A stretch of DNA of 64,000 nucleotides. It comes from Desertivirga arenae (lineage in GTDB: Bacteria; Bacteroidota; Bacteroidia; Sphingobacteriales; Sphingobacteriaceae). The DNA lies in assembly GCF_017355785.1 (NCBI RefSeq), contig NZ_JAFEWE010000002.1:110618-174617 (forward strand), in the 5' to 3' direction. The notes under the pieces were generated by a model. It did not search any database and was not told the origin of the DNA. It was given only the letters and a program-made list of their open reading frames with translations. Made by a program: the position numbers and the translations under genes. Positions 1-64,000 of this stretch are shown here, one piece after another (the stretch's first letter is position 1; each line of letters opens with the position of its first letter).

Positions 1-3000
1 TCTTCAAACACGGCTGCAAAGAAATTGCTTCCTGGCCCGCCAAGCCGCATACGATAAAGCCGCAACCACCTCTTTACATCATTTATATACACTTCATCCA
101 ATGAAGTTTCTCCTGTTTCGAGAAGGCGCTGGTAGAATTGGAAGCGGCCAGGATCCTGGTTTGGGATTGTTTCGGTTGACCTTTTACCTACTACATTGGC
201 AAGGCCTGTATGTCGCTCGAAAGCCTTGTTTACTTCCCTGTAAATAATGTCTATAACATCGCCCTGCTCATTACGAACAACTTCCATGATGCAAAAACCT
301 TCTTCGATCGTTTCAAATAAGGTGCGGTATTTTTCTTCGCTCTTTCGTAACGCTACTTCTGCTTTCGCGCGTTCCAACGCTATCCAGGTACGTTCGGCAA
401 CACCCTCCACCAGGGCAGCTTCGTCTCGCTTCCAGGCGCGTGGCTGAACAGAGGCAACAGTGAGAGCCCTCCAGCTTGTATCTGCCCCGCCTCTTCGCAA
501 CGGAGTGACCAGGAGCGCGCCAATTTGCGAGGCTGCAAGCATCGCCTTTTCTTCGTCAGAAAAACCGGGGTCGTTCACAAAATCGTCGACCTGCATCGGC
601 TGCATAACCAACCGTCGCATGGACTCCGGAAATTCAGTGAGTTTGTATCTGCCCGTATGAGGTTGTAGGTCGGAGCGTCGGTATTCCGGTCCAACGATTG
701 AAACATTTTCTTCGTAAAGGACGCAGTTCAGGTAGCAGCGATCCACATTAAGAAATTCACCCAACAACCTGGTGGTGATCTCACCAATGGCTTCTTCGTC
801 GGTCTGGGCGCGCAATGCATCTCCAAGTCTAACTAAAAACGCCAGCCGTTCTTCGCTTGCACCTAACGCTTCTTCTGCTTTTGCTCTTTCTACTGCTGCC
901 CATGTACGTTCGGCCACCGCAGCTAATAAGGCTTCATCATTAACTGACCAATTCCGAATTTTTGTATCGGCAATGATCAATGACGAGATCAATTTGCCTT
1001 GCCTAACCTGAGATGCTACAAGCATAGAACGAAACCCTGCGGCTATATATCGTCCGCGGATCTCTGGAGTTAATAACTCGTAATTTTCGTAGTCGCCAAT
1101 ATTTAAAATGTGCCCGGATTTCAAAAGATCGAAATACTCGGGAACCCCCGATACATCATGTGTACCTGCAAGTGACAAAAGATCCTCCCTTCGAGAATCA
1201 TACTGCACAACACCGGTATTTTTTTCTTCATCCCATTCCACATAATAGCACCAGCCCGCTTCGTATTGCTTGAGCAGTAAATCTGTTACTGTAGTCTGCG
1301 CAACTTTAAGATTATCGGCCACGCCTAACCTATCGCTGAGATTAAGTAAAAACTGTTGCTGCTGTTCCCGCTGTTTGCGTTCGGTAACATCATGGAAAAC
1401 AACTGCAATTTCCCGACTATTGCTAACACCTATACGAGATGCATAAGTTCGATACCAGCGTCCTGATGGTTCGTGCCAATTTTCATAACAGGATGGCCTG
1501 CCTGTTTTTAGTACCTTATCATAGTTGTCCAGCCAATAATTCTCAGTGTCAGGAGTTACTTCACTTCCCAACTTGCCGGCAGGATTCGCTATTCCGGAAT
1601 GTTTTTGATAGTTAGGATTCGCCTCCAACCAACGATAATCCACTGCCTTTCCGGTCTCATCATATAGCAGTTCAATAATGCAGAAGCCTTCGTCTATCGA
1701 ATTAAATAGCGATTTATATTTATCGGTTGCTTTTTTGGTTACTTCATCTTTGAGATTAAGGATTTCCTGTTCTGCATGTTTGCGTTCGGTAATGTCAACA
1801 GCTGTTGCCACCAGACCATCATCAAGCTTCACCGCCATCAAATGAAACCAGTGTTCGGTACCTTTTAAATTAAGCTGCACTTCGGTGTTAAGCGGCTGGC
1901 CGCCTTCTACCACGTCGCAATACAACTTAAACACATGGGTATCTTTAATGCCGGGATAGGCTTCGGAGTACCGTTGCCCGATCCTGTCTTCGAGCGCATA
2001 TTTCCTCGCTTCACGATTCTCCAGAATGAATGCAAAATCCGTTATATCTCCTTTTTCATCACGCACTGCCTGATGGTAGGCAATTGGGTTAAGCGAGACC
2101 TCGAATACGGTTCGCAATAAGTTTTCCCGGTCAATGAGTTGCTGCTCTGTTTTTTTTCGTTCTGTGATATCAAAATAGGTTACCAGGATTCCCTCTCCAA
2201 ACTTCTCCGCAAACACCTGTGCCCAAACAGAGTATCCGTAGGGCGAAATATCCACTTCATCTCTAAAGCTTTTACCTGTTTCAGCCACCTGTTTATAGTG
2301 CTTTAAAAGCACTGAATCCTTTAATTCAGGGAATTCCTGCGTCATTCTTTTACCGGAAAGTACCTCTCGATTCACGGATCTCAAAGTTCGATCATTGGCG
2401 TAGGCATACTCAAAATCTGTTATATGGCCATGCTGGTTTCTGAAGGGTTTCAGAAGCATGATACTGCTTTCCGTATTATTCAGCACCGATTCGAGCACTG
2501 CCTGCTTTTCGCGAATCTCCTGTTCGGCGTTCTTCCGGTCAGTGATGTTTGCCGTAGTGGTAGCCACCCCGTCGTTTAATTTAACTGTCGATTGGTAAAA
2601 CCATCCGTCGAATTGTTCATGGGAATAGCGTCGTTCGCTCTGATCCGGAATGCCGGTTTCGACAACTCGCTTAAAGGTGTCGAAAATACCTTCCCCAACC
2701 ACTCCCGGATTGGATTCGAGGAGACTTTTGCCGATAACATCGCCGTAAAACTGTTCCGAGGTTTTGTTATTTAGTACCCACGTAAAATCAACAATCTGGC
2801 CATTCTTGTCGCGAACGGCTTTAAATACCTGGATCATATCCAAGGAGCTGTCGATGGTGGCGCGTAGAAATTCCTTATTTTCAACGAGTTCATTTTCCGC
2901 ACTTCTGCGGCGCGTAATATCCTGCACTACTCCAAAAAACTGTTGAGCATTGCCTTCGGCATCAGTGATCACCTTGCCATGCGATTCAACCATTCTCCAT

Positions 3001-3308
3001 TCGCCGTCCTTACGTCGAATGCGGCGGATGTAATAATATGGCTGCTTATCCTGCGCCGCCCTTTCGAGTATCTGACGAACATTCTCGGCATCGTTGGGAT
3101 GCGAACGTGAATCGATGAAATCGAGACTTGGCTCAAACGAAAAAGGTTCTTCTCCGAAGAGCTGATACATCCCTTCAGAGAAGTAAAACTTATTGGCATT
3201 GAGGTTCACTTCGTAGGTGCCGATCCCGGCTATCTCTTCTATAGACCGAACTAAGTCTTCCTCGGTTTGCAGGCGGGCGGTATTCTGTGATTGGCTGTTG
3301 TTTTTCAT
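1..3308 (-). CDS. Multi-PAS / GAF-domain sensor protein, probably a sensor histidine kinase. It is 3'-partial: the C-terminal output domain lies beyond the window start. The ORF track missed it because no stop codon is inside the window.
   Basis: Manual reverse-complement translation from the ATG at 3308-3306 (MKNNSQSQNTARLQTEEDL...) reads with no stop codon through to position 1. There are repeated PAS-like blocks, each followed by a 'DITERK..EQ' linker, and two GAF-like segments. Codon usage is consistent. The short + strand ORFs at 247-3199 are antisense artefacts. Confidence 0.8.
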   Translation of the reverse strand, partial: MKNNSQSQNTARLQTEEDLVRSIEEIAGIGTYEVNLNANKFYFSEGMYQLFGEEPFSFEPSLDFIDSRSHPNDAENVRQILERAAQDKQPYYYIRRIRRKDGEWRMVESHGKVITDAEGNAQQFFGVVQDITRRRSAENELVENKEFLRATIDSSLDMIQVFKAVRDKNGQIVDFTWVLNNKTSEQFYGDVIGKSLLESNPGVVGEGIFDTFKRVVETGIPDQSERRYSHEQFDGWFYQSTVKLNDGVATTTANITDRKNAEQEIREKQAVLESVLNNTESSIMLLKPFRNQHGHITDFEYAYANDRTLRSVNREVLSGKRMTQEFPELKDSVLLKHYKQVAETGKSFRDEVDISPYGYSVWAQVFAEKFGEGILVTYFDITERKKTEQQLIDRENLLRTVFEVSLNPIAYHQAVRDEKGDITDFAFILENREARKYALEDRIGQRYSEAYPGIKDTHVFKLYCDVVEGGQPLNTEVQLNLKGTEHWFHLMAVKLDDGLVATAVDITERKHAEQEILNLKDEVTKKATDKYKSLFNSIDEGFCIIELLYDETGKAVDYRWLEANPNYQKHSGIANPAGKLGSEVTPDTENYWLDNYDKVLKTGRPSCYENWHEPSGRWYRTYASRIGVSNSREIAVVFHDVTERKQREQQQQFLLNLSDRLGVADNLKVAQTTVTDLLLKQYEAGWCYYVEWDEEKNTGVVQYDSRREDLLSLAGTHDVSGVPEYFDLLKSGHILNIGDYENYELLTPEIRGRYIAAGFRSMLVASQVRQGKLISSLIIADTKIRNWSVNDEALLAAVAERTWAAVERAKAEEALGASEERLAFLVRLGDALRAQTDEEAIGEITTRLLGEFLNVDRCYLNCVLYEENVSIVGPEYRRSDLQPHTGRYKLTEFPESMRRLVMQPMQVDDFVNDPGFSDEEKAMLAASQIGALLVTPLRRGGADTSWRALTVASVQPRAWKRDEAALVEGVAERTWIALERAKAEVALRKSEEKYRTLFETIEEGFCIMEVVRNEQGDVIDIIYREVNKAFERHTGLANVVGKRSTETIPNQDPGRFQFYQRLLETGETSLDEVYINDVKRWLRLYRMRLGGPGSNFFAAVFE

Positions 3309-3646
3309 GAAGCACTTAACGATCCTCAACATAACAGATTTCAAGGAAATTGGTGCACTTAATCAGCTTTTTTTGTCCATATTTAATCAGGAGCCCTTTA
3401 TGCCTGCGATGAGATAAAAAATATGAGGTTAAAAAACAGCCGAGTTCCAGATCTAACCATCCTTCGTGGAATACTATTTCGGGATACCCAAGACGGTATT
3501 GCGGCCGACATTGATTCGCCATTGGTTTCACATTTGTTCGGAGCCTTGGCAAGGTCCTGGCCCCGCTTCCGCCCTCTCTCCCGAATCTGTCTGCCCTTTG
3601 GTATAAATCAGTCACGAATCATGTACCAATGATCCCAGAAGAGACA

Positions 3647-3702
3647 TCGCTATAAGGTCGCTATAACATCGCTGTAAGGTCGCTATAAGGTCGCTGTAAG
3701 TT
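3647..3702. repeat. Five tandem copies of a degenerate 11-bp direct repeat, CGCT(A/G)TAAGGT with one variant CGCTATAACAT, in a divergent intergenic region.
   Basis: Read directly: cgctataaggt cgctataacat cgctgtaaggt cgctataaggt cgctgtaagtt. The 11-bp period is about one helical turn. It sits about 340 bp upstream of the minus-strand PAS sensor start and about 310 bp upstream of the 4010 CDS. Confidence 0.7.
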
Positions 3703-4009
3703 GATTGGATTTTTTTGAAAGAGGAATTACTTTAACAGTAATCCTTAAAAGTACAACTAAACCTTCTTTTATCACAAAAAATTAAGAAAAAAAGGGGAAA
3801 AGAGGGTGCGGTAATTATTGCGTTGAATTTCAGTTACGAGAGGCGGGATAATCTGGATTACCCGGAGTCGGAAAGGATACTCAATGTCCTAAATGGTCAC
3901 TAAAAGCTGGAGTATCTATAGTTTTGGAATAAAAGTGACTTTAAATTAATCTTAGCTGCGTGGAATAGGTTGTACATTAGCAGGGTTTATATCAAATTTC
4001 TAGAATACT

Positions 4010-5032
4010 ATGGAAATAGGCATTGATAGCTTTGCTTCGGCAATGTATGGTAGCAATGAGTTGAGTAGTTTGGATGCGATGGAACAGCTTTTGGATAGGA
4101 TTGTTGCTGCTGATGTTGCTGGCTTGGATGTTTTCGGGATTGGGGAACATCATAAGAAGGAATACCTTGATTCTGCTCCTGCGGTGATCCTTGCGGCAGC
4201 GGCGGCGCGCACAAAGAATATTCGTTTGACGAGTGCTGTTACGGTGTTGAGTACTTCGGATCCTGTTCGAGTTTTTCAGAGTTTTGCTACGCTGGATGTA
4301 ATTTCTAAGGGCCGCGCTGAATTGGTTGTTGGCCGGGGTTCTGCTGTTGAGTCTTATCCTTTATTTGGCTTTGATTTGAATGACTATGATGCGCTATTCA
4401 AAGAGAAGTTGCAGCTATTACTGCAGATCCGGGATAAGGAATTTGTAAGCTGGTCAGGTCGGTTCAGGCCCGCTTTGGATAATCAGCCGGTTTATCCGCG
4501 TCCCTTGCAGGAAAAGCTTCCGGTTTGGTTAGGCGTTGGTGGTACTCCGGAATCCTTTGCCCGTGCGGGAAGGTTAGGATTGCCATTAATGGTTGCTATT
4601 ATCGGAGGGGAAACGGAGCGGTTTCGACCCCTCATTGATCTTTATAGAAAGGCTGGCCGGGAGGCTGGCTTTAGCCAGGAACAACTTAAGGTTGGGTTGC
4701 ACTCCCCGGGCTACGTTGGGGAGAGTGATCAGTCGGCTGTAGCGGATTATTATCCTGGCTTTATAGAGACCTGGAATAAAGCGGGACGAGAACGAGGATG
4801 GCCACCTGTAACTAAGAGTCAGTTTGACCATTTAATAGGTCCCAAAGGTGTACTGGTAGTAGGTGGGCCGCAGACTGTTGTGCAGAAGCTTTTAAGACAT
4901 AGTGAAGCTCTGGGAGGAGTTGACCGTTTCACCTTTCAAATGGATATTGCCGGTCTAAATCATCAGCAATTAATGCGCTCTATTGAGCTGATCGGTTCTG
5001 AAGTAATTCCAAAAATCAGGTTAAGTACCTAG
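4010..5032 (+). CDS. LLM-class (luciferase-like) flavin-dependent oxidoreductase.
   Basis: 340-aa ORF. The N-terminal MEIGIDSF... and the overall pattern are typical of luciferase-like monooxygenase-family TIM barrels. Family-level recognition only. Confidence 0.7.
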   Translation: MEIGIDSFASAMYGSNELSSLDAMEQLLDRIVAADVAGLDVFGIGEHHKKEYLDSAPAVILAAAAARTKNIRLTSAVTVLSTSDPVRVFQSFATLDVISKGRAELVVGRGSAVESYPLFGFDLNDYDALFKEKLQLLLQIRDKEFVSWSGRFRPALDNQPVYPRPLQEKLPVWLGVGGTPESFARAGRLGLPLMVAIIGGETERFRPLIDLYRKAGREAGFSQEQLKVGLHSPGYVGESDQSAVADYYPGFIETWNKAGRERGWPPVTKSQFDHLIGPKGVLVVGGPQTVVQKLLRHSEALGGVDRFTFQMDIAGLNHQQLMRSIELIGSEVIPKIRLST

Positions 5033-5336
5033 TAAGGAGTAGGCTTCTATTCAACTTCCGATTCCTCTAGTAGTTCCTTTTCGGCTTCCATATAGTGCAT
5101 ACCCTGGAAGAATTGAACCACATAGAGGCAATAAAAGATGTTTAGGCTTAAAGTGTAGTAGAAATTGGTTTGGGGTTGTTTATTATAACTGACAAATCTA
5201 TTTCCTATCTTTGCCACCATCAACAACCCTCATATCATTTGAGCCATGTAATGTCATACATACATTCTGTTTAAAGAATGACTTCCTCTCTCAGAGGAAG
5301 AGATGACTCTTATTGTTTTATTTAATCTTAAACATC

Positions 5337-5891
5337 ATGGCTATTTCAAAAAAATATGGCAGGACATATCATTATCCTTTTTCGCCAGGCACTACCAGCG
5401 ACGACAGGATACAACATAATTATTGGGAACTTGTAAAAGAAATTCCAGAGCTTTTACATACCGAGAAACTTGACGGAGAAAACAACTGTTTGTCAAAACT
5501 TGGCGTATTTGCCCGTTCCCATGCTGCTCCAACGGTTTCTCCATGGACAGAGAGCTTGCGTAGGTTCTGGCAATTAATCAAAAACGACCTGGGCGATCTG
5601 GAAATATTTCTGGAGAACCTGTATGCAGTTCACTCTATCGAATACAGGAATCTGGATCATCATTTTTATGTATTCGGGGTGCGGGAGAATGATCGCTGGC
5701 TAAGCTGGGAGGAAACAAAGTTCTATGCTAACATGCTTGATCTTCCTACTGTACCGGAATTACAATTTTCAACCAGCTTGTCAGACACAAAAGCTTTCGA
5801 ACAGGAAGTTTTGAACCTTGCTTCGGGCAGAGGATCTTTCGAACCCTTTGATATTCATTCGGCAAACCGACCACGATTGAAGGTATTGTGA
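5337..5891 (+). CDS. ATP-dependent polynucleotide (RNA) ligase family protein: a nucleotidyltransferase with the KxDG adenylation motif.
   Basis: Motif I 'EKLDGEN' (KxDG) sits about 50 aa from the N-terminus. The likely true start is MAISKKYGRTYHY at 5337, rather than the 5313 ATG of the track ORF. It lies immediately upstream of the HD-Pnk gene. Confidence 0.65.
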   Translation: MAISKKYGRTYHYPFSPGTTSDDRIQHNYWELVKEIPELLHTEKLDGENNCLSKLGVFARSHAAPTVSPWTESLRRFWQLIKNDLGDLEIFLENLYAVHSIEYRNLDHHFYVFGVRENDRWLSWEETKFYANMLDLPTVPELQFSTSLSDTKAFEQEVLNLASGRGSFEPFDIHSANRPRLKVL

Positions 5892-6029
5892 GCCGGAACA
5901 CTAAGGCCTATTCGGTGGATAGCTTTTCAGAGAACGTTTTCAAATATGTTAGAAAAGGGCATGTAAAAACGGACGAGCACTGGACTAGAAACTGGAAGCG
6001 AGCGAGACTAAATCAGGAAGGAGGTAGCT

Positions 6030-7136
6030 ATGTGGACTATCAGTAAAAATAAGGATTGGGATTATCTCAAAGAAAATTTTGATTGGGTTAGTCGCATGGA
6101 AAATGTTCATCAAGATCCTCGTCATCATGCAGAGGGGAATGTCGCCATTCATACGCAGATGGTATTGAATGCATTAGATAGTCTTCCTGGCTTTCAAAAT
6201 CTTTTACCTCAGGAACAGGAGATCCTTTGGGCGTCAGCTTTGCTGCACGACGTTGAAAAGTATAATACTACGGTGCTGGAAGCAGACGGAAGTATTACAG
6301 CTCATGGCCATGCTCGTAAGGGAGCAATGAAAACTCGTCAAATATTGTATCGGGAAATTGCAACACCTTTCCCTATACGTGAACAGATCGTAGGGTTAGT
6401 ACGCCATCACGGCTTGCCTTTATGGTTACTGGAAAAGCCTGATCCTCTTAAGGTTCTGGTAAAAGCAAGTTATGAGGTAAATACAGAATGGCTGGCTTTA
6501 TTAGCAAGAGCAGATGCTTTGGGACGCTACTGCCAGGATCAGGAAGATTTGCTTTATCGGATTGACTGCTTTGAAGAGTATTGCAGGGAACGTAGTTGCT
6601 GGGGCGCTGCAAAAACCTTTCATTCTTCCCATGCCCGAATGTATTACCTTGCTAAAGAAAACAGTCCCGTCGATTATGTGCCTTTTCAGGAACCAGAGGC
6701 AGAAGTTGTCTTATTATCAGGATTACCTGGTGCAGGGAAGGATAATTATCTGCAAAAGCATCTGTCAGAAATGCCTCAGATTTCTCTGGATAATATCCGT
6801 CGGGAAAAGCGAATTTCTCCGACAGATAAAAAGGCCAATGGAAGAGTAATTCAGGAAGCAAAAGAGATGGCAAAAGGTCTTCTGAGAAAGAAGAAAGGAT
6901 TTGTGTGGAATGCAACTAATATTACTTCACAAATGCGCTCGCAGCTAATTGAGCTTTTTACTTCTTATGGTGCTAAGGTGCGTATTGTTTACATTGAGGT
7001 TCCTTATCAAACTCTCCAGGGGCAAAATACAAAACGGGAGGAAATGGTTCCCGGGAATGTAATTGAGCATCTCATTGATAAGTTGGAAGTGCCGGCAGCT
7101 TGGGAAGCGCATGAGGTGAAATATATTATTAGGTAA
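6030..7136 (+). CDS. HD-Pnk type end-healing enzyme: an N-terminal HD phosphoesterase domain plus a C-terminal P-loop polynucleotide 5'-OH kinase domain.
   Basis: HD-domain signature H..H...HD ('HHAEGNVAIHTQM...LLHDVEKY'). Walker A 'LLSGLPGAGKD' in the C-terminal third. The architecture matches the HD-Pnk family described from Runella, which is typically operonic with a ligase. Confidence 0.7.
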   Translation: MWTISKNKDWDYLKENFDWVSRMENVHQDPRHHAEGNVAIHTQMVLNALDSLPGFQNLLPQEQEILWASALLHDVEKYNTTVLEADGSITAHGHARKGAMKTRQILYREIATPFPIREQIVGLVRHHGLPLWLLEKPDPLKVLVKASYEVNTEWLALLARADALGRYCQDQEDLLYRIDCFEEYCRERSCWGAAKTFHSSHARMYYLAKENSPVDYVPFQEPEAEVVLLSGLPGAGKDNYLQKHLSEMPQISLDNIRREKRISPTDKKANGRVIQEAKEMAKGLLRKKKGFVWNATNITSQMRSQLIELFTSYGAKVRIVYIEVPYQTLQGQNTKREEMVPGNVIEHLIDKLEVPAAWEAHEVKYIIR

Positions 7137-7145
7137 TTTACTAAA

Positions 7146-7180
7146 TAAAGGAGCTGTGTGTTAGCTCCTTTATAATATTT
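7146..7180. terminator. Bidirectional intrinsic-terminator-like hairpin: aaggagct-gtgtgtt-agctcctt followed by a T-rich tract.
   Basis: An 8-bp perfect stem with flanking A/T runs, between convergent genes (6030..7136 + and 7199..7684 -). Confidence 0.5.
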
Positions 7181-7198
7181 TCAATGCTACAGGCTTAC

Positions 7199-7684
7199 CT
7201 ATCGCAATAAACTATTCGGATCTTTTAAATACAACCGGATAAATTCATCGAAAGAACTGGCTACAGGTTGAAAGGCTCCCAATGTCTGGTACTCGGTATA
7301 TATTTTATTATCTGTTTTGCTGAAACCGAATGAGCAAAGATTAATTGAATGATCGCAAAACCAGATTGCATCTGAAGAATGATATCCATCGCTATTTTCT
7401 TCTCTCATTCTATCAAGAGACCAAAAGGAGAACAGATTTTCATCCCATTCAAAATCTTCAAACCCATTAATCCTTAGTAAGTAATCTATGAAGAAGTCAT
7501 CTTCAAACGAAAACTCAAATTCATTCTCGAACTGCCTGATAGTATGATAAGCAATGCCAGAATTTAAGCGGATATTTTTTCTGTCCCAATGGCTAATAAG
7601 TTCTTCCAACTTGTTTATGGGCGCTCGCTCTGAAGCTAAATGACTTTTTTTCCTGAATAAATTTCTCAAAAACCTCATATGCAA
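7199..7684 (-). CDS. Hypothetical protein. It could be a SUKH/SMI1-KNR4-like immunity-type protein, but the assignment is weak.
   Basis: 161-aa ORF, acidic and aromatic-rich. Only loose resemblance to SMI1/KNR4 family patterns. Confidence 0.4.
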   Translation of the reverse strand: MHMRFLRNLFRKKSHLASERAPINKLEELISHWDRKNIRLNSGIAYHTIRQFENEFEFSFEDDFFIDYLLRINGFEDFEWDENLFSFWSLDRMREENSDGYHSSDAIWFCDHSINLCSFGFSKTDNKIYTEYQTLGAFQPVASSFDEFIRLYLKDPNSLLR

Positions 7685-7773
7685 CCCTTAATATTGTGGC
7701 AATTCCGCTTTTAAATTATACTTTTCAGCCGGAGATGGACTTGGCATATTTACTTATTTAAATGAATTATTAG

Positions 7774-8379
7774 CTATTCAATCTCCGGTAGTTGCCGTTC
7801 ATCTTCACCGGGATAGTAATTTTTTTCAAGAAAGAATGCATATTTCATTAGATCATGTTTTGCGCCGACCGTTAAGTATTCTATATACTTTAAATTCTGA
7901 AGACTATTGTTCGTTTCATTGAATGCAGTTGAAGAAAGCAGGCTAATTAAAACATCCTTCTGTCTCCACCATTCTCTTATCAAATTCAAATTCCAGTGAT
8001 CATTCCCATCAAAACCGTAGCTGCTAAACGGGTCAACATATGCAGCTGAAATAACTCCAAGCATTTCGTCTAGATTTCGTGGCTGCACAAAGATATGCTC
8101 TCTGCCATCGTGGTCATAAACAATATTATCAGGCGCCTCCTGTTGTCCTGTGCCGCAATTATCAGTAAATGAGGTATAGAAGGGGCCAGGAAAATTTAAT
8201 GGGTCACGTTCCTTAAAGACAATGGATTGTTCCAGCAGTTCCTGTCTAAAATAGACCTTTTCTATGGCATGAAGAACACTCTTGTCAAACCTCCCGGAGT
8301 AAAGAATCTTTTCGATTTGACTTCCAAATTGATCTTTTACGCTGTTCTTTCTGGCATTCCAGTCTATCCGTTTATACAT
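7774..8379 (-). CDS. Hypothetical protein.
   Basis: 201-aa ORF with coding-like composition and no recognisable motif. It sits upstream on the same strand as 7199..7684. Confidence 0.45.
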   Translation of the reverse strand: MYKRIDWNARKNSVKDQFGSQIEKILYSGRFDKSVLHAIEKVYFRQELLEQSIVFKERDPLNFPGPFYTSFTDNCGTGQQEAPDNIVYDHDGREHIFVQPRNLDEMLGVISAAYVDPFSSYGFDGNDHWNLNLIREWWRQKDVLISLLSSTAFNETNNSLQNLKYIEYLTVGAKHDLMKYAFFLEKNYYPGEDERQLPEIE

Positions 8380-8569
8380 ACGATGTTTTTATTATCAAAA
8401 CAAATGTCACGGAACACAGTCAGTATTTCAACTTACTAAAATTTATACCGGATTACCTTAGGTTATAATGTAGTGTTTGTTCTTTATTTTAGCCGCAGAA
8501 AATGCAGCCTTCTTATATTCTTGACACATTTCTTTCAAAGCTTAAGCGTCTAAATTGGGCTACCACGCC

Positions 8570-8980
8570 TTACGGAAAAGCCTCGCAAAAGTCCATTCTT
8601 TTGATTTCAATTATTGACTTGGTCGATTCAGGAACGATATAAATAAATGATTGAATATGTGACCAACTTAATTGTCTCGACAGTGTCGAGACAATCTGCT
8701 CTTTAGGAAAAACTTCAAAAAAGCGGATACAATGTCTTAGTTGTTTTTCACTCCATCTATTCCCGAATTCAACAGTTAATTGTCGCGCCAACGTGGCGAC
8801 AATCTGTTTCCCATATTCAGCACGTTGATTTTGTATGGTGTCTTCATTAATACGCTTCCCTATTTCCCAATAAAGAAGCGTAAGGGTAGAATTTACCGAA
8901 ACTGCTATTTGTTTTTTGCTCTGTTCTATTAAAAGCTTTACTTCCTATAGCAGAAAATTCGAATTCAATTCATTACTCAT
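8570..8980 (-). pseudogene. Degraded DUF1016/YhcG-family (PDDEXK nuclease) gene. It has an in-frame TAG at codon 12 and a C-terminal truncation.
   Basis: Reverse-strand translation gives MSNELNSNFLL*EVKLLIEQSKKQIAVSVNSTLTLLYWEIGKRINEDTIQNQRAEYGKQIVATLARQLTVEFGNRW...LSWSHI... This is a typical YhcG N-terminal region. The ORF stops after about 135 codons, whereas family members are about 350 aa. Confidence 0.55.
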
Positions 8981-9083
8981 AAAACATCTTTCTTAGCGGA
9001 ATATTAGAGCGTCCCTTAAAGGGCATGAAAGTAATTAAATCTGACCTTTGTCCAAAGACGTAATCAAATTTCGTCTATTATCT

Positions 9084-9314
9084 TCAAGCTAATTTAAGCT
9101 TTCTAACCTCAATTTTACTCTGCGTATCTAGTTCCCTTAGCAACTCAACAACCTTTTCCTGCACCTCATCCACAATTTTCCAATCTTTAGCAATATAGAT
9201 ATCCGTAGTACGATGCCCTTCATCAACATGATTAAGAGCCAGAGCAACATCATCCTTACTCAAACGACAAGAATTACGAGCCAGGCTTGCAAAAGGATGC
9301 CTGAAATTTAACAA
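9084..9314 (-). CDS. Short hypothetical ORF, possibly a gene remnant.
   Basis: 76-aa ORF in a region full of fragments, with no motif. Confidence 0.2.
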   Translation of the reverse strand: MLNFRHPFASLARNSCRLSKDDVALALNHVDEGHRTTDIYIAKDWKIVDEVQEKVVELLRELDTQSKIEVRKLKLA

Positions 9315-9736
9315 AATATGCTGTTGAAACTGACGGATTGCGATCGCAGTTTGCCAGTGCTGCGGAGCTTAAAAAACTGCGTTTAGAAACAAATAAGGCC
9401 GCTTTCCTTACGGAGAACAGCCTTATTTGTTCGTGCTCGCAACCGGGCATTTCTCGAACCATTTTATAGATGATTTAAGGAAATTAGCAAGCGTTGAAAC
9501 AACTTCCCATCATTAAAATAGCGTAGCTTCCAATTGATCTCTCCACATAATGAACCTTTTTTGATAGTTAGAATAATCGTGAACAATACGACTAAAACCG
9601 GGGGGATTAGTTCCGGCAAGTGAAAGCAAAGGTGAAGGAACAAAAAAATAATTCCCACCTAATACCAGATGTGTGCGTTTTTGTGTTTAGATTAAAGTTG
9701 GCGCGAAGACATGACGCCCCTTTACAATCTATTAAT

Positions 9737-10939
9737 ATGGACAACACCCCGGAAAGAATCTCGACGCTTGAAAAAGAAAACTCTATCCTCCAGGCGACAA
9801 TAAATTCTTTGCAAGAATATCAAAACGAGAGAGATGCTCTGCAAAAAGCTTACAATGAAAGCCAGGTTCGTTTCAGAACTATTTTTGAAGAGTCCTCACT
9901 GGGAAATAAGATTATCAATGAAGAATTGAACATAATTCAGATAAACAAAAGCTTGATTGATATATTGGGTTACAACGAAGAGGAACTGGTAGGAAGAAAG
10001 ATAATAGAGTATACCCATCCAGATTATGTGCAGGGATGGGAGAAGTTAAGAAAAGAGTTATGGTCGAAGGAAAACGCTCGTACCTCCTTTAGTATTGACA
10101 CATGTTTAATCAGGAAAGATAAATCGACCATCTGGTGCCATGTAAGTTCAATTATTTTTCATGATAATGGGGACCGACTTGGCTACACGATAATAGAAGA
10201 TATTACTGACAGAAAGGAAGCTCAACGAATTAAAGATGAACTTTTAAAGCGCGACCATCTACTGGAGCTCAAAATCCAGGAACAAAAAAAGCAACAGGAA
10301 TTGTTTCACGCTACGATTCGTGCCCAAGAAGAAGAAAGAGAGCGAATAGCAGAGCAGTTACATAATAGTTTAGGGCAATTGCTCTATGCTGCAAAACTCA
10401 ACCTGGATCAAATAAAACCAGGCGAAGACCGAGAAATAAATGAGATAAACAGAAAGCAACTCAGTAAAACGGAAGGGCTTATAGCAGATTGTATTACTGA
10501 ATGCAGAAGAACCTCCCATGGGTTATTGCCAATGATCTTAAAAGATTATGGTCTGCGGGCAGCAATCGCAGATCTATGTGAACAGTTGAACCCGGGTTTA
10601 AACATAAAATGGCAATTTAACAGCTCGCATGCCATTAAAGATAAGTATGTAGAAGTGGTAATCTTTAGAACAGTGCAGGAACTTTTATTAAATGTAGTGA
10701 AACATGCTGCTGCAACTAAAGCCTTCTGTAAAGTGGATATTTCTAAGAGCAGGATTTCCCTGTCAGTGGAAGATAATGGTAAGGGTTTTGACCCCGGCAA
10801 AATCGAGGGGAGAGGTATCGGGTTAACGGCGCTAAAAGGTAGAATCGAATTGATGGGCGGTACTTTGAATATCTCAAGTAATGTTAACGGGGGAACCGTA
10901 ATCAGCATACAACTGCCCCGGGGAGTGTCTAAAGAATGA
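9737..10939 (+). CDS. PAS-domain sensor histidine kinase of HisKA_3 / NarL-partner type.
   Basis: PAS block (FRTIFEESSLGNKIIN...EEELVG), coiled coil, H-box 'EEERERIAEQLHNSLGQLL' and HATPase_c G-boxes (DNGKGF, GIGL). The likely start is MDNTPER at 9737; the track ORF begins at 9620. Confidence 0.8.
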   Translation: MDNTPERISTLEKENSILQATINSLQEYQNERDALQKAYNESQVRFRTIFEESSLGNKIINEELNIIQINKSLIDILGYNEEELVGRKIIEYTHPDYVQGWEKLRKELWSKENARTSFSIDTCLIRKDKSTIWCHVSSIIFHDNGDRLGYTIIEDITDRKEAQRIKDELLKRDHLLELKIQEQKKQQELFHATIRAQEEERERIAEQLHNSLGQLLYAAKLNLDQIKPGEDREINEINRKQLSKTEGLIADCITECRRTSHGLLPMILKDYGLRAAIADLCEQLNPGLNIKWQFNSSHAIKDKYVEVVIFRTVQELLLNVVKHAAATKAFCKVDISKSRISLSVEDNGKGFDPGKIEGRGIGLTALKGRIELMGGTLNISSNVNGGTVISIQLPRGVSKE

Positions 10940-10989
10940 CCGGTGAGTCAGTCAAAATAAATGCACCTCTAACATAAGGTGGTAGAGAT

Positions 10990-11307
10990 TTAACGCAATC
11001 TGTTTCTGTTAAATGCAATCAGAAACTCCGGTGCAGTTGTCATGTGTTCCTGATGTCCGGACTGTTCAATATGTGGGTTCGCTTTGTGCAGCTTTGTTTT
11101 AACCAGTTGGTGAAGCTGAAGGAGCATTTCCGGAAGACCATTCTTTGATAGAGTTGGATGGAATTTTCTTTCAAGTTCAAGCTTTTGCGCGCTGGTCGCC
11201 AAGCAAAGGTCCCAGCCTTCGTCTGCTTTAAACCAATATTCCTGGGCACAATTACTTAAATCAAATAGATACATCCTGGCTTCAAATTCTACTGTCGTGC
11301 TTATCAT
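10990..11307 (-). CDS. Hypothetical protein, family 'A' (about 105 aa). It is a paralog of 19457..19771.
   Basis: Shared residues with the second copy: ..NCA.EY.FKAE..W....A...LPE...QLV...L.....FL.A. Its start lies 1 nt after the stop of the upstream 44-aa ORF. Confidence 0.6.
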   Translation of the reverse strand: MISTTVEFEARMYLFDLSNCAQEYWFKADEGWDLCLATSAQKLELERKFHPTLSKNGLPEMLLQLHQLVKTKLHKANPHIEQSGHQEHMTTAPEFLIAFNRNRLR

Positions 11308-11308
11308 C

Positions 11309-11443
11309 TTATTTCTTTTTACTTCCTGTTAATGGTTCAGCTTTTGAAACTGTTTTTTTACCTGACTGGTAGTCCGACATTGATTTCTTAGTTTCTTTAC
11401 TGGCCGCCTTTTTGACGTTTTTTCCGCCTCTGTCTTTGCTCAT
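11309..11443 (-). CDS. Small Lys-rich protein (44 aa), MSKDRGGKNVKKAASKETKKSMSDYQSGKKTVSKAEPLTGSKKK. It is below the ORF-track cutoff.
   Basis: Found by manual translation. A homologous 40-aa ORF precedes the paralogous 105-aa gene at 19333. The spacing is identical in both copies (stop, 1 nt, ATG). Confidence 0.5.
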   Translation of the reverse strand: MSKDRGGKNVKKAASKETKKSMSDYQSGKKTVSKAEPLTGSKKK

Positions 11444-11445
11444 AA

Positions 11446-11907
11446 TTATTTAGTTACACTTGTTTTCATTAGTAGCCTGATTGCTGAATCTTTCAAATTC
11501 GTGTTTAAATCCTCGTAGTGATCAAAACGATATTGATAAAGCTTTTCTATACTCCCTGGTCCTTCAGCTATCAACGCGGCTATGTGTTTCAAAGCACCAG
11601 CCTTCGCCATTTCCATTGCATGTATCCGTTGTTCATAGCCGTAATACATATCTTTTTCCGAAGGCAGGGAATAAATACTATTTGGAAAAGAGCATTGCTC
11701 ATCTACTAAATTTCCTGTTTGTGATCCCATTAAGCCGGGCCGAGGCACCCGAATAAAATCATTAAAGGATACTTCTGTTACCTTTGTGTCGTTTTTAAAC
11801 ACACGATAGAACTTGCTGAAACGATGTTTCTCCATAATTTTTCTGATTAAAGCAATGTTAAGATTAAAGAGTACCGAATCAGTTGGGTATTCCCTAAGTA
11901 CGGGCAA
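11446..11907 (-). CDS. Hypothetical protein (153 aa). It is the first gene of a tight three-gene unit with the 44-aa and 105-aa ORFs.
   Basis: The ORF stop is separated by 2 nt from the small-ORF ATG. No motif recognised. Confidence 0.5.
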   Translation of the reverse strand: MPVLREYPTDSVLFNLNIALIRKIMEKHRFSKFYRVFKNDTKVTEVSFNDFIRVPRPGLMGSQTGNLVDEQCSFPNSIYSLPSEKDMYYGYEQRIHAMEMAKAGALKHIAALIAEGPGSIEKLYQYRFDHYEDLNTNLKDSAIRLLMKTSVTK

Positions 11908-12075
11908 AAGAGAGAGTTTGGTAGCTTTTTTCGTGAAGTTTAATTGATTCTAAAAGGCCAGGAAGAACCTTCGAAAACTTTCATCCTCCGTTTGGGAGTT
12001 TCTCTCATGAAGTTTTTTCTAAAGGTAACATTACTTTTGAGATTCCCCTGTATATTCCTGATTATTATTTATTAA

Positions 12076-13029
12076 TTGCCTGTAGCTATTCCCGGGCAAC
12101 AAAAGAAACTTAAACATCGGCAACTTTATCCTACTGCATTTTTAGTACCTTGCTGGTATTACATACCGTTCAAAGATCTACTATTGAAGTTCCATATCAT
12201 TCACTCCACATCTTATTCTTACAGCAGAGAAGTATTTTTGTCTCCGCAAATTCTACGGTTAAAACCGTCCACCCATATCCACGCTATTATCAGAGATTAT
12301 AAGCTGGTTTGTGAACCGCCACAAAAAAGCATCCATTGGCTGCAGGACGCTTTTGGAAACAGCCTTGCCCGTATAATATTTCCCGGTAGCCTTAATTCTT
12401 TATCTATTAATGTATCCTTTAATATTGAGCCTATAGATTTCGATCCTTTCGATTTTTATCTCGAAGATCAGGCCATGATTTTCCCTTTCGAATACGAGCC
12501 GGAAACCAAAAGGGCATTATGCGCCTACTTTGAAATTGCTGAATCAGGACCATTTCTAAAAGTTTTTCTTGAGGGGCTGAAGGTAGAAAATGTATCCACT
12601 GTTGATCTTTTGTTGCAGGTTAACAGGCGTATTTTTGAAACTATTGCTTACACAGAAAGAGAGGAAGCCGGCATTCAGACTTGTGAGGATTCTTTATCGG
12701 GTAAAACCGGAAGCTGTCGAGACGTCGCCTGGCTACTGGTTCAGGTATTACGTAATTTAAACATTGCTGCTCGTTTTGTTTCAGGCTACCTTCTTGAATC
12801 AGGAGAAGGGATAACAGACCGTATCTCTCTTCACGCCTGGACAGAAGTTTTTTTGCCGGGAGCGGGCTGGCGGGGCCTTGATCCAACAACCGGTTTATTC
12901 ACAGGATCGGGACATATCCCTCTTGCCGTTAGTTCAAGCGCATCAGATGCCGCGCCCGTTTCGGGTAGTGTGAGTGAATGTGAGTCAAAACTTAGTTTTT
13001 CAAGTACGATCAAGCGGCTTTACAACTAG
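12076..13029 (+). CDS. Transglutaminase-like family protein (bacterial N-terminal domain plus transglutaminase core).
   Basis: Family-typical 'KFHIIHSTSYSYS' N-terminal motif. The core contains the Cys motif 'GSCRDVAWLLVQVLR..ARFVSGY'. The true start may be the TTG at 12184. Confidence 0.7.
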   Translation: MPVAIPGQQKKLKHRQLYPTAFLVPCWYYIPFKDLLLKFHIIHSTSYSYSREVFLSPQILRLKPSTHIHAIIRDYKLVCEPPQKSIHWLQDAFGNSLARIIFPGSLNSLSINVSFNIEPIDFDPFDFYLEDQAMIFPFEYEPETKRALCAYFEIAESGPFLKVFLEGLKVENVSTVDLLLQVNRRIFETIAYTEREEAGIQTCEDSLSGKTGSCRDVAWLLVQVLRNLNIAARFVSGYLLESGEGITDRISLHAWTEVFLPGAGWRGLDPTTGLFTGSGHIPLAVSSSASDAAPVSGSVSECESKLSFSSTIKRLYN

Positions 13030-13236
13030 TAGTCCGCTTCTCTTAATATGCATGAGATAAACACATAAGAACAGGTCTTATCTGAACTTTTAGAACGTTA
13101 AGTATAAAAACTCTACTGATTAATTTTAATCCTATAAATAACGGCAAGTACAAATTGTATTTACTACAATAATATACTTAAGTGAGAATTGAGTGCTGCA
13201 AGTGCTTCTCTTAAGTAATAAGACTGTATAATCAGA

Positions 13237-14466
13237 TCAAGGAAGTGGAAGACGAACGGCGGCAATAGCCCCTTTTCCTGGTGTAGACTTCAATTCGAAA
13301 TTACCTTTTAACAAACTTATATTCCTTCTGATCCTGTCCAATCCAGTGCCTGCACCCTGAACTTCTTCAAGAATAAATCCTTTGCCATTGTCTTCAATTA
13401 CAATTACCATTTCATATCCAATTTCTTTAATAGACAAACTACCAGTGGTCGCTTGCGAATGCTTCATGATATTGACCAGCAGCTCCTGCACAAGCCTGAA
13501 AACGATCATATCAAAATACTTATGAACCTTATAATTTGAAAAATGAATAGTACAACTGAAATCAATTGCCCAACGCGTCTCATCGCAGAGAGACTCAATG
13601 GCTGCTTTCAATCCAAAATCCTGTAGAATTGAGGGCATTAGTTGTTGAGAGATCAACCTACACTCACTAATAGAGGTGTGAAGAAGTTTACCTGCCTGAT
13701 CAATTGCCAGATAATCGGTCTCTTTCCTGTTTCTAGAATTCACTTTGCTCAACTCCATTTGGGTAGCAAACAGTAATTGCGCTAAACTATTGGTAATTCC
13801 ATCTGCAACTTGTTCCTTTTCTCTCTCCTGTGCGATGATAGTTTCCAGAAACTCTTTTTCCCTCAGTCTCTTATCGGTCTCTTCACGTTGCTTCCTTTCA
13901 GAAATGTCCTCGATAATGGTATATCCTAGTTTTTTTCCGTGGTCCTGAAAAACAATAGAAGTAATATGGCACCAAATTAAAGTCTTATCTTTTTTAATAA
14001 TACAGGTATCAATGCTGAAACTCCGGCTTTCGTTTCTCCACAGCGCATTTCTTAACACTTCCCAGCGAACTTTAAAATCCGGATGTGATAATTCGCTGAT
14101 ATCGATTCCGACCAGCTCCTTCTCGGTGTATTGCAGAATATCAATTAGTGCTTTATTTGCTTTAATTATTCGGAGATCAGAATCAATGATTTTCTTGCCC
14201 AACACCGATTGGTCAAATACTGCCCGAAATTTCATGTTTCCCTTATAGATGTCTTCAACACGGCTTTTGTTTAATTCAACAGTTTCTAGGGCCTGCCTAT
14301 GAGATGCTTCAAGGTACTTTATTTCGTTCTTTAATGCCTGAATTTCTTCGAGGTATTTTCTTTCGGTGTTTGTATTCAAAGTTCTTTTAATTAGAGTATT
14401 GATTTTTTCGCAAGCAAAAACTGCTGCAGGTATCCATAAAAACAACTCTCCAATTTGCCGGATCAA
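13237..14466 (-). CDS. PAS-domain sensor histidine kinase (HisKA_3 type). It is a paralog of 9737..10939.
   Basis: PAS block FRAVFDQSVLGKKIIDSD...EKELVG aligns with FRTIFEESSLGNKIINEE...EEELVG. H-box 'EKEQVADGITNSLAQLL' and HATPase G-boxes are present. Confidence 0.8.
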   Translation of the reverse strand: MIRQIGELFLWIPAAVFACEKINTLIKRTLNTNTERKYLEEIQALKNEIKYLEASHRQALETVELNKSRVEDIYKGNMKFRAVFDQSVLGKKIIDSDLRIIKANKALIDILQYTEKELVGIDISELSHPDFKVRWEVLRNALWRNESRSFSIDTCIIKKDKTLIWCHITSIVFQDHGKKLGYTIIEDISERKQREETDKRLREKEFLETIIAQEREKEQVADGITNSLAQLLFATQMELSKVNSRNRKETDYLAIDQAGKLLHTSISECRLISQQLMPSILQDFGLKAAIESLCDETRWAIDFSCTIHFSNYKVHKYFDMIVFRLVQELLVNIMKHSQATTGSLSIKEIGYEMVIVIEDNGKGFILEEVQGAGTGLDRIRRNISLLKGNFELKSTPGKGAIAAVRLPLP

Positions 14467-14688
14467 AGAACTTCTTTACTTAAGATAAACGCAAGTTATA
14501 CTAGTAACGCTTTTTATTAGGATTCTGTTGTTTACCAGGGCTGTAGAAAATTTGATTTGCAGGTAGTCTCTAAATTCTAGTGTTTGTCAGGTTGGTGTTG
14601 AGTTCCAAAGATTAATTTTGGTAAATAGGCGAAGTCCTTATATTATTATCTACCTTGTGCCCCTTACCTCACATAAAAAATAGAAAAC

Positions 14689-15558
14689 ATGCCCTTTGAT
14701 ATTTCGATGATTCTTCAAAAGAAGAAAATGCAGATTCTTGAAATCTGGATTAAAAAACAATTGGAAAGTGCAGATCTGCGGGAAGACCTGTTCAGTAATG
14801 AAGATTTACGCGCATCCTGCGAGGAATTACTGGAAGTCTTGCTGTCTTCACTTAACGAAGACAATTTGACAAATCCGGCTTCAGCAGACTTTGACGAGGT
14901 TAACGAAATATTAGCCGGCATTTCTATTTCTCAAGCGAGGCAAGGGTTTAACCCCCGGGAAACTGCGCTTTTTGTATTTGGATTAAAAGAAAGCCTGATT
15001 GAAATCCTTCAGGAGGAAATTAAAGACCCCCAGGACCTGTTTACTAATTGCTTTAAACTTAACCGTTTACTTGACACGTTCAGTATAACCACTTTTGAGA
15101 CCTTTATTAAGGGTCGAGAGGAAGTAATCTTAAGACAAACCGACGAAATTGCCGAGATTTCTACCCCTGTTATCCGAGTTTGGGACGGCATTTTAGCCCT
15201 GCCCATTATTGGAACTCTTGATAGCGCCCGCACCCAGGTTGTTATGGAAAACTTACTGGAGGAAATTGTGGCATCGGGAAGCAGCATAGCAATCCTTGAT
15301 ATTTCCGGAGTTCCGGCAGTAGATTCCCTGGTTGCGCAGCACCTTATTAAAACAGTTAGTGCTACCCGGTTAATGGGAGCCGAATGTATTATTAGTGGAA
15401 TACGTCCGGAAATAGCACAAACGGTAGTGCACCTCGGTATTGACCTTTCGAATATTGTAACTAAAGCCACTCTGGCGAGCGCTCTGAAATTTGCTTTTCA
15501 GTCAATGAAATTAGAAGTTAAAAGAGTACAGAAGGATAACAGAAATATAGTTAGTTAA
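14689..15558 (+). CDS. RsbR-like stressosome sensor protein (N-terminal sensory domain plus C-terminal STAS).
   Basis: The C-terminal STAS region ('VWDGILALPIIGTLDSARTQ...') is typical of RsbR. It is the first gene of an RsbR-RsbS-RsbT arrangement. Confidence 0.7.
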   Translation: MPFDISMILQKKKMQILEIWIKKQLESADLREDLFSNEDLRASCEELLEVLLSSLNEDNLTNPASADFDEVNEILAGISISQARQGFNPRETALFVFGLKESLIEILQEEIKDPQDLFTNCFKLNRLLDTFSITTFETFIKGREEVILRQTDEIAEISTPVIRVWDGILALPIIGTLDSARTQVVMENLLEEIVASGSSIAILDISGVPAVDSLVAQHLIKTVSATRLMGAECIISGIRPEIAQTVVHLGIDLSNIVTKATLASALKFAFQSMKLEVKRVQKDNRNIVS

Positions 15559-15559
15559 G

Positions 15560-15958
15560 ATGGAGAGAATTCCTATTTTAAGGATGGGACATTACTTGCT
15601 GGTAACCATTCAGGTGGAGTTGTATGACAGGCTAGCGTTAAGTCTGGAAACAGATCTTGTTCAAATGGTTAATAAAACGTCAGCAAAAGGTGTATTAATT
15701 GATATTTCAGCAGTTGCCATAGTAGATTCTTTTATGGGTCGGATTATAGGGAATATAGCAAGTATGTCTAAGATATTGGATGCTCAAACGGTAGTAGTAG
15801 GAATGCAGCCGGCAGTGGCCATTACTCTGGTAGAATTAGGACTTTCCTTGCCTAATGTATTTACAGCTCTTGACGTGCAAAAGGGAATGGATCTTTTAGC
15901 CTCGATGATTGATGTGGAGCAGGAAGATTTCGATGATTACGAGGATAATAATTCTTAA
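15560..15958 (+). CDS. RsbS-like STAS-domain protein (stressosome scaffold / anti-sigma antagonist type).
   Basis: 132 aa, single STAS domain ('LRMGHYLLVTIQVELYD...AKGVLIDISAV'). It starts 2 nt after the rsbR-like stop. Confidence 0.7.
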   Translation: MERIPILRMGHYLLVTIQVELYDRLALSLETDLVQMVNKTSAKGVLIDISAVAIVDSFMGRIIGNIASMSKILDAQTVVVGMQPAVAITLVELGLSLPNVFTALDVQKGMDLLASMIDVEQEDFDDYEDNNS

Positions 15959-16372
15959 ATGATTGTAACACTGTCGAAGGATGTCATGAAGGTGGTAAAG
16001 GATCAGGATGTGGTACCCTTTCGCAATCGGGTAAAAGAGTATGCTGTAAAAATCAAAATGGGCTTAGTCAATCAAACCAAATTGATCACTGCAGCAAGCG
16101 AATTGGTTCGGAACATGCTCAAATATGCCTCGGGAGGCGAAATCCTTATTGAAATAATAACAAAGGGACGAGATAATGGCATCCGCCTTACCTTTAAAGA
16201 TAAGGGTCCGGGAATTCCAGATATCGATCTGGCTATGAAAGACGGTTTTTCTACCGGAAAAAGTTTAGGGCTTGGATTGCCCGGAACTAAACGGCTGGTA
16301 AGCGAATTCGACATCAAAACTATTGTAGGTGAAGGCACTACAGTAAGAATAATAAAATGGGCTAATGGTTAA
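15959..16372 (+). CDS. RsbT-like serine kinase (HATPase_c, anti-sigma regulatory factor type).
   Basis: 137 aa. It carries an N-box (ELVRNMLKYA), G1 'DKGPGI' and G2 'GLGLPGTKRL'. It abuts the rsbS-like gene. Confidence 0.7.
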   Translation: MIVTLSKDVMKVVKDQDVVPFRNRVKEYAVKIKMGLVNQTKLITAASELVRNMLKYASGGEILIEIITKGRDNGIRLTFKDKGPGIPDIDLAMKDGFSTGKSLGLGLPGTKRLVSEFDIKTIVGEGTTVRIIKWANG

Positions 16373-17378
16373 TGCTACTCATCAAAGTTTCAGGGCAGAT
16401 GACCGGAGCTACTTTTCTATCCTGAAAAAGGAAATTCATAAACAGGCACATGATGAAGGATACTCGGATAAGAGGATCGCTGAACTGGATATTATTATTT
16501 CAGAGCTCACTTCTAACCTACATAAGCATGCAGTTGACGGTGAAGTACTTTTTGCTAATATAAAAAGTGAGGCAGGAGACTATCTTGAAATTATCACTAT
16601 TGACAATGGTCCGGGTATAAATGATGTTTCACGGATGATGGCTGATGGAATGTCAACTACAAACACGCTAGGACAGGGGCTCGGGAGCATAAAGAGACTT
16701 TCTGATACATTCGATATTTATAGCCAGAAGGATTGGGGCACCATTACTTTAAACCGCCTGTTGAAAGAGGCGAAAAAACAACGCAACCCCTTAATGTATG
16801 AGATACATGCACTCGTAGTTGCCAAGCCAGGCGAAACCCTAAGCGGAGATGGAACTTACTACAAAGTAACGCAGGAGTACTTTAAAATACTGATTGCTGA
16901 CGGACTTGGGCATGGGCCTGAGGCTAATAAAGCGGTAAATGAGGCTGTTAATGCATTTAAAATTTGTCCATTTCACAGTCCTGTAGAAGTATTGCGATAT
17001 ATAGATTCTTCTATCAAAAGAACCCGGGGAATGGTAGGAACTGTTATTATTTATAACAGGAAGACAAATATCTGGAGTGTGGCGGGCGTGGGAAATATCT
17101 CCTGCAAGTTCGCGAATGGACTATCCTACAAGAACATCATGTCCTACAACGGCATTATTGGTCATAACATTCCAAGAACCATGCATGATCAGGAAATAGC
17201 ACTTGCTGATTTTCCTCATTTTATTGCTTGTTCAGATGGGCTTAAGTCCAAATGGGAAAGCGCAAAGTATCCTCTGATAGGCAGATGCGATCCTTCTATA
17301 CTGGCAGCAGCAATCTACAAGGATTTTGCAAGAAAAACAGATGACATGTCGGTGGTAATCGGCAAAGTAAAAAAATGA
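16365..17378 (+). CDS. Fusion protein: an N-terminal HATPase (RsbW/RsbT-like kinase) domain plus a C-terminal PP2C/SpoIIE-type phosphatase.
   Basis: N-terminal 'ELTSNLHKHA...DNGPGI...GQGLGSIKRL'. Phosphatase motifs 'LIADGLGHGPEAN' and 'ACSDGL'. It overlaps the rsbT-like gene by 8 nt. Confidence 0.7.
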   Translation: MVNATHQSFRADDRSYFSILKKEIHKQAHDEGYSDKRIAELDIIISELTSNLHKHAVDGEVLFANIKSEAGDYLEIITIDNGPGINDVSRMMADGMSTTNTLGQGLGSIKRLSDTFDIYSQKDWGTITLNRLLKEAKKQRNPLMYEIHALVVAKPGETLSGDGTYYKVTQEYFKILIADGLGHGPEANKAVNEAVNAFKICPFHSPVEVLRYIDSSIKRTRGMVGTVIIYNRKTNIWSVAGVGNISCKFANGLSYKNIMSYNGIIGHNIPRTMHDQEIALADFPHFIACSDGLKSKWESAKYPLIGRCDPSILAAAIYKDFARKTDDMSVVIGKVKK

Positions 17379-17379
17379 T

Positions 17380-18573
17380 ATGATTGAGATTGTTCGTGAA
17401 ACTCTGGAAAATGAAATGGATCTGGTTCTTGCTCATAAAAAAGCTATGCGGCTGGCCGAACTCCTGGAGTTAACATTGACAACTCAAACAGTATTTGCTA
17501 CGGCGATTTCAGAAATTTCAAGAGAAATTATTGAGAAAACCAACACAGGAATTCTAACTCTGGGCCTGATTTCGGAAGAGGGGAAATTCTCATTACAAGC
17601 CTCCATACTTTGTGGCGGAGAGGATTGTTACGATTCGGAAAATGAAGGGTTCAGGTACGCTAAGAAGCTTGTTGCCCATTATGAGGAGTATGTAAATGGC
17701 AATAATAAGCTCATTAATCTGCAGATTAAGCTACCTGCACTAGTCAAGATAACTCCTCCAAGGATAGAGAAGTTTATTTATTATTTTGAGCATCTGATGC
17801 CCTTCTCGCCGTACGAGACTATTAAGAGGCAAATCAGCTCAATAACTCAAAAATCTGAGGCCCAGGAGGAAGAACTGAGGAACTCGAAATCTCTGGACGA
17901 TAAGAAGAACGAGTTTATATCCTTAGCAAGTCATGAACTTAAAACACCCGTTACCATAATTAAGGCTTTTGCTCAGCTGGCAAAAAAGTCGGGGCCAGAT
18001 CATTGCAGCGCTACCGTACAAACCTTTATTTCCAAAATAGAAGATCAGGCAAGTAAGCTTACTTCCCTTATTCAGCAATTGTTAGACGTTTCTAAAATGG
18101 AAAGGGATACGCTGGACTACCAAATGGATGAAGCAAGTCTCAATGGGTATATAACAGAAACTCTGTCCATTTTACAGCACACAATTCCCCGTCAGGACCT
18201 GAAAATTAAACTTGGCGCTGATGTGCTTGTAAGATTGGATAAGTTCAGAATGGAGCAGGTCTTTTCTAATTTATTAGGGAATGCGTCCAAATATTCTGCA
18301 GAGTCTACGATCATTACAATTACTACAACCTCAACGATCAAGGAAGTTGTAATTGCAATAAAGGATGAAGGTATGGGAATGTCTGAAGAAGATCTGGTAA
18401 GGGTTTTTGATAAATTTCACCGGAACAAAGAAGTAATCAACAAATATTCAGGGCTCGGCATGGGATTGTACATTTCTTCAAGAATTATTGCCGGACATGG
18501 AGGACGAATCTGGGTAAAAAGTGAATTAAATAAAGGTTCCACCTTCTATTTTTCTATACCTCTCTCTTCCTGA
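17380..18573 (+). CDS. Sensor histidine kinase (HisKA plus HATPase_c) with an uncharacterised cytoplasmic N-terminal domain. It is the last gene of the stressosome operon.
   Basis: H-box 'SHELKTPVT', N-box 'LLGNASKYS', G-boxes 'DEGMGM' and 'GLGMGL'. No transmembrane segment is evident. Confidence 0.8.
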   Translation: MIEIVRETLENEMDLVLAHKKAMRLAELLELTLTTQTVFATAISEISREIIEKTNTGILTLGLISEEGKFSLQASILCGGEDCYDSENEGFRYAKKLVAHYEEYVNGNNKLINLQIKLPALVKITPPRIEKFIYYFEHLMPFSPYETIKRQISSITQKSEAQEEELRNSKSLDDKKNEFISLASHELKTPVTIIKAFAQLAKKSGPDHCSATVQTFISKIEDQASKLTSLIQQLLDVSKMERDTLDYQMDEASLNGYITETLSILQHTIPRQDLKIKLGADVLVRLDKFRMEQVFSNLLGNASKYSAESTIITITTTSTIKEVVIAIKDEGMGMSEEDLVRVFDKFHRNKEVINKYSGLGMGLYISSRIIAGHGGRIWVKSELNKGSTFYFSIPLSS

Positions 18574-18611
18574 ACCGGTCCATACTTATCACTTCATACA
18601 CGGACGCATGC

Positions 18612-18797
18612 TTATATTGGCTCTGTATGATACTTATTTACGACTACTTCCATGTCGTTATATGTCACTACCAACTGATGGACGCCTTTATAGTCAACAA
18701 AAACCATATAGGGTTGTTCTTTTTTAAATCCCGGAAACCCTTTTCCGGAATATCTTAGGTTCTGTCCGGGAACTAACTTTTTTTCTCTTTTTATCAT
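18612..18797 (-). CDS. Small hypothetical protein (61 aa).
   Basis: ORF only, no motif. Confidence 0.25.
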   Translation of the reverse strand: MIKREKKLVPGQNLRYSGKGFPGFKKEQPYMVFVDYKGVHQLVVTYNDMEVVVNKYHTEPI

Positions 18798-18865
18798 AAA
18801 GTCTCTGTAACTGGTTCAAACAAGAACCAAAATATCACCCATAGCCTTACTTATTGTTTAAATTA

Positions 18866-19117
18866 TTATCTCTGCTTGTTCCTGCAGTAGGTGTCAATTT
18901 CATCACCTAAGCGCTCTGAATCCTGCAACGTAAAGTCGCCTTGAATACATTCCCAGGTATCTTCAAATGTTTTATGTACAATGCCCAGTACTTCTGTATC
19001 TGTCAAAATTTTAAAAACGTTTTTTCCGTTATGTGTGATAGGTTCTACTAAAAAGTTACTTCTGTCGCGGTCTTCAAGATTGGCCCAGATAGTGAAAGTG
19101 TCGTCATTTGAGTTCAT
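18866..19117 (-). CDS. Small hypothetical protein (83 aa).
   Basis: ORF with coding-like composition and no motif. Confidence 0.3.
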   Translation of the reverse strand: MNSNDDTFTIWANLEDRDRSNFLVEPITHNGKNVFKILTDTEVLGIVHKTFEDTWECIQGDFTLQDSERLGDEIDTYCRNKQR

Positions 19118-19332
19118 ACTTAAAACAACTATCGCTTTTTCTTATTGTTTAATAAACTGGTGAATTAAATCCGGTTCAAAAAACATTCGCTTTAAAGATG
19201 GATTGTGGTATTTAAATCCTATCTTGTAATTCTTCGCTAAAGCAATTTTGCACTATTAAAAGGGGAATACCGCAGCCCTTCTATAATCATCTACTAAATA
19301 TTCATCGCCTGTTAAGGGTTTAATCCAATTTT

Positions 19333-19455
19333 ATGAGCAAAGACAAAAAGAAAGCTCCGAGCCTTTCTGAAAAATCAAAAACGTCCGATTATCAAAAGGA
19401 TAAGAGTACACCTGCAAAAGCAGAACTAGTTTCAAACAAGAAAAACAAGAAGTAG
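19333..19455 (+). CDS. Small Lys-rich protein (40 aa), MSKDKKKAPSLSEKSKTSDYQKDKSTPAKAELVSNKKNKK. It is a homolog of 11309..11443.
   Basis: Manual translation. It shares the MSKD start, an SDYQ motif and a K-rich tail with the other copy. The TAG stop is followed 1 nt later by the ATG of the 104-aa gene. Confidence 0.5.
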   Translation: MSKDKKKAPSLSEKSKTSDYQKDKSTPAKAELVSNKKNKK

Positions 19456-19456
19456 G

Positions 19457-19771
19457 ATGTTAGATCAACTTTCAGATAAGTCAGTGCGCACCTTCGTATA
19501 CGAACTGAAGAACTGCGCCATTGAATATGGCTTTAAAGCAGAATCATGGATAATAAAAATGGCTACGGCTCTGGATAAAAAGAATATGGAAAAATTATTT
19601 TATCCCATGTTATTTATCCCTGTGCTTCCGGAAACTTCAATAGAAATGCTGCAGTTAGTGTCTGTTCGGCTCAAGTCAGAATCAGTTAACGAACATCACG
19701 ATACGGCTTTCGAGACTTCCAGCCTCAACTGCCGATTTCTCGTGGCGTATCATCCTGATAGAAAAGTTTAG
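19457..19771 (+). CDS. Hypothetical protein, family 'A' (104 aa). It is a paralog of 10990..11307.
   Basis: See alignment evidence under 10990..11307. Confidence 0.6.
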   Translation: MLDQLSDKSVRTFVYELKNCAIEYGFKAESWIIKMATALDKKNMEKLFYPMLFIPVLPETSIEMLQLVSVRLKSESVNEHHDTAFETSSLNCRFLVAYHPDRKV

Positions 19772-19785
19772 TTCCTTTATTTTTG

Positions 19786-19818
19786 AAAAAACACCCTTGT
19801 CTATAGGGTGTTTTTTAA
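19786..19818. terminator. Bidirectional intrinsic terminator (acaccct-tgtctat-agggtgt, flanked by A-run and T-run).
   Basis: Between convergent genes 19457..19771 (+) and 19873..20934 (-). Confidence 0.55.
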
Positions 19819-19872
19819 TAAAATCTTTAGACCCCACATCTTGTAAGGTAGCTATAAGGGACCTATTCAATT

Positions 19873-20934
19873 TCAGGTGCTAAGCTTCTTCAAATGAATA
19901 ACGTGTGATACGAAAGCACGGAGCATGCTCTTATGTTCAAGGTAAGTAATGCCAAATTCTTTACATGTTTCTTTAACCAACCGGTTTATCTGCCGATAAT
20001 GAATATGACTGATGCCAGGAAATAAATGATGTTCTACCTGGAAGTTTAAGCCTCCCAAAAACCATGATACCAAACGACTTTTTGTAGAAAAGTTAGCAGT
20101 AGTATTTATCTGGTGCACAGCCCATTCCTTCTGTATCTTATTCGATTCCTTATCGGGTTCCGGAAACTGTGTGCCTTCCACTACATGGGCGAGCTGGAAT
20201 ACCATACTGATAGAAAACCCACACGCAATTCCAACAATCAGGTATCCGGCAATCGCTTTTAGAAAACCAACAGTGATAATGGGGATAATTAAATAGACCG
20301 TGATATATAAAATTTTGGTAATCCAGAATATCCACTGTTGTTTTGAATCAAACTTCCGCTGATCATCCACCTTTTTTAGCCTGAAGTACTTTTCGAAATC
20401 CTGGAACAATACCCAAACCACGTAAGAGATTCCATAGAGGGCGACCCAATAAATGTGCTGAAATCTATGATACTTTTTACTGGCTTGTTCTTTATGCATT
20501 CTCATAAAGCGTATATCAATATCGTGGTCCAGGCCTTCAATATTGGTATAGGTATGGTGCTCCACATTGTGGCGCTGCTTCCAGAAATAAATAGTCCCGC
20601 CTAAAGCATTTAGTGCGTACGCTGAAGCTTCGTTAAGCCATTTGAATCTGGAAAAGCTGCCGTGACCTCCTTCATGCATAATGTTGAAGCCGATAAAGGC
20701 GAGGTTACACCCAAGCAACGCGCATAAGAGCACTGAAAGCAAGGCATTTGGCGTAAAGAACACGAGAGTTATATAAATGGTAATAGCAGAGATACAAAGT
20801 AAACAAGCTTTCAGCAGAAGTTGCCAGCCTCCTGACACAGGAAGTCTATTGTTCCTGAAATAGGCATTTACTTTTTCTTTCAATGCTTTGTGAAAAACAG
20901 GGTTGTTATTTTTAAAGGTGATTTTATTCATCAA
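19873..20934 (-). CDS. Membrane fatty-acid desaturase (histidine-box family).
   Basis: Three His boxes: HEGGHGS, HNVEHHTYTN and QVEHHLFP. There are several hydrophobic transmembrane stretches. Confidence 0.85.
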   Translation of the reverse strand: MMNKITFKNNNPVFHKALKEKVNAYFRNNRLPVSGGWQLLLKACLLCISAITIYITLVFFTPNALLSVLLCALLGCNLAFIGFNIMHEGGHGSFSRFKWLNEASAYALNALGGTIYFWKQRHNVEHHTYTNIEGLDHDIDIRFMRMHKEQASKKYHRFQHIYWVALYGISYVVWVLFQDFEKYFRLKKVDDQRKFDSKQQWIFWITKILYITVYLIIPIITVGFLKAIAGYLIVGIACGFSISMVFQLAHVVEGTQFPEPDKESNKIQKEWAVHQINTTANFSTKSRLVSWFLGGLNFQVEHHLFPGISHIHYRQINRLVKETCKEFGITYLEHKSMLRAFVSHVIHLKKLST

Positions 20935-21167
20935 GGGCAGAAATTTTGTTCGGGGGATATTTATGTGTAAATATAACGTAGATAATGGGGAAAATATGTT
21001 GCAGGAACAGTTATAATAATTTTAAATTATTTTCCGTTTTTCTGGTTAAAAAAGGGCAAACCAGTAAGCCTTTAACTGACAAAACAATGTTGGCAGATCA
21101 TTACAGAAGATGTATCAAAAGCAGTAGGCCTGTTTTCTTGAGCAATTAATTGCCAAACCCAATTCCA

Positions 21168-21200
21168 TAAAAAAAGCATCCTCCGGTTATGGAGAATGCT
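21168..21200 (-). terminator. Intrinsic terminator of the cold-shock gene (11-bp stem, 6-nt loop, U7 tail on the minus-strand transcript).
   Basis: Minus-strand RNA: GAAGCAUUCUCC-AUAACC-GGAGGAUGCUU-UUUUUUU, directly downstream of the csp stop. Confidence 0.6.
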
Positions 21201-21222
21201 TCACGATTATGATATAGTGTTT

Positions 21223-21414
21223 TTAAGCTACTGTTACATTTACCGCATTAGGACCTTTACGGCCTTGTTCTACCTCATACTCAACACTGTCGTTTTCACG
21301 GATGTTGTCTCTAAGGCCAGAAGAATGAACGAAGATTTCGCTGCCACCATTAGTTGGTGTAATAAATCCGAAACCTTTAGTTTCATTGAAAAATTTTACT
21401 GTTCCTTTTTGCAT
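21223..21414 (-). CDS. Cold-shock protein, CspA family.
   Basis: MQKGTVKFFNETKGFGFITP... This is the canonical cold-shock domain with RNP motifs. Confidence 0.9.
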   Translation of the reverse strand: MQKGTVKFFNETKGFGFITPTNGGSEIFVHSSGLRDNIRENDSVEYEVEQGRKGPNAVNVTVA

Positions 21415-21842
21415 TATATTTTATGTTATTCTTCAAAGGTATTATAATTATTTGATTATCAAAGTTTTTTATTAGATTTTGGCATTGTGGGCTGTAGTCA
21501 TGAAGACATTAATCAAGATAACTTACTGCAGGGCAAGCTAAAGTAAAAAAAAGTTCCTTTGCCAACTTCTTTTTCAAACCAATTTCTCCTCCCGCCCTTT
21601 TTCCGTCCCCAATTTACCCTTTTATACCGCTTTAAAAAATATCCCGCCACTGCAAATATTTACATTCTACCGGATCTATAAAACAGCTATTACCTTGCTC
21701 TAAGCTTAGTTGATTAAGTGGCAGCGCTATCAGATTACCTAATCCTTTACCAGAAAGAGTATTCTGATTGGGAAACAGACGATCGAAACTTGAGTTTTGT
21801 CAAAGATAGAGACGCTTCCTGATTGCTCTAGTAGTGAAAGTA

Positions 21843-22298
21843 TTATCCTCCTGCTTTTGAAGCTGTATATGGCTCTTCAAAAAATATCCATATATGTCCG
21901 CCATTGCCCGAGCGCGAGCGTTCGAGATAGGCTGGAATGCTATACTCGTTACAGATTCTTAAAAAATTCCGGCATTCATTTAGCCAGTCCGCTTCATCAA
22001 AATCCGCGGCTATTAACCATGAAGTATTGTCTGTGAGTAAGGGATACACTCCTGCAACTTGCTTTCCTGCAAGATGGTTTATTAACTCCTGATCTGTTAA
22101 TGGCTTATATGTTTTATCCTGAAATGTTTGGAATGTTCCTCCTTTTGCCTGATGGATTCTGTAGCGGTGCGAGTCGTAACTAAAGACCGGGATATAATTG
22201 CCTTTGCCGTTCTTTTCCCATCTTACAGCAAACACATCTTCCCTTGCCTTAAATAGAGATTTGAAAAGACTGAGTTGCTCTGGAATTATAGAAGACAT
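21843..22298 (-). CDS. AEP/PrimPol-like domain protein (151 aa). It is probably truncated: motifs I and II are present, and the protein ends shortly after.
   Basis: Motif I 'WLIAADFDEAD' (hhhDhD). Motif II 'SRSGNGGHIWIFF' (sGxGxHhy). The protein ends 9 aa after motif II. The sequence downstream does not continue in another frame. Confidence 0.45.
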   Translation of the reverse strand: MSSIIPEQLSLFKSLFKAREDVFAVRWEKNGKGNYIPVFSYDSHRYRIHQAKGGTFQTFQDKTYKPLTDQELINHLAGKQVAGVYPLLTDNTSWLIAADFDEADWLNECRNFLRICNEYSIPAYLERSRSGNGGHIWIFFEEPYTASKAGG

Positions 22299-22301
22299 CT
22301 A

Positions 22302-22949
22302 CTAAGATCGTTCGTTAATAGCCTCTTCTATATCCTCTTTAATTAAATCCCAATCCTTACCGAGTAAACAGTGAGGGTCTGGATCTAAATCTGCTTCCTC
22401 AAAATCAGTTAAGTTACTTATAATCTTTGCTGCCTCATGTGTCCACTCGGAACGACTTTTATGTATTTCCAACATATCGTTTATATCATAAGTTCGGAGC
22501 AATTCATGCAGATCCCAGAAATCCTTCTTTCGCCCACCATTCTGAATAACATCCAGTTTCATCCCTACAATATCATGCAAAGAAGCTAGTCTGATATCAT
22601 CTTTAACAATATAAGGATCAATAAATGGGTCCATAGAATAATAAATATCAAGCTTAATTATTTCAGTAGGACTATTTCCTATTAGATAGGATTTTCCAAA
22701 GGCAGGGTTATCTCCAAAGTTTCCGGATACAAAATTAAAAGAGTTCTTCAGGAAGTTTTCAATGATCTCGAAGTCTACACTTCCATAAGAAGCATCTGTA
22801 AAGAGATCAATGTCAACAGACATTCTATGTCCAAGATGTAAGCTTAATGCAGTTCCTCCAACAAGCCTAAAATCCCGAAGTTCTTCTGCGTTCATTAATG
22901 TTAACAGGCTTGACTTTAATAAGTCATTTACAGTATTCCAATAAAGCAT
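22302..22949 (-). CDS. AbiEii/AbiGii-like nucleotidyltransferase (DUF1814) toxin-family protein.
   Basis: 'FRLVGGTALSLHLGHRMSVDIDLFTD' is the characteristic N-terminal NTase motif of the family. It overlaps the upstream HTH gene (ATG within the stop). Confidence 0.65.
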   Translation of the reverse strand: MLYWNTVNDLLKSSLLTLMNAEELRDFRLVGGTALSLHLGHRMSVDIDLFTDASYGSVDFEIIENFLKNSFNFVSGNFGDNPAFGKSYLIGNSPTEIIKLDIYYSMDPFIDPYIVKDDIRLASLHDIVGMKLDVIQNGGRKKDFWDLHELLRTYDINDMLEIHKSRSEWTHEAAKIISNLTDFEEADLDPDPHCLLGKDWDLIKEDIEEAINERS

Positions 22950-23458
22950 TACCGAACTTTTAAATGTCCCATTACATGGATTTCACCCGTAGGGAATTTT
23001 TGACTTAGTACAGCATTTACTTTTTCCAACCCATAAAATCTCGTAATCTCTTCTTTCTCTGCTTCATTACCACGCTCGAACACTCTTTGAATAACAAATT
23101 TAGAATGCTTCTCCCAGTCGATCCGGTTTATATCTGTATCCCAAAAAAGGATACTTCGGAGCATTGAAAGATTAGGATGGAACTTTCTTCTCTCGGCTTC
23201 AAGCTTGATTTTGGCCTCGTAATACTGCTGCAGTTCCATAAAGGTGCCTGTATCAATTCCTAAGGCTTTCTCTGCTTTAGTGGCGATGGAAGGATCTAGA
23301 GAAATTTCGCCATGTGCAATAGCCTCAATAGTACGCTGGTCCTCCTGAATTGAAAAGGCAAAGGAAGTTATACTAAGCTTTCTTTTTCTTAGCTCATGAT
23401 CCAGAATAGCTCCTGGACGAATTCCTTTGTATTTTTCAAGGTGCGAAAGCATATTCAA
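22949..23458 (-). CDS. HTH (XRE/HigA-like) antitoxin-type partner of the AbiEii-like gene.
   Basis: N-terminal HTH-like segment ('LSITSFAFSIQEDQRTIEAIAHGE...ATKAEKALGI'). Translationally coupled to the downstream NTase gene. Confidence 0.5.
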   Translation of the reverse strand: MNMLSHLEKYKGIRPGAILDHELRKRKLSITSFAFSIQEDQRTIEAIAHGEISLDPSIATKAEKALGIDTGTFMELQQYYEAKIKLEAERRKFHPNLSMLRSILFWDTDINRIDWEKHSKFVIQRVFERGNEAEKEEITRFYGLEKVNAVLSQKFPTGEIHVMGHLKVR

Positions 23459-24043
23459 ATTTAAGGTTTATTGTTCAATTATTGTTCCATGTAAATTTCC
23501 TAAGTATTTAAACTAATGGAAAAAGCCGATGTTTTATAACAAAGACATACAAAATGGAACATCTTTTAAACTTACTGGAATTAGTCTCATTCCCTCACTT
23601 ATTGGTAAATGAAGATAAAATTATTATGGGGAATAATAATTTTTTACCTGCTATGCTTCAGATCCTTATTTCCGTATGCTGCTAAAAATGCATTAGAAAA
23701 CTCAAATATTTTTAACAGAAGCATTCTTGAGCGAAATTATAAGCTAGCATTGACCTATAAACAATGGGCATATCCTTGTGTGGTACTTTTTATTACTGTT
23801 TTCCATGTTGTTATTTCAACAGGCCATGCTTTTGCTAAATTAATAGCGATGATTTAGAGTTCCTAGATTCATAGAAGACTTGCTAGTGATAAGTTTGGAT
23901 ATTAAAACAGTCTTATCTGTCACTACTTGGTAAGTACTATTATTAATTCCGCTGTTTGGATTGCTTGAAGATATTTCTATCAACCCTCCCTATGATACCT
24001 TATAAAATAAGAAAAGCTCCCATTTCTGGAAGCTTCTATTGAG

Positions 24044-24117
24044 TGCGCCCACCTGGGCTCGAACCAGGGACCAAAAGATTATGAGTCTTCTACTCTAACC
24101 GACTGAGCTATAGGCGC
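24044..24117 (-). tRNA. tRNA with CAT anticodon (tRNA-Met, or tRNA-Ile2 if lysidinylated). CCA is not encoded.
   Basis: Reverse complement: GCGCCTATAGCTCAGTCGGTTAGAGTAGAAGACTCATAATCTTTTGGTCCCTGGTTCGAGCCCAGGTGGGCGCA. It has a 7-bp acceptor stem, a D-arm with GG, anticodon loop CT-CAT-AA, and a TpsiC arm GGTTCGAGCC. Confidence 0.8.
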
Positions 24118-24231
24118 TGCTATTTTGTTAGCGTGTGCAAATGTAGTTATTCATTTGAATTATTCAAAAATGAATTAAATGATTTCTGTAAGGCGCTGAA
24201 TTTGATGGAGAAAAATTTCTATTTGCATTAT

Positions 24232-27200
24232 TTATCGTATCTCAAACAACCCTCCATTGGTGTGTGAACTAACTTCAGGAGCATAGATACTTTGAATTGT
24301 GGCTACTCCAGAATTGAATATCCCTGATTGTACAGCTCGAAGATTGTATTCAAACCTATAGCTCCCTTTTGGAAGCTGGCTGATAAAGAAGTTAGTGGAA
24401 GCATCCTTAGTTACCTGGTAATAGTACAACCTATCTTCATATTTAAAGCCTGATAAAACATTTTCTGGTTCAGTTCCTGATGGCCTCAGGTCTTTTAAAT
24501 GCACATACTCCAAATTTCTTTCATTATCAAGGTACAGTATTACTTTGATAGTACTTCCGGGCGAAGGCTTGATAATTCCCTTTAACTCTTCATATACTAC
24601 CCCATTCTCGGTTTTCTTTTCTATAAAGTATTTGCGCTGAAGGAACAATCCTGAATGAGCAGGTCTAATCTCAGAGGCTTTCTGCTGGTATTGCCAGTGC
24701 AGGGCCGCAAAGTTCAGACTGGTTCCGGTATTTTTAATTCTGACTTTCGCGAGCTCAGGCTTGATATCCGTATTCCAATTGGTCTTTAGGTAACCTGTTG
24801 CAGTTTCTGCTTTTAATGAAGGTTTAAGTTTCATCAGATCTTCATCGCCAAGACTGATCTGAGAAGTACCTGAGTGGGCTGAAATTGTCGTTTCATATAA
24901 TAAAGCTTGAATCGCAGCAGCGGTAGCTTTGGTACTTTCCCAGGCCGCAACGCGTTTATTACATAATAGCCATACCTTCATCTCTTCTACAGCAGCTTTA
25001 TTATTAGTACATTCTGAGAATACTTTAATCAGGAGGGCTTGTGTCTCTATTGGTGACTGAATAACCGACATTCCCGCCTTATTTCCTTGCCAGAACATTC
25101 CCAGCTCAGCACTTCTTGTTGCACTTTCTTCGAGGGATTTCACAATTCTATCACTCAGTTCTGTATCTCCATACCTCCGGGCAATAAGGGCAATCTTTGC
25201 CTTTCCTGAAAGGCCCTCTTCTACCCAACGTGTCTGAACGGAGTTCAAGAAGTAATCCTTCGCTTTACTTAAATCGTTACCCAAAAGCTTTTCAGGAAAA
25301 TAGCTACGGGCAAACCACCCTTCAATATCTGCCTGATACCCTTCCTTCCCACGGTTCCGGTAATCGTTCAGGAGCTCCGATTCCACGTACTTCAGCAAGC
25401 CTTCTTTAACGCCTTTCAATTCTTCGTCACCCTGCTTCACCAAGAATTTTAACTCACCGAATCCTGTTAATAGATACTTGCTGATGTAGGGATCACCGTA
25501 ACGACTGCCAGAAAACCATGAAAACGCTCCATTAGACATTTGAGCTCTTTTCAGCTTCTCTGCATTTTCAGCAAGGCCTGCGCTTACTTTATTCAAGTCA
25601 AATAAAAGAGCTATTCGCCTTTTCTGCTCCTCTTCATCCTGAACGTCTTTAAGCCAGGGAGTTTCCTCAATCAAAACAGATTTAAGCTCTTTATTCTTTT
25701 CGAGGTCAGAAAGTAAAGCAGAACTGCTTGCCGCTTTCCATTGATTAAATACCTGTTGAATAATTTTATATTTACTGACTATATCAGAGGCAAAACGATT
25801 AGCAAAATAACGGTTGAAGATCTGTTCGGAGCATTCGTAAGGATACTCTATTAGGTAAGGCAGAGCCTGGATTGCAGACCACGAAGTATTTTGGGTGAAT
25901 TCGAACGCGAGGTTAATACTCTCCCTGCTACTGCTTTTGCTGTTGAAAAGTCTCTCTAAAACAAAGGTCTTATCCTCTCCTGACCGTACGATCATTGGCA
26001 TGGACTCTGTAATTTGTAACTTGTCTGGCAATACCGGAATTATATTTTCTTCTGCATCAGTATGGGTTCCGGTTACCGCACTTATTTTATAAGTAAGCGT
26101 GTTTATTTTTTCCGGGACCTTAAATTTATAGGAAAGTGCTGTCGCTCCATTTCCAAAGATCGAGAAGCTCTTATTGACTTCTGAACTCTCCAATAAATTG
26201 ATATGCTCTTTCTTTGCGGGATCGTAGATCTCGAGTTCAGCCCTGCCTTTAATTTTTTCGGAACCCAGGTTTACAACCCTTGCTTGTACTGTAATAAAGT
26301 CTCCCTCCCTGAAAAATCTTGGCATGTTTGCAGAAACCATCAGTTTCTTCTGAGTGAGTACTTCAATCTCACCGTACCCGCTTTCCATCTCCTTATTATG
26401 GGCAAAAGCTCGGAACTTCCAGGAAGTCAAAGATTCAGGCATTGTAAAGTCGAAGGATACTTCCCCTTTTGCATCGGCTAACAAGTGCGGATAGAAGAAG
26501 GCAGTTTCGTTAAAGTTCTTCCGTACCTGAATTTCCAATTTATCAGGAGGAGGCAATAGCGGTAAAGGCGGTGCTTTGAGTTCGATATTTGCAACCTCAT
26601 AAACTGCATTATCTTCTACAACTAAAGCTTGTAGGGAAGGTGGTGTCGCTCCTACTGGCTGGTCAATCCTTACTTCTGCATTTGGATCTCCTTCTAAGGT
26701 TTTCACCCCTGGATCTTTAATGGACATCCCGTTGCCAAATTGGATCAGTAGAGGAAATCCTTTCAATGGCCTGATTCGTTTATCTTTAAAGTATTTACAG
26801 CTAACAATAAGGTCGCGTCCTACAGGCACCCGCAGTTTGAAGTAGCCGTTTTTATCTACCGAAGTAACAAAAGAGGACCCGTCGATCCTTATATTTATCC
26901 AAGGATATGCTAGTGCTGTGTGAATTACTTTCCCAACTACGTCAAAGCCGTTTTTGAATAGCAGTAAATTCCTTCTATAAGCGGCATCAACAACAGTTCT
27001 GTTATTTTTAGTCTTGTTAGCCTTATGCTCCAAATCTTCGAATGGTTCATCATAGGTATAGTAAAAATTTCTATAACTTGAAGGGTGATCGTTTATTTTC
27101 TCATATATCGACTTATCCATCTCTGCGAAGTACTCATCTTCATCCAGCGCGTTTGAAGAGAACAGAGACTGGAAGTCTGAAGTGTTCCATTGGTAATAAA

Positions 27201-30200
27201 AACTATTATAGACTGGCTGCAAAAACGGCTGGGTCCAGCCACCGGTCTTTTTTAACCCATCTAAAGAGGAATCATACATACTTACCAATACTTCTGAATC
27301 GCTGATTCCTCCTCTTTGTTTAGAAACCGATAACCTCCAATTTTCTTTAGCACCAGGTTCAACTTTGTTCCGGTAAGTAAGTAATTTGACGTTTAAGTTT
27401 TGCCTTTGAGCTTGCATATGAAACTCTTTTTGCCAGGTTAGGACAGTGTTATCAACCACGGCAAGGAATTGAACATTAAAGTCACTTGTCCCATTTATAG
27501 GAAGACTGACCTCGCCGTTGCGGGCATCCGGGTTGAGCCATTGTGAATAAATGATTTCGGCGCCTTTATAAACCTCTGCCAGAAGCATGTAGCTTCCCTT
27601 AACGCGGACAGCAAAACTTATTCTATTATCCTTTGAGGGTTTCTCTCCCAGAGAAACTATCCATTTACCGGAACGGTTTGGATTTCCAAATTCTACCCGA
27701 CTAGCATTAGGGTAATAAACGGCCGAGGAGGTGTCCCCTTTCTCATTTTCAGCAAAAAGCTTCAGACAATAGCCACTCATCTTAAACCTCGATAAGTTTC
27801 TTAGGTTGATAATACCCTGAAGCCCTGACCTTATGATTATAACCGTATCTGATACCATTTTACCAAGGGTCCCATTCGAAAGTTTAGGCTCGATATAGCT
27901 ATAAGAAGGGAAATTGCTTAAAAAATCAATCTTAGGAATTATCATGGTATCAGGATGAGCCCATAGACGTCTCCGGTATGCTGTATCAGGTGATACCAGT
28001 TCGTATAAAAATGCTTTGATCTTTCCGGACTGAGGCGTTCCGTTTAAATTACTTAAGCTAACCGGAATAGAAACGGTATCCTGCAAGACATCTTCTTCAG
28101 GCATTATTGCGCTTATACTCAAGAGTTTTTCACCTACTGTGACTGATGATTTTGCAGTATGGGTTTCACCAGTTGAAGAAATTGACGAAATCGCAATATT
28201 GTAATTATAAACCATGTCTGGCGATTGCTCTTGCCTATTAATCAAAGCTTTAAAGGGAATAACAAAATCACCTGAGGTGTTAGTAATAACGGTATCAGAA
28301 GCAATCTTTATCTCATTATTTTCCGCAACCATGTCATTTTCTATTTCAGAAAAAAAAGGATAACCTCCCAATGCGCGTGTTCTTACAATCGAATAAGCAA
28401 CTTTCGTATTTGCAAGACCATATCCGGCTAAAGCCTTCACTGTTCCTCTAACCTTAACCGAGTCATTAAACCGGTAGCTTTCTTTAATGGGTTGGACAGC
28501 TATAGAAAAAGTCGGACGTTTATATTCTTCAACCTGTACAGACAGTACTCCCCATGTAGTGCGTAACCAGTACTCTCCATTTATTGCATCTTCAGGAATC
28601 TCGAAAGAACCACTAAATGTGCCGAAATCATTAGTTTTAAAATCCTTTACCCCCACTCTACTTCTGTTACCCCAGCTCCAAAATTCAACCTCGACATTTG
28701 TACCTTTTGAAATAAACGAGCGTTTGTTCACAGTACTGGTCATCAAGCCTTTAAAATACAATTTTTGTCCTGGACGGTAAATACTTCGATCTGAAAAGAA
28801 AGTCACATTAGGAACAGGCGTAGGATCAGCATCTTTACGATTTAAGGTGTTACCAGAAATACCAACATCACTAACTTCAATACTATCTACACCCTTCTTA
28901 ATTTTAACGGTTAAATTACCATAATCACCAAAGCTTACTTTACCCAAATCATTAGTCTTCCAGATTCCAATAAGTTCAGGTTTATTTTTTCTCCAATCAC
29001 GGCGGGTGACCTTTACCATAGCTCCAGAAACTGGTTTACCTGAATATCTGTCCAGAACAAGAACCTCCTTTGTTTTATCAGGCTTTTGTCTTGCAACAAA
29101 AGAAAGCCTGGTAACAGTAAAATGCACTAGATGCGTCAGAGAAAGTTCGTCAGAATTGGCATCTATGACTAAGGCTGCATGGTCACCAATCTGCCGAGGT
29201 AACATTTGAAATTCCGTTCGATGATCTTTAAAGTCCTTAAAATCCGGTAGATCTACCGCAAATTGCTCCCCCGTGGTTTTCTTATTGAAGAAGTCTAACA
29301 ATAGCTGGTAATCTTTTGCGTTTGGTTTATACTTCCCTCTGATGTTTTGTTCAATCGTATTCAGTTGTTTTTTTTCTAGTGGAGAAAGCTTTATCACTTT
29401 GACAAATACCTTTTTCACATTTCTGTAAGAGATTGAGGCCAGTATCCTTTGATTTGGAATATTATACTTTTCAATTTCTACAATCATTTGCCTGTTCTCA
29501 ATTTCTCGGATCATTCCTTTCGCATTAGAGATAGCAAATAACTTCCCGTCCAGATCCGTTGCTTTTTGCGCGTAAAAGCGAGACCTAATTAGATCCCTGC
29601 TATTCTTGTAATATTCGGCCAGCAAGCACAACGCTTCTGCTTTTAAATTACCTTTCTGCACATCCACGATCTTCTGCAACGCCCGGACATATAAAGTGTC
29701 TTTCTCCGGTAAAACACTTTCCTGGAACAGAAAAGCAAGTCGTTTTAAATCAACATCAATAAGTGCTTCCGGGTCTTTATCCTTCAAATGAAATTGAGTA
29801 AGCTGCTGCAAAACTTTAAAACCCTCGTAATAGGTAGAGGCTGTATCTGCCGTTATTATCTGGTAAGAGGCCAAAGCTCCATTATCACTAAATAATTCAG
29901 GATCATTTAAAGTAAACGGCAACTTTGGTCGGGTTACAGCCGGTTCCTCATTCAGAAAAAACTCCAGACTTCTGTGAGCAAGAAGATCATATAAAGTAGG
30001 GCGCAAACGGCGTGTAAGGGTATCTCCTTCGAGGATCTCATTGTATTTCCCGATAGGAATTTCCTGTAATCTATCTCTATTGCTTATTGATTGCTTATAA
30101 AACTTGCTGGTCTCATTAATCAGGGCCTGGATTCCCCACTTACTAATATCCGGCCCAGGTTCATCAAGAGTACTTCTACTATTGATATCGTAACGATTAC

Positions 30201-30561
30201 GCTGGTAATACTTCCAGTAGGTTTCGGCAAGTAAGGATTGCAGGATCCGATTTTCAGGGAAGTCAGCCTTTTCAATATCTTTCTTTAACTGGTTAACGAT
30301 AGGATTAATCTCCTCATCTTCAATTTCTTCAATTAGTTTAATCCGGTAAACTGCTGCTTCGACAAGCCAAAACCCTTTTTTGTCTTTCAGCTGATCTATA
30401 GCATTGATCTTCTTTAAAGCCAACTGAGGCCTGCCAACAATGATTAAAGAATCTGCCTGAAAAATTAAAGTGCGGTAAGCTGCCTCTTGTGCAACAGAAT
30501 TTGTGAATAACAGGGCAAGGAAGGATAACAATAGAGCTTTATGGAATGAGAATTTGAGCAT
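24232..30561 (-). CDS. Alpha-2-macroglobulin family protein (2109 aa) with an N-terminal signal peptide.
   Basis: Signal peptide MLKFSFHKALLLSFLALLFTNSVAQE. Thioester-region motif 'YPYECSEQ' (CxEQ). The very large size is typical of bacterial A2M-like MG-domain proteins. Confidence 0.8.
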   Translation of the reverse strand: MLKFSFHKALLLSFLALLFTNSVAQEAAYRTLIFQADSLIIVGRPQLALKKINAIDQLKDKKGFWLVEAAVYRIKLIEEIEDEEINPIVNQLKKDIEKADFPENRILQSLLAETYWKYYQRNRYDINSRSTLDEPGPDISKWGIQALINETSKFYKQSISNRDRLQEIPIGKYNEILEGDTLTRRLRPTLYDLLAHRSLEFFLNEEPAVTRPKLPFTLNDPELFSDNGALASYQIITADTASTYYEGFKVLQQLTQFHLKDKDPEALIDVDLKRLAFLFQESVLPEKDTLYVRALQKIVDVQKGNLKAEALCLLAEYYKNSRDLIRSRFYAQKATDLDGKLFAISNAKGMIREIENRQMIVEIEKYNIPNQRILASISYRNVKKVFVKVIKLSPLEKKQLNTIEQNIRGKYKPNAKDYQLLLDFFNKKTTGEQFAVDLPDFKDFKDHRTEFQMLPRQIGDHAALVIDANSDELSLTHLVHFTVTRLSFVARQKPDKTKEVLVLDRYSGKPVSGAMVKVTRRDWRKNKPELIGIWKTNDLGKVSFGDYGNLTVKIKKGVDSIEVSDVGISGNTLNRKDADPTPVPNVTFFSDRSIYRPGQKLYFKGLMTSTVNKRSFISKGTNVEVEFWSWGNRSRVGVKDFKTNDFGTFSGSFEIPEDAINGEYWLRTTWGVLSVQVEEYKRPTFSIAVQPIKESYRFNDSVKVRGTVKALAGYGLANTKVAYSIVRTRALGGYPFFSEIENDMVAENNEIKIASDTVITNTSGDFVIPFKALINRQEQSPDMVYNYNIAISSISSTGETHTAKSSVTVGEKLLSISAIMPEEDVLQDTVSIPVSLSNLNGTPQSGKIKAFLYELVSPDTAYRRRLWAHPDTMIIPKIDFLSNFPSYSYIEPKLSNGTLGKMVSDTVIIIRSGLQGIINLRNLSRFKMSGYCLKLFAENEKGDTSSAVYYPNASRVEFGNPNRSGKWIVSLGEKPSKDNRISFAVRVKGSYMLLAEVYKGAEIIYSQWLNPDARNGEVSLPINGTSDFNVQFLAVVDNTVLTWQKEFHMQAQRQNLNVKLLTYRNKVEPGAKENWRLSVSKQRGGISDSEVLVSMYDSSLDGLKKTGGWTQPFLQPVYNSFYYQWNTSDFQSLFSSNALDEDEYFAEMDKSIYEKINDHPSSYRNFYYTYDEPFEDLEHKANKTKNNRTVVDAAYRRNLLLFKNGFDVVGKVIHTALAYPWINIRIDGSSFVTSVDKNGYFKLRVPVGRDLIVSCKYFKDKRIRPLKGFPLLIQFGNGMSIKDPGVKTLEGDPNAEVRIDQPVGATPPSLQALVVEDNAVYEVANIELKAPPLPLLPPPDKLEIQVRKNFNETAFFYPHLLADAKGEVSFDFTMPESLTSWKFRAFAHNKEMESGYGEIEVLTQKKLMVSANMPRFFREGDFITVQARVVNLGSEKIKGRAELEIYDPAKKEHINLLESSEVNKSFSIFGNGATALSYKFKVPEKINTLTYKISAVTGTHTDAEENIIPVLPDKLQITESMPMIVRSGEDKTFVLERLFNSKSSSRESINLAFEFTQNTSWSAIQALPYLIEYPYECSEQIFNRYFANRFASDIVSKYKIIQQVFNQWKAASSSALLSDLEKNKELKSVLIEETPWLKDVQDEEEQKRRIALLFDLNKVSAGLAENAEKLKRAQMSNGAFSWFSGSRYGDPYISKYLLTGFGELKFLVKQGDEELKGVKEGLLKYVESELLNDYRNRGKEGYQADIEGWFARSYFPEKLLGNDLSKAKDYFLNSVQTRWVEEGLSGKAKIALIARRYGDTELSDRIVKSLEESATRSAELGMFWQGNKAGMSVIQSPIETQALLIKVFSECTNNKAAVEEMKVWLLCNKRVAAWESTKATAAAIQALLYETTISAHSGTSQISLGDEDLMKLKPSLKAETATGYLKTNWNTDIKPELAKVRIKNTGTSLNFAALHWQYQQKASEIRPAHSGLFLQRKYFIEKKTENGVVYEELKGIIKPSPGSTIKVILYLDNERNLEYVHLKDLRPSGTEPENVLSGFKYEDRLYYYQVTKDASTNFFISQLPKGSYRFEYNLRAVQSGIFNSGVATIQSIYAPEVSSHTNGGLFEIR

Positions 30562-31019
30562 GTTTAGGAACGGCTTTATCTATGGATTAAACACAACGCC
30601 GGATTCCATAAAAGTAGTGATAAGAATTAATTAAAAAAGCTAGAAGTTCTTGGCAAAAGAGGTACATCCAGTGATAAACGGCCACGACCATAATCAAAAA
30701 AGCGAGCAGTAATACCGCTCGCTTTTTATCAACCTAACCCCACTAATCTAAAACTATGAAAATCTTCTATCCTTATTGAATATGCTGTTTTCTACGGCAG
30801 GAAAATTAAAGAGTTACTCGCTTTCTTTTTCCTTAAACTTTTATGACAAAGTTTGGAATACTTACCTTTTCCAAATTGAAAAACCTTCTTTCATTTCGGA
30901 AAAACAAGGGACTGATTTTTGCCAACAAAACAGCCCTCACATTCCTTTAAAAGCCCTTTTATCTTTCTGGCACATCTATAGTATCTATCCTTCCAACAAT
31001 CTAAACATTCAATAATAAG

Positions 31020-32981
31020 ATGGATAATTTAATGCAAATTCTGGCTTACGGGTGGCTGTTAATACTCGTACTAGGTATTGTTTTTTACAAACCTATTCTT
31101 AGGGTTTTCTTTGGGATGGTGATCGTACCGGAAGACCGCATTGGTCTGGTGACAAAGAAGTTCGTGCTCTATGGGCCGAATAAGGAATTGCCAGACGGCC
31201 GCATTATTGCGACAAAAGGAGAAGCGGGTTTTCAGGCCCGGACCCTTGCTCCGGGTCTTTACTGGCGGATGTGGCCATGGCAGTATGGGGTTGAGCTTCA
31301 GCCCTTCACTGTTATACCGCATGGAAAAGTAGGCTTGATACTGTCTAAAGACGGAGCGGAAATCCCGACAGGAAATATCCTGGGACGAAAAGTAGAATGC
31401 GATAATTTCCAGGATGCAGGTGCTTTCCTTGCTAATGGAGGACAAAAAGGTAGACAAACCTCTATTATTACAGCAGGTACCTACCGTATAAATACTTTCG
31501 CTTTTGATATTTCAATTATCGATATGACCATCATTCGTGAGAATATGGTAGGGATCGTTACTACCTTGGATGGCTTGCCTATTTCTGCAGGCCAGATAGC
31601 TGGTAAGACGGTTGATGGACACAATAACTTTCAGGATTTCGACACGTTCCTGGAGTTGAAAGGAAATAGAGGTTTACAACCACAAATTGTTCTTGCAGGT
31701 TCTTACAATATCAATAAATGGGCTGTTCAGATAGAGGAAATACCGATGACAACAGTTCCGATCGGTCACGTTGGAGTAGTGATCTCTTTTATTGGCGAAG
31801 ATGGTACGGATGTTACCGGTGAAACTTTTAAGCATGGTAATATCGTGGCCAAAGGTTTCAGGGGTGTTTGGATGGAAGCTTTAGGTCCGGGTAAGTACCC
31901 GATCAATACGTATACTATGAATGTTGAGTCTGTTCCGACCACTAACCTTGTCCTTAACTGGGCAAATGCCAGAAGTGAATCGCACGCGCTGGATAAGAAC
32001 CTATCAACTATTACGGTGAGATCTCGCGATGGTTTCCCTTTCAACCTTGACGTTGCACAGATCATTCACGTTCCGGCAAATGAGGCCCCTAAGGTTATTG
32101 CCCGCTTTGGCAGCATGACTAATCTGGTGTCGCAGGTCCTCGAGCCCACTATCGGTAACTACTTCCGTAACTCGGCACAGGATAGTGATGTAATATCCTT
32201 CCTGACCACTCGTAAAGAGCGTCAGGAATCAGCGAGAGAGCATATCCGCCAGGTGCTGGAAGAGTACAACGTGATTGCCGTAGACACCCTTATAGGGGAT
32301 ATTGTTCCTCCGGAAGCTTTGATGCGGACGCTTACCAATCGTAAAATTGCTGAGGAGGAAGAGAAGACTTACGAAACACAAAAGCTGGCTCAGGAAAAGC
32401 GTCAGGGGATGGAGAAAGAGACTGCCATTGCCGACATGCAGAAAGAGATCGTAAAAGCACAGCAGAGTGTTGAAATTGCACAACGCACTGCAGATGCAGC
32501 GGTTAAGAAATCTGAAGGTGAAGCTGCCAGCCTGAAACTTCAGGTAAACGCAGAATCTGAAGCTACTAAAATGAGGGCCAGCGCCGAATCTGAGGCTACA
32601 CGTTTAAGGGCAGGTGCTCAGGCTGATGCTACAAAATTGAACGCTTCTGCTGAAGCGGAAAAGATCTCGAAAACAGGTTTGGCGGAAGCCGAAAAGATCA
32701 TGGCCATCGGTAAATCTACTGCTGAGGCTTATGAACTTCAAGTCAGAGCCATGGGTGGGGATAACTTTACCAAGTTTAAAATTACTGAAGAACTTGGAAA
32801 AGGTAAGGTTAAGATCATCCCTGATGTGCTGATTGGAGGGAATAATGGTGGAAGTGATGGCCCAATAAGCGGTCTCTTAGGATTGAAATTGATGGATATG
32901 CTCGATCCAGACAAGAAACTTAGTGAAGAAAGCTGTGTTCCTGCGACATCAACTGTTGAGGATCATAAAAATAAGAACTAA
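31020..32981 (+). CDS. Flotillin / SPFH (band-7) family membrane protein, YqiK-like.
   Basis: N-terminal transmembrane helix, a duplicated SPFH-like region, and a C-terminal coiled coil with Ala/Glu-rich repeats (AESEAT.., AEAEK). Confidence 0.75.
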   Translation: MDNLMQILAYGWLLILVLGIVFYKPILRVFFGMVIVPEDRIGLVTKKFVLYGPNKELPDGRIIATKGEAGFQARTLAPGLYWRMWPWQYGVELQPFTVIPHGKVGLILSKDGAEIPTGNILGRKVECDNFQDAGAFLANGGQKGRQTSIITAGTYRINTFAFDISIIDMTIIRENMVGIVTTLDGLPISAGQIAGKTVDGHNNFQDFDTFLELKGNRGLQPQIVLAGSYNINKWAVQIEEIPMTTVPIGHVGVVISFIGEDGTDVTGETFKHGNIVAKGFRGVWMEALGPGKYPINTYTMNVESVPTTNLVLNWANARSESHALDKNLSTITVRSRDGFPFNLDVAQIIHVPANEAPKVIARFGSMTNLVSQVLEPTIGNYFRNSAQDSDVISFLTTRKERQESAREHIRQVLEEYNVIAVDTLIGDIVPPEALMRTLTNRKIAEEEEKTYETQKLAQEKRQGMEKETAIADMQKEIVKAQQSVEIAQRTADAAVKKSEGEAASLKLQVNAESEATKMRASAESEATRLRAGAQADATKLNASAEAEKISKTGLAEAEKIMAIGKSTAEAYELQVRAMGGDNFTKFKITEELGKGKVKIIPDVLIGGNNGGSDGPISGLLGLKLMDMLDPDKKLSEESCVPATSTVEDHKNKN

Positions 32982-32987
32982 TAAAAG

Positions 32988-33015
32988 TGGGAGCTGATTG
33001 GCTCCCTTTTTTTAT
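32988..33015 (+). terminator. Intrinsic terminator (gggagc-tgattg-gctccc plus T8).
   Basis: Directly after the flotillin stop codon. Confidence 0.65.
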
Positions 33016-33207
33016 TACAACTTAAACTTCAAATCTATTGGTTATGGAACGGTGCCCGGAAGTAATTTTACTGAGTCACATTATCCTAATTACTTTAGGT
33101 AAGTCCCTTTACTTTTACCCTAGGCTTTAGGAAGATCCATTGATCTGTTCATTATTTCTCCTAATGCCATATATTTCTTCGAGTCGAATCCTTTTCTCTC
33201 TTTATAT

Positions 33208-34176
33208 TTGAATTTCGCAAACTTAGAAAGTATGAGTAGCAGCCTAAAAAGTACTAGTCTTGAACAATTCTATGAAGAGGCATCCATCTTCAGCGGAAAG
33301 GATATTAACAGTCTCCTGCCTCCTGACATTAACCGGGAAATAGGGCATTTTAACATTTTTGATATTGCTGAAACCATCAGGGAGCAAAGGAAGAAACAGG
33401 AGATGCCCTATAGTAGAAGGTCTTATTACAAGATAAGTCTGATAAAGGGTAGGAGTACCGCCGAATACGCTGATAAAGTAATTGAGATCAATAAGAATGC
33501 CTTGCTGTTTGCTACTCCAAAGGTTCCCTATCATTGGATCCCCAGGGAAGAAAGCCTGAATGGAAGCTTTTGTATTTTCAGTAGTGAATTCCTTATAAAG
33601 GCCAAGAGTGGGGTTGACATAGACGAACTTCCTATTTTCAAAGCTGGAGGCTATCCTGTCTTCCAGCTAAACGATGATGAAATTGAAGAGATAGAGTTCA
33701 TTTTCAGAAAGATGAAAAAAGAAATATCTTCCGACTATGTGTATAAATATGATCTTCTGAGGAATTATGTTGTAGAGCTGATACACTATGGACAAAAGCT
33801 TCAGCCTCTCGGTATAAATACAAATACAGAAAAAAACGCTTCGGCAAGGGTAACTTCCCTGTTTATCGAGTTACTGGAGCGGCAATTCCCCATTGAATCA
33901 CCAAATCAGAAGCTGAATTTGCGCTCTGCAAAGGATTTCGCTGATACGCTGGCTATTCATGTTAATCATTTAAACAAAGCTTTAAAAGAAAGTACGGGCA
34001 AAACAACCACTAGTATTATCAGCAGCAGGGTTCTGCAGGAAGCAAAGATCCTTCTAAAGCAAACCGACTGGAATGTCTCAGAGATTGCCTACAGCCTCGG
34101 ATTTGAAGAAGTTGCGCACTTTTCTAATTTCTTCAAAAAGCAAACTTCGTACACTCCTCTTTCTTTCCGCTCCTAA
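33208..34176 (+). CDS. AraC-family transcriptional regulator.
   Basis: C-terminal dual HTH: 'AKDFADTLAIHVNHLNKALKE..G...S.II..RVLQEAKILLKQTDWNVSEIAYSLGFEEVAHFSNFFKK'. Confidence 0.8.
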   Translation: MNFANLESMSSSLKSTSLEQFYEEASIFSGKDINSLLPPDINREIGHFNIFDIAETIREQRKKQEMPYSRRSYYKISLIKGRSTAEYADKVIEINKNALLFATPKVPYHWIPREESLNGSFCIFSSEFLIKAKSGVDIDELPIFKAGGYPVFQLNDDEIEEIEFIFRKMKKEISSDYVYKYDLLRNYVVELIHYGQKLQPLGINTNTEKNASARVTSLFIELLERQFPIESPNQKLNLRSAKDFADTLAIHVNHLNKALKESTGKTTTSIISSRVLQEAKILLKQTDWNVSEIAYSLGFEEVAHFSNFFKKQTSYTPLSFRS

Positions 34177-34280
34177 TCTTATTATTTGAAATTTGCAAAA
34201 AACAATTTGAAGCATGCAAACATAGGGAGCGAACTATGGAGCATTTTTGTGTTATAATTTTTTGGCTAAACAGATAAAAA

Positions 34281-35045
34281 ATGAATACACAGAACAAAAT
34301 TGCATTAGTTACCGGCGGAAGCCGTGGTCTTGGCAGGGATATGGCACTCAGCCTGGCAAAAAAAGGGATAAACGTTGCGTTAACCTATCACCAGAATAAG
34401 GTTGAAGCTGATAAAGTGGTTGAAGAAATCCGGGAACTGGGACAAGAGGCAGAAGCCTTTCAGTTGAACACCGCCGACACAAAATCTTTTGGTGATTTCT
34501 TTGGACGTTTAAGTAATTGGCTTAAAACTAAGAACGAGGCTGGTACATTTGATTTCCTGATCAACAATGCCGGGACAGCGTTATACGCTCCATTTGCTGA
34601 GACTACCGAAGAGCAGTTTGACGAAGTACTTAATATACATCTTAAAGGAGTCTTCTTTTTCACTCAAAAAGCCTTGAATCATATTAACGACCATGGCAGG
34701 ATCATCAATATTTCTTCAGGATTGGCTCGTTTCTCATTCCCTGGATCATCTGCCTATGGTGCCATGAAAGGAGCTGTTGAAGTACTGACCCGTTACATGG
34801 CGAAAGAACTTGGGCCACGTAGAATCTCTGCAAACATTGTTGCTCCGGGAGCTATCGCGACTGACTTTGGAGGCGGCCGTGTGCGAGATAATAAAGAGAT
34901 GAATGATCATATCTCCTCATTAACGGCTTTGGGTCGTGTAGGACTTGCTGACGACATTGGCGGAGTAGTAGCTTTCCTTTGTACAGAAGAAGCAAAATGG
35001 ATCAACGGACAGCGTATCGAAGTTTCAGGAGGTATGCTGCTATAA
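34281..35045 (+). CDS. SDR-family oxidoreductase (short-chain dehydrogenase/reductase).
   Basis: TGGSRGLG Rossmann motif, NNAG, and catalytic S...Y..K (SAYGAMK). Confidence 0.9.
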   Translation: MNTQNKIALVTGGSRGLGRDMALSLAKKGINVALTYHQNKVEADKVVEEIRELGQEAEAFQLNTADTKSFGDFFGRLSNWLKTKNEAGTFDFLINNAGTALYAPFAETTEEQFDEVLNIHLKGVFFFTQKALNHINDHGRIINISSGLARFSFPGSSAYGAMKGAVEVLTRYMAKELGPRRISANIVAPGAIATDFGGGRVRDNKEMNDHISSLTALGRVGLADDIGGVVAFLCTEEAKWINGQRIEVSGGMLL

Positions 35046-35054
35046 GACTTTTTT

Positions 35055-35085
35055 TCCGGGAGTAATTTAACTCCCGGACCTTTTA
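35055..35085 (+). terminator. Intrinsic terminator (tccgggagt-aatttaa-actcccgga, flanked by T-runs).
   Basis: Immediately after the SDR stop codon. Confidence 0.6.
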
Positions 35086-35494
35086 TCACATGATGTTGCG
35101 GTAGAAAAACATCACCCACTCCTAATATACCCGCCCTATATCTAAAAAATCCAGATCCGCGCTGCCGATTTTTCAACTTCACCTAAATAGCATAAAACGC
35201 AGCACAGGACCAAAGAAAAGGGGCGCTTTCCGATTTGATGAGCGATGTTTTATTTTCAGGAGAGATTGAAGCAGGAAAAGTAAGTTTGCAAAGACCACCA
35301 GGCAGGAGGGTAAGATAATTAGAGCTTAAATGCTTTTAGGGCACAAAAGGAAGGATAACTGCCTTATTCACGAGGCCTTGTAGTGGTAATGTAGGGTTAA
35401 GACAGCAATTTTTCTTATAAAGGCAAAGGCTGTATGAGGAAAAGATTTCTTACTTTAACCGCTCTTTTCGAGCTATAGAATATGAAAGTATTCG

Positions 35495-38449
35495 GTGACA
35501 AAATTAACCTTTAAAACTATTGTTAATCTTTATTTTTCAGAACGCGATTTAATGGTACGCATTGCACTTGTGTTTTCTTTATTGACCGCATCGCTAACCC
35601 TTTTTGGTCAAAGCCAGATAGCCTCTCCTAAAATTATAAACTATAGTGCCGACCAGTATAAAAGTGGAATTCAAAACTACGCGGTAACACAGGATAAGCA
35701 GGGCATCCTTTACTTTGGAAATAAGGAGGGGCTTTTAACTTTCAATGGAAGATATTGGAATAAATTCTCTTTGCCCAACCTTACAGGAATTAAGTCTGTA
35801 AAAGTGGATTCTAAAAACAGGATCTACGTTGGAGGTGAAGACGAACTGGGATATTTCTTTCCCGGCAAGAATGGTGTACTAAAATATCATTCACTACTGA
35901 ACCTTATTCCTGAAAAACAAAGAACGATGGCTCATATATGGAACATCGTTATAGTTCGCGACGAGGTATTCTTTCGGTCTCTATCCTGTATTATCCGCTA
36001 CAAAGAGGGAGTTGTAAATGTATACAAACCTGAGCTGGAATGGAGCTTTTTAGGTAATGTAGGGGATAAGGTTTATGCTCAATCCAAAGAAAGGGGCTTG
36101 TTCACTTTTGAGAATGGAGTCTGGAAACCGATGCCGGGAACATCAAACTTGAATGGCACAACCATAACATCAGCCCTTTCTTATGATAAAGGAACAGTGG
36201 TATTCAGTACGATGAAAGACGGCCTATTTATGTTGGCCGGAGAACAGCTAACACGAAAACCAACGAGCCTAGACAGAAGTCTTCTGGCAGACCGGGTCTA
36301 TAGCGGAACTAATATCGGTACAGAATGGATCGCTTTGGGGACGGCCTCCTCCGGACTGCTGATTCTGGATAAAGCAGGGAATCTTATCCAACGATACTCT
36401 TATCCTGAGGGTTTGCAAAACGATAACATCAGGGCAACTTTTGTAGACCGTAATGGCTCTTTATGGTTGGGATTGGATGATGGGATTGACATGATCGCTA
36501 TAAATAGTGCGGTAAAATATATTCGTCCCGACAAAACTAACCAGGTAACTTTTACGACAAAAGTTTTTGGTGGGAAGTTATACATTGGATCCTCGAATGG
36601 TCTTTATTATACACAACTGGAGGGAGGAAAAGACGACCTGAGTCTGAGTAAAGGGGTGTTTAAGAAGGTACCTGATCTTCACGGACAGATCTGGACCATA
36701 GACGAGGTAAACAATCAACTACTGGTAGCTCATGAAGGGGGACTTTTTAATTTAGGTGAAAAGGGTATTAACACACTTTATTCCAAATCGGGTGCCTGGA
36801 TCCTTCAACCGGTTTCTAAAGTTTATCCCACGCCAAACGTACTTGCAGGAGCCTATAACAGCTTGCAATTATTAAACTTCAAAAATGATCAGTTTTCTCC
36901 ATCTGTTACAGTAAGCGGACTTAATGAATCCTTAAGATTTCTCGTTTACGATGATGCTACTAATATTGCCTGGGCCTCCCACCCTTATCATGGCATCTAT
37001 AAAATTGAGCTATCTCCTGACCTTAAGAAGGTAGTCAGGTATACCGTTTACACTCAAAAGGACGGCCTCCCTTCTACGCTGTATAATTACGTTTACCGTG
37101 TACATAACAGGGTTGTCATTGCTACGGAAAAAGGTATTTATGAGTATGACACACCTTCAAACAAGTTCGTGTTCTCGTCCTTCTTTAAGCCCTATTTCAA
37201 CAATATTCCCGTGATCTATCTGAAAGAAGACAACGATGGGAATGTGTGGTTTGTTACCAGGGCAAAAGAAGTGGGTGTAGTTGAATTAACAGAGGAGAAA
37301 AAAGGCCAGGTAACCTACTTCCCTGAGATTAAAGAAAAAATAGTAGGAGGCTTTGAATCGATCTACCCTTACAATAGCAGTAATATTTTTATTGGCGCTA
37401 CTAAAGGCGTTCTTCATATAAATTACGATAAGTTTAAACAAACGAAGAAAGAGCTGCGAGTTTTGTTGGGTTTGGTAAAGATCATTGGCGACAAAGACAG
37501 CACTATTCACGGAGGATATTTTACTGATCAGGGAGGCATCCTTGACACCCAGTCCAGAAAAAACATCTTATCCTTAAGTCATGATCAAAACTTCCTCCAT
37601 TTCGAGTTTTCATCGACATTCTATAACGAGCAGGGGAATATAGAATATAGCTGTTTCCTGGAAGGAATAGATAAAAGCTGGTCGCCCTGGAGTAGTAAGA
37701 GTGAAAAAGATTATACGAGTTTACCTGCGGGTAAATATACGTTCAAAGTAAAGGCCAGAGATAATTCAGGACTTGAATCAGAGGCAGTTAGCTATAGCTT
37801 TGTTATTTCACCTGTATGGTACAGAAGTGTTTGGAGTTACATTCTTTATGTCTTTGCGCTCATCTTTCTGATCTTCCGTTTGCTGAAATGGCAACAGAAG
37901 AAACATATCAAAGCACAGGAGCGCCTTCATTACCTTAATCAGCTGGAACGCGACAAGACAGAAAAAGAGATCATCCGTCTGAAAAATGAAAAGCTGGAAG
38001 CAGATATTGACTTCAAAAACCGCGAATTAACCAATATGGTAATGCACCTTGTACAGCGTGGCAAGGTGATCGAAAAAATAAAAGAAGAATTGACTGTAGT
38101 TTCAAAGGGAAGCGAAAACAATGGAAATTCTGCTAATTTTAAAAGGCTTCATCGCTTAATTGCAGATGTGGAGAAAGGTGAAAAGGACTGGGAACAATTT
38201 AACTCCCACTTCAACAACGTTCACTCTGACTTCTTTAAAAACCTGCAGAAGGTCTGTCCGGAATTAACAGCTAACGAACTTAAACTCTGCGCTTTTATTA
38301 AGATGAATCTGTCAACCAAGGAGATCGCCCAACTGATGAACATTACAACAAAAGCAGTGGAAGTTGCAAGGTATAGGCTTCGCAAAAAGCTGAACCTCAA
38401 TCCCGAGATTAATTTGTACGGTTATTTGGTTCAGGTACTGGAGAAATAG
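35495..38449 (+). CDS. One-component regulator: periplasmic beta-propeller / Y_Y_Y sensor region, a single transmembrane helix, and a cytoplasmic coiled coil plus LuxR-type HTH.
   Basis: Repeated propeller-like blocks, the transmembrane segment 'VWSYILYVFALIFLIFRLL', and the C-terminal 'LTANELKLCAFIKMNLSTKEIAQLMNITTKAVEVARYRLRKKL' (LuxR/GerE HTH). There is no HisKA, HATPase or receiver domain. Confidence 0.8.
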   Translation: MTKLTFKTIVNLYFSERDLMVRIALVFSLLTASLTLFGQSQIASPKIINYSADQYKSGIQNYAVTQDKQGILYFGNKEGLLTFNGRYWNKFSLPNLTGIKSVKVDSKNRIYVGGEDELGYFFPGKNGVLKYHSLLNLIPEKQRTMAHIWNIVIVRDEVFFRSLSCIIRYKEGVVNVYKPELEWSFLGNVGDKVYAQSKERGLFTFENGVWKPMPGTSNLNGTTITSALSYDKGTVVFSTMKDGLFMLAGEQLTRKPTSLDRSLLADRVYSGTNIGTEWIALGTASSGLLILDKAGNLIQRYSYPEGLQNDNIRATFVDRNGSLWLGLDDGIDMIAINSAVKYIRPDKTNQVTFTTKVFGGKLYIGSSNGLYYTQLEGGKDDLSLSKGVFKKVPDLHGQIWTIDEVNNQLLVAHEGGLFNLGEKGINTLYSKSGAWILQPVSKVYPTPNVLAGAYNSLQLLNFKNDQFSPSVTVSGLNESLRFLVYDDATNIAWASHPYHGIYKIELSPDLKKVVRYTVYTQKDGLPSTLYNYVYRVHNRVVIATEKGIYEYDTPSNKFVFSSFFKPYFNNIPVIYLKEDNDGNVWFVTRAKEVGVVELTEEKKGQVTYFPEIKEKIVGGFESIYPYNSSNIFIGATKGVLHINYDKFKQTKKELRVLLGLVKIIGDKDSTIHGGYFTDQGGILDTQSRKNILSLSHDQNFLHFEFSSTFYNEQGNIEYSCFLEGIDKSWSPWSSKSEKDYTSLPAGKYTFKVKARDNSGLESEAVSYSFVISPVWYRSVWSYILYVFALIFLIFRLLKWQQKKHIKAQERLHYLNQLERDKTEKEIIRLKNEKLEADIDFKNRELTNMVMHLVQRGKVIEKIKEELTVVSKGSENNGNSANFKRLHRLIADVEKGEKDWEQFNSHFNNVHSDFFKNLQKVCPELTANELKLCAFIKMNLSTKEIAQLMNITTKAVEVARYRLRKKLNLNPEINLYGYLVQVLEK

Positions 38450-38497
38450 GCAGATTTATACTCAGGCAAAGCAGCTTTAATATGCCTGCCTGAGGGA

Positions 38498-39322
38498 TTA
38501 TTTTTTAAGCTTCGCTATTCTGTCCATCTCTTTCAAAAGTAAAGGAAATGCTGGCTCGGCCATTCCGCCATGGTCATATCCCTGAAGTTCGAGCAAGCGA
38601 ACGTCTTTGTGCCCCACAAGCTTGAACATTCGATACAGGTAGGCATTCTCTTCATAACGGCCCAGCATCTCCAACTCCCGGTCGCCAGTAACCAATAAGG
38701 TAGGAGGAGCATCTGCCCGGACCAGATTTAAAGGGGCAAAATTATCTACAACCACTTTCGTATCAGCTAACCCTCTTTCCTTGCGGATAGTGAAATGAGT
38801 GATTGCTTGTGCACTTAAAGAGATAAGGCCTGCAATTTTATTAGCGTCGATACCATGCGGACCAAGCCAGGTTTTATCAAGAGTAACCATATCGACCAGA
38901 TAAGCACCAGCAGAATGACCTGAAAGAAAGATCAATGAAGGGTCTCCCCCATATTTCTGAATGTTTTTAAACGTCCATGCAACAGCGGCAGCGGCATCTT
39001 TAATATACTCGGGCGACTTTACATTCGGTGCAAGCCTATACCCTACCCCAACTACACAAATGCCCTTCTCTCTGAGTGATGCAGGTATTTCTTTTCTTCC
39101 GCCAGTTAACCCACCTCCATGAAACCAAACTACTGTTTTAAAGTTCTTTTGGTTCTTTGGATAGTAAATATCAAGGGCACAGCGCTCGTTAATGTACTTG
39201 TCAGATTGATTAAGCGAGTCAGAATAATAATGGATATTATTAATTTGAGTATACTCTGTTTTTTGACTGAACGCTACAAAACAAAGCATCAAAAACAATA
39301 AGGTAAGAAAGCTATTTCTCAT
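38498..39322 (-). CDS. Secreted alpha/beta-hydrolase (esterase/lipase type, candidate carbohydrate esterase).
   Basis: Signal peptide, HGGG oxyanion motif (VVWFHGGGLTGG) and nucleophile elbow GHSAG. Confidence 0.75.
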   Translation of the reverse strand: MRNSFLTLLFLMLCFVAFSQKTEYTQINNIHYYSDSLNQSDKYINERCALDIYYPKNQKNFKTVVWFHGGGLTGGRKEIPASLREKGICVVGVGYRLAPNVKSPEYIKDAAAAVAWTFKNIQKYGGDPSLIFLSGHSAGAYLVDMVTLDKTWLGPHGIDANKIAGLISLSAQAITHFTIRKERGLADTKVVVDNFAPLNLVRADAPPTLLVTGDRELEMLGRYEENAYLYRMFKLVGHKDVRLLELQGYDHGGMAEPAFPLLLKEMDRIAKLKK

Positions 39323-39430
39323 AAGATAGAATCAGGTAAACTAGTTGGTAGCTGATAATTTTCACAAGGTGCTAATTTATAATAAACTTCCCCTTTTAAC
39401 CATATAAAATTAAAAGGGGGAATTTATTGA

Positions 39431-40315
39431 TCAGACGTGAAGCTTGCCTTCGTTAAACCAGGTAGAGGCGGCCCCGATCACACTGGCCTTCTCTCCTAAA
39501 ATGGCACGCATTATCGGAACTTTTACTCCATTTAACAACACGGTTTCTTTTACTTTATCAAAGAAATATTTATTAGAGCTTTCCATGTGGCCTCCTATCA
39601 GCACAACCTCAGGTTTCTCTGTTTTAATTATCTCCAGCAGGAATGATGCAAGGTTATGAGCAAATTCATCAAATACCTGTTGAACGCGGGGATCAGGTGC
39701 ATAACGTTTCATCTCTACCAAATCAAGTACTTCAATACCTGATAAAGCTTTGAAGCGGTTTACAAGCCATTTTACTGAAAGGTAGTCCTCGGCAACACCG
39801 TCTGCAAAAGGCATCCTCCAAAGATTAGCATCTTCAAGAACACCATTATCATATCGCGCTGAGCCAAGCCCAACTCCTAGGGTTAAACCGAATGATTTTT
39901 TATATCCACGCACAGCACCACCAAATACCTCTCCATGAAAAAAGGAGGCCGCATCATTGATCAGTTTAATATTTTCCCTTGAAATACCGGTTTGTTCAGA
40001 AAGCAACTGCTTTATATTATGATTCTCCAGGTTTCCATACCTGTCTTTATCCAGGGTATGGTAAATACCTTCCTCATAGTCAACGGGGCCCGGGATGCCA
40101 ATGCCGACTTTGCCTGATGAAAAACCAGGAACGCTCATCACGTCTTTTAATACTCCAGACCAGGCTGCAATAATATCATCTTTACTTCCTGAGGGATTTA
40201 TTCTTTTTCGCCTCAAACTATCCTGAACAAGTTCTCTGGATTCGAGGTTGACCAGCCCCGCAGAAATGAATGAATCTTCAATACAGGCCCCAACGACTAC
40301 AGGTTTCTCCATCAT
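39431..40315 (-). CDS. ROK-family protein (putative sugar kinase, glucokinase-like).
   Basis: ROK/actin-fold ATPase pattern: 'VVVGA...GLVNL' N-terminal and 'GIGIPGPVD' phosphate motif. Confidence 0.65.
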   Translation of the reverse strand: MMEKPVVVGACIEDSFISAGLVNLESRELVQDSLRRKRINPSGSKDDIIAAWSGVLKDVMSVPGFSSGKVGIGIPGPVDYEEGIYHTLDKDRYGNLENHNIKQLLSEQTGISRENIKLINDAASFFHGEVFGGAVRGYKKSFGLTLGVGLGSARYDNGVLEDANLWRMPFADGVAEDYLSVKWLVNRFKALSGIEVLDLVEMKRYAPDPRVQQVFDEFAHNLASFLLEIIKTEKPEVVLIGGHMESSNKYFFDKVKETVLLNGVKVPIMRAILGEKASVIGAASTWFNEGKLHV

Positions 40316-40603
40316 GTACTCCTTTTTATGTTATAATATTAAATGGTTGTTAAAATCCTTCTTAATTCATCATTTTATCCAAAGTCTGTGGAAGCCTTTC
40401 GATACTCATCATAAAAATATATCCTAATGAATTAAAGATGACGTAAGATAAATCCTTTTTTTTAAACTAAAGGTTGAAATTTACTGTTTGCAGAAATTTT
40501 TCTTGAAAAATGCAGTTTTTTTGAAAAGAGTGCGGTATGAGAATGCACTCTTTTCTTTATAAGGATTATAAAATAACTGAATATACTGCTTAGAGTAAAA
40601 AAA

Positions 40604-42382
40604 CTAAGGTGTTTTAGTTAACTCAATCGATGAGAAGTTGAAGCCTCCTTTTTCGGCAGCAATTCGAAGGCGGTTTGTCCCTTTACCTAATTTGACCTTC
40701 TTCATTTCTATGAAGTCCCATTTTTCGGCGGCACCGGTTTTTGGAATAACCAGGTCTTTAGCCAGATAATTAGAGCCATTTAAAACAGATATTTTAGCAT
40801 TTTCATTGTCTGATGCAACCCTTAACTTAATCGAATAAGTTCCTTCATCGGCCACATCTACTGAATACTGTAGCCATTCAGCATCTTCTATGTCACTAAC
40901 GTAATAGCTTTCGTAGGCTGCAGCTGACTTACGGATATCGACTCCATCATTTCGATACACATTACCCTTGTTTCCGGCCGATCTGGCCCCAGTAGAGATA
41001 TGGTAGTTGGCAGTGTCCTTATCAGCATAAGCCAGGCCACTTCTGCCTAGATCATAATCTACAGCATTGATCTTCAAACTGCCATTCAATTTATTGGCCA
41101 TGTAAGGACGTGTATCAGCACTAAAAGGCTGACGGATCATCGCATCGATCACATCTTTATGCACTCTGTTTGTGCTAATATTTGTATAGCGGGCAAGTTC
41201 GATAAGACCACTATAAGCATTGCTTTCGCCCGGCTTATTTCCATTTCCACTCCAGTAACGCAACACCTGCTCATAATTAGGATTGGTCCGGATCTGCAGG
41301 GGGTTGTTGAATCCGAGTTTCTTTAAGGGCCACCATGACCAACCTATATTATTCTTTTCAAGAAGGTTAATTGCCTCCGTGAACCATACGTTCGAATTTT
41401 CTCCGGTCTCACCCAGCCAGGCAGGAATATTGTATTTATCCCTGAAATTTATAATATGCTGTATAGACTTCTGATCGTTAAGGTTCCAGTATTTATGGAA
41501 GCTAAGCACCATGTTCTTATCCCAGGGAGGGAGAATACCATTGTAATTATTTCCCCAGCCATTTCCCTCAATAATAATAATATGCCTCTTATCAACTTCG
41601 CGAATAGCCTTCGTTACATCTACCATCAATTTCCTTAGCGGCTCATTTTTCTGCTCTCCTGTACCATTCTTGTCCTTTTCGGGGTTCTCAAAACCCCAGT
41701 TCGGCTCGTTTATAATATCATAGGCACCGATCCATGGTTCGTTGGCATATCGCTCAGCCAGTTTCTTCCAGAGTGCTATCGTCTTTTTTTGATTGGCCTC
41801 ACTTTGCCATAAAGAAGGTTTAGCTGGATTCCTGTCAGAGATATTAAGGTCATTCCCCTGACCGCCCGGAGCGGCGTGAAGATCGAGGATCAAATACATT
41901 TGATTTGCTTTACACCATGCAAGCAGCGAATCCGTGAGGGCAAATCCTTTAGGTAACCATGTATTTTTACCAGCAACAGGCTCCTCCTCCACAGAAAGTG
42001 TATATAGATTATAATGCATCGGTAGGCGTATTGAATTGAAGCCCCAGGCCTTTAAAGAATCTATATCGGCTCGGGTAGTATGATTAGCTAACCAAATCTC
42101 GTAAAACTCCTCGGTCTGTTTTTTTCCGATCAGGGCTTCTATCCGCTCTCTTATCTTGTACTGTTGTCCGTCTGCATTCAAACCCAGCATATAGCCTTCC
42201 TGCAGCATCCATCCTCCTAGTCCCATTCCACGCAGAAGGATATTCTCACCTTTCTCATTTACGATCTGCTTTCCCTCAGCTCGCAGAAATCCCTGAGCTT
42301 TGGTAGAAACAGGCATTATAGTGTTTATTAAAAGCACAGCTCCGGTGAGAACTGAACTAAGCAACAAATTTTTCCTTTTCAT
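40604..42382 (-). CDS. Glycoside hydrolase family 5 (cellulase-superfamily beta-glycanase) with a C-terminal carbohydrate-binding module.
   Basis: Signal peptide and the GH5 'IINEPN' acid/base motif. The C-terminal ~130 aa form a beta-sandwich-like module ('KINAVDYDLGRSGLAY...'). Confidence 0.75.
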   Translation of the reverse strand: MKRKNLLLSSVLTGAVLLINTIMPVSTKAQGFLRAEGKQIVNEKGENILLRGMGLGGWMLQEGYMLGLNADGQQYKIRERIEALIGKKQTEEFYEIWLANHTTRADIDSLKAWGFNSIRLPMHYNLYTLSVEEEPVAGKNTWLPKGFALTDSLLAWCKANQMYLILDLHAAPGGQGNDLNISDRNPAKPSLWQSEANQKKTIALWKKLAERYANEPWIGAYDIINEPNWGFENPEKDKNGTGEQKNEPLRKLMVDVTKAIREVDKRHIIIIEGNGWGNNYNGILPPWDKNMVLSFHKYWNLNDQKSIQHIINFRDKYNIPAWLGETGENSNVWFTEAINLLEKNNIGWSWWPLKKLGFNNPLQIRTNPNYEQVLRYWSGNGNKPGESNAYSGLIELARYTNISTNRVHKDVIDAMIRQPFSADTRPYMANKLNGSLKINAVDYDLGRSGLAYADKDTANYHISTGARSAGNKGNVYRNDGVDIRKSAAAYESYYVSDIEDAEWLQYSVDVADEGTYSIKLRVASDNENAKISVLNGSNYLAKDLVIPKTGAAEKWDFIEMKKVKLGKGTNRLRIAAEKGGFNFSSIELTKTP

Positions 42383-42399
42383 TTATTAAGGTTTGATTT

Positions 42400-43797
42400 T
42401 TACCAGATATAAGTTCCTACGGCACCTGGATTTAAGCTCGTGATGGCACCTTTCCCGGAAGAAGCGATATTGAATTTCTTTGCCGTATTACTTGTATTCA
42501 AAACGATCAGAACAATCTTACCCTGAGGAGTTTTGAACGCTACATTAGGAAGATCATCTATTATATCAGAGGAAATGCGAACTGCCCCAGGCCTCACAAA
42601 CTTGGAAGCATGAGCAATGATATAGTAACCAGGGTTCCTGCTAACCGAATCTTTATCAATAGTAATTCCGCCTAAGCATCTGTCGCAGCCACCCCTATCG
42701 GTATGAGGATTATTTTGAGGATCAGCAGCAAGGTTCCATTCAATCACATTGCGGCTCCAATTCCTGGTAGCGCCTATGATGAGTTTTTCCACGTGCTCGT
42801 TAAGGTCCCTTTTAAAGTTTGCAGGCGAACCGATCCATTGTTCTGTAAAGTATAAGTTCTTGTCAGGATGAGCAGCATGAACGTCACTAAGGGCATCGAT
42901 CTTACCGCCATAAAGATGAAAAGCAGAGCCGTCAATGTACTGCCTTGCCTCAATATCATTCAGAATGCTGATAGGATAATCGGGACGGTCAGCGTTATGA
43001 TCATAAACAACGATCTTTGTATCGATTCCTGCAGATCGAAAGGCAGGACCAAGATGTTTCTTTACAAACAAAGCCTGGTCTGGAGCTACCATCAGTAAAC
43101 TTGGATTATTGCCCGGATGAAGAGGTTCATTTTGCACGGTGATCGCATCGATGCGAATACCTTCCTTCTTCATAGCCTGTATATACTTGACGAAATAACG
43201 GGCATAGGCCTCGTAGAACTCTGGTTTCAGCTGCCCTCCCCTGCTGTCACCGTTCGTTTTCATCCAGGAAGGAGGGCTCCATGGAGAGCCCATGATCTTT
43301 ATAGCAGGATTAATGGCAAGGATCTCTTTTAATACAGGCACTATGTCCTTCTTATCTGGCCCCAGATCGAACCTCTCCAACATTGGATCGGTTTGCCCAT
43401 TGGGAAGATCATTATAAGTAAACACCTTCTCATTAAGATCCGAAGCACCAATACTTACTCTCAGATAGCTGATACCTATGTTGTCAGCATCCTCGGCAAA
43501 TAGTTCTTTCAGCAAGGCGGACCTTGCATTGCTACCCATTCTTATTATGTGCTGTGCACTTCCTCCTGTTAACGCAAAACCAAAGCCATCAAGTTCCTGG
43601 TAACTTTGCGTATCATCTACTTTTATAAGAGGAAGCTTGTTATCAGCTTTTTTGAAGGATAATCCTTTGGACTGCTTTTGAAACAGGATGGAGTGATCTG
43701 AATCTGTGAGCCATACCTGAGCAGAAGGTTTCTTCTGAGCATATAGAACAGATAAAGAGAGCGTTAAACAAAAAATGCAGGCGGAAAATTTTCTCAT
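42400..43797 (-). CDS. Glycoside hydrolase family 30 (candidate beta-1,6-glucanase type).
   Basis: GH30 TIM-barrel plus beta-sandwich pattern, 'SPWSPPSWMK' and 'FTEQW' motifs. Paralog of 45370..46833. Confidence 0.75.
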   Translation of the reverse strand: MRKFSACIFCLTLSLSVLYAQKKPSAQVWLTDSDHSILFQKQSKGLSFKKADNKLPLIKVDDTQSYQELDGFGFALTGGSAQHIIRMGSNARSALLKELFAEDADNIGISYLRVSIGASDLNEKVFTYNDLPNGQTDPMLERFDLGPDKKDIVPVLKEILAINPAIKIMGSPWSPPSWMKTNGDSRGGQLKPEFYEAYARYFVKYIQAMKKEGIRIDAITVQNEPLHPGNNPSLLMVAPDQALFVKKHLGPAFRSAGIDTKIVVYDHNADRPDYPISILNDIEARQYIDGSAFHLYGGKIDALSDVHAAHPDKNLYFTEQWIGSPANFKRDLNEHVEKLIIGATRNWSRNVIEWNLAADPQNNPHTDRGGCDRCLGGITIDKDSVSRNPGYYIIAHASKFVRPGAVRISSDIIDDLPNVAFKTPQGKIVLIVLNTSNTAKKFNIASSGKGAITSLNPGAVGTYIW

Positions 43798-43887
43798 ATT
43801 CTGGAGTTTCAGGGACGCGTTTAAGAAGCCGGCTGTAAGAGACAGCCGGCGCCAACCAATCGACGAACCAATTTATATTAGAAGCTT

Positions 43888-45333
43888 TTACTTAATAATA
43901 ATCGTAGAGATTGAGTGAGGCATACTTGTAGTTTGCGCTGCTTTTCCATCTATCCATAAATTGTATGGGAGACTTTGATCAGTAGTGTTTAAAACGACCA
44001 CGGCTAAACTACCATCAGTATTGCGAAAGGCCGTTGTTGAAAGGAAATCCCTGCTGGCAGAACTTGCAATACGCTTAGCTCCGGGCTTGATGAATTTGGA
44101 AAAGTGCCCCAGATAATAATAGCTGTTAGTATAGATTAGCTTTCCCGCCTTAGTGTCAGCATGGATTGGGGCAAAACAAAAGTTCCCCACATGATTAGGA
44201 CCGCCCTTTTCGTCAAGAAGGATATTCCAATCTGTCCAGGCAACCGTACCACTGTTAAAATCATTTACCAAAGAGTTTCCGTACTTTTCGCCCAGCCACC
44301 ATTCGTTCACCTTATTGATGTCGAATTTTTCAATGCAGCCTTCTGTAAAAATCAGGTTTTTTGATGGGAAGGCCTGGTTCACCAGCTTTACATTTGCAAA
44401 GTTCATCCCGGCGCCTGTCCATGTTTCGTACCAATGATAGCCTATACCCCAAACATATTTAGCTGCTTCGGGATCATTGAGGATAGTGCTGGCACGTTGA
44501 TAAACCTGATCGCGATTATGATCCCAACCAATCAACTTTTTGTTTCCAAGTCCGTTTTTATGCAGTGTGGGGCCGAGGTGAGTTTTTATAAAATCCCTTT
44601 CCTCTTCTGCAGTAAAGATGCAGGACTCCCATTTTTGGGTTGCCATTGGCTCATTTTGTACAGATAATCCCCAAACCGGGATTCCCAATGCTTCGTAGCC
44701 CTTGATAAACTTCACATAGTAGTTTGACCAGGCCTGACGGAATTCCGGTTTTAGTTTGCCTCCTCTAAGCATATTGTTATTATCCTTCATCCAGGCTGGA
44801 GGGCTCCAGGGACTAACAAACATTGGAAGAGTGCCTCCTGCTGCCTGCATCGCTGCTTTTATAAAGGGTATTTTATATTTTTTATCGTGAGACAGATCAA
44901 ATGATTTTAATGCAGCGTCATTGTCAGCAACATAAGTATAGGTATCACTCGAAAAATCACAGCTGTTGATATTAGTGCGGGCGAAAGAGTACCCTATTCC
45001 TTTTTCTTTATCGTAGTAAGCCGTCAGGAATTCCTTTTGAATAGTTGCAGGGAGCTTCGCATAAGTTTCTGCTGATGCGTCTGTCAAGGCTCCCCCAATT
45101 CCGGTAATGGTTTGGAAAGAATGTGTTGGATCTACAAAAATAACCAGCTGCGTTTCCAGTGGCTGTTTCATCTCTGAGAATGTCAATGTTCCAGCATCTG
45201 AAATTCTAAGATCAGACTTGTTTGCAGTGGTATAAACCCTTGCTTGTGAAAAACTTGTTTTAGCTTTTTGGCCTTGCCCAAAAAGGCCGGAGACTGAAAC
45301 TGAAAGCAACAGTGATAAAAGTCCTTTATTCAT
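43888..45333 (-). CDS. Glycoside hydrolase family 30.
   Basis: 'SPWSPPAWMK' and 'NLIFTEGC' motifs. It is a distinct GH30 lineage from the other two. Confidence 0.75.
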   Translation of the reverse strand: MNKGLLSLLLSVSVSGLFGQGQKAKTSFSQARVYTTANKSDLRISDAGTLTFSEMKQPLETQLVIFVDPTHSFQTITGIGGALTDASAETYAKLPATIQKEFLTAYYDKEKGIGYSFARTNINSCDFSSDTYTYVADNDAALKSFDLSHDKKYKIPFIKAAMQAAGGTLPMFVSPWSPPAWMKDNNNMLRGGKLKPEFRQAWSNYYVKFIKGYEALGIPVWGLSVQNEPMATQKWESCIFTAEEERDFIKTHLGPTLHKNGLGNKKLIGWDHNRDQVYQRASTILNDPEAAKYVWGIGYHWYETWTGAGMNFANVKLVNQAFPSKNLIFTEGCIEKFDINKVNEWWLGEKYGNSLVNDFNSGTVAWTDWNILLDEKGGPNHVGNFCFAPIHADTKAGKLIYTNSYYYLGHFSKFIKPGAKRIASSASRDFLSTTAFRNTDGSLAVVVLNTTDQSLPYNLWIDGKAAQTTSMPHSISTIIIK

Positions 45334-45369
45334 TTAAGTATGTGTTTAGCGATGGAATTCATAAAATTA

Positions 45370-46833
45370 TTACCAGACAAATGTTCCAACCGCGCCACTA
45401 GCCAAAGTAGCCGTGGTTGTTTTGTTGTTAAATTTGATATTAAAGTTTTCAGTTGCCGAGGAGGTGTTCAGTACGATGAGTACTTTTTTACCACCAGGGT
45501 TTTTGAAGGCCACATTAGGTAAATTAGCAGCCATATTAGAAGCAATCCTGACTGAGCCGGGTCTCACAAATTTTGAAGCGTGCGCGATGATATAATAGGA
45601 TACATTACGACTTACAGAGGAGCCACTAACGGTTAAAGCACCGAGACAAGTACTGCAACCTCCGTTTGTGTAAGGACGATAACTTGGATCTGCAGCAAGG
45701 TTCCATTCCAGAACATTTCGGCTCCAGTTGCGGGAGGCTCCAATGATCAGGTTCTCTACATGCCATTTTAAATCGCCGGAAAAACTACCTGGACCACCAA
45801 CCCATTGCTCCGTGAAGTAAATATTTTTATCCGGATGAGCGTTATGAACAGTACTTAGAGCATTTATGCTTCCTCCGTAAAGATGAAAAGCGGATCCATC
45901 CACAAAACTTTTTGCCTGAGCATCATTTAAGATTGCAATAGGATAATCAGGCCTATCGGCATTATGATCGTAAACAATGATCTTTGTACCAAGACTAGCA
46001 TTTCTGAAAGCCGGCCCGAGATGATCACGAATAAATGCTGCCTGTTCTGTTGCCTGCATTACCATGCTTGGATTATTTCCCCCGTGCAAAGGCTCATTTT
46101 GAGGTGTTATAGCATCTATCGTAATACCTTCAGCCTTCATAGCCTGAATATATTTTACAAAGTAATTTGCGTAGACACTATAGTACTCCGGCTTCAGACT
46201 ACCACCAACAAAGTTGTTATTTGTCTTCATCCAAAGAGGAGCCGTCCAGGGCGAACCCAGGATCTTAATATTCGGTGCGATCGACAGGATCTTTTTCAGT
46301 ACCGGGATCATGTCTGCCCTCTCCCTGTCAATGCTGAATTGCGAGAGGTTGGGATCTACCTGTCCATTTGCTATATCATCATATGTAAAAGGAGAATCAC
46401 TCAGATCGGAAGCGCCAATACTGATGCGCAAATAACTCACACCGATATGAGTACTGTCTGGCTTAAATAATTCTTCGAGCAATACATCTCTTGTTGCCAC
46501 AGGCAAACTATTGATCAACATCGCACTTCCGCCCGTCAAGGTGTACCCAAAGCCATCAATCGTTTGAAAAGTTTGGGTTGTATCTACTTCTATAGTTGTA
46601 TACTGGCTGTTAGGCGCAGAAAACAGGAGGCTTACGTTTTGCTTTTTAAAAAGCGATGTTCTGTCGGGATTGGTAAGCCAAAAGCTTACGTCAGTTGTAA
46701 CCGGCTTTTCTTCTGTTACCGGCGGCTTTACCTCCTGCCCGGCGGCGTCCTTCTTTTTGCAGCTTGCAATAGTAAGTAGAAGCAGGAACGGCAAAAGCTT
46801 GAGTCCTGACGTTTTCAATACAGTATTCTTCAT
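45370..46833 (-). CDS. Glycoside hydrolase family 30, a lipoprotein. Paralog of 42400..43797.
   Basis: Lipobox 'LTIASC'. It aligns along its length with the 42400 protein (ASDLSDSPFTYDDIANGQVDP.. versus ASDLNEKVFTYNDLPNGQTDP..). Confidence 0.75.
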   Translation of the reverse strand: MKNTVLKTSGLKLLPFLLLLTIASCKKKDAAGQEVKPPVTEEKPVTTDVSFWLTNPDRTSLFKKQNVSLLFSAPNSQYTTIEVDTTQTFQTIDGFGYTLTGGSAMLINSLPVATRDVLLEELFKPDSTHIGVSYLRISIGASDLSDSPFTYDDIANGQVDPNLSQFSIDRERADMIPVLKKILSIAPNIKILGSPWTAPLWMKTNNNFVGGSLKPEYYSVYANYFVKYIQAMKAEGITIDAITPQNEPLHGGNNPSMVMQATEQAAFIRDHLGPAFRNASLGTKIIVYDHNADRPDYPIAILNDAQAKSFVDGSAFHLYGGSINALSTVHNAHPDKNIYFTEQWVGGPGSFSGDLKWHVENLIIGASRNWSRNVLEWNLAADPSYRPYTNGGCSTCLGALTVSGSSVSRNVSYYIIAHASKFVRPGSVRIASNMAANLPNVAFKNPGGKKVLIVLNTSSATENFNIKFNNKTTTATLASGAVGTFVW

Positions 46834-46908
46834 TTATATCCCTGTTATTATTGATCAATTCCTCAGTTTCATGTTTTTATTATCTTATCAACTGAGCGTT
46901 AAGGCTAT

Positions 46909-46944
46909 GATCAACAGGAAAGTCAACATACTTTCCTGTTGATC
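46909..46944 (-). promoter_or_regulatory. Perfect 14-bp stem / 8-nt loop hairpin between the SGBP-like gene and the first GH30 gene. It is an intra-operon RNA structure (attenuator / processing / stabiliser candidate).
   Basis: gatcaacaggaaag-tcaacata-ctttcctgttgatc, read directly. No strong U-tract follows on the transcribed (minus) strand. Confidence 0.5.
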
Positions 46945-46958
46945 TATTAGCCTGTTAT

Positions 46959-47828
46959 TTATTTAGTACCTCTTAACTCAACATTGTCAAGAGAGATTCC
47001 ATTTGGCCCCATAGAACTGCCGGAACCGGTTCTGATCACCAGGTAATAAGTTCCGGAGGAAGTGACTGTCACCACTCCATTCCTTCTATCACCAGTACAT
47101 CCTATTTTGGCTAACTGACCGTTGAAAGTGGAATTTCCACAACCATCCCAGGTACTTAATCCCATTATTTTACCACCTTCACTGTAATCTGCACCGTTAG
47201 CCGGCACTCCCTTACCAAGGTAGACCTCAAACCAGGTGTCTACAGCCCCGCCACCAGATACAGTCATATCTATCTGGTATTTCTTACCAGCCACTAGTTG
47301 TACAGGTTGAGATATAGCTACACCATCATAAGCAGAGCCGGTAAACACCGCTTTACCATTTGTAAACTGCACATTAGCATTTGTACCTCTTTTAGTTACG
47401 GTCCATTTGGTGGGATCATCCATTTTGGGATCAAGGATCAGGTTACCAGCTTCTGGGTCAGAGGTAGGAACATTCAATTGCTTTGATGTTGATTTTTGGG
47501 TCCCTCCCTTACCTACAGCAACCTCTGTAATAGTATAATTTCCTGCATCAGGGTAAAAAACTGTATCAACAGTTTTGCCTGCAGAAGCATCTGTAGCACC
47601 TTTACCCAAATTCCATTTTACACTGATGACACCATCTGTATGTGCTTTTAGCACGTAATAATTTGCTTTATTAGCTACTGGTGTTACGGTAAAATCTGCT
47701 ACCAGATCAGGTGAATCCAAGCCGTTTCCATCTCCAGCTTCGTCTGGGGTACAGGCAGAATAAATCGCTATAGTTGAAGCCACTGCAAGTGCAGTCAATG
47801 CTTTCGTTAAATTAAATCTTAGTTTCAT
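46959..47828 (-). CDS. Surface glycan-binding lipoprotein candidate (SusE/F-position protein, Ig/PKD-like plus carbohydrate-binding-like domains).
   Basis: Lipobox 'AIYSAC' and a beta-rich Gly/Thr-rich sequence. It lies immediately downstream of susD, as is typical for PUL SGBPs. Confidence 0.55.
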   Translation of the reverse strand: MKLRFNLTKALTALAVASTIAIYSACTPDEAGDGNGLDSPDLVADFTVTPVANKANYYVLKAHTDGVISVKWNLGKGATDASAGKTVDTVFYPDAGNYTITEVAVGKGGTQKSTSKQLNVPTSDPEAGNLILDPKMDDPTKWTVTKRGTNANVQFTNGKAVFTGSAYDGVAISQPVQLVAGKKYQIDMTVSGGGAVDTWFEVYLGKGVPANGADYSEGGKIMGLSTWDGCGNSTFNGQLAKIGCTGDRRNGVVTVTSSGTYYLVIRTGSGSSMGPNGISLDNVELRGTK

Positions 47829-47849
47829 ACTTAAAGGAGATTAAGGTTA

Positions 47850-49394
47850 TTACTTAGTTCCGCCCCACTCTTTACTTTGTTCTATTTTTGTATTATCCAT
47901 TTCGCGCAAGGGGATTGGCAGTATTTCGCTTTTTCCAGCTACAAAACCTTCAGAAGCGAGCACTGTAGCTGCATCTCCCCAGCGAACCAAATCGAACCAA
48001 CGCTGTCCTTCACCAGCCAGTTCAAGTCGGCGTTCTCTTTTTATATTTTCCATTGTTGCCGCTACGGGACCCAACCCAACTCGAGCTCTAACAGCATTCA
48101 GCAAATTAGCCGCTCTCGATAAATCGGCGTTCGCCATTACCAAAGCTTCTGCTTCCATCAGGTAAGTATCAGCTAAGCGGATGTCATACATGTTCTGTCC
48201 CCAGTTTAGGTCGCGGTCTCCGGCCCCTGTAGGAAGATTAGAATTACGGGCAATCCATTTTTCGATGAAGTAGCCTGTATTCTGTGCACCCGCAGCAGCG
48301 TTGTAATCGGCAATACCGTTCTTTTTGAGGCTATCCAGATTTGCAATGGTGTATTTGTACCGCGGATCAAAATGTATAGCGTCGAACAGGCTTTGAGTAA
48401 CCGGGAAGTAACTCCAGCCACTATAATAATCAGGGGCTCCTGCTGTTTTAGCTGAGTAACCTCTGGGACCACTCATGATGTTTAAAATATTTCCTTCCGT
48501 TGAAGCAGCCCCTCCGCCACCCCAGGTTCCTCCGGAAAGCGTTGTGTGCGGAATTTCGAGAATTGACTCCGAATTGAATTTGTAAGTATTTCCACCTTTA
48601 AATAGGTTTCCGAAATCCCCCAGCAATTGATAACCGTAGGTAGCATTCATTTGCCCTGGCGTACCATTCACCTCTTTGAATTCCGCAGCTGCCTCAGCCC
48701 ACTTCTTTTCCCACAAATAAACTTTTCCAAGAAGAGCATGAGCCGTACCTTTTGTAAAGCGGCCTCCCTCCGTAGCAGCAACTACCTTATTGGGTAGATT
48801 TGGTTCTGCGATTGCCTCTTTCAGATCCGTTTCCATCTGAGCATATACCTCTGCAGGGCTTGCCTGTGTCACATTATACATCTCATCCGAAGTGATATTC
48901 TTGGTATACAAAGGGATGTTCTTGAATAAGCGAACAAGGTCGAAATAAAAGAAGGCACGTAATGTCTTTGCTTCTGCTATATACCGTTTCTTCAAACCTT
49001 CGTCCATATTTGTGCTTGGAATCTTTTCGAGCAGAATATTAGCCCTGAATATTCCCGAGAAACCCTTCCTCCAAAGGTCTTCCTGTGGGCCTTGTGCCGG
49101 GGTGATCAGAAACTTGTCCATATTCACAAAATTTAAATCGCCCGCGCCTTCTCCGCCTCCATAATGATCGTCGGAAGCAGCCATAGCAATCCCCTCTTTG
49201 GTTACCAGGTTACCTCCCTGCCAGCCTACAACATCGTAAACTGCTACTAATGCTTTGTAAGCCTGATCCTGATTTTGGTAATAATTAGATTCAAGATCTG
49301 TACCCTTAGGATCTACCTCCAGGAAATTACTACAAGAACTTAAAAGCTGAGCACTTATCGCTAACGCACCTATATATTTGAAATATTTGTTCAT
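47850..49394 (-). CDS. SusD/RagB-family outer-membrane nutrient-binding protein.
   Basis: Lipobox 'LLSSCS', TPR-like SusD pattern (..AEAKTLRAFFYFDLVRLF..). Located 3' of the susC-like gene. Confidence 0.9.
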   Translation of the reverse strand: MNKYFKYIGALAISAQLLSSCSNFLEVDPKGTDLESNYYQNQDQAYKALVAVYDVVGWQGGNLVTKEGIAMAASDDHYGGGEGAGDLNFVNMDKFLITPAQGPQEDLWRKGFSGIFRANILLEKIPSTNMDEGLKKRYIAEAKTLRAFFYFDLVRLFKNIPLYTKNITSDEMYNVTQASPAEVYAQMETDLKEAIAEPNLPNKVVAATEGGRFTKGTAHALLGKVYLWEKKWAEAAAEFKEVNGTPGQMNATYGYQLLGDFGNLFKGGNTYKFNSESILEIPHTTLSGGTWGGGGAASTEGNILNIMSGPRGYSAKTAGAPDYYSGWSYFPVTQSLFDAIHFDPRYKYTIANLDSLKKNGIADYNAAAGAQNTGYFIEKWIARNSNLPTGAGDRDLNWGQNMYDIRLADTYLMEAEALVMANADLSRAANLLNAVRARVGLGPVAATMENIKRERRLELAGEGQRWFDLVRWGDAATVLASEGFVAGKSEILPIPLREMDNTKIEQSKEWGGTK

Positions 49395-49405
49395 TTTTTT
49401 AAAGA

Positions 49406-52400
49406 TTATAATCCAACATTTACACCTAACATGAATGAGCGGGCCTGAGGATATACCCCCCTGTCTATACCAAATGCTGTTCCTCCGATCTCCGGATCGT
49501 AACCAGAGTAATTAGTGAAGGTGTACAGGTTTTCACTCATTATATAGACTCTTAATCTGGATAGACTTGCCTTTTGGATTACTGCTTTAGGCAAAGAATA
49601 TCCAATCTGCAAAGTTTTAATCCTAAAGAAGTTGCCATTCTTTAAATAGAAATCAGAAGGGTTTACGAAATTCTTATTAGGGTCGGCTTCTGATAACCGA
49701 GGATATGAATTTGAAGTACCTGGGCCAGTCCAGCGTCCCAGTGCTTCTGTCTGCCAGTTAGAAGTTGTGATTCCAAAACGTCTCAAGCCACTAAATACCT
49801 TGTTCCCTCCTGATCCTTGTCCAAATGCAATCACATCAAAGTTTTTCCAACTAACATTTGCAGTTAATCCAAAAGAATATTTAGGAATAGAGACTCCCAT
49901 AAACTCTCTGTCATTTTCATCGATATCACCATCACCGTCTACATCTTTCCATCTGAAGTCGCCTGGTTTTGCGTTAGGCTGGACCTTACCCTTTGGACCT
50001 ACGTAAGCGTCGATCTCTTCTTGAGTTTGGAAAATCCCTTGAGTTCTAAATCCGTAGAACGAGTTAAATGACTGGCCAACTTCTGTCCGTGTTACGCCAT
50101 AAGCCATATTTTGGAAGGACACTGTTCCACCGATGAAGGTCAAGCCACGGCCCAGGTAAGTCACTTCGTTCTTTAGCGTTGAGAAATTTCCTGCGAGACT
50201 AAGATTAACTTGTCTAACTTTTTTATTCCAGCCGAGTTCAAACTCCAAACCGGTATTTTTCATATCCGCAACGTTAGATGCAGGGTTTGAAATAGCTCCT
50301 ACATAGAATGGAATCCTGGGATTTTGAAGGATACCAACAGTTTTCTTGGTGTACCAATCAAATGTAAAACGGAAATCTCTTAAAATAGTGGCCTCTAACC
50401 CAATGTTTGAGGAACGCGTCTCCTCCCAATGAAGATCAGGGTTAGCTGGTGCGTTAGGGCTGTATCCTGTTTGATAAGAATCTGTACCTATAGCTGCATT
50501 TCTGCCACTACCGATGGTAGAAACAAATTGAAAATCGCCGATATTATCACTTCCTACTACCCCATAACCACCTCTCAGCTTCAGAAAGCTTACGAATTTG
50601 TTTTCTGGCCAAAATGCCTCTCTTGTTGGTACCCATCCCAAACTAAAAGAAGGGAAAACACCATACTGGTAGTTAGCGCCGAACCTTGAAGAACCATCGC
50701 GACGAAGAATACCTTCCAACAAGTACTTTTCATCATAATTATAATTCAAACGTCCAAATAAGGAAACTACTCTATGATATTGCCCATCACTTGCCGAAGC
50801 AGTTCTTTGCGTTGTTGGCACTGAATAGTTAAACGAAGCCTCGTCAAAAGTAGTAGCAGGAATACCGTCATACCTAACACCATCGTAATGAGAACTTCCG
50901 TCCTGGTAAGCTTCCTGTCCAAACAACCCAGTGAGGTTATGTTTTCCAAATGCTCTGGTGTATGACAATGTATTTGAAAGGTTCCAATCAATACGATTGT
51001 TGCTTTCTCTAAAGAATTGAGTTGTTGTATTGATATTTGAGGTATTTAAATAAAACTCCGGAGTAAAGCTTTCTTGTCCCCAGAAAGCCATTTTACCACC
51101 AAAAGATGACCGGAATTTTAAGCCTTTAATAACTTCGATCTCACCGTAAACATTTCCCACAATATTATGGCCCCAATTATAATTGCCTAATCTGGTGGAG
51201 ATATAAGCAAGGGGATTAGTCATTTCCTGACCTACGATTGAAGAAATGCCATAAGGAAAGCCTGATGCATCGCGACGAGCTCGCACATTGTAGGCTGCTG
51301 CTTTAGCCGGATCAGTTTCAACAAGTGGAGTTAAGGGGTCAAGGTGAATAGCTGAAGCCAGTGGCCCGCCAAACTCGCTGTTCGTATTACCTAAGCCAAC
51401 AGTTTTATTATAAGCATAACCGAGATTTTGACCGATAGTTACGCTTTTAAATATTTTGTGGGTTGAGTTAACACGAAAATTGATACGCTTATATTTCGAA
51501 ATATCCGAGGCCACGATACCTTCCTGATCCAGGTAACCAAACGAGGTATAAAAGGTCGAGCGGTCACTTCCACCACTTAAACTTAGCTCATGATTCTGAC
51601 GTTGAGCATTATCATTAAGAATGGCTGATTGCCAATCCGTTCCCTGGCCAAAGGAAGAAGGGTTAGCGTAAGGTAAACTTTTACCGTCTGCTGCAGCAGC
51701 TTCGTTTCGTAAAGTGGTGTACTGTGTAGCATTTAACATGCTTAACTGGCGGGTAGGTTCAGATGTCCCATAAAAGCCATTATAGCTAAGTGTGTTTTTT
51801 CCAGCTTTACCTTTCTTAGTGGTTACCAGGATAACTCCTGCAGAGGCTCTCGTACCATAAATGGCCGCAGATGCTGCATCTTTTAAAACGTCGATAGATT
51901 CGATGTCAGAAGCGTTCAGGTAGCTAATACCTCCGTTATCAACAACAATACCGTCTACTACGTATAATGGATTAGAATTATTAAAACTGGTAATACCACG
52001 AACCCGAACTGTAGCAGCTTCACCTGGCTGACCATTGTTAACCGCTATACTAACACCTGAAGTACGCCCCTGCAGGGCCTGTTCAACACGTGTAATTGGC
52101 TGCGTTTCAATATCCGAAGCCTTAACACTTGAGATAGCCCCTGTTACTACCTTCTTCTTTTGAGTGGCATAACCCACAACAACCACTTCGTTTAATGCCG
52201 CTGTGTTTTCCACCAGGGTGATCGATAGAGATCTGCTATCGCGAACAGTTATTGATTGGGAATCGAAACCCAATGAACTAATAACAAGAGTAGCTCCTGA
52301 GGGGGCTGCTATCCTAAAATTTCCTGCAGCATCAGTGCTTGTTCCCCGGTTTGCACCTTTAACTGCGATGGATACGCCGGGCAGCGGTAATCCATCACTC

Positions 52401-52504
52401 TTTGATACTACTTTTCCTGTTACCTGTATCTCTTGTGCGCCTGCCATCAATGGCACAAGAAATAGTAAGGAAATGAGAAAAAAGAATGTAAATCTTCCTT
52501 TCAT
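49406..52504 (-). CDS. SusC/RagA-family TonB-dependent outer-membrane transporter.
   Basis: N-terminal carboxypeptidase-regulatory-like domain, TonB box/plug ('EVVVVGYATQKKK'), a ~1000-aa beta-barrel and a C-terminal aromatic residue. Confidence 0.9.
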   Translation of the reverse strand: MKGRFTFFFLISLLFLVPLMAGAQEIQVTGKVVSKSDGLPLPGVSIAVKGANRGTSTDAAGNFRIAAPSGATLVISSLGFDSQSITVRDSRSLSITLVENTAALNEVVVVGYATQKKKVVTGAISSVKASDIETQPITRVEQALQGRTSGVSIAVNNGQPGEAATVRVRGITSFNNSNPLYVVDGIVVDNGGISYLNASDIESIDVLKDAASAAIYGTRASAGVILVTTKKGKAGKNTLSYNGFYGTSEPTRQLSMLNATQYTTLRNEAAAADGKSLPYANPSSFGQGTDWQSAILNDNAQRQNHELSLSGGSDRSTFYTSFGYLDQEGIVASDISKYKRINFRVNSTHKIFKSVTIGQNLGYAYNKTVGLGNTNSEFGGPLASAIHLDPLTPLVETDPAKAAAYNVRARRDASGFPYGISSIVGQEMTNPLAYISTRLGNYNWGHNIVGNVYGEIEVIKGLKFRSSFGGKMAFWGQESFTPEFYLNTSNINTTTQFFRESNNRIDWNLSNTLSYTRAFGKHNLTGLFGQEAYQDGSSHYDGVRYDGIPATTFDEASFNYSVPTTQRTASASDGQYHRVVSLFGRLNYNYDEKYLLEGILRRDGSSRFGANYQYGVFPSFSLGWVPTREAFWPENKFVSFLKLRGGYGVVGSDNIGDFQFVSTIGSGRNAAIGTDSYQTGYSPNAPANPDLHWEETRSSNIGLEATILRDFRFTFDWYTKKTVGILQNPRIPFYVGAISNPASNVADMKNTGLEFELGWNKKVRQVNLSLAGNFSTLKNEVTYLGRGLTFIGGTVSFQNMAYGVTRTEVGQSFNSFYGFRTQGIFQTQEEIDAYVGPKGKVQPNAKPGDFRWKDVDGDGDIDENDREFMGVSIPKYSFGLTANVSWKNFDVIAFGQGSGGNKVFSGLRRFGITTSNWQTEALGRWTGPGTSNSYPRLSEADPNKNFVNPSDFYLKNGNFFRIKTLQIGYSLPKAVIQKASLSRLRVYIMSENLYTFTNYSGYDPEIGGTAFGIDRGVYPQARSFMLGVNVGL

Positions 52505-52961
52505 AAGACTAATAAATAAAATGATTAAACTGGTTTATATTTTCGCGGATCACCTTCCGCTTGGTTAGTCCAAATGTATAAGGGATTTGATATCTTCTAA
52601 AATATCCATGCCCTACTTTAGCTATACAAACATCAAAAAGGACAGAATACACACCCCTACTAATACACTACAGCACCTTTATAAGAATCTGATTTTCAGA
52701 ATAAAAACCAAAAGACATTTGCAAAAGTGGCCCTTTACAAAAAATTAAACCCCACTCAAAGAGTGGATTAAATTAAGACCGTTAAGCGTTCTGCTGACAC
52801 TTAAACAGACATCCTGAAATTCCAAATGGGAGATGAAGAAATTGCCGTTGATTCAGAATCAAATGAGCGAAAAAGCTTATTCGCGGCCTTAACATTCTTT
52901 AACATTTGAATTTTTAAACCTTCGGTATTGATTTATATCTATTCCTTAAAACACAATAGAT

Positions 52962-53399
52962 ATGAAAAAAATAATTTTAACAGCCCTACTATTTGCAGGT
53001 CTGGCAACAGCAGGATTTTCACAAGAAAGACAAGCAAAACATCCAAGAGAGCATCGAACTCCTGAAGAGAGAGCTCAACTTATGACTGATGCTTTAGACA
53101 AAAAGCTTTCGCTTAGCGACAAACAAAGAAATGAGATATACAAGATAAACCTCGACCGGGCAAAGGAGATGGAAAAATTGCATGCCTCAAAACAAAAACA
53201 TGATAAAAAAGACTTTGAGCAGGGTAGAAAAATGTTCGAAGAAAGCGACAAGAAAATAAGCCGCATTCTGAACAACAATCAGCGGAAACAATACGATGAA
53301 TTGAAAGCTCAACGAAAGGAGCATGCAAAGGATCGTAACGGTGAATTCAGGAAAAGATCAAGAGACGGAAGAAGAGGGGAAGCCGAGAACGGAAGATAA
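52962..53399 (+). CDS. Secreted hypothetical protein, K/R/E-rich helical, periplasmic chaperone-like (Spy/CpxP-like, DUF4890-type).
   Basis: Signal peptide MKKIILTALLFAGLATAGFSQ. Repeated 'KQRNEIYKI'-like helical heptads. Confidence 0.45.
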   Translation: MKKIILTALLFAGLATAGFSQERQAKHPREHRTPEERAQLMTDALDKKLSLSDKQRNEIYKINLDRAKEMEKLHASKQKHDKKDFEQGRKMFEESDKKISRILNNNQRKQYDELKAQRKEHAKDRNGEFRKRSRDGRRGEAENGR

Positions 53400-53427
53400 G
53401 TGTTAATGTTAATAGCTGTTTAAAAAA

Positions 53428-53462
53428 CGTGCCGTACCGGATAGGTCGGTACGTTTTTTTTT
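53428..53462 (+). terminator. Intrinsic terminator (cgtaccg-gataggt-cggtacg plus T9).
   Basis: Read directly. It follows the 52962..53399 stop. Confidence 0.7.
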
Positions 53463-53506
53463 GCTTTTCCGCTACTCCCTGCTATTTTTGACGTTCAAAT
53501 TCCTAC

Positions 53507-54628
53507 GTGAAGCCGATAGAAAACTATATTACTCAAAGATTAGAGGAGCGAAAAAAACATAATTCTTACCGGAAACTTCGCACAGATCATTCCCAGGTAG
53601 ACTTCTGCTCCAACGACTATCTTGGATTTGCAAAAGCGGAACAATTACAAAACAATATCCGTCAAGCCCTCGATTTTGAAAAATCAGTTTCAGGATCGAC
53701 AGGCTCAAGAATGATCAGTGGCAATCATGAATTTGCAGAACAGCTTGAAAGCAGGATTGCAGGATTCCACGATGCAGCCTCAGGACTTTTGTTTAATTCT
53801 GGTTACGATGCAAATGTGGGTATTTTCTCTTCGCTCCCGCAACGTGGCGATACGATAATTACAGACGAGCTGATCCATGCCTCTATTATTGACGGGGCGC
53901 GCTTAAGCTTTGCCAACCGTTATTCTTTTCGACATAACGACTTGAATAGCCTTGAAGAAAAACTTAGAGCCGCTCGAGGCAGGATCTATATCGCCATTGA
54001 GAGTATTTATTCAATGGATGGTGATATGGCTCCCATCGAAGCAATAGTGGATCTGGCTGAGCGGTATGAGGCTGCTGTTATTGTGGATGAAGCTCATGCG
54101 ACGGGAATCTTCGGAGAAAAAGGTCAGGGACTTGTGTACGAACAAAAATTACAAAACCGGGTATTTGCCAGGATAGTAACCTTTGGTAAAGCACTGGGTT
54201 GCCATGGAGCAATCGTTTTAGGTTCTGATCCACTTCGTTCTTATCTGATTAACTTTGCCCGCTCTTTCATTTATACCACTGCTGCTCCTCCTTTAAATCA
54301 CATCAGTATTTCTGAGGCTTATGCATATCTGCAACAAGTACTAACTCCCTCCTTTATTCAATCAAAGATTAACTTTTTCAGGACTGAAGCTGGGGACTTA
54401 TATAATTTTTTCATCGATAGCCTATCCCCTATTCAGTGTCTTATTATTGGAGGAAATGAAAACGCAAAGAGGCTTGAAGGGCTTGTGAACCAGGCAGGAT
54501 ATGATGTAAGGGCGATTCTACATCCAACAGTTCCCGAAGGAAGGGAACGCATTCGAATCTGTTTGCATTCCTTCAACTCTGACAATGAGATAAAGGGACT
54601 ATTAAATACTTTAAGAGCGCATTTATGA
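53507..54628 (+). CDS. bioF: 8-amino-7-oxononanoate synthase (PLP-dependent, BioF-type). GTG start.
   Basis: N-terminal 'ENYITQRLEERKKHNSYRKLR', the PLP lysine region 'TFGKALG', and an ATGA overlap with the downstream bioD. Confidence 0.8.
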   Translation: MKPIENYITQRLEERKKHNSYRKLRTDHSQVDFCSNDYLGFAKAEQLQNNIRQALDFEKSVSGSTGSRMISGNHEFAEQLESRIAGFHDAASGLLFNSGYDANVGIFSSLPQRGDTIITDELIHASIIDGARLSFANRYSFRHNDLNSLEEKLRAARGRIYIAIESIYSMDGDMAPIEAIVDLAERYEAAVIVDEAHATGIFGEKGQGLVYEQKLQNRVFARIVTFGKALGCHGAIVLGSDPLRSYLINFARSFIYTTAAPPLNHISISEAYAYLQQVLTPSFIQSKINFFRTEAGDLYNFFIDSLSPIQCLIIGGNENAKRLEGLVNQAGYDVRAILHPTVPEGRERIRICLHSFNSDNEIKGLLNTLRAHL

Positions 54629-55236
54629 AACCAATTTTTGTAACAGGAATAGGAACCGACGTAGGTAAAACAGTAATATCTGCTGTTTTAGTAGAAAAGT
54701 TGAAAGCGGATTACTGGAAACCTGTGCAATCTGGAGACCTGGATAATTCCGACACCACTAAGGTTAAAAATCTTATTTCCAATCATCAGTCAGTTTTCCA
54801 TACGGAAGTATATCGCCTTACTCAGCCTTTTTCTCCTCATAAATCGGCAGCTCTGGATGGGGTTGAGATAGACCTGGAAGCTATAACTTTACCATCTACC
54901 ACAAATTGTCTATTGATAGAAGGAGCAGGAGGTTTAATGGTGCCACTAAACTCTAAGAACCTCATCATCGACTTGATAGCTAAATTTGCACCGGAAGTAA
55001 TTCTGGTAGTGAAAAACTACCTGGGTAGTATTAATCATACTTTGCTAAGTATTGAACTTCTCAAGCAAAGGAATCTGAAGATAAAGGGAATTATCATTAG
55101 TGGTGATACAGATGAAACTTCTGAAAAGTATATATGCGAATACTCTCAGGTAAGTATCTTAGGGAGGGTTCCAACTCTACCAGTAGTAGATAAAGCTTCA
55201 ATAAAACAAGCGGCTGATGCTTTAGAATTTGAGTAA
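54625..55236 (+). CDS. bioD: Dethiobiotin synthetase.
   Basis: 'IFVTGIGTDVGKTVISAVL' P-loop typical of BioD. ~200 aa. Confidence 0.85.
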   Translation: MKPIFVTGIGTDVGKTVISAVLVEKLKADYWKPVQSGDLDNSDTTKVKNLISNHQSVFHTEVYRLTQPFSPHKSAALDGVEIDLEAITLPSTTNCLLIEGAGGLMVPLNSKNLIIDLIAKFAPEVILVVKNYLGSINHTLLSIELLKQRNLKIKGIIISGDTDETSEKYICEYSQVSILGRVPTLPVVDKASIKQAADALEFE

Positions 55237-55239
55237 AAA

Positions 55240-55266
55240 AAAAGCGCAGTTCCCTGCGCTTTTTAA
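55240..55266. terminator. Bidirectional terminator (agcgcag-ttccc-tgcgct, flanked by A8 and T5).
   Basis: Between the convergent bioD (+) and alaS (-). Confidence 0.6.
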
Positions 55267-55268
55267 TT

Positions 55269-57917
55269 CTATTTGACCAAGCTTTTCGCTTTGCTGAGTG
55301 CGGCATCTATACCTGATGCGTCTTTACCACCCGCTGTTGCGAAGAAAGGTTGTCCCCCTCCACCGCCTTTAATTTCTTTCGCTAATTCTCTCACAATATT
55401 TCCGGCATGAAGATCTTTCGCCTCTACCAGATTTTCAGAGATCATCACCGTAATTCCCGGCTTACCCTCATTTTCAGTAGCGAGAACAAGGAAAAGGTTG
55501 TCAACAATATCTTTAAGATTATAAGCAAGGTTTTTCACTGCGTCAGCATTTGGCAGATCTACTCTTTCAGCAATAACATTCACTCCATTTATATTTTGTG
55601 CTTTTGCTGCTAAGTCATGCTTAAGGTTTCCAGCCTTTTCTATGATACTTTTTTCGATCTCCTTCTTAAGCTTTGCATTCTCTTCAAGAAGGCTCTCGAT
55701 AGATTTTGCAATGTCCTTAGGGTTCTTCAGAAGGGATTTAATCTCCTGCATCAACTTATTTTGTTCGTTGATATAATTTTCTGCAGCCTTACCAGTGATT
55801 GCTTCGATACGACGCACACCTGCAGCTACGGCACCTTCGGATGTAATTTTGAAGAAACCGATCTGACCGGTAGAACTAACGTGAGTACCACCACAAAGCT
55901 CCATAGAATACTCAGGGTTAAAGGTGATCACACGAACGTACTCGCCATACTTCTCCCCGAATAATGCTGTTACCCCTCTGCCGATAGCATCCTGGTAAGG
56001 TACTTGTCTTTCTTCCTGTTTAAGGATATTTTCCCGGATCCTGCTGTTAACAATCGCTTCGATCTGAGCAATCTCCTCATCAGTCACTTTAGCGAAATGA
56101 GAAAAATCGAATCGAAGGTAATCTGCATTCACCAAAGATCCTTTTTGCTGCACGTGAGTGCCCAGAACCTGACGTAGGGCGGCTTGTAGCAAATGCGTTG
56201 CCGAGTGGTTATTCTCTGTCGACAAGCGTTTAGATTCATCCACCCTTGCCGTAAATGTAGCTGAAGGGTCTTCTGGCAATTCATCTGTAAAGTGAACGAT
56301 CAACCCATTTTCCTTCTTTGTGTCGGTGACCTGGATAGTTGAACTATTAACCGAATTAGATATTAATGTTCCTGTATCCCCAACCTGACCTCCACTTTCT
56401 GCATAAAAAGGAGTTCTATTTAGAACGATCTGGTATTGCTCCTTTCCTTTTGCAGTGATCTTCCGGTATTTCAGGATCTTGCTTTCTGATTCCAGAGAAT
56501 CGTATCCCAGGAACTCATTCTCTTCTCCCTCATTTATGATCACCCAATCTGTCGTATCAATAGCAGTTGCAGCACGAGAACGGGTTTTCTGCTCTTCTAA
56601 AGCTTTATTGAAGCCTTCCATATCAACTGAAATACCCTTTTCGCGAGCCATCAGGTCGGTAAGATCGATAGGGAAACCGAAGGTGTCGTACAGCTCGAAG
56701 GCAAAGCCACCTTCAATATTAGTATTCTCTGCAGCGTACTTCTCGAATCGCTGAATACCTGTTGCTAGCGTACGAAGGAAAGATACCTCTTCTTCCAGGA
56801 TCACTTTCTGAACAAAATCCTGCTGAGCTTTTAATTCAGGAAAAACACCATCGAACTGATCTGCAAGGATTGGCACCAATTTATTAAAGAAAGGTTCTTT
56901 AAAGCCAAGGAATGTATAAGAATAACGAACTGCCCTTCTAAGGATACGACGGATAACATATCCTGCCTTAACATTAGATGGAAGCTGTCCATCAGCGATC
57001 GCGAATGCGATAGCCCGGATATGGTCTGCCATTACACGCATGGCCACATCCGTCTTCCCATCACTTTCGCCCATGTTATAGGTAATTCCACTCTGCTGGG
57101 AAATAAACTGGATCAATGGTTGGAAAGTATCTGTATCGTAATTTGAGGACTTTCCTTGTAAGACCCTTACTAAGCGTTCCAACCCCATCCCTGTATCCAC
57201 ATGTTGTGCGGGTAATGGCTGCAAAGAACCGTTCTTTAAACGGTTGAACTGCATGAACACATTATTCCAGATTTCAATAACCTGAGGATCATCATTATTT
57301 ACCAGGGTTCTACCGTCTGTCTTAGCACGTTCTTCTTCCGTACGGCAGTCGACGTGAATCTCTGAACAAGGTCCGCATGGCCCGGTATCGCCCATTTCCC
57401 AGAAATTATCCTTTTTATTACCTAAGAGGATACGATCTTCAGCAATCCATTTTTTCCAGAAATCATAGGCTTCCTGATCTTTAGGAAGACCTTCTTTTTC
57501 ATCACCTTCGAAAACCGTAACGTATAAACGATCTTTAGGGATACTTAAAACAGAAGTTAACAACTCCCAGCTCCATTCGATCGCTTCTTCTTTGAAGTAA
57601 TCACCGAAACTCCAGTTTCCAAGCATTTCAAACATCGTATGGTGGTAAGTATCTATACCCACCTCCTCCAGGTCGTTATGCTTACCTGAAACACGAAGAC
57701 AACGTTGAGTATCGGCAACTCTGGAATATTTTATAGGTGCCTCACCAAGGAAAATTTCTTTAAAAGGGTTCATTCCCGCATTGGTGAACATTAATGTTGG
57801 ATCGTTCTTTACTACAATGGGGGCCGATGGGACGATCTGATGTCCTTTACTTGCAAAAAAATCTAAAAAAGCTTTCCTTATCTCTTTCGTTGTCATTCTC
57901 AAATATTTGAGGTGCAA
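55269..57917 (-). CDS. alaS: Alanine--tRNA ligase.
   Basis: Class II aaRS motifs, 'FLDFFASKGHQIVPSAPIV' near the N-terminus, the editing-domain HxxxH...CGGTH, and the C-terminal DHHA1 'GGGGGQPFFATAGG'. The true start is probably MTTKEIRKAF at 57896. Confidence 0.95.
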   Translation of the reverse strand: MHLKYLRMTTKEIRKAFLDFFASKGHQIVPSAPIVVKNDPTLMFTNAGMNPFKEIFLGEAPIKYSRVADTQRCLRVSGKHNDLEEVGIDTYHHTMFEMLGNWSFGDYFKEEAIEWSWELLTSVLSIPKDRLYVTVFEGDEKEGLPKDQEAYDFWKKWIAEDRILLGNKKDNFWEMGDTGPCGPCSEIHVDCRTEEERAKTDGRTLVNNDDPQVIEIWNNVFMQFNRLKNGSLQPLPAQHVDTGMGLERLVRVLQGKSSNYDTDTFQPLIQFISQQSGITYNMGESDGKTDVAMRVMADHIRAIAFAIADGQLPSNVKAGYVIRRILRRAVRYSYTFLGFKEPFFNKLVPILADQFDGVFPELKAQQDFVQKVILEEEVSFLRTLATGIQRFEKYAAENTNIEGGFAFELYDTFGFPIDLTDLMAREKGISVDMEGFNKALEEQKTRSRAATAIDTTDWVIINEGEENEFLGYDSLESESKILKYRKITAKGKEQYQIVLNRTPFYAESGGQVGDTGTLISNSVNSSTIQVTDTKKENGLIVHFTDELPEDPSATFTARVDESKRLSTENNHSATHLLQAALRQVLGTHVQQKGSLVNADYLRFDFSHFAKVTDEEIAQIEAIVNSRIRENILKQEERQVPYQDAIGRGVTALFGEKYGEYVRVITFNPEYSMELCGGTHVSSTGQIGFFKITSEGAVAAGVRRIEAITGKAAENYINEQNKLMQEIKSLLKNPKDIAKSIESLLEENAKLKKEIEKSIIEKAGNLKHDLAAKAQNINGVNVIAERVDLPNADAVKNLAYNLKDIVDNLFLVLATENEGKPGITVMISENLVEAKDLHAGNIVRELAKEIKGGGGGQPFFATAGGKDASGIDAALSKAKSLVK

Positions 57918-57919
57918 AG

Positions 57920-58762
57920 TTAATATTTGATGTGAGAATGGGGAATAGAATTGTTTTCAGGATTAAACATCTTATCCAACATCTCATATAGAGCTGGATG
58001 CTTTTCTTTGAACTTCGCGGGCTTCTCGAAAAAATACTCCGATACTACAGCAAAAAATTCCGCTTCGTTGGTAAGGGCATAGGGATTAATGTCTGACTTT
58101 CCCTTCTCTATTCTGCTGATCTCTTTTTCCATTGCCTTGATCCAGGGAAGGGAAGAAATATTATTTAGTAATAGTTCGGGAATGCCGTCAACACTGCCAT
58201 CTGCAGCATCAAGGAGATGAACGAATTCGTGGATCGCAGTATTCTCATTTCCTCCCGGTTCTCTGAATCCATGATGTAATGCTGATTTCGAAAGGATCAT
58301 TTGACCATTCATAAAACCATTGCCCACCATTCCCATAATATTCCTTTCTCCCTCTGAATACTGGAAATCATGGTTGAAGGTATCAGGATACAGAATAACA
58401 TTAGTAATATTCTTATACCTCCAGTTGCCGAAGCGAAAAATGGGAATTATAGCACTAGCCGCTACTAACACTCTGTCTTTATCATTTATTTCCGTTCCTA
58501 TACCTTCAATTCTGGTCTTCTCTAGAAATGACGCAACTTTCTGCGCGAAATCATTCTTTTCTTCCTCCATGAGCTGCCGGTAGAACAATACTTCTTTTTG
58601 AAGGATAGCTTTATAGTCGGGCTTATGCTCCGGGATTCCTTCGGCTTGACGCCGCGGTTTTCGTGATAACAAGACTACAATTGCAAGCAGGAAAAGTGCG
58701 GATAGGATAACAGCGGTAAGCATACGTTCGGATATTAAAATGCGATCTGGTATTGAAGCCAC
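57920..58762 (-). CDS. MtfA-like (M90) zinc-dependent peptidase.
   Basis: HExxH-containing 'IHEFVHLLD' plus a downstream Glu. N-terminal transmembrane/signal segment. Confidence 0.65.
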   Translation of the reverse strand: MASIPDRILISERMLTAVILSALFLLAIVVLLSRKPRRQAEGIPEHKPDYKAILQKEVLFYRQLMEEEKNDFAQKVASFLEKTRIEGIGTEINDKDRVLVAASAIIPIFRFGNWRYKNITNVILYPDTFNHDFQYSEGERNIMGMVGNGFMNGQMILSKSALHHGFREPGGNENTAIHEFVHLLDAADGSVDGIPELLLNNISSLPWIKAMEKEISRIEKGKSDINPYALTNEAEFFAVVSEYFFEKPAKFKEKHPALYEMLDKMFNPENNSIPHSHIKY

Positions 58763-60108
58763 ACCGAGCTGGCATTGTTTTTCACTTCCCCAGCTGTATT
58801 TACAACAGGGCGTAACTGGTAGTTTAGTGAAACCTTCGACTGATGTTTATTGATCAGCCAGTTCAAACCTGCATCGTAAACACTTAATCCATCCTTTAAT
58901 GCGTCGTACTTTGCATACCTGTAAGAAACGTAAGGCATCAGTGTTCCGTTCTCTCCAAGTAGATCCTTCGGCAAACGCAGCCCTGCCTGTGCGTAAACTG
59001 ATTCACCTGTTCCAAACATAGGATAAGAATTACCAAAAGCTCCTCCATAAACCGGAGATCCCGGAGTTGCTTCATTTGCAGGGTTCATAATTCCATTATT
59101 ACGAACATAGTTTTTTCCATATCCTGTATCAAAGTAACCAGCATAAGCCGAAAGTGCATATTTATTATCACGGATAGGCATGTCGGCAAATGCAGCTACA
59201 GACCACATTGCCAGATCATTATAATTCGTTGTTCCGGCATCAGTAAGATACCAGGTTGCTTTCTTCTGGTAAATAAATCCTCCCTCAAGGTTAAGAACCT
59301 TTTTATCACCAAGATAAGTACCTGTCATATAAGGAGTAACATTTGGTTCCTTATCAAGAAAATTATAAGCAAAGAAGCCCTGGTATTGTTTATGATGACC
59401 AATGGTTGCAAAGCTTGCACTATTAGCTCTGATAACAGGTGCTGCTTGTCCATTGGTCTGAATTGGAAAAGGGTCTGAAAGGACAAGCCGGTAATCAAGT
59501 TTTCCCAATTGCCCTCTTGCATAAACACTTAGCTTCCTTGCAAACTCGTCTGTTTGATCAACGGTGGTCTGCAGGAATACAGGAACATCCGTGGTCATGA
59601 TCGTACTTACACTGGGCTGACTGAAGCGACTCAACCCGTTGGCTATGGTTAATCCACCTCCCAATTTAAGCTTGTCACTGGACTTAAAGACCTTGTACTC
59701 ACCCAGCGCATCGTGAAAAAAAGCCTGAAGCTTCCGGTTTCCGGCATTTTGGGACAGGAAATTAAAATTGTTCATTCCAAATTGAGTGTAAAAGAAAACC
59801 CTGTCGGTCACTTGCCCGAATAATTGCATCCGTGTCCGTCTTAAACCAATATCTAAGGTATGATCTTTATGTTCGCCCAATACCGCTGTGTTTGGATTAC
59901 TTTCATTCCAGCGCAGCCATACCTGATTAAGGAATGTTGCCTTGATATATTTCGACCCATCTGCAGAAAGGTTAAGCTTCAGTTCTGTTTTAGGTTTGCT
60001 ATCAGCCCGTGACTGAGGAATAGAATCAAGCTGCTGAGCATTGCTGGTATTGGCAATGGCTATAGTGCAGGCCATTAATGCTAGTGTGTGTTTAAAAAAA
60101 GGTTTCAT
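58735..60108 (-). CDS. Putative outer-membrane beta-barrel porin-like protein.
   Basis: Signal peptide, an alternating amphipathic beta-strand pattern, and a C-terminal '...QYQIAF' aromatic terminus. Confidence 0.5.
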   Translation of the reverse strand: MKPFFKHTLALMACTIAIANTSNAQQLDSIPQSRADSKPKTELKLNLSADGSKYIKATFLNQVWLRWNESNPNTAVLGEHKDHTLDIGLRRTRMQLFGQVTDRVFFYTQFGMNNFNFLSQNAGNRKLQAFFHDALGEYKVFKSSDKLKLGGGLTIANGLSRFSQPSVSTIMTTDVPVFLQTTVDQTDEFARKLSVYARGQLGKLDYRLVLSDPFPIQTNGQAAPVIRANSASFATIGHHKQYQGFFAYNFLDKEPNVTPYMTGTYLGDKKVLNLEGGFIYQKKATWYLTDAGTTNYNDLAMWSVAAFADMPIRDNKYALSAYAGYFDTGYGKNYVRNNGIMNPANEATPGSPVYGGAFGNSYPMFGTGESVYAQAGLRLPKDLLGENGTLMPYVSYRYAKYDALKDGLSVYDAGLNWLINKHQSKVSLNYQLRPVVNTAGEVKNNASSVWLQYQIAF

Positions 60109-60287
60109 TACGGATGTTAAGTGTTGTTGCGCAAAACTACTTTTTATAAGCAGGATAGAAAGACGTTACTTTTATTTCATAGAAATTTTACATATGGAAT
60201 GATCCCTGTAACAAATGGACACTTATTAGCGTAAACATAGCAACGCCCTTATTTAAATTTTGATGCTTGCAGAAAGCGCGTTAGGCA

Positions 60288-60716
60288 ATGAACAAGAAAA
60301 TTTCCACATTTAGCATAATCGACGACGATCAGCTTTTTCAATTCACTATAAAGAAAGTTTTGCAATCTACTGAGCTTGTAGATCGGGTTTTGCAGTTTGG
60401 AGATGGAGAAAGTGCGTTAAGCTTTTTTAGAAACAATTGGGGTTATCAGGAAAAGCTTCCTGATGTTATATTCCTGGATCTAAATATGCCGATTTTAAAT
60501 GGCTGGCAGTTCCTGGAAGAGTTTATAAAGTTTGAACAACTTGATAAATCAATCACTGTGTATATCTGTACCGCTTCTGCAAATCCTAAGGACCTTGAAA
60601 TGTTTAAGCGCTTTAATGGTGTTACCGGGTATCTTTTAAAACCTATCAGTAAAAAGGAGATCTACTCGATTTTAGACAAAGAGATCCACGGAAAATCTCC
60701 TTTCAGGCTAAACTAG
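60288..60716 (+). CDS. Stand-alone response-regulator receiver domain protein.
   Basis: 'FSIIDDDQLF...', the phospho-acceptor 'IFLDLNMP', and 'ICTASA...K'. There is no output domain. Confidence 0.8.
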   Translation: MNKKISTFSIIDDDQLFQFTIKKVLQSTELVDRVLQFGDGESALSFFRNNWGYQEKLPDVIFLDLNMPILNGWQFLEEFIKFEQLDKSITVYICTASANPKDLEMFKRFNGVTGYLLKPISKKEIYSILDKEIHGKSPFRLN

Positions 60717-60828
60717 CACAACGAGCTTCTGCTGTTCTTCAGAAGGAACAGGGCAAGCCATTAAATCTCTAAAAGCTAATCTTTTAGGTTGCACAAATTC
60801 ACTTACAAAAAGTATCTTTGCGCGATCG

Positions 60829-61548
60829 ATGAATTACAAGCTCTTATTCTTCTACCAAGGGTCAATCAGCGAATTGTTCCTGCTTCTTTTTGCTGAGAAT
60901 TTAATACTAGCTATTCTGGCTGTATTAATGGGCGCAATGCTGTTGAAAACCCTCGGTAAAAAATTTGAGATGCCTGATAAACGTGAGCAGAAATATTTTG
61001 GGTTGACGGTTATCATAAACACGTTTGTTACCTACCTTGGATTCCTGCTTTGGAATTACGGGCTCATTCATATCCATCTTACTTTAGATTTTAGCGTCCT
61101 TACCGATTTTATTTTCACAGTTCTGTTGATGGATCTGTTAGTGTGGCTATTGCATTTCATCCTTCATAAAAAGCCTTTTTTTGAGAAGATCCACTATGTT
61201 AGTCATATCAGTAAAAAAATAAATCCAGCCAGCCTCTTCGTGATCCATCCCATAGAATGTCTGATGTTGGGTTTTCTATGGCTATCTGTGCTTTTAGTAT
61301 TCACATTAAATATCTTTTCGATAATTCTATTCCTTGTCTTTCATGTTATTTTAGGAATCATTGCAAATCTTGGCACCAGCATTCCTAGTTCCGGCAACCA
61401 CTTTCTAAGTGTTTTTATCTCCCCTGCATTTCGTATGGAACATTGTAAAAGAGGTTCGGGAAACTTTGGTTTTTATACAAAAGTGTGGGATAACCTATTC
61501 AAAACACTTTCAGCGCGTCGCACAAACTTTGCAAAGGATACATTGTAA
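60829..61548 (+). CDS. Sterol desaturase / fatty-acid hydroxylase family membrane protein.
   Basis: Multiple transmembrane helices and His-rich boxes ('WLLHFILHKKPFFEKIHYVSH'). Confidence 0.5.
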   Translation: MNYKLLFFYQGSISELFLLLFAENLILAILAVLMGAMLLKTLGKKFEMPDKREQKYFGLTVIINTFVTYLGFLLWNYGLIHIHLTLDFSVLTDFIFTVLLMDLLVWLLHFILHKKPFFEKIHYVSHISKKINPASLFVIHPIECLMLGFLWLSVLLVFTLNIFSIILFLVFHVILGIIANLGTSIPSSGNHFLSVFISPAFRMEHCKRGSGNFGFYTKVWDNLFKTLSARRTNFAKDTL

Positions 61549-61675
61549 TTAATGTAATCTGCGTTTGCAAATTTCAAGGGAAAAAATACCTTTGCGATAA
61601 CTGTATTGATTTTTATTTTTTTACCGGCCTTTATTATTCACCTGAATTGATTTTAGGCTACAGACAAAACACAAC

Positions 61676-61894
61676 ATGAAGGATAATTCAAAAATATTAC
61701 TGGCGTTACTGGCAGGAGCAGCAGCAGGGGCAGTTGCAGCTATCCTATTAGCTCCCGATGAAGGGAAACAATCAAGAAAAAAGATCGGGAGATGGGCTGA
61801 TGATGTGTATAATAATTCTAAGGAGAAATTAAGTGATCTAAAATCCGGCAATAAAGTAAAAGATCCTTACGAAGGTGCTGATCTAGGGATATAA
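61676..61894 (+). CDS. YtxH-like small membrane-anchored protein.
   Basis: 'LLALLAGAAAGAVAAILLAPDEGKQSRKKI' is characteristic of YtxH/DUF948. Confidence 0.55.
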   Translation: MKDNSKILLALLAGAAAGAVAAILLAPDEGKQSRKKIGRWADDVYNNSKEKLSDLKSGNKVKDPYEGADLGI

Positions 61895-61967
61895 TATTTT
61901 TTTAAAAAAAGTACTGCTTTTGGAACAGTACTTGCTTTTAATATGCCAACAAAAACAACCTACTAAT

Positions 61968-62429
61968 ATGGAAACGACTCATGATATGACCACTACGATC
62001 TTAAATGATCTTGTGGAAATTAATAATGACCGAATTGTCGGATATCAAAAAGCAATTGAAGAACTTAAAGACAGTGATTCTGATCTGAAGGTATTATTTA
62101 CCGGAATGATCGCAGAAAGTCAAACTTATAAAATGGCTTTAGCAAGCGAGATTTCTGCTTTAGGAGACAAAGTAGATACAGGTACTACTAACAGCGGAAA
62201 AATATACCGTGCCTGGATGGACGTAAAAGCATTGTTTACAGGAAGAGACCGTAAAACAGTTCTTGAGAATTGTGAATTTGGCGAGGATGCAGCACAAAAA
62301 GCTTATAAAATGGCCTTGGAAAGTGAAAGCCTTCCTTCTGATATCAGAGAGATGATTTCGACTCAAAAGGCTGCTCTTAGACAATCTCATGATAAGATTA
62401 AATCATTAAGGGACATGCAGCATCATTAG
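61968..62429 (+). CDS. PA2169/DUF2383-family four-helix-bundle (ferritin-like) protein.
   Basis: 'LNDLVEINNDRIVGYQKAIEE', repeated 'AQKAYKMALE', and the '...ENCEFGEDAA' pattern of the family. The likely start is METTHDM at 61968. Confidence 0.55.
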   Translation: METTHDMTTTILNDLVEINNDRIVGYQKAIEELKDSDSDLKVLFTGMIAESQTYKMALASEISALGDKVDTGTTNSGKIYRAWMDVKALFTGRDRKTVLENCEFGEDAAQKAYKMALESESLPSDIREMISTQKAALRQSHDKIKSLRDMQHH

Positions 62430-62445
62430 TATAGCAAGTCTTTTT

Positions 62446-62491
62446 AAACGAAAAAGGTGCACATTAGCAATAATGAGCACCTTTTTCGTTT
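62446..62491. terminator. Bidirectional terminator: a perfect 15-bp stem (aaacgaaaaaggtgc / gcacctttttcgttt) with a 16-nt loop.
   Basis: Between the convergent 61968..62429 (+) and ppx (-). Confidence 0.7.
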
Positions 62492-62507
62492 AATGTCTAT
62501 CCTCCAA

Positions 62508-63398
62508 TCACTTTACCTTATTCAAAAGGTTTCGTTCGATCAGCTGACTGATAATTCCATCTACCATACCTACCCTCGGAACATATATCTGCTTAACTCC
62601 TGCATACTTCATTACAGTAAGATAGATTTCACAAGCTGGAATGATCACATCCGCACGGTCCTGATTAAGGTTTAACACATTAATACGTTCTTTAAGGGAG
62701 AAGGAACAGAGGTATTCATACATACTCTTCAGTTTAGAAATACTGAGAGGCGTACCGTCCTTTTCTTCGCAAAGCCTGAAAAGTTTATTAATGTTTCCTC
62801 CGGTACCGATACCGATAAGGTTTTTATAATTCCTGGTATTTACCTTGATCCATTCTTTCATTTCTTCCCAGGTTTCCTCCTTGTCTGCATTGTCCAGAAT
62901 ACGCACAGTACCTAAAGGAAAGGATCTTGAAGCCTGAGCCTGTCCCTCTGCAAATACAGAAAGTTCTGTACTGCCACCGCCAACATCTATATAAAGATAG
63001 TTCTTTTGCTTATCAAGAGTTTCCTCAATATGATTAGAATAAATAATATTAGCTTCCTTTTGCCCCTCAACAATTTCGAGATCAATTTCAGCTTCCTTTT
63101 TTATCCGGTCAACCAATTCTCTGCCATTTTGAGCCTCCCGCATAGCGGAAGTGGCACAAGCCATATAATCTTCAACCTTGTAAACATCGATCAATTGTTT
63201 AAAGGCGAACATCGTTTTTACTAATTCATCAGCCTTGCGCTCTGAAATCTCTTTTTCCAGAAATGCATCGTCTCCAAGGCGGAGAGGAACACGTATTAAA
63301 GTATTCTTTTTGAAAGTTATTTCAGACTCCTTTTCAATTATATCTGCTATCAGCAAACGTACCGCGTTAGATCCAATATCAATAGCTGCGTATCTCAA
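62508..63398 (-). CDS. ppx: Ppx/GppA-family exopolyphosphatase.
   Basis: 'RYAAIDIGSNAVRLLIADI', an actin-fold phosphatase N-terminus, and 'DVGGGSTE'. Confidence 0.85.
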   Translation of the reverse strand: MRYAAIDIGSNAVRLLIADIIEKESEITFKKNTLIRVPLRLGDDAFLEKEISERKADELVKTMFAFKQLIDVYKVEDYMACATSAMREAQNGRELVDRIKKEAEIDLEIVEGQKEANIIYSNHIEETLDKQKNYLYIDVGGGSTELSVFAEGQAQASRSFPLGTVRILDNADKEETWEEMKEWIKVNTRNYKNLIGIGTGGNINKLFRLCEEKDGTPLSISKLKSMYEYLCSFSLKERINVLNLNQDRADVIIPACEIYLTVMKYAGVKQIYVPRVGMVDGIISQLIERNLLNKVK

Positions 63399-63400
63399 TG

Positions 63401-64000
63401 TCAGTAATTTTTATATTTCAAATAAGTGTATATATCTGTCTGCGCCCGATAGGTAACTTTCGCTTTATCCTTTACATACTGATTGTTGTTAAAGCGATTA
63501 ATTACCCTTGCTTTCGTGTTATCCTTCAACTGAATATCGATGATGTCCCTGATCTCCTTTCTTATGCCCGGATCCAGAATCGGAAAACCGACTTCCACAC
63601 GATGGTCGAGATTTCTTGTCATAAAATCAGCAGAAGAAAGGTATACCTTTTCCTCCCCCCCGTTAGCAAAGATCCAAACACGGGCGTGCTCCAGGTATTT
63701 ATCAACTATACTCAGCACTTCGATATTTTCGCTTACGCCTTCAATTCCCGGGATCAAACAACACATACCACGTATGATAAGCTTTATTTTAACCCCTGCC
63801 GAGCTTGCTTCATACAACTTCTCGATCATTTCCTCATCCGCCAGACTGTTCATTTTCAGGATCATGTAAGCAGTCTTTCCCGCCTTGGAATTTTTAACTT
63901 CCTGATCAATCAGTCCGTAGATCTTTTCCCGGGTTTGCAAAGGAGAGACAATAAGACATTCATAGTCTTTATAAAAAACCTTCTTTTCCAGTCCCCTGAA
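63401..64000 (-). CDS. ppk: Polyphosphate kinase 1. Only the C-terminal ~200 aa are present; the N-terminus lies beyond the window end.
   Basis: The PPK1 C-terminal PLD-like domain with 'HARVWIF', and the ppx neighbour. The reading frame is open up to the window edge. Confidence 0.85.
   Translation of the reverse strand, partial: FRGLEKKVFYKDYECLIVSPLQTREKIYGLIDQEVKNSKAGKTAYMILKMNSLADEEMIEKLYEASSAGVKIKLIIRGMCCLIPGIEGVSENIEVLSIVDKYLEHARVWIFANGGEEKVYLSSADFMTRNLDHRVEVGFPILDPGIRKEIRDIIDIQLKDNTKARVINRFNNNQYVKDKAKVTYRAQTDIYTYLKYKNY

Follow-up and report, generated by a model that had tools for sequence, protein, structure and literature searches.

Bacterial cold-shock gene sets comprise CspA-family RNA chaperones and fatty-acid desaturases, as in the Des/DesK-DesR system of Bacillus, and cyanobacteria possess cold-regulated rbp-rpsU operons. 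A second group of described proteins, RMF and Sra/RpsV of E. coli and bacterial bTHX, bS21 and bS22, consists of strongly basic polypeptides of 25–60 residues with no independent fold and stress-linked expression. Here, we describe two copies of a two-gene module in a 64-kb stretch of Desertivirga arenae (the window). The first product, a lysine-rich peptide, can be likened to the small basic proteins; no homology between them and it is detectable, however, and none has a translationally coupled partner of ~105 residues. As in cold-shock gene sets, the genes for a cold-shock-domain (CSD) protein, a fatty-acid desaturase and a small basic protein lie together, often with PAS histidine kinases and response regulators adjacent. 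Unlike in those sets, neither peptide nor partner is homologous to any component, the case for cold induction comes from the neighbourhood, and the window's own copies do not lie in a csp-desaturase operon. The features of the two loci are as follows.

10964..10981, minus strand: weak terminator-like hairpin, 9 nt past the partner A stop and followed by CATTTATTTT (consensus scan)
10990..11307, minus strand: partner A, a 105-aa orphan protein of predicted alpha/beta fold; its ATG lies 1 nt past the peptide A stop
11309..11443, minus strand: peptide A, a 44-aa polycationic microprotein with 13 Lys and a pI of 10.25, MSKDRGGKNVKKAASKETKKSMSDYQSGKKTVSKAEPLTGSKKK (ORF scan; RefSeq WP_256439345.1)
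11446..11835, minus strand: third gene of copy A, encoding a 129-aa orphan protein, MEKHRF...YGY..AMEMAKAGAL...YRFDHYEDLN (RefSeq WP_207532449.1)
19333..19455, plus strand: peptide B, a 40-aa polycationic microprotein with 13 Lys and a pI of 10.0, MSKDKKKAPSLSEKSKTSDYQKDKSTPAKAELVSNKKNKK (RefSeq WP_256439346.1)
19457..19771, plus strand: partner B, paralogous to partner A (104 aa), with its ATG 1 nt past the peptide B stop
19786..19816, no strand assigned: strong hairpin with A/T-run flanks, AAAAAACACCCT-tgtctat-AGGGTGTTTTTT, located between the partner B and convergent desaturase genes
19873..20934, minus strand: fatty-acid desaturase of 353 aa, convergent with copy B (Pfam FA_desaturase, 4.2e-40)
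21223..21414, minus strand: csp, a cold-shock-domain protein gene (63 aa), upstream of and co-directional with the desaturase (tblastn; Pfam CSD, 3.9e-21)

An ORF scan places all four genes of the two pairs exactly where the initial annotation had put them, and the 1-nt spacing that it reported is found at both junctions (TAA-g-ATG in copy A, TAG-g-ATG in copy B). It had taken the small genes to be unannotated, which is incorrect: RefSeq carries both, under the accessions above, as hypothetical proteins, the label also given to both partners. The homology proposed for the two peptides is borne out by the MSKD, SDYQ and K-rich tail common to both and by 20 identities in 44 positions (BLASTP, E 2e-6). 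The partners are likewise paralogous, with 33% identity over 94 residues (E 2e-16), and the residue pattern suggested for them is recovered in the alignment as NCA.EY.FKA..W...LPE..QLV..FL.A. When the 64-kb window was searched with HMMs of outside homologues, these two sites were the sole matches (peptide HMM, E 1.3e-20 for peptide A and 8.5e-16 for peptide B; partner HMM, E 4.4e-29 for partner B). The gene pair, with the small ORF upstream of partner homologues as had been predicted, recurs across dozens of other genomes and metagenomes, and 40-aa orthologues of peptide B are present at two of the loci (L001 and L009). All sources that name a genus or family are Sphingobacteriaceae, and no match was found on plasmids, phages or viral contigs. 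Judged by sequence, the two loci appear to be paralogous copies of a Sphingobacteriaceae-specific operon module. Both families are confined to soil members of this family, a taxonomically narrow range, and the module's distribution is vertical.

Copy A has a third gene upstream, as initially noted, separated from peptide A by 2 nt (TAA-tt-ATG). Its product has 129 residues and not the 153 first given: the start is the ATG at 11835 in RefSeq and in all homologues, and the open frame runs on to a TTG at 11907. The third-gene family is found at 12 loci, with its stop mostly 2–18 nt ahead of the peptide gene, and has no match in Pfam, NCBIfam or the PDB. The hairpin beyond partner A is weak (−6.8 kcal/mol, z −1.45); that beyond partner B (−15.6 kcal/mol, z −4.17) is likely a bidirectional terminator.

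The peptide family comprises 481 clusters, all of 42–46 residues, with the conserved core MSKDKGGKN.KK...KK..SDYQ.GKK.VSK...KKK. Six alignment columns are invariant (M1, K12, S23, Y25, Q26 and K29) and a further 14 show conservation of 90% or more, giving 20 of 44 positions at or above this level. The small ORFs had been proposed to be genuine coding sequence, and the substitution pattern agrees (pN 0.33 versus pS 0.79; dN/dS 0.17–0.46 for close pairs). Purifying selection spans the whole peptide and is strongest at its centre (S.YQ.GK), not at the 3′ end. Peptide genes are also called by independent gene callers and by RefSeq. The peptide gene is thus real and under selection. Its product carries a charge of about +8 (+5.6 to +9.5) at a pI of about 10, with a GRAVY of −1.52 for peptide A and −1.78 for peptide B. 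AlphaFold2 (AF2), run on a 48-sequence alignment, gave no secondary structure (pTM 0.19), and the peptide is predicted to be intrinsically disordered. No relative was found in Pfam, NCBIfam (E<=1), PHROG, PADLOC, PDB sequences or PDB folds, and the peptide profile matched no PDB chain, ribosomal chains included, at E<=10. Membership in the RMF, Sra/bS22, bTHX or bS21 families was rejected on Pfam/NCBIfam, hhalign and PDB-chain comparisons; with RMF and Sra sequences entered by hand, hhalign gave a probability of 1.2% for RMF, where only the YQAG motif aligned, and of 0.2% for Sra.

A small cationic peptide adjoining a small protein, with GG at residues 6–7 in many members and an invariant Tyr-Gln, could suggest a secreted bacteriocin or RiPP precursor and its immunity or recognition partner. 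We consider this extremely unlikely: GG is replaced by GS in many members and is absent in clade B, conservation runs over the whole length instead of dividing into leader and variable core, and the peptide has no hydrophobic segment. Transporters, proteases and modifying enzymes (radical SAM, YcaO or lanthipeptide-type) do not recur nearby, and fold comparison shows that the partner is not RRE/PqqD-like. A RiPP precursor with a PqqA/PqqD-like element was rejected on the same grounds.

The partner family has 94 representatives at 50% identity. Its AF2 model has the order H-E-H-E-H-(variable linker)-E (pLDDT 77.8, pTM 0.64), from which we assign a predicted alpha/beta protein with moderate confidence. 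Neither the sequence (Pfam, NCBIfam, PHROG, PADLOC and PDB sequences) nor the model (PDB folds) has a relative in the collections searched. W32 is the sole invariant residue of the alignment; L17, E23 and A98 reach conservation of 90% or more, and no Cys or His that could carry electrons is conserved. The partner's median pI of 6.6 is near neutral, so simple charge neutralization is not evident. The partner gene, too, is real and under selection. For both families, newness currently amounts to having no detectable relative in these comparisons.

The spacing between the two genes was claimed to be conserved, and in all 56 scorable pairs the gap from peptide stop to partner ATG indeed lies between −4 and +4 nt (−4, n=9; −1, n=10; 0, n=5; +1, n=24; +2, n=7; +4, n=1). 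Together with the homologous pairs elsewhere and coding-type evolution, this upholds the initial view of a duplicated, real functional unit, and none of the computational outcomes named at the outset as refuting it was observed. One database entry (P0073) is a read-through fusion of peptide and partner, and pairwise distances of the two proteins correlate (r = 0.47). With the partner start within 4 nt of the peptide stop, termination-reinitiation is the most likely mode of partner translation. Pairing is frequent, not obligatory. A peptide-first metagenome sample contained 43 peptide genes with a partner and 30 without (30 of 73 resolvable genes, 41%); these percentages are rough, as the scan covered clade-A-type motifs only and metagenome loci are phylogenetically non-independent. 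Conversely, a partner occurs without the peptide at two loci (L020 and L022), directly after a desaturase. The sequences that follow five inspected partner-less peptide genes differ from one another. The peptide is therefore autonomous of the partner.

An alternative is that the small ORF is only a regulatory uORF or leader peptide, whose translation controls the partner and whose product is itself functionless. The ORF adjoins the start of the partner gene and places A-rich Lys codons just ahead of the ATG, an A-rich context being said to favour initiation in Bacteroidota; moreover, the tail is mostly NKKK where a partner follows and GKKK where none does. The KKK tail is, however, retained in partner-less peptides, so it is a feature of the protein rather than solely an A-rich setting for the start of the second gene. 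Selection acts at the amino-acid level along the entire peptide, with its peak away from the 3′ end. The stand-alone peptide genes largely refute the uORF reading, which we hold to be very unlikely.

We rate as similarly improbable a toxin–antitoxin-like addiction module in which the small upstream gene would encode the antitoxin and the ~105-aa product of the downstream gene would be the toxin. Two small, co-directional genes that abut tightly, several copies per genome (two in the window; at least two, plus extra partner paralogues, in L106) and varied flanks all recall type II systems. Against this, PADLOC, Pfam and NCBIfam yield no match, the partner has no known toxin fold or family (RelE/ParE, MazF, PIN, Doc, HipA or GNAT), and the upstream product lacks a DNA-binding fold (RHH, HTH or AbrB). 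No association with mobile elements or patchy mobile distribution was found, and all named sources belong to one bacterial family. Both genes also occur singly, the supposed toxin at L020 and L022 and the supposed antitoxin at 41% of loci, and the module is a stable operon member with a housekeeping-type desaturase. The type II assignment was rejected.

The most frequent immediate neighbour of the peptide gene is a 244-aa desaturase (Pfam FA_desaturase), which in 38 of 96 loci is encoded directly upstream in the same orientation and ends 10–47 nt away. Of 97 loci, 22 have a CSD gene no more than 3 kb away, in the order csp-desaturase-peptide or csp-terminator-peptide. CSD genes occur at 8.7 per 100 kb up to 1.5 kb from the peptide gene and at 0.9 per 100 kb at greater distances in these loci (3 hits in 332 kb), an enrichment of about ten-fold. 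In M. aquariorum, independent gene calls give the order CSD-desaturase-peptide-partner. The module thus shows conserved genomic linkage to bona fide cold-shock genes. Other recurrent neighbours are an Omp85-family barrel (after the module in 19 loci), orphan proteins, and PAS histidine kinases and response regulators (near about 10 loci). Within the window, copy A has neither csp nor desaturase within 3 kb. Copy B has both beside it, but is convergent with the desaturase, not in an operon with it; this 353-aa desaturase belongs to a different subfamily, one not found near the peptide at other loci. The neighbourhood of both families suggests an undescribed low-temperature adaptation factor, by co-location and not by function.

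A membrane-directed role is just as compatible with the desaturase and Omp85-family neighbours. Alone or together with its partner, the peptide could act with the desaturase or on the membrane surface instead of on RNA; possible binding sites are anionic lipid head groups and the cytosolic face of the di-iron desaturase, where it might tune lipid desaturation or envelope remodelling. The two peptide-less partners directly after a desaturase also favour such a role. We nevertheless regard it as unlikely, as the peptide has no hydrophobic or amphipathic segment and no predicted helix, the partner has no conserved residues for electron transfer, and no desaturase lies directly upstream in 58 of 96 peptide loci (about 60%), window copy A included.

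The PAS-kinase and RsbR/RsbS/RsbT-like block reported between the two copies is real, and both copies flank it. The initial proposal was a nucleoid-associated Lys-rich peptide with a partner, or a stress-regulon member; spelled out further, this stressosome/PAS-kinase block would control the peptide as a general-stress hydrophilin or nucleoid-associated DNA binder. The peptide's extreme hydrophilicity and basicity, its predicted disorder, a desert or soil host and the kinases and response regulators near other loci are all compatible with this idea. STAS/Rsb proteins are, however, absent from the recurrent neighbour families at other loci. A stress-regulon role is partly supported, in a narrower sense, by the recurrent CSD gene and desaturase rather than by the stressosome. 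Composition-driven protectants and DNA binders usually drift in sequence, whereas this peptide is conserved position by position, which suggests a specific docking site. Hydrophilins are defined by Gly above 6% and a hydrophilicity index above 1; peptide A has 4 Gly in 44 residues and peptide B none in 40. Pfam gives no match to the Hc1, HU, CsbD or KGG families. The hydrophilin or nucleoid proposal is, in our estimate, quite unlikely.

Thus, we tentatively favour, at somewhat less than even confidence, a lineage-specific low-temperature microprotein with a coupled binding partner, a reading drawn from gene context. The first gene would produce an autonomous, polycationic and disordered microprotein of 40–46 residues. 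The second, present after about 60% of peptide genes, would yield the ~105-aa alpha/beta protein, and termination-reinitiation would link partner synthesis to peptide synthesis. The partner is most likely the peptide's dedicated binding partner, whether chaperone, adaptor or antagonist. The succession of cold-shock protein, membrane fatty-acid desaturase, peptide and partner points to low-temperature adaptation: as temperature falls, the peptide would be made alongside Csp and the desaturase. We infer that, like other small basic stress proteins, it would bind a polyanionic target, with RNA or the ribosome the likeliest candidates; high conservation despite low complexity would fit docking on structured RNA, as in ribosome-associated basic proteins. 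A bolder version, possible but somewhat unlikely, is a new cold-acclimation factor restricted to Sphingobacteriaceae that docks on the ribosome or RNA, or on the desaturase or membrane surface, with a coupled, structurally novel partner that sets its activity, and that is unrelated to CspA, RMF, HPF or any known hibernation or cold-shock factor.

Proteins of fewer than 50 residues are the least explored part of bacterial proteomes, and few of them combine a clear conservation signature with a physiological clue. The present peptide family has hundreds of variants with position-specific conservation. It is tied to a partner of undetected fold and also to the two textbook arms of bacterial cold adaptation, RNA chaperoning by Csp and the desaturation of membranes. 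Initiation in the phylum of the Sphingobacteriaceae reportedly does not depend on Shine-Dalgarno pairing. If the cold link is true, the module would offer a clean natural model of termination-reinitiation coupling in such a phylum, and a tractable entry into the ways in which translation or membranes of soil Bacteroidota are adjusted to temperature.

Two paralogous modules are present in the window, each pairing a 40–44-aa lysine-rich microprotein (the peptide) with a ~105-aa protein encoded directly after its stop codon (the partner). All four ORFs of the initial annotation were reproduced by an ORF listing and, with the third gene upstream of peptide A, are as follows:

10990..11307 (-), partner A, 105 aa
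11309..11443 (-), peptide A, 44 aa, RefSeq WP_256439345.1
start 11835 (-), third gene, 129 aa, RefSeq WP_207532449.1
19333..19455 (+), peptide B, 40 aa, RefSeq WP_256439346.1
19457..19771 (+), partner B, 104 aa

The peptide stop is joined to the partner start as TAA-g-ATG in copy A and TAG-g-ATG in copy B, and TAA-tt-ATG joins the third gene to peptide A. The third gene had been read as 153 aa; it encodes 129 aa from the ATG at 11835 (MEKHRF...), since the RefSeq entry and every homologue begin there. All of these genes, those of both microproteins included, are already listed by RefSeq as encoding hypothetical proteins of Desertivirga arenae, which belongs to the Sphingobacteriaceae. As proposed initially, the two peptides are homologous (20/44 identities, E 2e-6 in pairwise alignment) and the two partners paralogous (33% identity over 94 residues, E 2e-16), with the shared motif pattern present. 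Profile HMMs built from homologues elsewhere match only copies A and B within the whole 64-kb window.

Only a handful of partner relatives were retrieved by a word-indexed search, compared to 94 representatives at E ≤ 1e-3 (70 of them at E ≤ 1e-10) in an exhaustive HMM search of 1.84 billion representatives. Almost all of them have a single domain and a length of 102–110 aa. An alignment of 72 partner sequences contains a sole invariant residue, W32, with L17, E23 and A98 conserved in more than 90%, and the motifs Y.YDL.N.A.E.GFK..E.W and YL.AYN..R.R. It has no conserved Cys or His, which makes a redox or metal role unlikely. The peptide family, defined with a profile from 17 peptides, comprises 481 clusters at 90% identity; of the best 120, all but three longer gene calls have 42–46 aa, and none is named beyond "hypothetical protein". 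Conservation is position-specific and goes beyond mere composition: six alignment columns (M1, K12, S23, Y25, Q26 and K29) do not vary, and another 14 reach at least 90%. Codon-level comparison of the 17 peptide genes gave a mean pN of 0.33 versus a saturated pS of 0.79, and close pairs have dN/dS of 0.17–0.46; the small ORFs thus do not behave as non-coding sequence, in agreement with their original reading as genes. Gene calls made independently in ENA, JGI, Logan and NCBI records include the small gene as well. Both families are taxonomically narrow, every source that names a taxon being Sphingobacteriaceae.

The pairing was examined in 13 genome loci found via the partner and 80 metagenome loci found via the peptide, both samples being biased because the scans were seeded with narrow motifs or narrower alignments. 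A lysine-rich ORF of 40–46 aa ends −4 to +2 nt from the partner ATG in 11 of the 13 partner-first loci, and in the other two (L020 and L022) the partner directly follows a desaturase gene without a peptide. Those partner-first loci that name a taxon are all Mucilaginibacter, Pedobacter or uncultured Sphingobacteriaceae. After removal of exact duplicates, the peptide-first sample contains 43 peptide genes with a partner downstream, 30 without and 6 at a contig end, counts that ignore kinship among phylogenetically non-independent metagenome loci. The stop-to-ATG gap lies between −4 and +4 nt in all 56 placeable pairs: −4 (9), −1 (10), 0 (5), +1 (24), +2 (7) and +4 (1). This agrees with the conserved spacing claimed initially. 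From these counts and distances, the proposed functional unit is a strongly conserved pair, but not an obligatory one: the peptide gene is autonomous, with the partner as a frequent add-on. Downstream content varies among five stand-alone peptide loci that we inspected.

We are highly confident that this is a real and coupled gene pair. Junctions of −4 to +4 nt probably reflect termination-reinitiation coupling, which would tie partner synthesis to peptide translation, in a phylum that is reported not to rely on Shine-Dalgarno pairing. The peptide C-terminus is mostly GKKK in stand-alone copies and mostly NKKK when a partner follows. Since stand-alone peptides keep it, the lysine tail is a protein feature and not just an A-rich start context for the second gene. 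Retention of the tail without a partner, together with selection over the whole length, excludes a pure leader peptide, and we consider a small ORF that acts purely as a uORF for the partner highly improbable.

In one metagenome protein of 98 aa (P0073), a complete peptide (MSKDKGGENVKK...KKNK) and the first ~55 residues of a partner form a single ORF, either by natural loss of the stop codon or through a sequencing artefact. Pairwise distances of peptides and partners correlate with r = 0.47, a value expected from co-inheritance that is compatible with co-evolution and no proof of it. Peptides of clade B (MS[KR]DKKKAPSL.EK.KTS.YQ.DK) are accompanied by partners of clade B. A partner-paralogue subfamily with an N-terminal extension of ~15 aa (..ADAQQ..L..QVNLFLFDLKNE..) is encoded ~70–120 nt upstream of the peptide gene, giving the order partner'->peptide->partner. 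It is represented by the database proteins P0066, P0071, P0075 and P0076 and, in other loci, by:

L019 10873..11085 (-), extended partner paralogue
L088 2842..3129, extended partner paralogue
L093 3505..3804, extended partner paralogue
L098 250..549, extended partner paralogue

The most informative new result is the cold-shock/desaturase context of the module. All ORFs around 97 non-identical peptide loci were clustered to identify recurrent neighbours. In 38 of 96 loci, a co-directional gene for a 244-aa membrane fatty-acid desaturase (Pfam FA_desaturase) ends 10–47 nt upstream of the peptide ATG; a partner is present at 28 of these loci, absent at 7 and undetermined at 3. At 19 loci the module is followed by an Omp85-family barrel. 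The 129-aa third-gene family is represented at 12 loci, usually ending 2–18 nt before the peptide. Cold-shock-domain (CSD, csp) genes were sought separately, as the ORF cut-off of the clustering hid small genes. A CSD gene lies within 3 kb at 22 of the 97 loci, nearly always upstream and on the same strand, arranged either as csp->desaturase->peptide(->partner) or as csp->terminator->peptide. Closer than 1.5 kb to a peptide gene, CSD genes number 8.7 per 100 kb, compared to 3 matches in 332 kb further out at the same loci. Independent gene calls in M. aquariorum give the order CSD (64 aa)->FA_desaturase (243)->peptide (44)->partner (107). An M. rubeus-like genome carries two modules about 4 kb apart, one as desaturase->peptide->partner->Omp85 and the other as partner-paralogue->peptide->partner followed by more orphan genes, among them the third-gene family.

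In the window, the surroundings of copy B comprise:

19786..19816, strong hairpin between copy B and the convergent desaturase unit (−15.6 kcal/mol, z −4.2)
19873..20934 (-), 353-aa desaturase, convergent with copy B
21223..21414 (-), CSD gene preceding this desaturase, co-directional (Pfam 3.9e-21)

The recurrent desaturase belongs to a different, 244-aa subfamily, and no homologue of the 353-aa subfamily was found near other peptide loci. Copy A has neither csp nor desaturase nearby. We regard a cold link of the module as about evenly balanced. The desaturase and Omp85 neighbours would fit a membrane- or desaturase-directed role, the main rival, equally well, but the peptide has no amphipathic segment and roughly 60% of loci lack a desaturase directly upstream; this role appears rather unlikely.

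A further orphan family of ~84 aa (FHLLI...VLP...G.FL.ID.G..LG...F...F.C) is found near peptide genes in 8 loci, including L043, L051, L077, L085 and L089, and its gene overlaps that of the 129-aa family by 4 nt in L077 and L060. Its HMM weakly matches (9.9 bits) an 83-aa ORF divergent from copy B (18866..19117 (-)). This family may represent a fourth component of the lineage-specific neighbourhood.

Further window genes around copy A and between the copies are:

9620..10939 (+), first PAS histidine kinase, with a HisKA_3 dimerisation domain
12076..13029 (+), transglutaminase-like gene (Bact_transglu_N + Transglut_core), divergent from the copy A operon
13237..14466 (-), second PAS histidine kinase
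14689..18573 (+), stressosome-like gene row between copies A and B

The row encodes RsbRD_N+STAS (289 aa), STAS (132 aa) and RsbT-like HATPase (137 aa) proteins, a 337-aa protein matched solely at its N-terminus, by HATPase_c_2, and a histidine kinase of the HisKA type (397 aa). The stressosome block reported initially is thus real in the window, but the neighbour families that recur at other loci include no STAS/Rsb protein, and a function of the module as a stressosome or general-stress component, or as a nucleoid protein, seems improbable. PAS histidine kinases and response regulators occur at about 10 loci. The two PAS kinases in the window are paralogous (about 38% identical) and lie on either side of copy A and the transglutaminase-like gene; the HisKA_3 domain of the first is of the type found in the Bacillus thermosensor DesK. 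Cross-linking of the peptide's invariant Gln to Lys by the transglutaminase-like enzyme was considered and dropped because the adjacency is unique to this genome and found at no other locus. Just beyond the csp gene lies a defence or toxin-antitoxin islet (21843..23458 (-)), followed by a very long ORF:

21843..22298 (-), truncated AEP-TOTE primase-domain fragment after AbiEii (model positions 1–143 of 230)
22302..22949 (-), AbiEii nucleotidyltransferase toxin gene (Pfam 1.8e-22)
22949..23458 (-), DUF6922 gene upstream of the AbiEii gene, sharing 1 nt with it
24232..30561 (-), ORF of 2109 aa

Rfam searches found no family in the window region and only tRNA in five Mucilaginibacter loci, and RNAalifold gave a consensus structure in neither of two conserved leaders. 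A suspected shared -7-type promoter box showed no enrichment relative to shuffled sequences. The first leader precedes operons headed by the 129-aa gene (window 11836..12040 (-), L007, L034, L068, L078 and L082). It has a CTTAGG-type hairpin with a CTGAT loop, an ATCAG(A) element 9–14 nt before the ATG that is complementary to this loop, and, still further from the gene, a TTACCTTTA-type box. MFE folds contain either the local hairpin or long-range CUGAU:AUCAG pairing, with z-scores of only −0.1 to −1.6; this leader is a possible translational control element. The second is a strongly conserved element, TCCAGGCC[G/A]ACAGTGAA-N6-10-CCCTCTCTGTTT, located about 100 nt before the 244-aa desaturase gene at the head of desaturase->peptide->partner operons. 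It is preceded by a short hairpin-like repeat, ACGCA..CTTAATCA..TGCGT, and was not present in the window. Its locations are:

L010 about 4940..5100, desaturase-upstream element
L017, L019, L033, L040, L048, L052, L063, L069, L084, L090, L094, L097, L103, equivalent regions

Lacking an Rfam family and a consensus RNA structure, this element is more likely promoter or operator DNA.

The peptide is strongly basic and hydrophilic (net charge +5.6 to +9.5, pI about 10, GRAVY −1.5 to −1.8). Its AlphaFold2 model, based on a 48-sequence alignment, has no secondary structure (pLDDT 65, pTM 0.19), consistent with a chain that is disordered until bound to something. The partner is near neutral (median pI 6.6) and is modeled with moderate confidence (pLDDT 77.8, pTM 0.64) as helix 2–23, strand 33–37, helix 39–48, strand 52–56 and helix 59–76, then a low-confidence variable linker and strand 95–99. 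Pfam, NCBIfam, PADLOC and PHROGs returned nothing meaningful for both peptides, both partners, the 129-aa gene and the 83-aa ORF. Profiles of the peptide, partner and third gene have no significant match in a PDB sequence search, and Foldseek gave no match at E ≤ 1e-3 against PDB and BFVD. Modules were absent from the plasmid, phage and viral-contig collections searched. A toxin-antitoxin function of the pair is, in our estimate, very improbable, and a bacteriocin or RiPP slightly more so. Literature on cold transcriptomes, lysine-rich small proteins and csp-desaturase adjacency in Sphingobacteriaceae yielded nothing relevant. We found no paper on either family, and both lack a name, a model in Pfam or NCBIfam and a fold that is solved or recognisable; in this sense they lie outside every known kind.

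The peptide resembles RMF and Sra in a YQAG motif, but hhalign found no significant similarity. Since family membership was tested and failed, the analogy with RMF, Sra, bS21 and bTHX is functional only. By this analogy, a polycationic, position-specifically conserved and fold-less peptide could dock on a structured polyanion, with RNA or the ribosome as the most natural candidate, a target that we nevertheless hold to be doubtful. The observations establish a selected microprotein gene, a partner start locked to the peptide stop, csp/desaturase neighbourhoods and a lack of relatives. We tentatively propose, at somewhat less than even confidence for the whole, a coupled pair whose products would interact, which would be expressed together with csp and the desaturase at low temperature, and whose peptide would dock on a polyanion. 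Genome context links this well-supported and testable microprotein system to cold-shock and desaturase genes, in a way both unexpected and specific.

Follow-up and report, generated by a model that had tools for sequence, protein, structure and literature searches.

A five-gene operon in a 64,000-nucleotide stretch of DNA, here called the window, encodes an RsbR, an RsbS, an RsbT, a fusion of an RsbT-like domain to an RsbX-type PP2C phosphatase (X) and a soluble HisKA histidine kinase (HK). We consider it fairly probable that this is a Bacteroidota rsbR-rsbS-rsbT-rsbX stressosome whose output is the soluble HisKA kinase and not RsbU and sigma-B, and whose three RsbT-type modules operate by a STAS-docking mechanism. 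The host of the operon is a soil Bacteroidota bacterium. The features of the operon and its surroundings are these:

3-3308, minus strand: PAS/GAF protein, a flanking sensor
9620-10939, plus strand: PAS kinase, a flanking sensor
13237-14466, minus strand: PAS kinase, a flanking sensor
14613-14620, plus strand: candidate Bacteroidota -7 promoter element TAATTTTG (fits TAnnTTTG), about 70 nt upstream of rsbR
14689-15558, plus strand: RsbR-type co-antagonist, RsbRD_N plus STAS
15560-15958, plus strand: RsbS-type single-domain STAS scaffold protein (Pfam STAS, 1.6e-7)
15959-16372, plus strand: RsbT-type GHKL serine kinase, free-standing, 137 aa (Pfam HATPase_c, 2.1e-14; HATPase_c_2, 5.1e-8)
16365-17378, plus strand: X, an RsbT-like GHKL domain fused to an RsbX-type PP2C, its start overlapping rsbT by 8 nt
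17380-17739, plus strand: N-terminal domain of HK, a degenerate RsbT-type GHKL (residues 1 to about 120)
17740-17904, plus strand: linker helix of HK (residues 126-137) and start of the long signalling helix (residues 144-184) leading into DHp, from the AF2 secondary structure
17905-18573, plus strand: core of HK, HisKA/DHp plus HATPase_c (Pfam HisKA, 4.4e-14; HATPase_c, 3.1e-25)

The five open reading frames, the last spanning 17380-18573, all lie on the plus strand and encode 289, 132, 137, 337 and 397 amino acids in order. From first to last, neighbouring genes are separated by 1 nt, abut directly, overlap by 8 nt and are again separated by 1 nt. These junctions and the coordinates agree throughout with the first-pass annotation, which had described five overlapping or abutting genes. 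A regular-expression search of the 222 nt between the genes yielded the -7 element, which is a candidate only, since TAnnTTTG-type matches number 30 on the plus strand of the whole window. Next to the operon lie a gene for a transglutaminase-like protein, a divergent PAS kinase, two small ORFs of unknown function and a gene for a fatty-acid desaturase. Inspection of these neighbours bore out the claim that the operon includes neither a sigma or anti-sigma factor nor a response regulator, as none was found within or adjoining it, no sigma/anti-sigma pair stands beside it, and the other window ORFs scanned contained no sigma or anti-sigma gene. The block had also been called a dedicated environmental-sensing neighbourhood; the three flanking PAS sensors do exist, but the argument is weak because PAS kinases are not kept beside the module in related loci.

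RsbR, RsbS and RsbT are specific homologues of their stressosome namesakes and not generic STAS proteins, and Pfam profiling, which had been proposed as a check, confirmed the domain content across the five genes. RsbR consists of an RsbRD_N sensor domain (residues 6-108, nt 14704-15012, Pfam 2.2e-24) and a STAS domain (residues 160-265, nt 15166-15483, Pfam 3.3e-15), and its best PDB sequence matches are V. vulnificus RsbR (8.9e-33) and Listeria RsbR (3e-32, over residues 4-272), while those of RsbS are Listeria RsbS (5e-31), B. subtilis RsbS (7.7e-30) and Moorella MtS (1.5e-24). Ser179 and Ser213 of RsbR align with T175 and T209 of Listeria RsbR, and Ser57 of RsbS, in a VDSF motif, lies at the phospho-acceptor position that PDB entry 9O4R carries as an Ala mutation. 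Both R and S are thus STAS proteins of the stressosome type in which the phospho-acceptor serines are conserved. Compared with B. subtilis RsbT, T is 41% identical over 128 ungapped residues and scores 112 bits, as against 24 bits with RsbW. Since its ATP-binding motifs are intact (N-box ELVRN, G1 DKGPG, G2 GLGLPG), the free T looks, by its sequence, catalytically competent.

X comprises a GHKL domain (residues 1 to about 135, nt 16365-16769) with intact ATP motifs (ELTSN, DNGPG, GQGLG) and a PP2C domain (residues 149-333, nt 16809-17363) whose Asp-containing motifs, SGD162, AD179GLGHG, SD291G and D326D327, align to conserved positions of MtX. The N-terminal domain resembles the T family (hhalign 99.4%, E 6e-22) and scores 65 bits against B. 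subtilis RsbT and 27 bits against RsbW. Pfam detects HATPase_c_2 (4.7e-5) and, weakly, SpoIIE/PP2C (0.0064). The first-pass annotation took X for an output, in effect a switch of RsbW/RsbU type in fused form that would act on some downstream target in parallel to an orphan kinase; the joining of kinase-type and phosphatase-type domains in one protein would suit this, as would the names that NCBI gives to its more than 3,300 homologues, which vary between 'serine/threonine protein kinase' and 'SpoIIE family protein phosphatase'. We find this reading very improbable. In the PDB, residues 149-333 match RsbX-class phosphatases only, Moorella MtX (3ZT9, 4.3e-15) and B. subtilis RsbX (3W40, 2.2e-3), and the gene fills the RsbX slot of rsbRSTX, a widely conserved module (PMC9237108). 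Moreover, neither a gene for a free RsbV-like STAS protein nor a sigma or anti-sigma gene lies nearby to serve as its target, and the window has no STAS proteins besides R and S. Because its PP2C is RsbX-type and sits in this slot, X is better read as a feedback phosphatase with an added RsbT-like domain.

HK had been described as a cytoplasmic HisKA kinase with an uncharacterised N-terminal domain of about 170 residues. The first part stands, as no transmembrane-like segment was found in HK (the top Kyte-Doolittle 19-residue window is 1.26); the second does not, the N-domain being a degenerate RsbT paralogue, a GHKL domain of the partner-switching class, although residues 1-170 have no Pfam match. 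In a search of 5.8 billion sequences its profile matches stand-alone proteins that bear the name RsbT (1e-13 to 1e-15), and its AF2 model (pLDDT 96) has as top structural matches the UsfX/RsfB and RsbW/RsbV complexes, in which GHKL domains bind STAS partners. Like T and the N-domain of X, it scores far better against RsbT than against RsbW. Glu49 replaces the Mg-binding Asn of the N-box, and a deletion of about 13 residues removes G1, G2 and the ATP lid. Among 77 full-length family representatives the N-box Asn, G1 and G2 are lost in 46 and all kept in 21, so that this domain can dispense with ATP binding. The core comprises HisKA/DHp (residues 176-241, with His185 in SHELKTP) and HATPase_c (residues 287-396; N-box GNASKY, G1 DEGMGM, G2 GLGMGL), and resembles the NCBIfam PnpS, WalK and PhoR models at 1e-43 to 1e-52, without reaching the cut-off of any of them. 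The N-domain is joined directly to the signalling helix, which opens with a conserved motif of the type PxSPYEEIKxKN, here reading FSPYETIKRQ, and Y145 and L155 are nearly invariant in the family consensus. With the free kinase and the RsbT-like domains on X and HK, the operon holds three RsbT-type modules, and the mechanistic picture changes with the identification of the N-domain of HK.

The order R-S-T-X-HK was found in 8 of 8 related genome loci, in all 54 metagenome loci whose upstream DNA extends over 2.1 kb or more, and in three distant loci, from Pontibacter and two distant metagenome lineages. HKs with this N-domain follow R-S-T-X in those genome and metagenome loci, in Pontibacter and in L011, a locus of 68.6% GC. 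This recurrence places the five-gene arrangement far from chance. In one lineage HK stands before R-S, which indicates that its association with the stressosome survives rearrangement. As HK is the conserved last gene, partner-switching control of a two-component phosphorelay, proposed at the outset, is the natural reading. Chitinophagaceae carry a single-domain REC as a sixth gene; no cognate response regulator was identified in the window, whose REC at 60288-60716 is just 31-33% identical to these operon-linked RECs. Conservation also bears on whether HK is instead transiently phosphorylated on Ser/Thr, either by RsbT or by X through its kinase domain, with the N-domain serving as a cis regulatory pseudo-CA. 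Such phosphorylation has been proposed for Vibrio, and the Moorella stressosome kinase MtT is reported to phosphorylate the downstream diguanylate cyclase MtG (PMC4976288). This would give no reason for an RsbT-derived N-terminus to be kept in at least 412 family representatives and would leave its strict linkage to R-S-T-X unexplained, and with no conserved Ser/Thr acceptor identified we judge it quite improbable.

From homology and gene linkage we infer that the RsbT-like domains of X and HK are most likely STAS-docking modules, which would bring the phosphatase and the kinase to the RsbR/RsbS scaffold. R and S would build this scaffold, which we assume to be a large pseudo-icosahedral complex, with the RsbRD_N domain of R receiving the input and T sitting on unphosphorylated S/R; upon stimulation T would phosphorylate Ser57 of S and Ser179/Ser213 of R. 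The pseudokinase domain of HK would bind the scaffold in the fashion of RsbT but without the ability to phosphorylate it, and would be freed by the STAS phosphorylation that T makes or by competition with T. Its release would switch HK autophosphorylation through the signalling helix, and HK would then phosphorylate a receiver encoded elsewhere in the genome. X would dock through its own RsbT-like domain and dephosphorylate S/R, thereby resetting the system.

The intact ATP site of the X N-domain speaks against docking, for which alone it is not needed; on account of this site X may be a bifunctional kinase/phosphatase like SypE. The same data also fit a direct relay, in which the N-domain of HK binds not STAS but released T, taking the part of RsbU_N: T would pair with its degenerate paralogue, GHKL to GHKL, as protomers of RsbW and SpoIIAB do, and switch the kinase via the signalling helix. 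In hhalign this N-domain is nearer to the T family (98.9%, in an alignment that includes beta1/alpha1) than to the N-domain of X (95.7%). Conservation within it is highest in beta1 and the loop after it, LENEMD, which includes N11 and D14, and beta1 is the reported dimerisation element of RsbW and SpoIIAB (PMC10120452); a free T gene is present in every locus. The relay leaves the RsbT-like domain on X unexplained, as it does the invariance, despite lost ATP binding, of R48 and E45 (invariant as is D14), which align to the N-box region of T, E45 with the N-box Glu itself. An RsbT dimer partner of this kind is not documented, and Heinz et al. detected no VvRsbT-VvD1 interaction (PMC9237108), although VvD1 is a different, larger protein. 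On balance we hold the relay to be possible but doubtful.

Stressosomes with a two-component output are not new. PMC9237108 and PMC10014275 cite Pané-Farré 2005 for RsbRSTX modules that feed two-component systems, and the HATPase N-domains of X and of intact-type kinases may already have been noted in that 2005 work. In the Vibrio vulnificus locus VvRsbR-S-T-X plus VvD1/VvD2 (PMC9237108, PMC10014275) the rsbRSTX core is likewise followed directly by a two-component sensor kinase without RsbU_N, sigma-B, RsbU, RsbV and RsbW are absent, and mutants of RSTX and of D1 have phenotypes in common, supporting a functional link. However, the VvRsbR sensor is a haem globin and not RsbRD_N, VvRsbX is described as a single-domain PP2C whereas X has an RsbT-like N-domain, and the much larger VvD1 is followed by a c-di-GMP response regulator, unlike the 397-aa HK with its RsbT-derived N-domain and no adjacent regulator. 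With RsbR-RsbS-RsbT-RsbU-RsbV-RsbW-SigB-RsbX of B. subtilis and Listeria the window operon has in common clear homology in R, S and T (full-length in the case of R and Listeria RsbR), the phospho-acceptor positions and an RsbX-class feedback phosphatase. It is without RsbU, RsbV, RsbW and SigB, its output is a histidine kinase, its RsbX directly follows T and is fused to an RsbT-like domain, and the target of its RsbT is possibly an RsbT paralogue in place of the RsbU_N helical bundle. Moorella thermoacetica MtR-MtS-MtT-MtX-MtG, in the account of Quin 2012 given in PMC4976288, shares the RSTX order, a non-sigma output and the matches of S and of the PP2C given above, but there the output is a diguanylate cyclase, and the solved MtX chain, of 193 residues, is the PP2C domain only.

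The best precedent for X as a putative bifunctional enzyme on S/R is Vibrio fischeri SypE (PMC10120452), a single polypeptide with a serine kinase of RsbW type at its N-terminus and a PP2C at its C-terminus, which act on the STAS protein SypA; in SypE, unlike X, a central REC domain toggles the two activities, and SypA is a free single STAS protein outside any RsbR/RsbS scaffold. M. tuberculosis UsfX-RsfB and Rv1364c and P. aeruginosa SiaB offer non-catalytic GHKL anti-sigma factors or fused partner-switching proteins, but these control sigma factors or a diguanylate cyclase, and in no case do they form the N-terminal input domain of a histidine kinase of the HisKA type. Most proteins downstream of stressosomes lack RsbU_N (Heinz et al., PMC9237108). 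The RsbT-type domains on the phosphatase and on the output kinase suggest how a stressosome passes its signal on, and docking would offer a testable account of the way in which stressosomes that have no RsbU_N target act on their output.

The five + strand open reading frames at 14689-18573 were found exactly where the first-pass annotation had placed them, and they follow one another closely: a single nucleotide separates genes 1 and 2, as it does genes 4 and 5, while genes 2 and 3 abut and genes 3 and 4 overlap by 8 nt. We refer to them as R, S, T, X and HK (genes 1 to 5). At 100% identity, X matches an NCBI protein from Desertivirga arenae (Sphingobacteriaceae), and HK is WP_207532456.1. 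As judged by hydropathy, a transmembrane-like segment is absent from all five proteins, and two maxima above 1.6 correspond to the buried STAS core near the phospho-site. A scan for sigma-70 promoters and terminators returned counts near the shuffle expectation, sigma-70 being the wrong promoter type for Bacteroidota.

In a stressosome, RsbR and RsbS form a ~1.8 MDa pseudo-icosahedral complex that sequesters RsbT, and RsbT phosphorylates both RsbS and RsbR. The first three genes had been read as specific RsbR, RsbS and RsbT and not as generic STAS proteins, and Pfam domains together with PDB matches bear this out. R carries the Pfam domains RsbRD_N (2.2e-24) and STAS (3.3e-15), an N-terminal sensor and a C-terminal STAS domain with Ser at both phosphorylatable Ser/Thr positions, and its best PDB matches are V. 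vulnificus RsbR (8.9e-33) and Listeria RsbR (3e-32, full-length alignment); its Ser179 and Ser213 align with Listeria RsbR T175 and T209, positions that we took from mutant entries in the PDB list. S is a single STAS protein (Pfam STAS) matching RsbS of Listeria (5e-31), RsbS of B. subtilis (7.7e-30) and Moorella MtS (1.5e-24), and its Ser57 (VDSF) aligns with the phospho-acceptor serine mutated to alanine in 9O4R. T, encoded after rsbS, is a small GHKL serine kinase of 137 aa with Pfam HATPase_c and HATPase_c_2 matches, and its ATP-binding motifs are intact, N-box, G1 and G2 all being kept. Against hand-entered B. subtilis reference sequences, T aligned with RsbT at 41% identity without gaps (112 bits vs 24 bits for RsbW), and such a gapless match is beyond what a faulty reference could give.

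The fourth protein, X, combines a Pfam HATPase_c_2 domain with a weak SpoIIE match. Among solved structures, residues 149-333 matched only RsbX-class phosphatases (Moorella MtX, 4.3e-15; RsbX, 2.2e-3), and the PP2C domain retains Asp-containing motifs aligned to conserved MtX positions, as befits an RsbX-class PP2C feedback phosphatase; where X deviates from this class is in its additional N-terminal RsbT-like domain. The latter aligned with the T family (hhalign, 99.4%), scored 65 bits to the hand-entered RsbT vs 27 to RsbW, and has its ATP motifs intact. In this respect X is unlike the RsbX of the globin-coupled set of Heinz et al. 2022, which they describe as a single-domain PP2C (PMC9237108). 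Like SypE, a bifunctional Ser kinase/PP2C that acts on a STAS protein, X begins with a kinase domain of the RsbW/RsbT type and ends with a PP2C, but the central receiver domain by which SypE changes between kinase and phosphatase states has no counterpart in X, whose two domains are ~14 residues apart with no Response_reg match between them. Judged from their sequences, genes 1-4 are RsbR, RsbS, RsbT and RsbX. A second HATPase-PP2C protein (P0021), 63% identical to gene 4, is encoded on another contig, and the D. arenae genome probably contains a second RSTX-type module.

HK is a HisKA kinase according to Pfam (HisKA 4.4e-14, HATPase_c 3.1e-25), with the H-box His185 located in the DHp and the N (GNASKY), G1 (DEGMGM) and G2 (GLGMGL) boxes in the CA domain. 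Its first ~170 residues, which the first-pass annotation called uncharacterised, indeed gave no Pfam match, but profile comparison and AF2 identify an RsbT-type GHKL domain in them. When 1.84 billion representatives were searched exhaustively with its profile, 412 proteins came up at E<=1e-3; this was required, as a word-indexed search with the N-domain alone gave just 3 matches. Compared profile to profile, the N-domain family matched the operon's RsbT family with 98.9% probability (E 3e-17), residues 6-115 aligning with 9-132, and a ~13-residue deletion falls exactly on the G1/ATP-lid/G2 segment. The family profile also matched free proteins of 132-137 aa named RsbT by JGI (1e-13 to 1e-15), and it scored 52.9 bits with the hand-entered RsbT vs 10.1 bits with RsbW. 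Inspection of the HK N-domain for an ATP site showed that the N-box Asn, G1 DxGxG, G2 GxG and ATP lid are all absent, SEISRE (Glu49 for Asn) standing in place of SELVRN. Using a 52-sequence alignment, AF2 modelled the domain at pLDDT 96 with a beta-alpha-alpha-beta-beta-alpha-beta-beta topology, followed by a short helix and then by a long helix (144-184) continuing into the DHp; AF2 of the whole HK from a single sequence (pLDDT 38) was of no use. The domain has the Bergerat fold of the partner-switching kinase subclass, and we regard it as an RsbT/RsbW-type member by descent that is predicted to be catalytically dead. At the start of the long signalling helix, after the RsbT-like domain, lies the conserved motif PxSPYEEIKxKN (FSPYETIKRQ in the window; 17803-17838, HK aa 142-153), which in the broad HK-family alignment A2 occurs in degenerate and intact subfamilies, ahead of PAS or HisKA alike.

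In the 150 best of the 412 matches the domain lies at or near the N-terminus, and the full-length members scanned were HisKA kinases of ~400 aa, PAS-containing kinases of 540-815 aa and hybrid kinases of 700-815 aa. Pfam recognises the N-domain of more distant members as HATPase_c_2 (1e-11 to 1e-14), and likewise that of the fifth gene in the Ferruginibacter locus L008. Among 77 full-length representatives, 46 have lost the N-box Asn, G1 and G2 altogether, which is the type seen in the window, 7 retain the Asn alone, and 21 retain all three. Residues D14, E45 and R48 are invariant in the family, while N11, T37, T41 and A42 are nearly so. Since most members have lost the ATP motifs and D14, E45 and R48 have stayed invariant, the pattern of conservation tells us that the domain is an RsbT paralogue with a dispensable nucleotide site, and that constraint still acts on part of its helix-alpha1/alpha2 face.

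The linkage of the HK N-domain to the R-S-T-X series is strict. The order R-S-T-X-HK was found in 8 of 8 related genome loci (Sphingobacteriaceae, Chitinophagaceae), in which the N-domain of the fifth gene is kept at 37-44% identity even in those with a PAS insertion and a diverged kinase core, and R, S, T and X are operon-linked as a stressosome module. When metagenomes were scanned with the HK-family alignment A1, 80 loci were obtained; the full series was present in all 54 loci with at least 2.1 kb upstream, and in the other 26 as far as the contig reaches. The same five genes occur in Pontibacter (L009), on a 68.6%-GC contig (L011), where R has a PAS sensor, and on the ~50%-GC contigs L012 and L013, with intact-type N-domains in L009 and L012/L013. 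Downstream of the module L012 and L013 continue with REC and REC-GGDEF-EAL genes (L012 6406-8602; L013 5856-8052), a c-di-GMP output like that of Vibrio. In L010 (6248-9130), likewise a distant relative, a hybrid kinase (REC-Hpt) with the same N-domain sits upstream of R-S and adjoins a divergent NarL-type regulator.

The sigma-B output (RsbU/RsbV/RsbW/SigB) is not matched here. None of the five proteins has a Pfam RsbU_N match at E<=0.01, and the operon is free of sigma and anti-sigma genes, as previously claimed; sigma, anti-sigma and anti-anti-sigma factor genes were found neither among its neighbours (a transglutaminase-like gene, a divergent PAS kinase, two small ORFs without assignment and a fatty-acid desaturase) nor in the further ORFs of the window that were scanned. 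Outside the operon's own, the window has no STAS or small GHKL paralogues. That the HK N-domain might be an analogue of RsbU_N by homology was also considered and rejected, given the lack of a Pfam match and a fold that is alpha/beta GHKL and not a helical bundle. The first-pass interpretation is supported in part, as regards an R/S/T operon with a probable histidine kinase output and no sigma genes, but its headline, a stressosome with an output other than sigma-B, was already known, since RSTX modules with two-component output have been catalogued and studied in Vibrio. As cited in PMC9237108 and PMC10014275, the catalogue of Pané-Farré et al. 2005 lists RSTX modules from Bacteroidetes, Cyanobacteria and Proteobacteria whose output is a two-component system, c-di-GMP or PP2C, and the V. 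vulnificus module was studied experimentally in these two reports. Setting aside the 2005 catalogue and Quin 2012, we found in the searchable literature no description of an RsbT-like domain on RsbX or of a degenerate RsbT domain on an output kinase, and the literature searched contained nothing relevant on a Bacteroidota stressosome or on histidine kinases with an RsbT-like or pseudokinase domain. The degenerate HK N-domain is undetected by Pfam and the kinases are annotated merely as generic sensor histidine kinases; anyone using SMART or Pfam would have seen the intact-type HATPase N-domains.

Inspection of the operon and its neighbours agreed with the earlier statement that the operon has no response regulator, and none lies beside HK there. 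In the ~400-aa subfamily this gene is rare, a REC-like ORF following the kinase at up to ~6 kb in just ~4 of the 80 metagenome loci. Chitinophagaceae have a single-domain REC in sixth position, and L009 and L012 have one too. Within the window, the one response regulator found is a single-domain receiver at 60288-60716 (+), at a distance of 42 kb. Its identity is 31-33% to the operon-linked RECs of Chitinophagaceae, which are 47-64% identical to one another, and it scores best against the Pontibacter REC (28%, 69 bits) and 40-51 bits against the other operon-linked receivers compared; these scores are too weak to call it the cognate regulator. All three flanking PAS sensors proposed earlier are present, but the argument for a sensing neighbourhood is weak, the flanking PAS kinases not being conserved beside the module in related loci. 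Those at 9620-10939 (+) and 13237-14466 (-) belong to the HisKA_3 (NarX/DesK-like) class or have no detectable DHp, and thus differ in class from the HisKA kinase of the operon. Other features of the window are as follows.

5313-7136, +: RNA-ligase-family ORF (1.8e-21), then an HD + AAA_33 (kinase-like) protein; looks like an RNA-repair pair.
21843-23458, -: possible conflict/toxin-antitoxin cluster of three adjacent ORFs, by domain matches: a 151-aa ORF with a TOTE-system AEP primase domain (1.4e-50), which may be truncated or a pseudogene since only the first 143 of 230 positions are matched; an AbiEii nucleotidyltransferase toxin (1.8e-22); and a DUF6922 protein (2.1e-25).
24232-30561, -: bacterial alpha-2-macroglobulin, 2,109 aa, with MG2, A2M and bMG10 domains.
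35495-38449, +: 984-aa protein with Reg_prop/Y_Y_Y beta-propeller sensor repeats and a C-terminal GerE (LuxR-type) helix-turn-helix, in which no kinase or receiver domain was detected; such a protein would amount to a one-component form of the hybrid two-component sensors known in Bacteroidota.

The defining property of RsbT is its reversible binding to the RsbS/RsbR STAS core. The operon contains the identified stressosome parts with three RsbT-type modules among them, R-S-T-X are linked, and the module on HK has a dead ATP site and a direct helical link to the DHp. Since all three modules are RsbT-like and RsbT binds the STAS core, the most economical model would be that they act as STAS-docking adaptors. 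On stimulation T would phosphorylate the STAS core; the pseudokinase domain of HK would bind the core and be released or switched either by core phosphorylation or by competition with T; X would dock via its own RsbT-like module and reset the core, and may also phosphorylate it in the manner of SypE. Heinz et al. 2022 noted that most downstream proteins are without RsbU_N, so that the coupling was unexplained, and they detected no RsbT-kinase interaction in Vibrio (PMC9237108). In the main rival to docking, released T would pair with its paralogue on HK, which would functionally replace RsbU_N. A third possibility, which Heinz et al. suggested for Vibrio, would be a transient Ser/Thr phosphorylation of HK. 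We favour the docking model. A bolder reading, held with rather less than even confidence, is that the stressosome scaffold would directly sequester HK and its own phosphatase through RsbT-mimic domains, HK being a client of the RsbR/RsbS core that is released or switched once RsbT phosphorylates the core.

The class of the system is established, and the RsbT-mimic domains offer a specific hypothesis, open to testing, on a recognised gap in what is known of stressosome signalling, namely how stressosomes, present in many phyla without sigma-B, reach their diverse outputs. Here, the output kinase and the reset phosphatase each start with a copy of RsbT, which in the output kinase is without an ATP site in most members, and this suggests a concrete wiring rule in which RsbT-like domains would be adaptors that connect to the STAS core or else to RsbT. 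The family is large: over 3,300 homologues of the phosphatase fusion were found, and clustering at 50% identity gives 412 or more representatives for the HK N-domain. Soil Sphingobacteriia, Chitinophagia and Cytophagia commonly have it, as does at least one high-GC lineage. If true, direct sequestration of HK by the core would be a previously undescribed physical coupling of partner-switching to two-component signalling, and it could be general for many stressosome loci with downstream proteins that lack RsbU_N.
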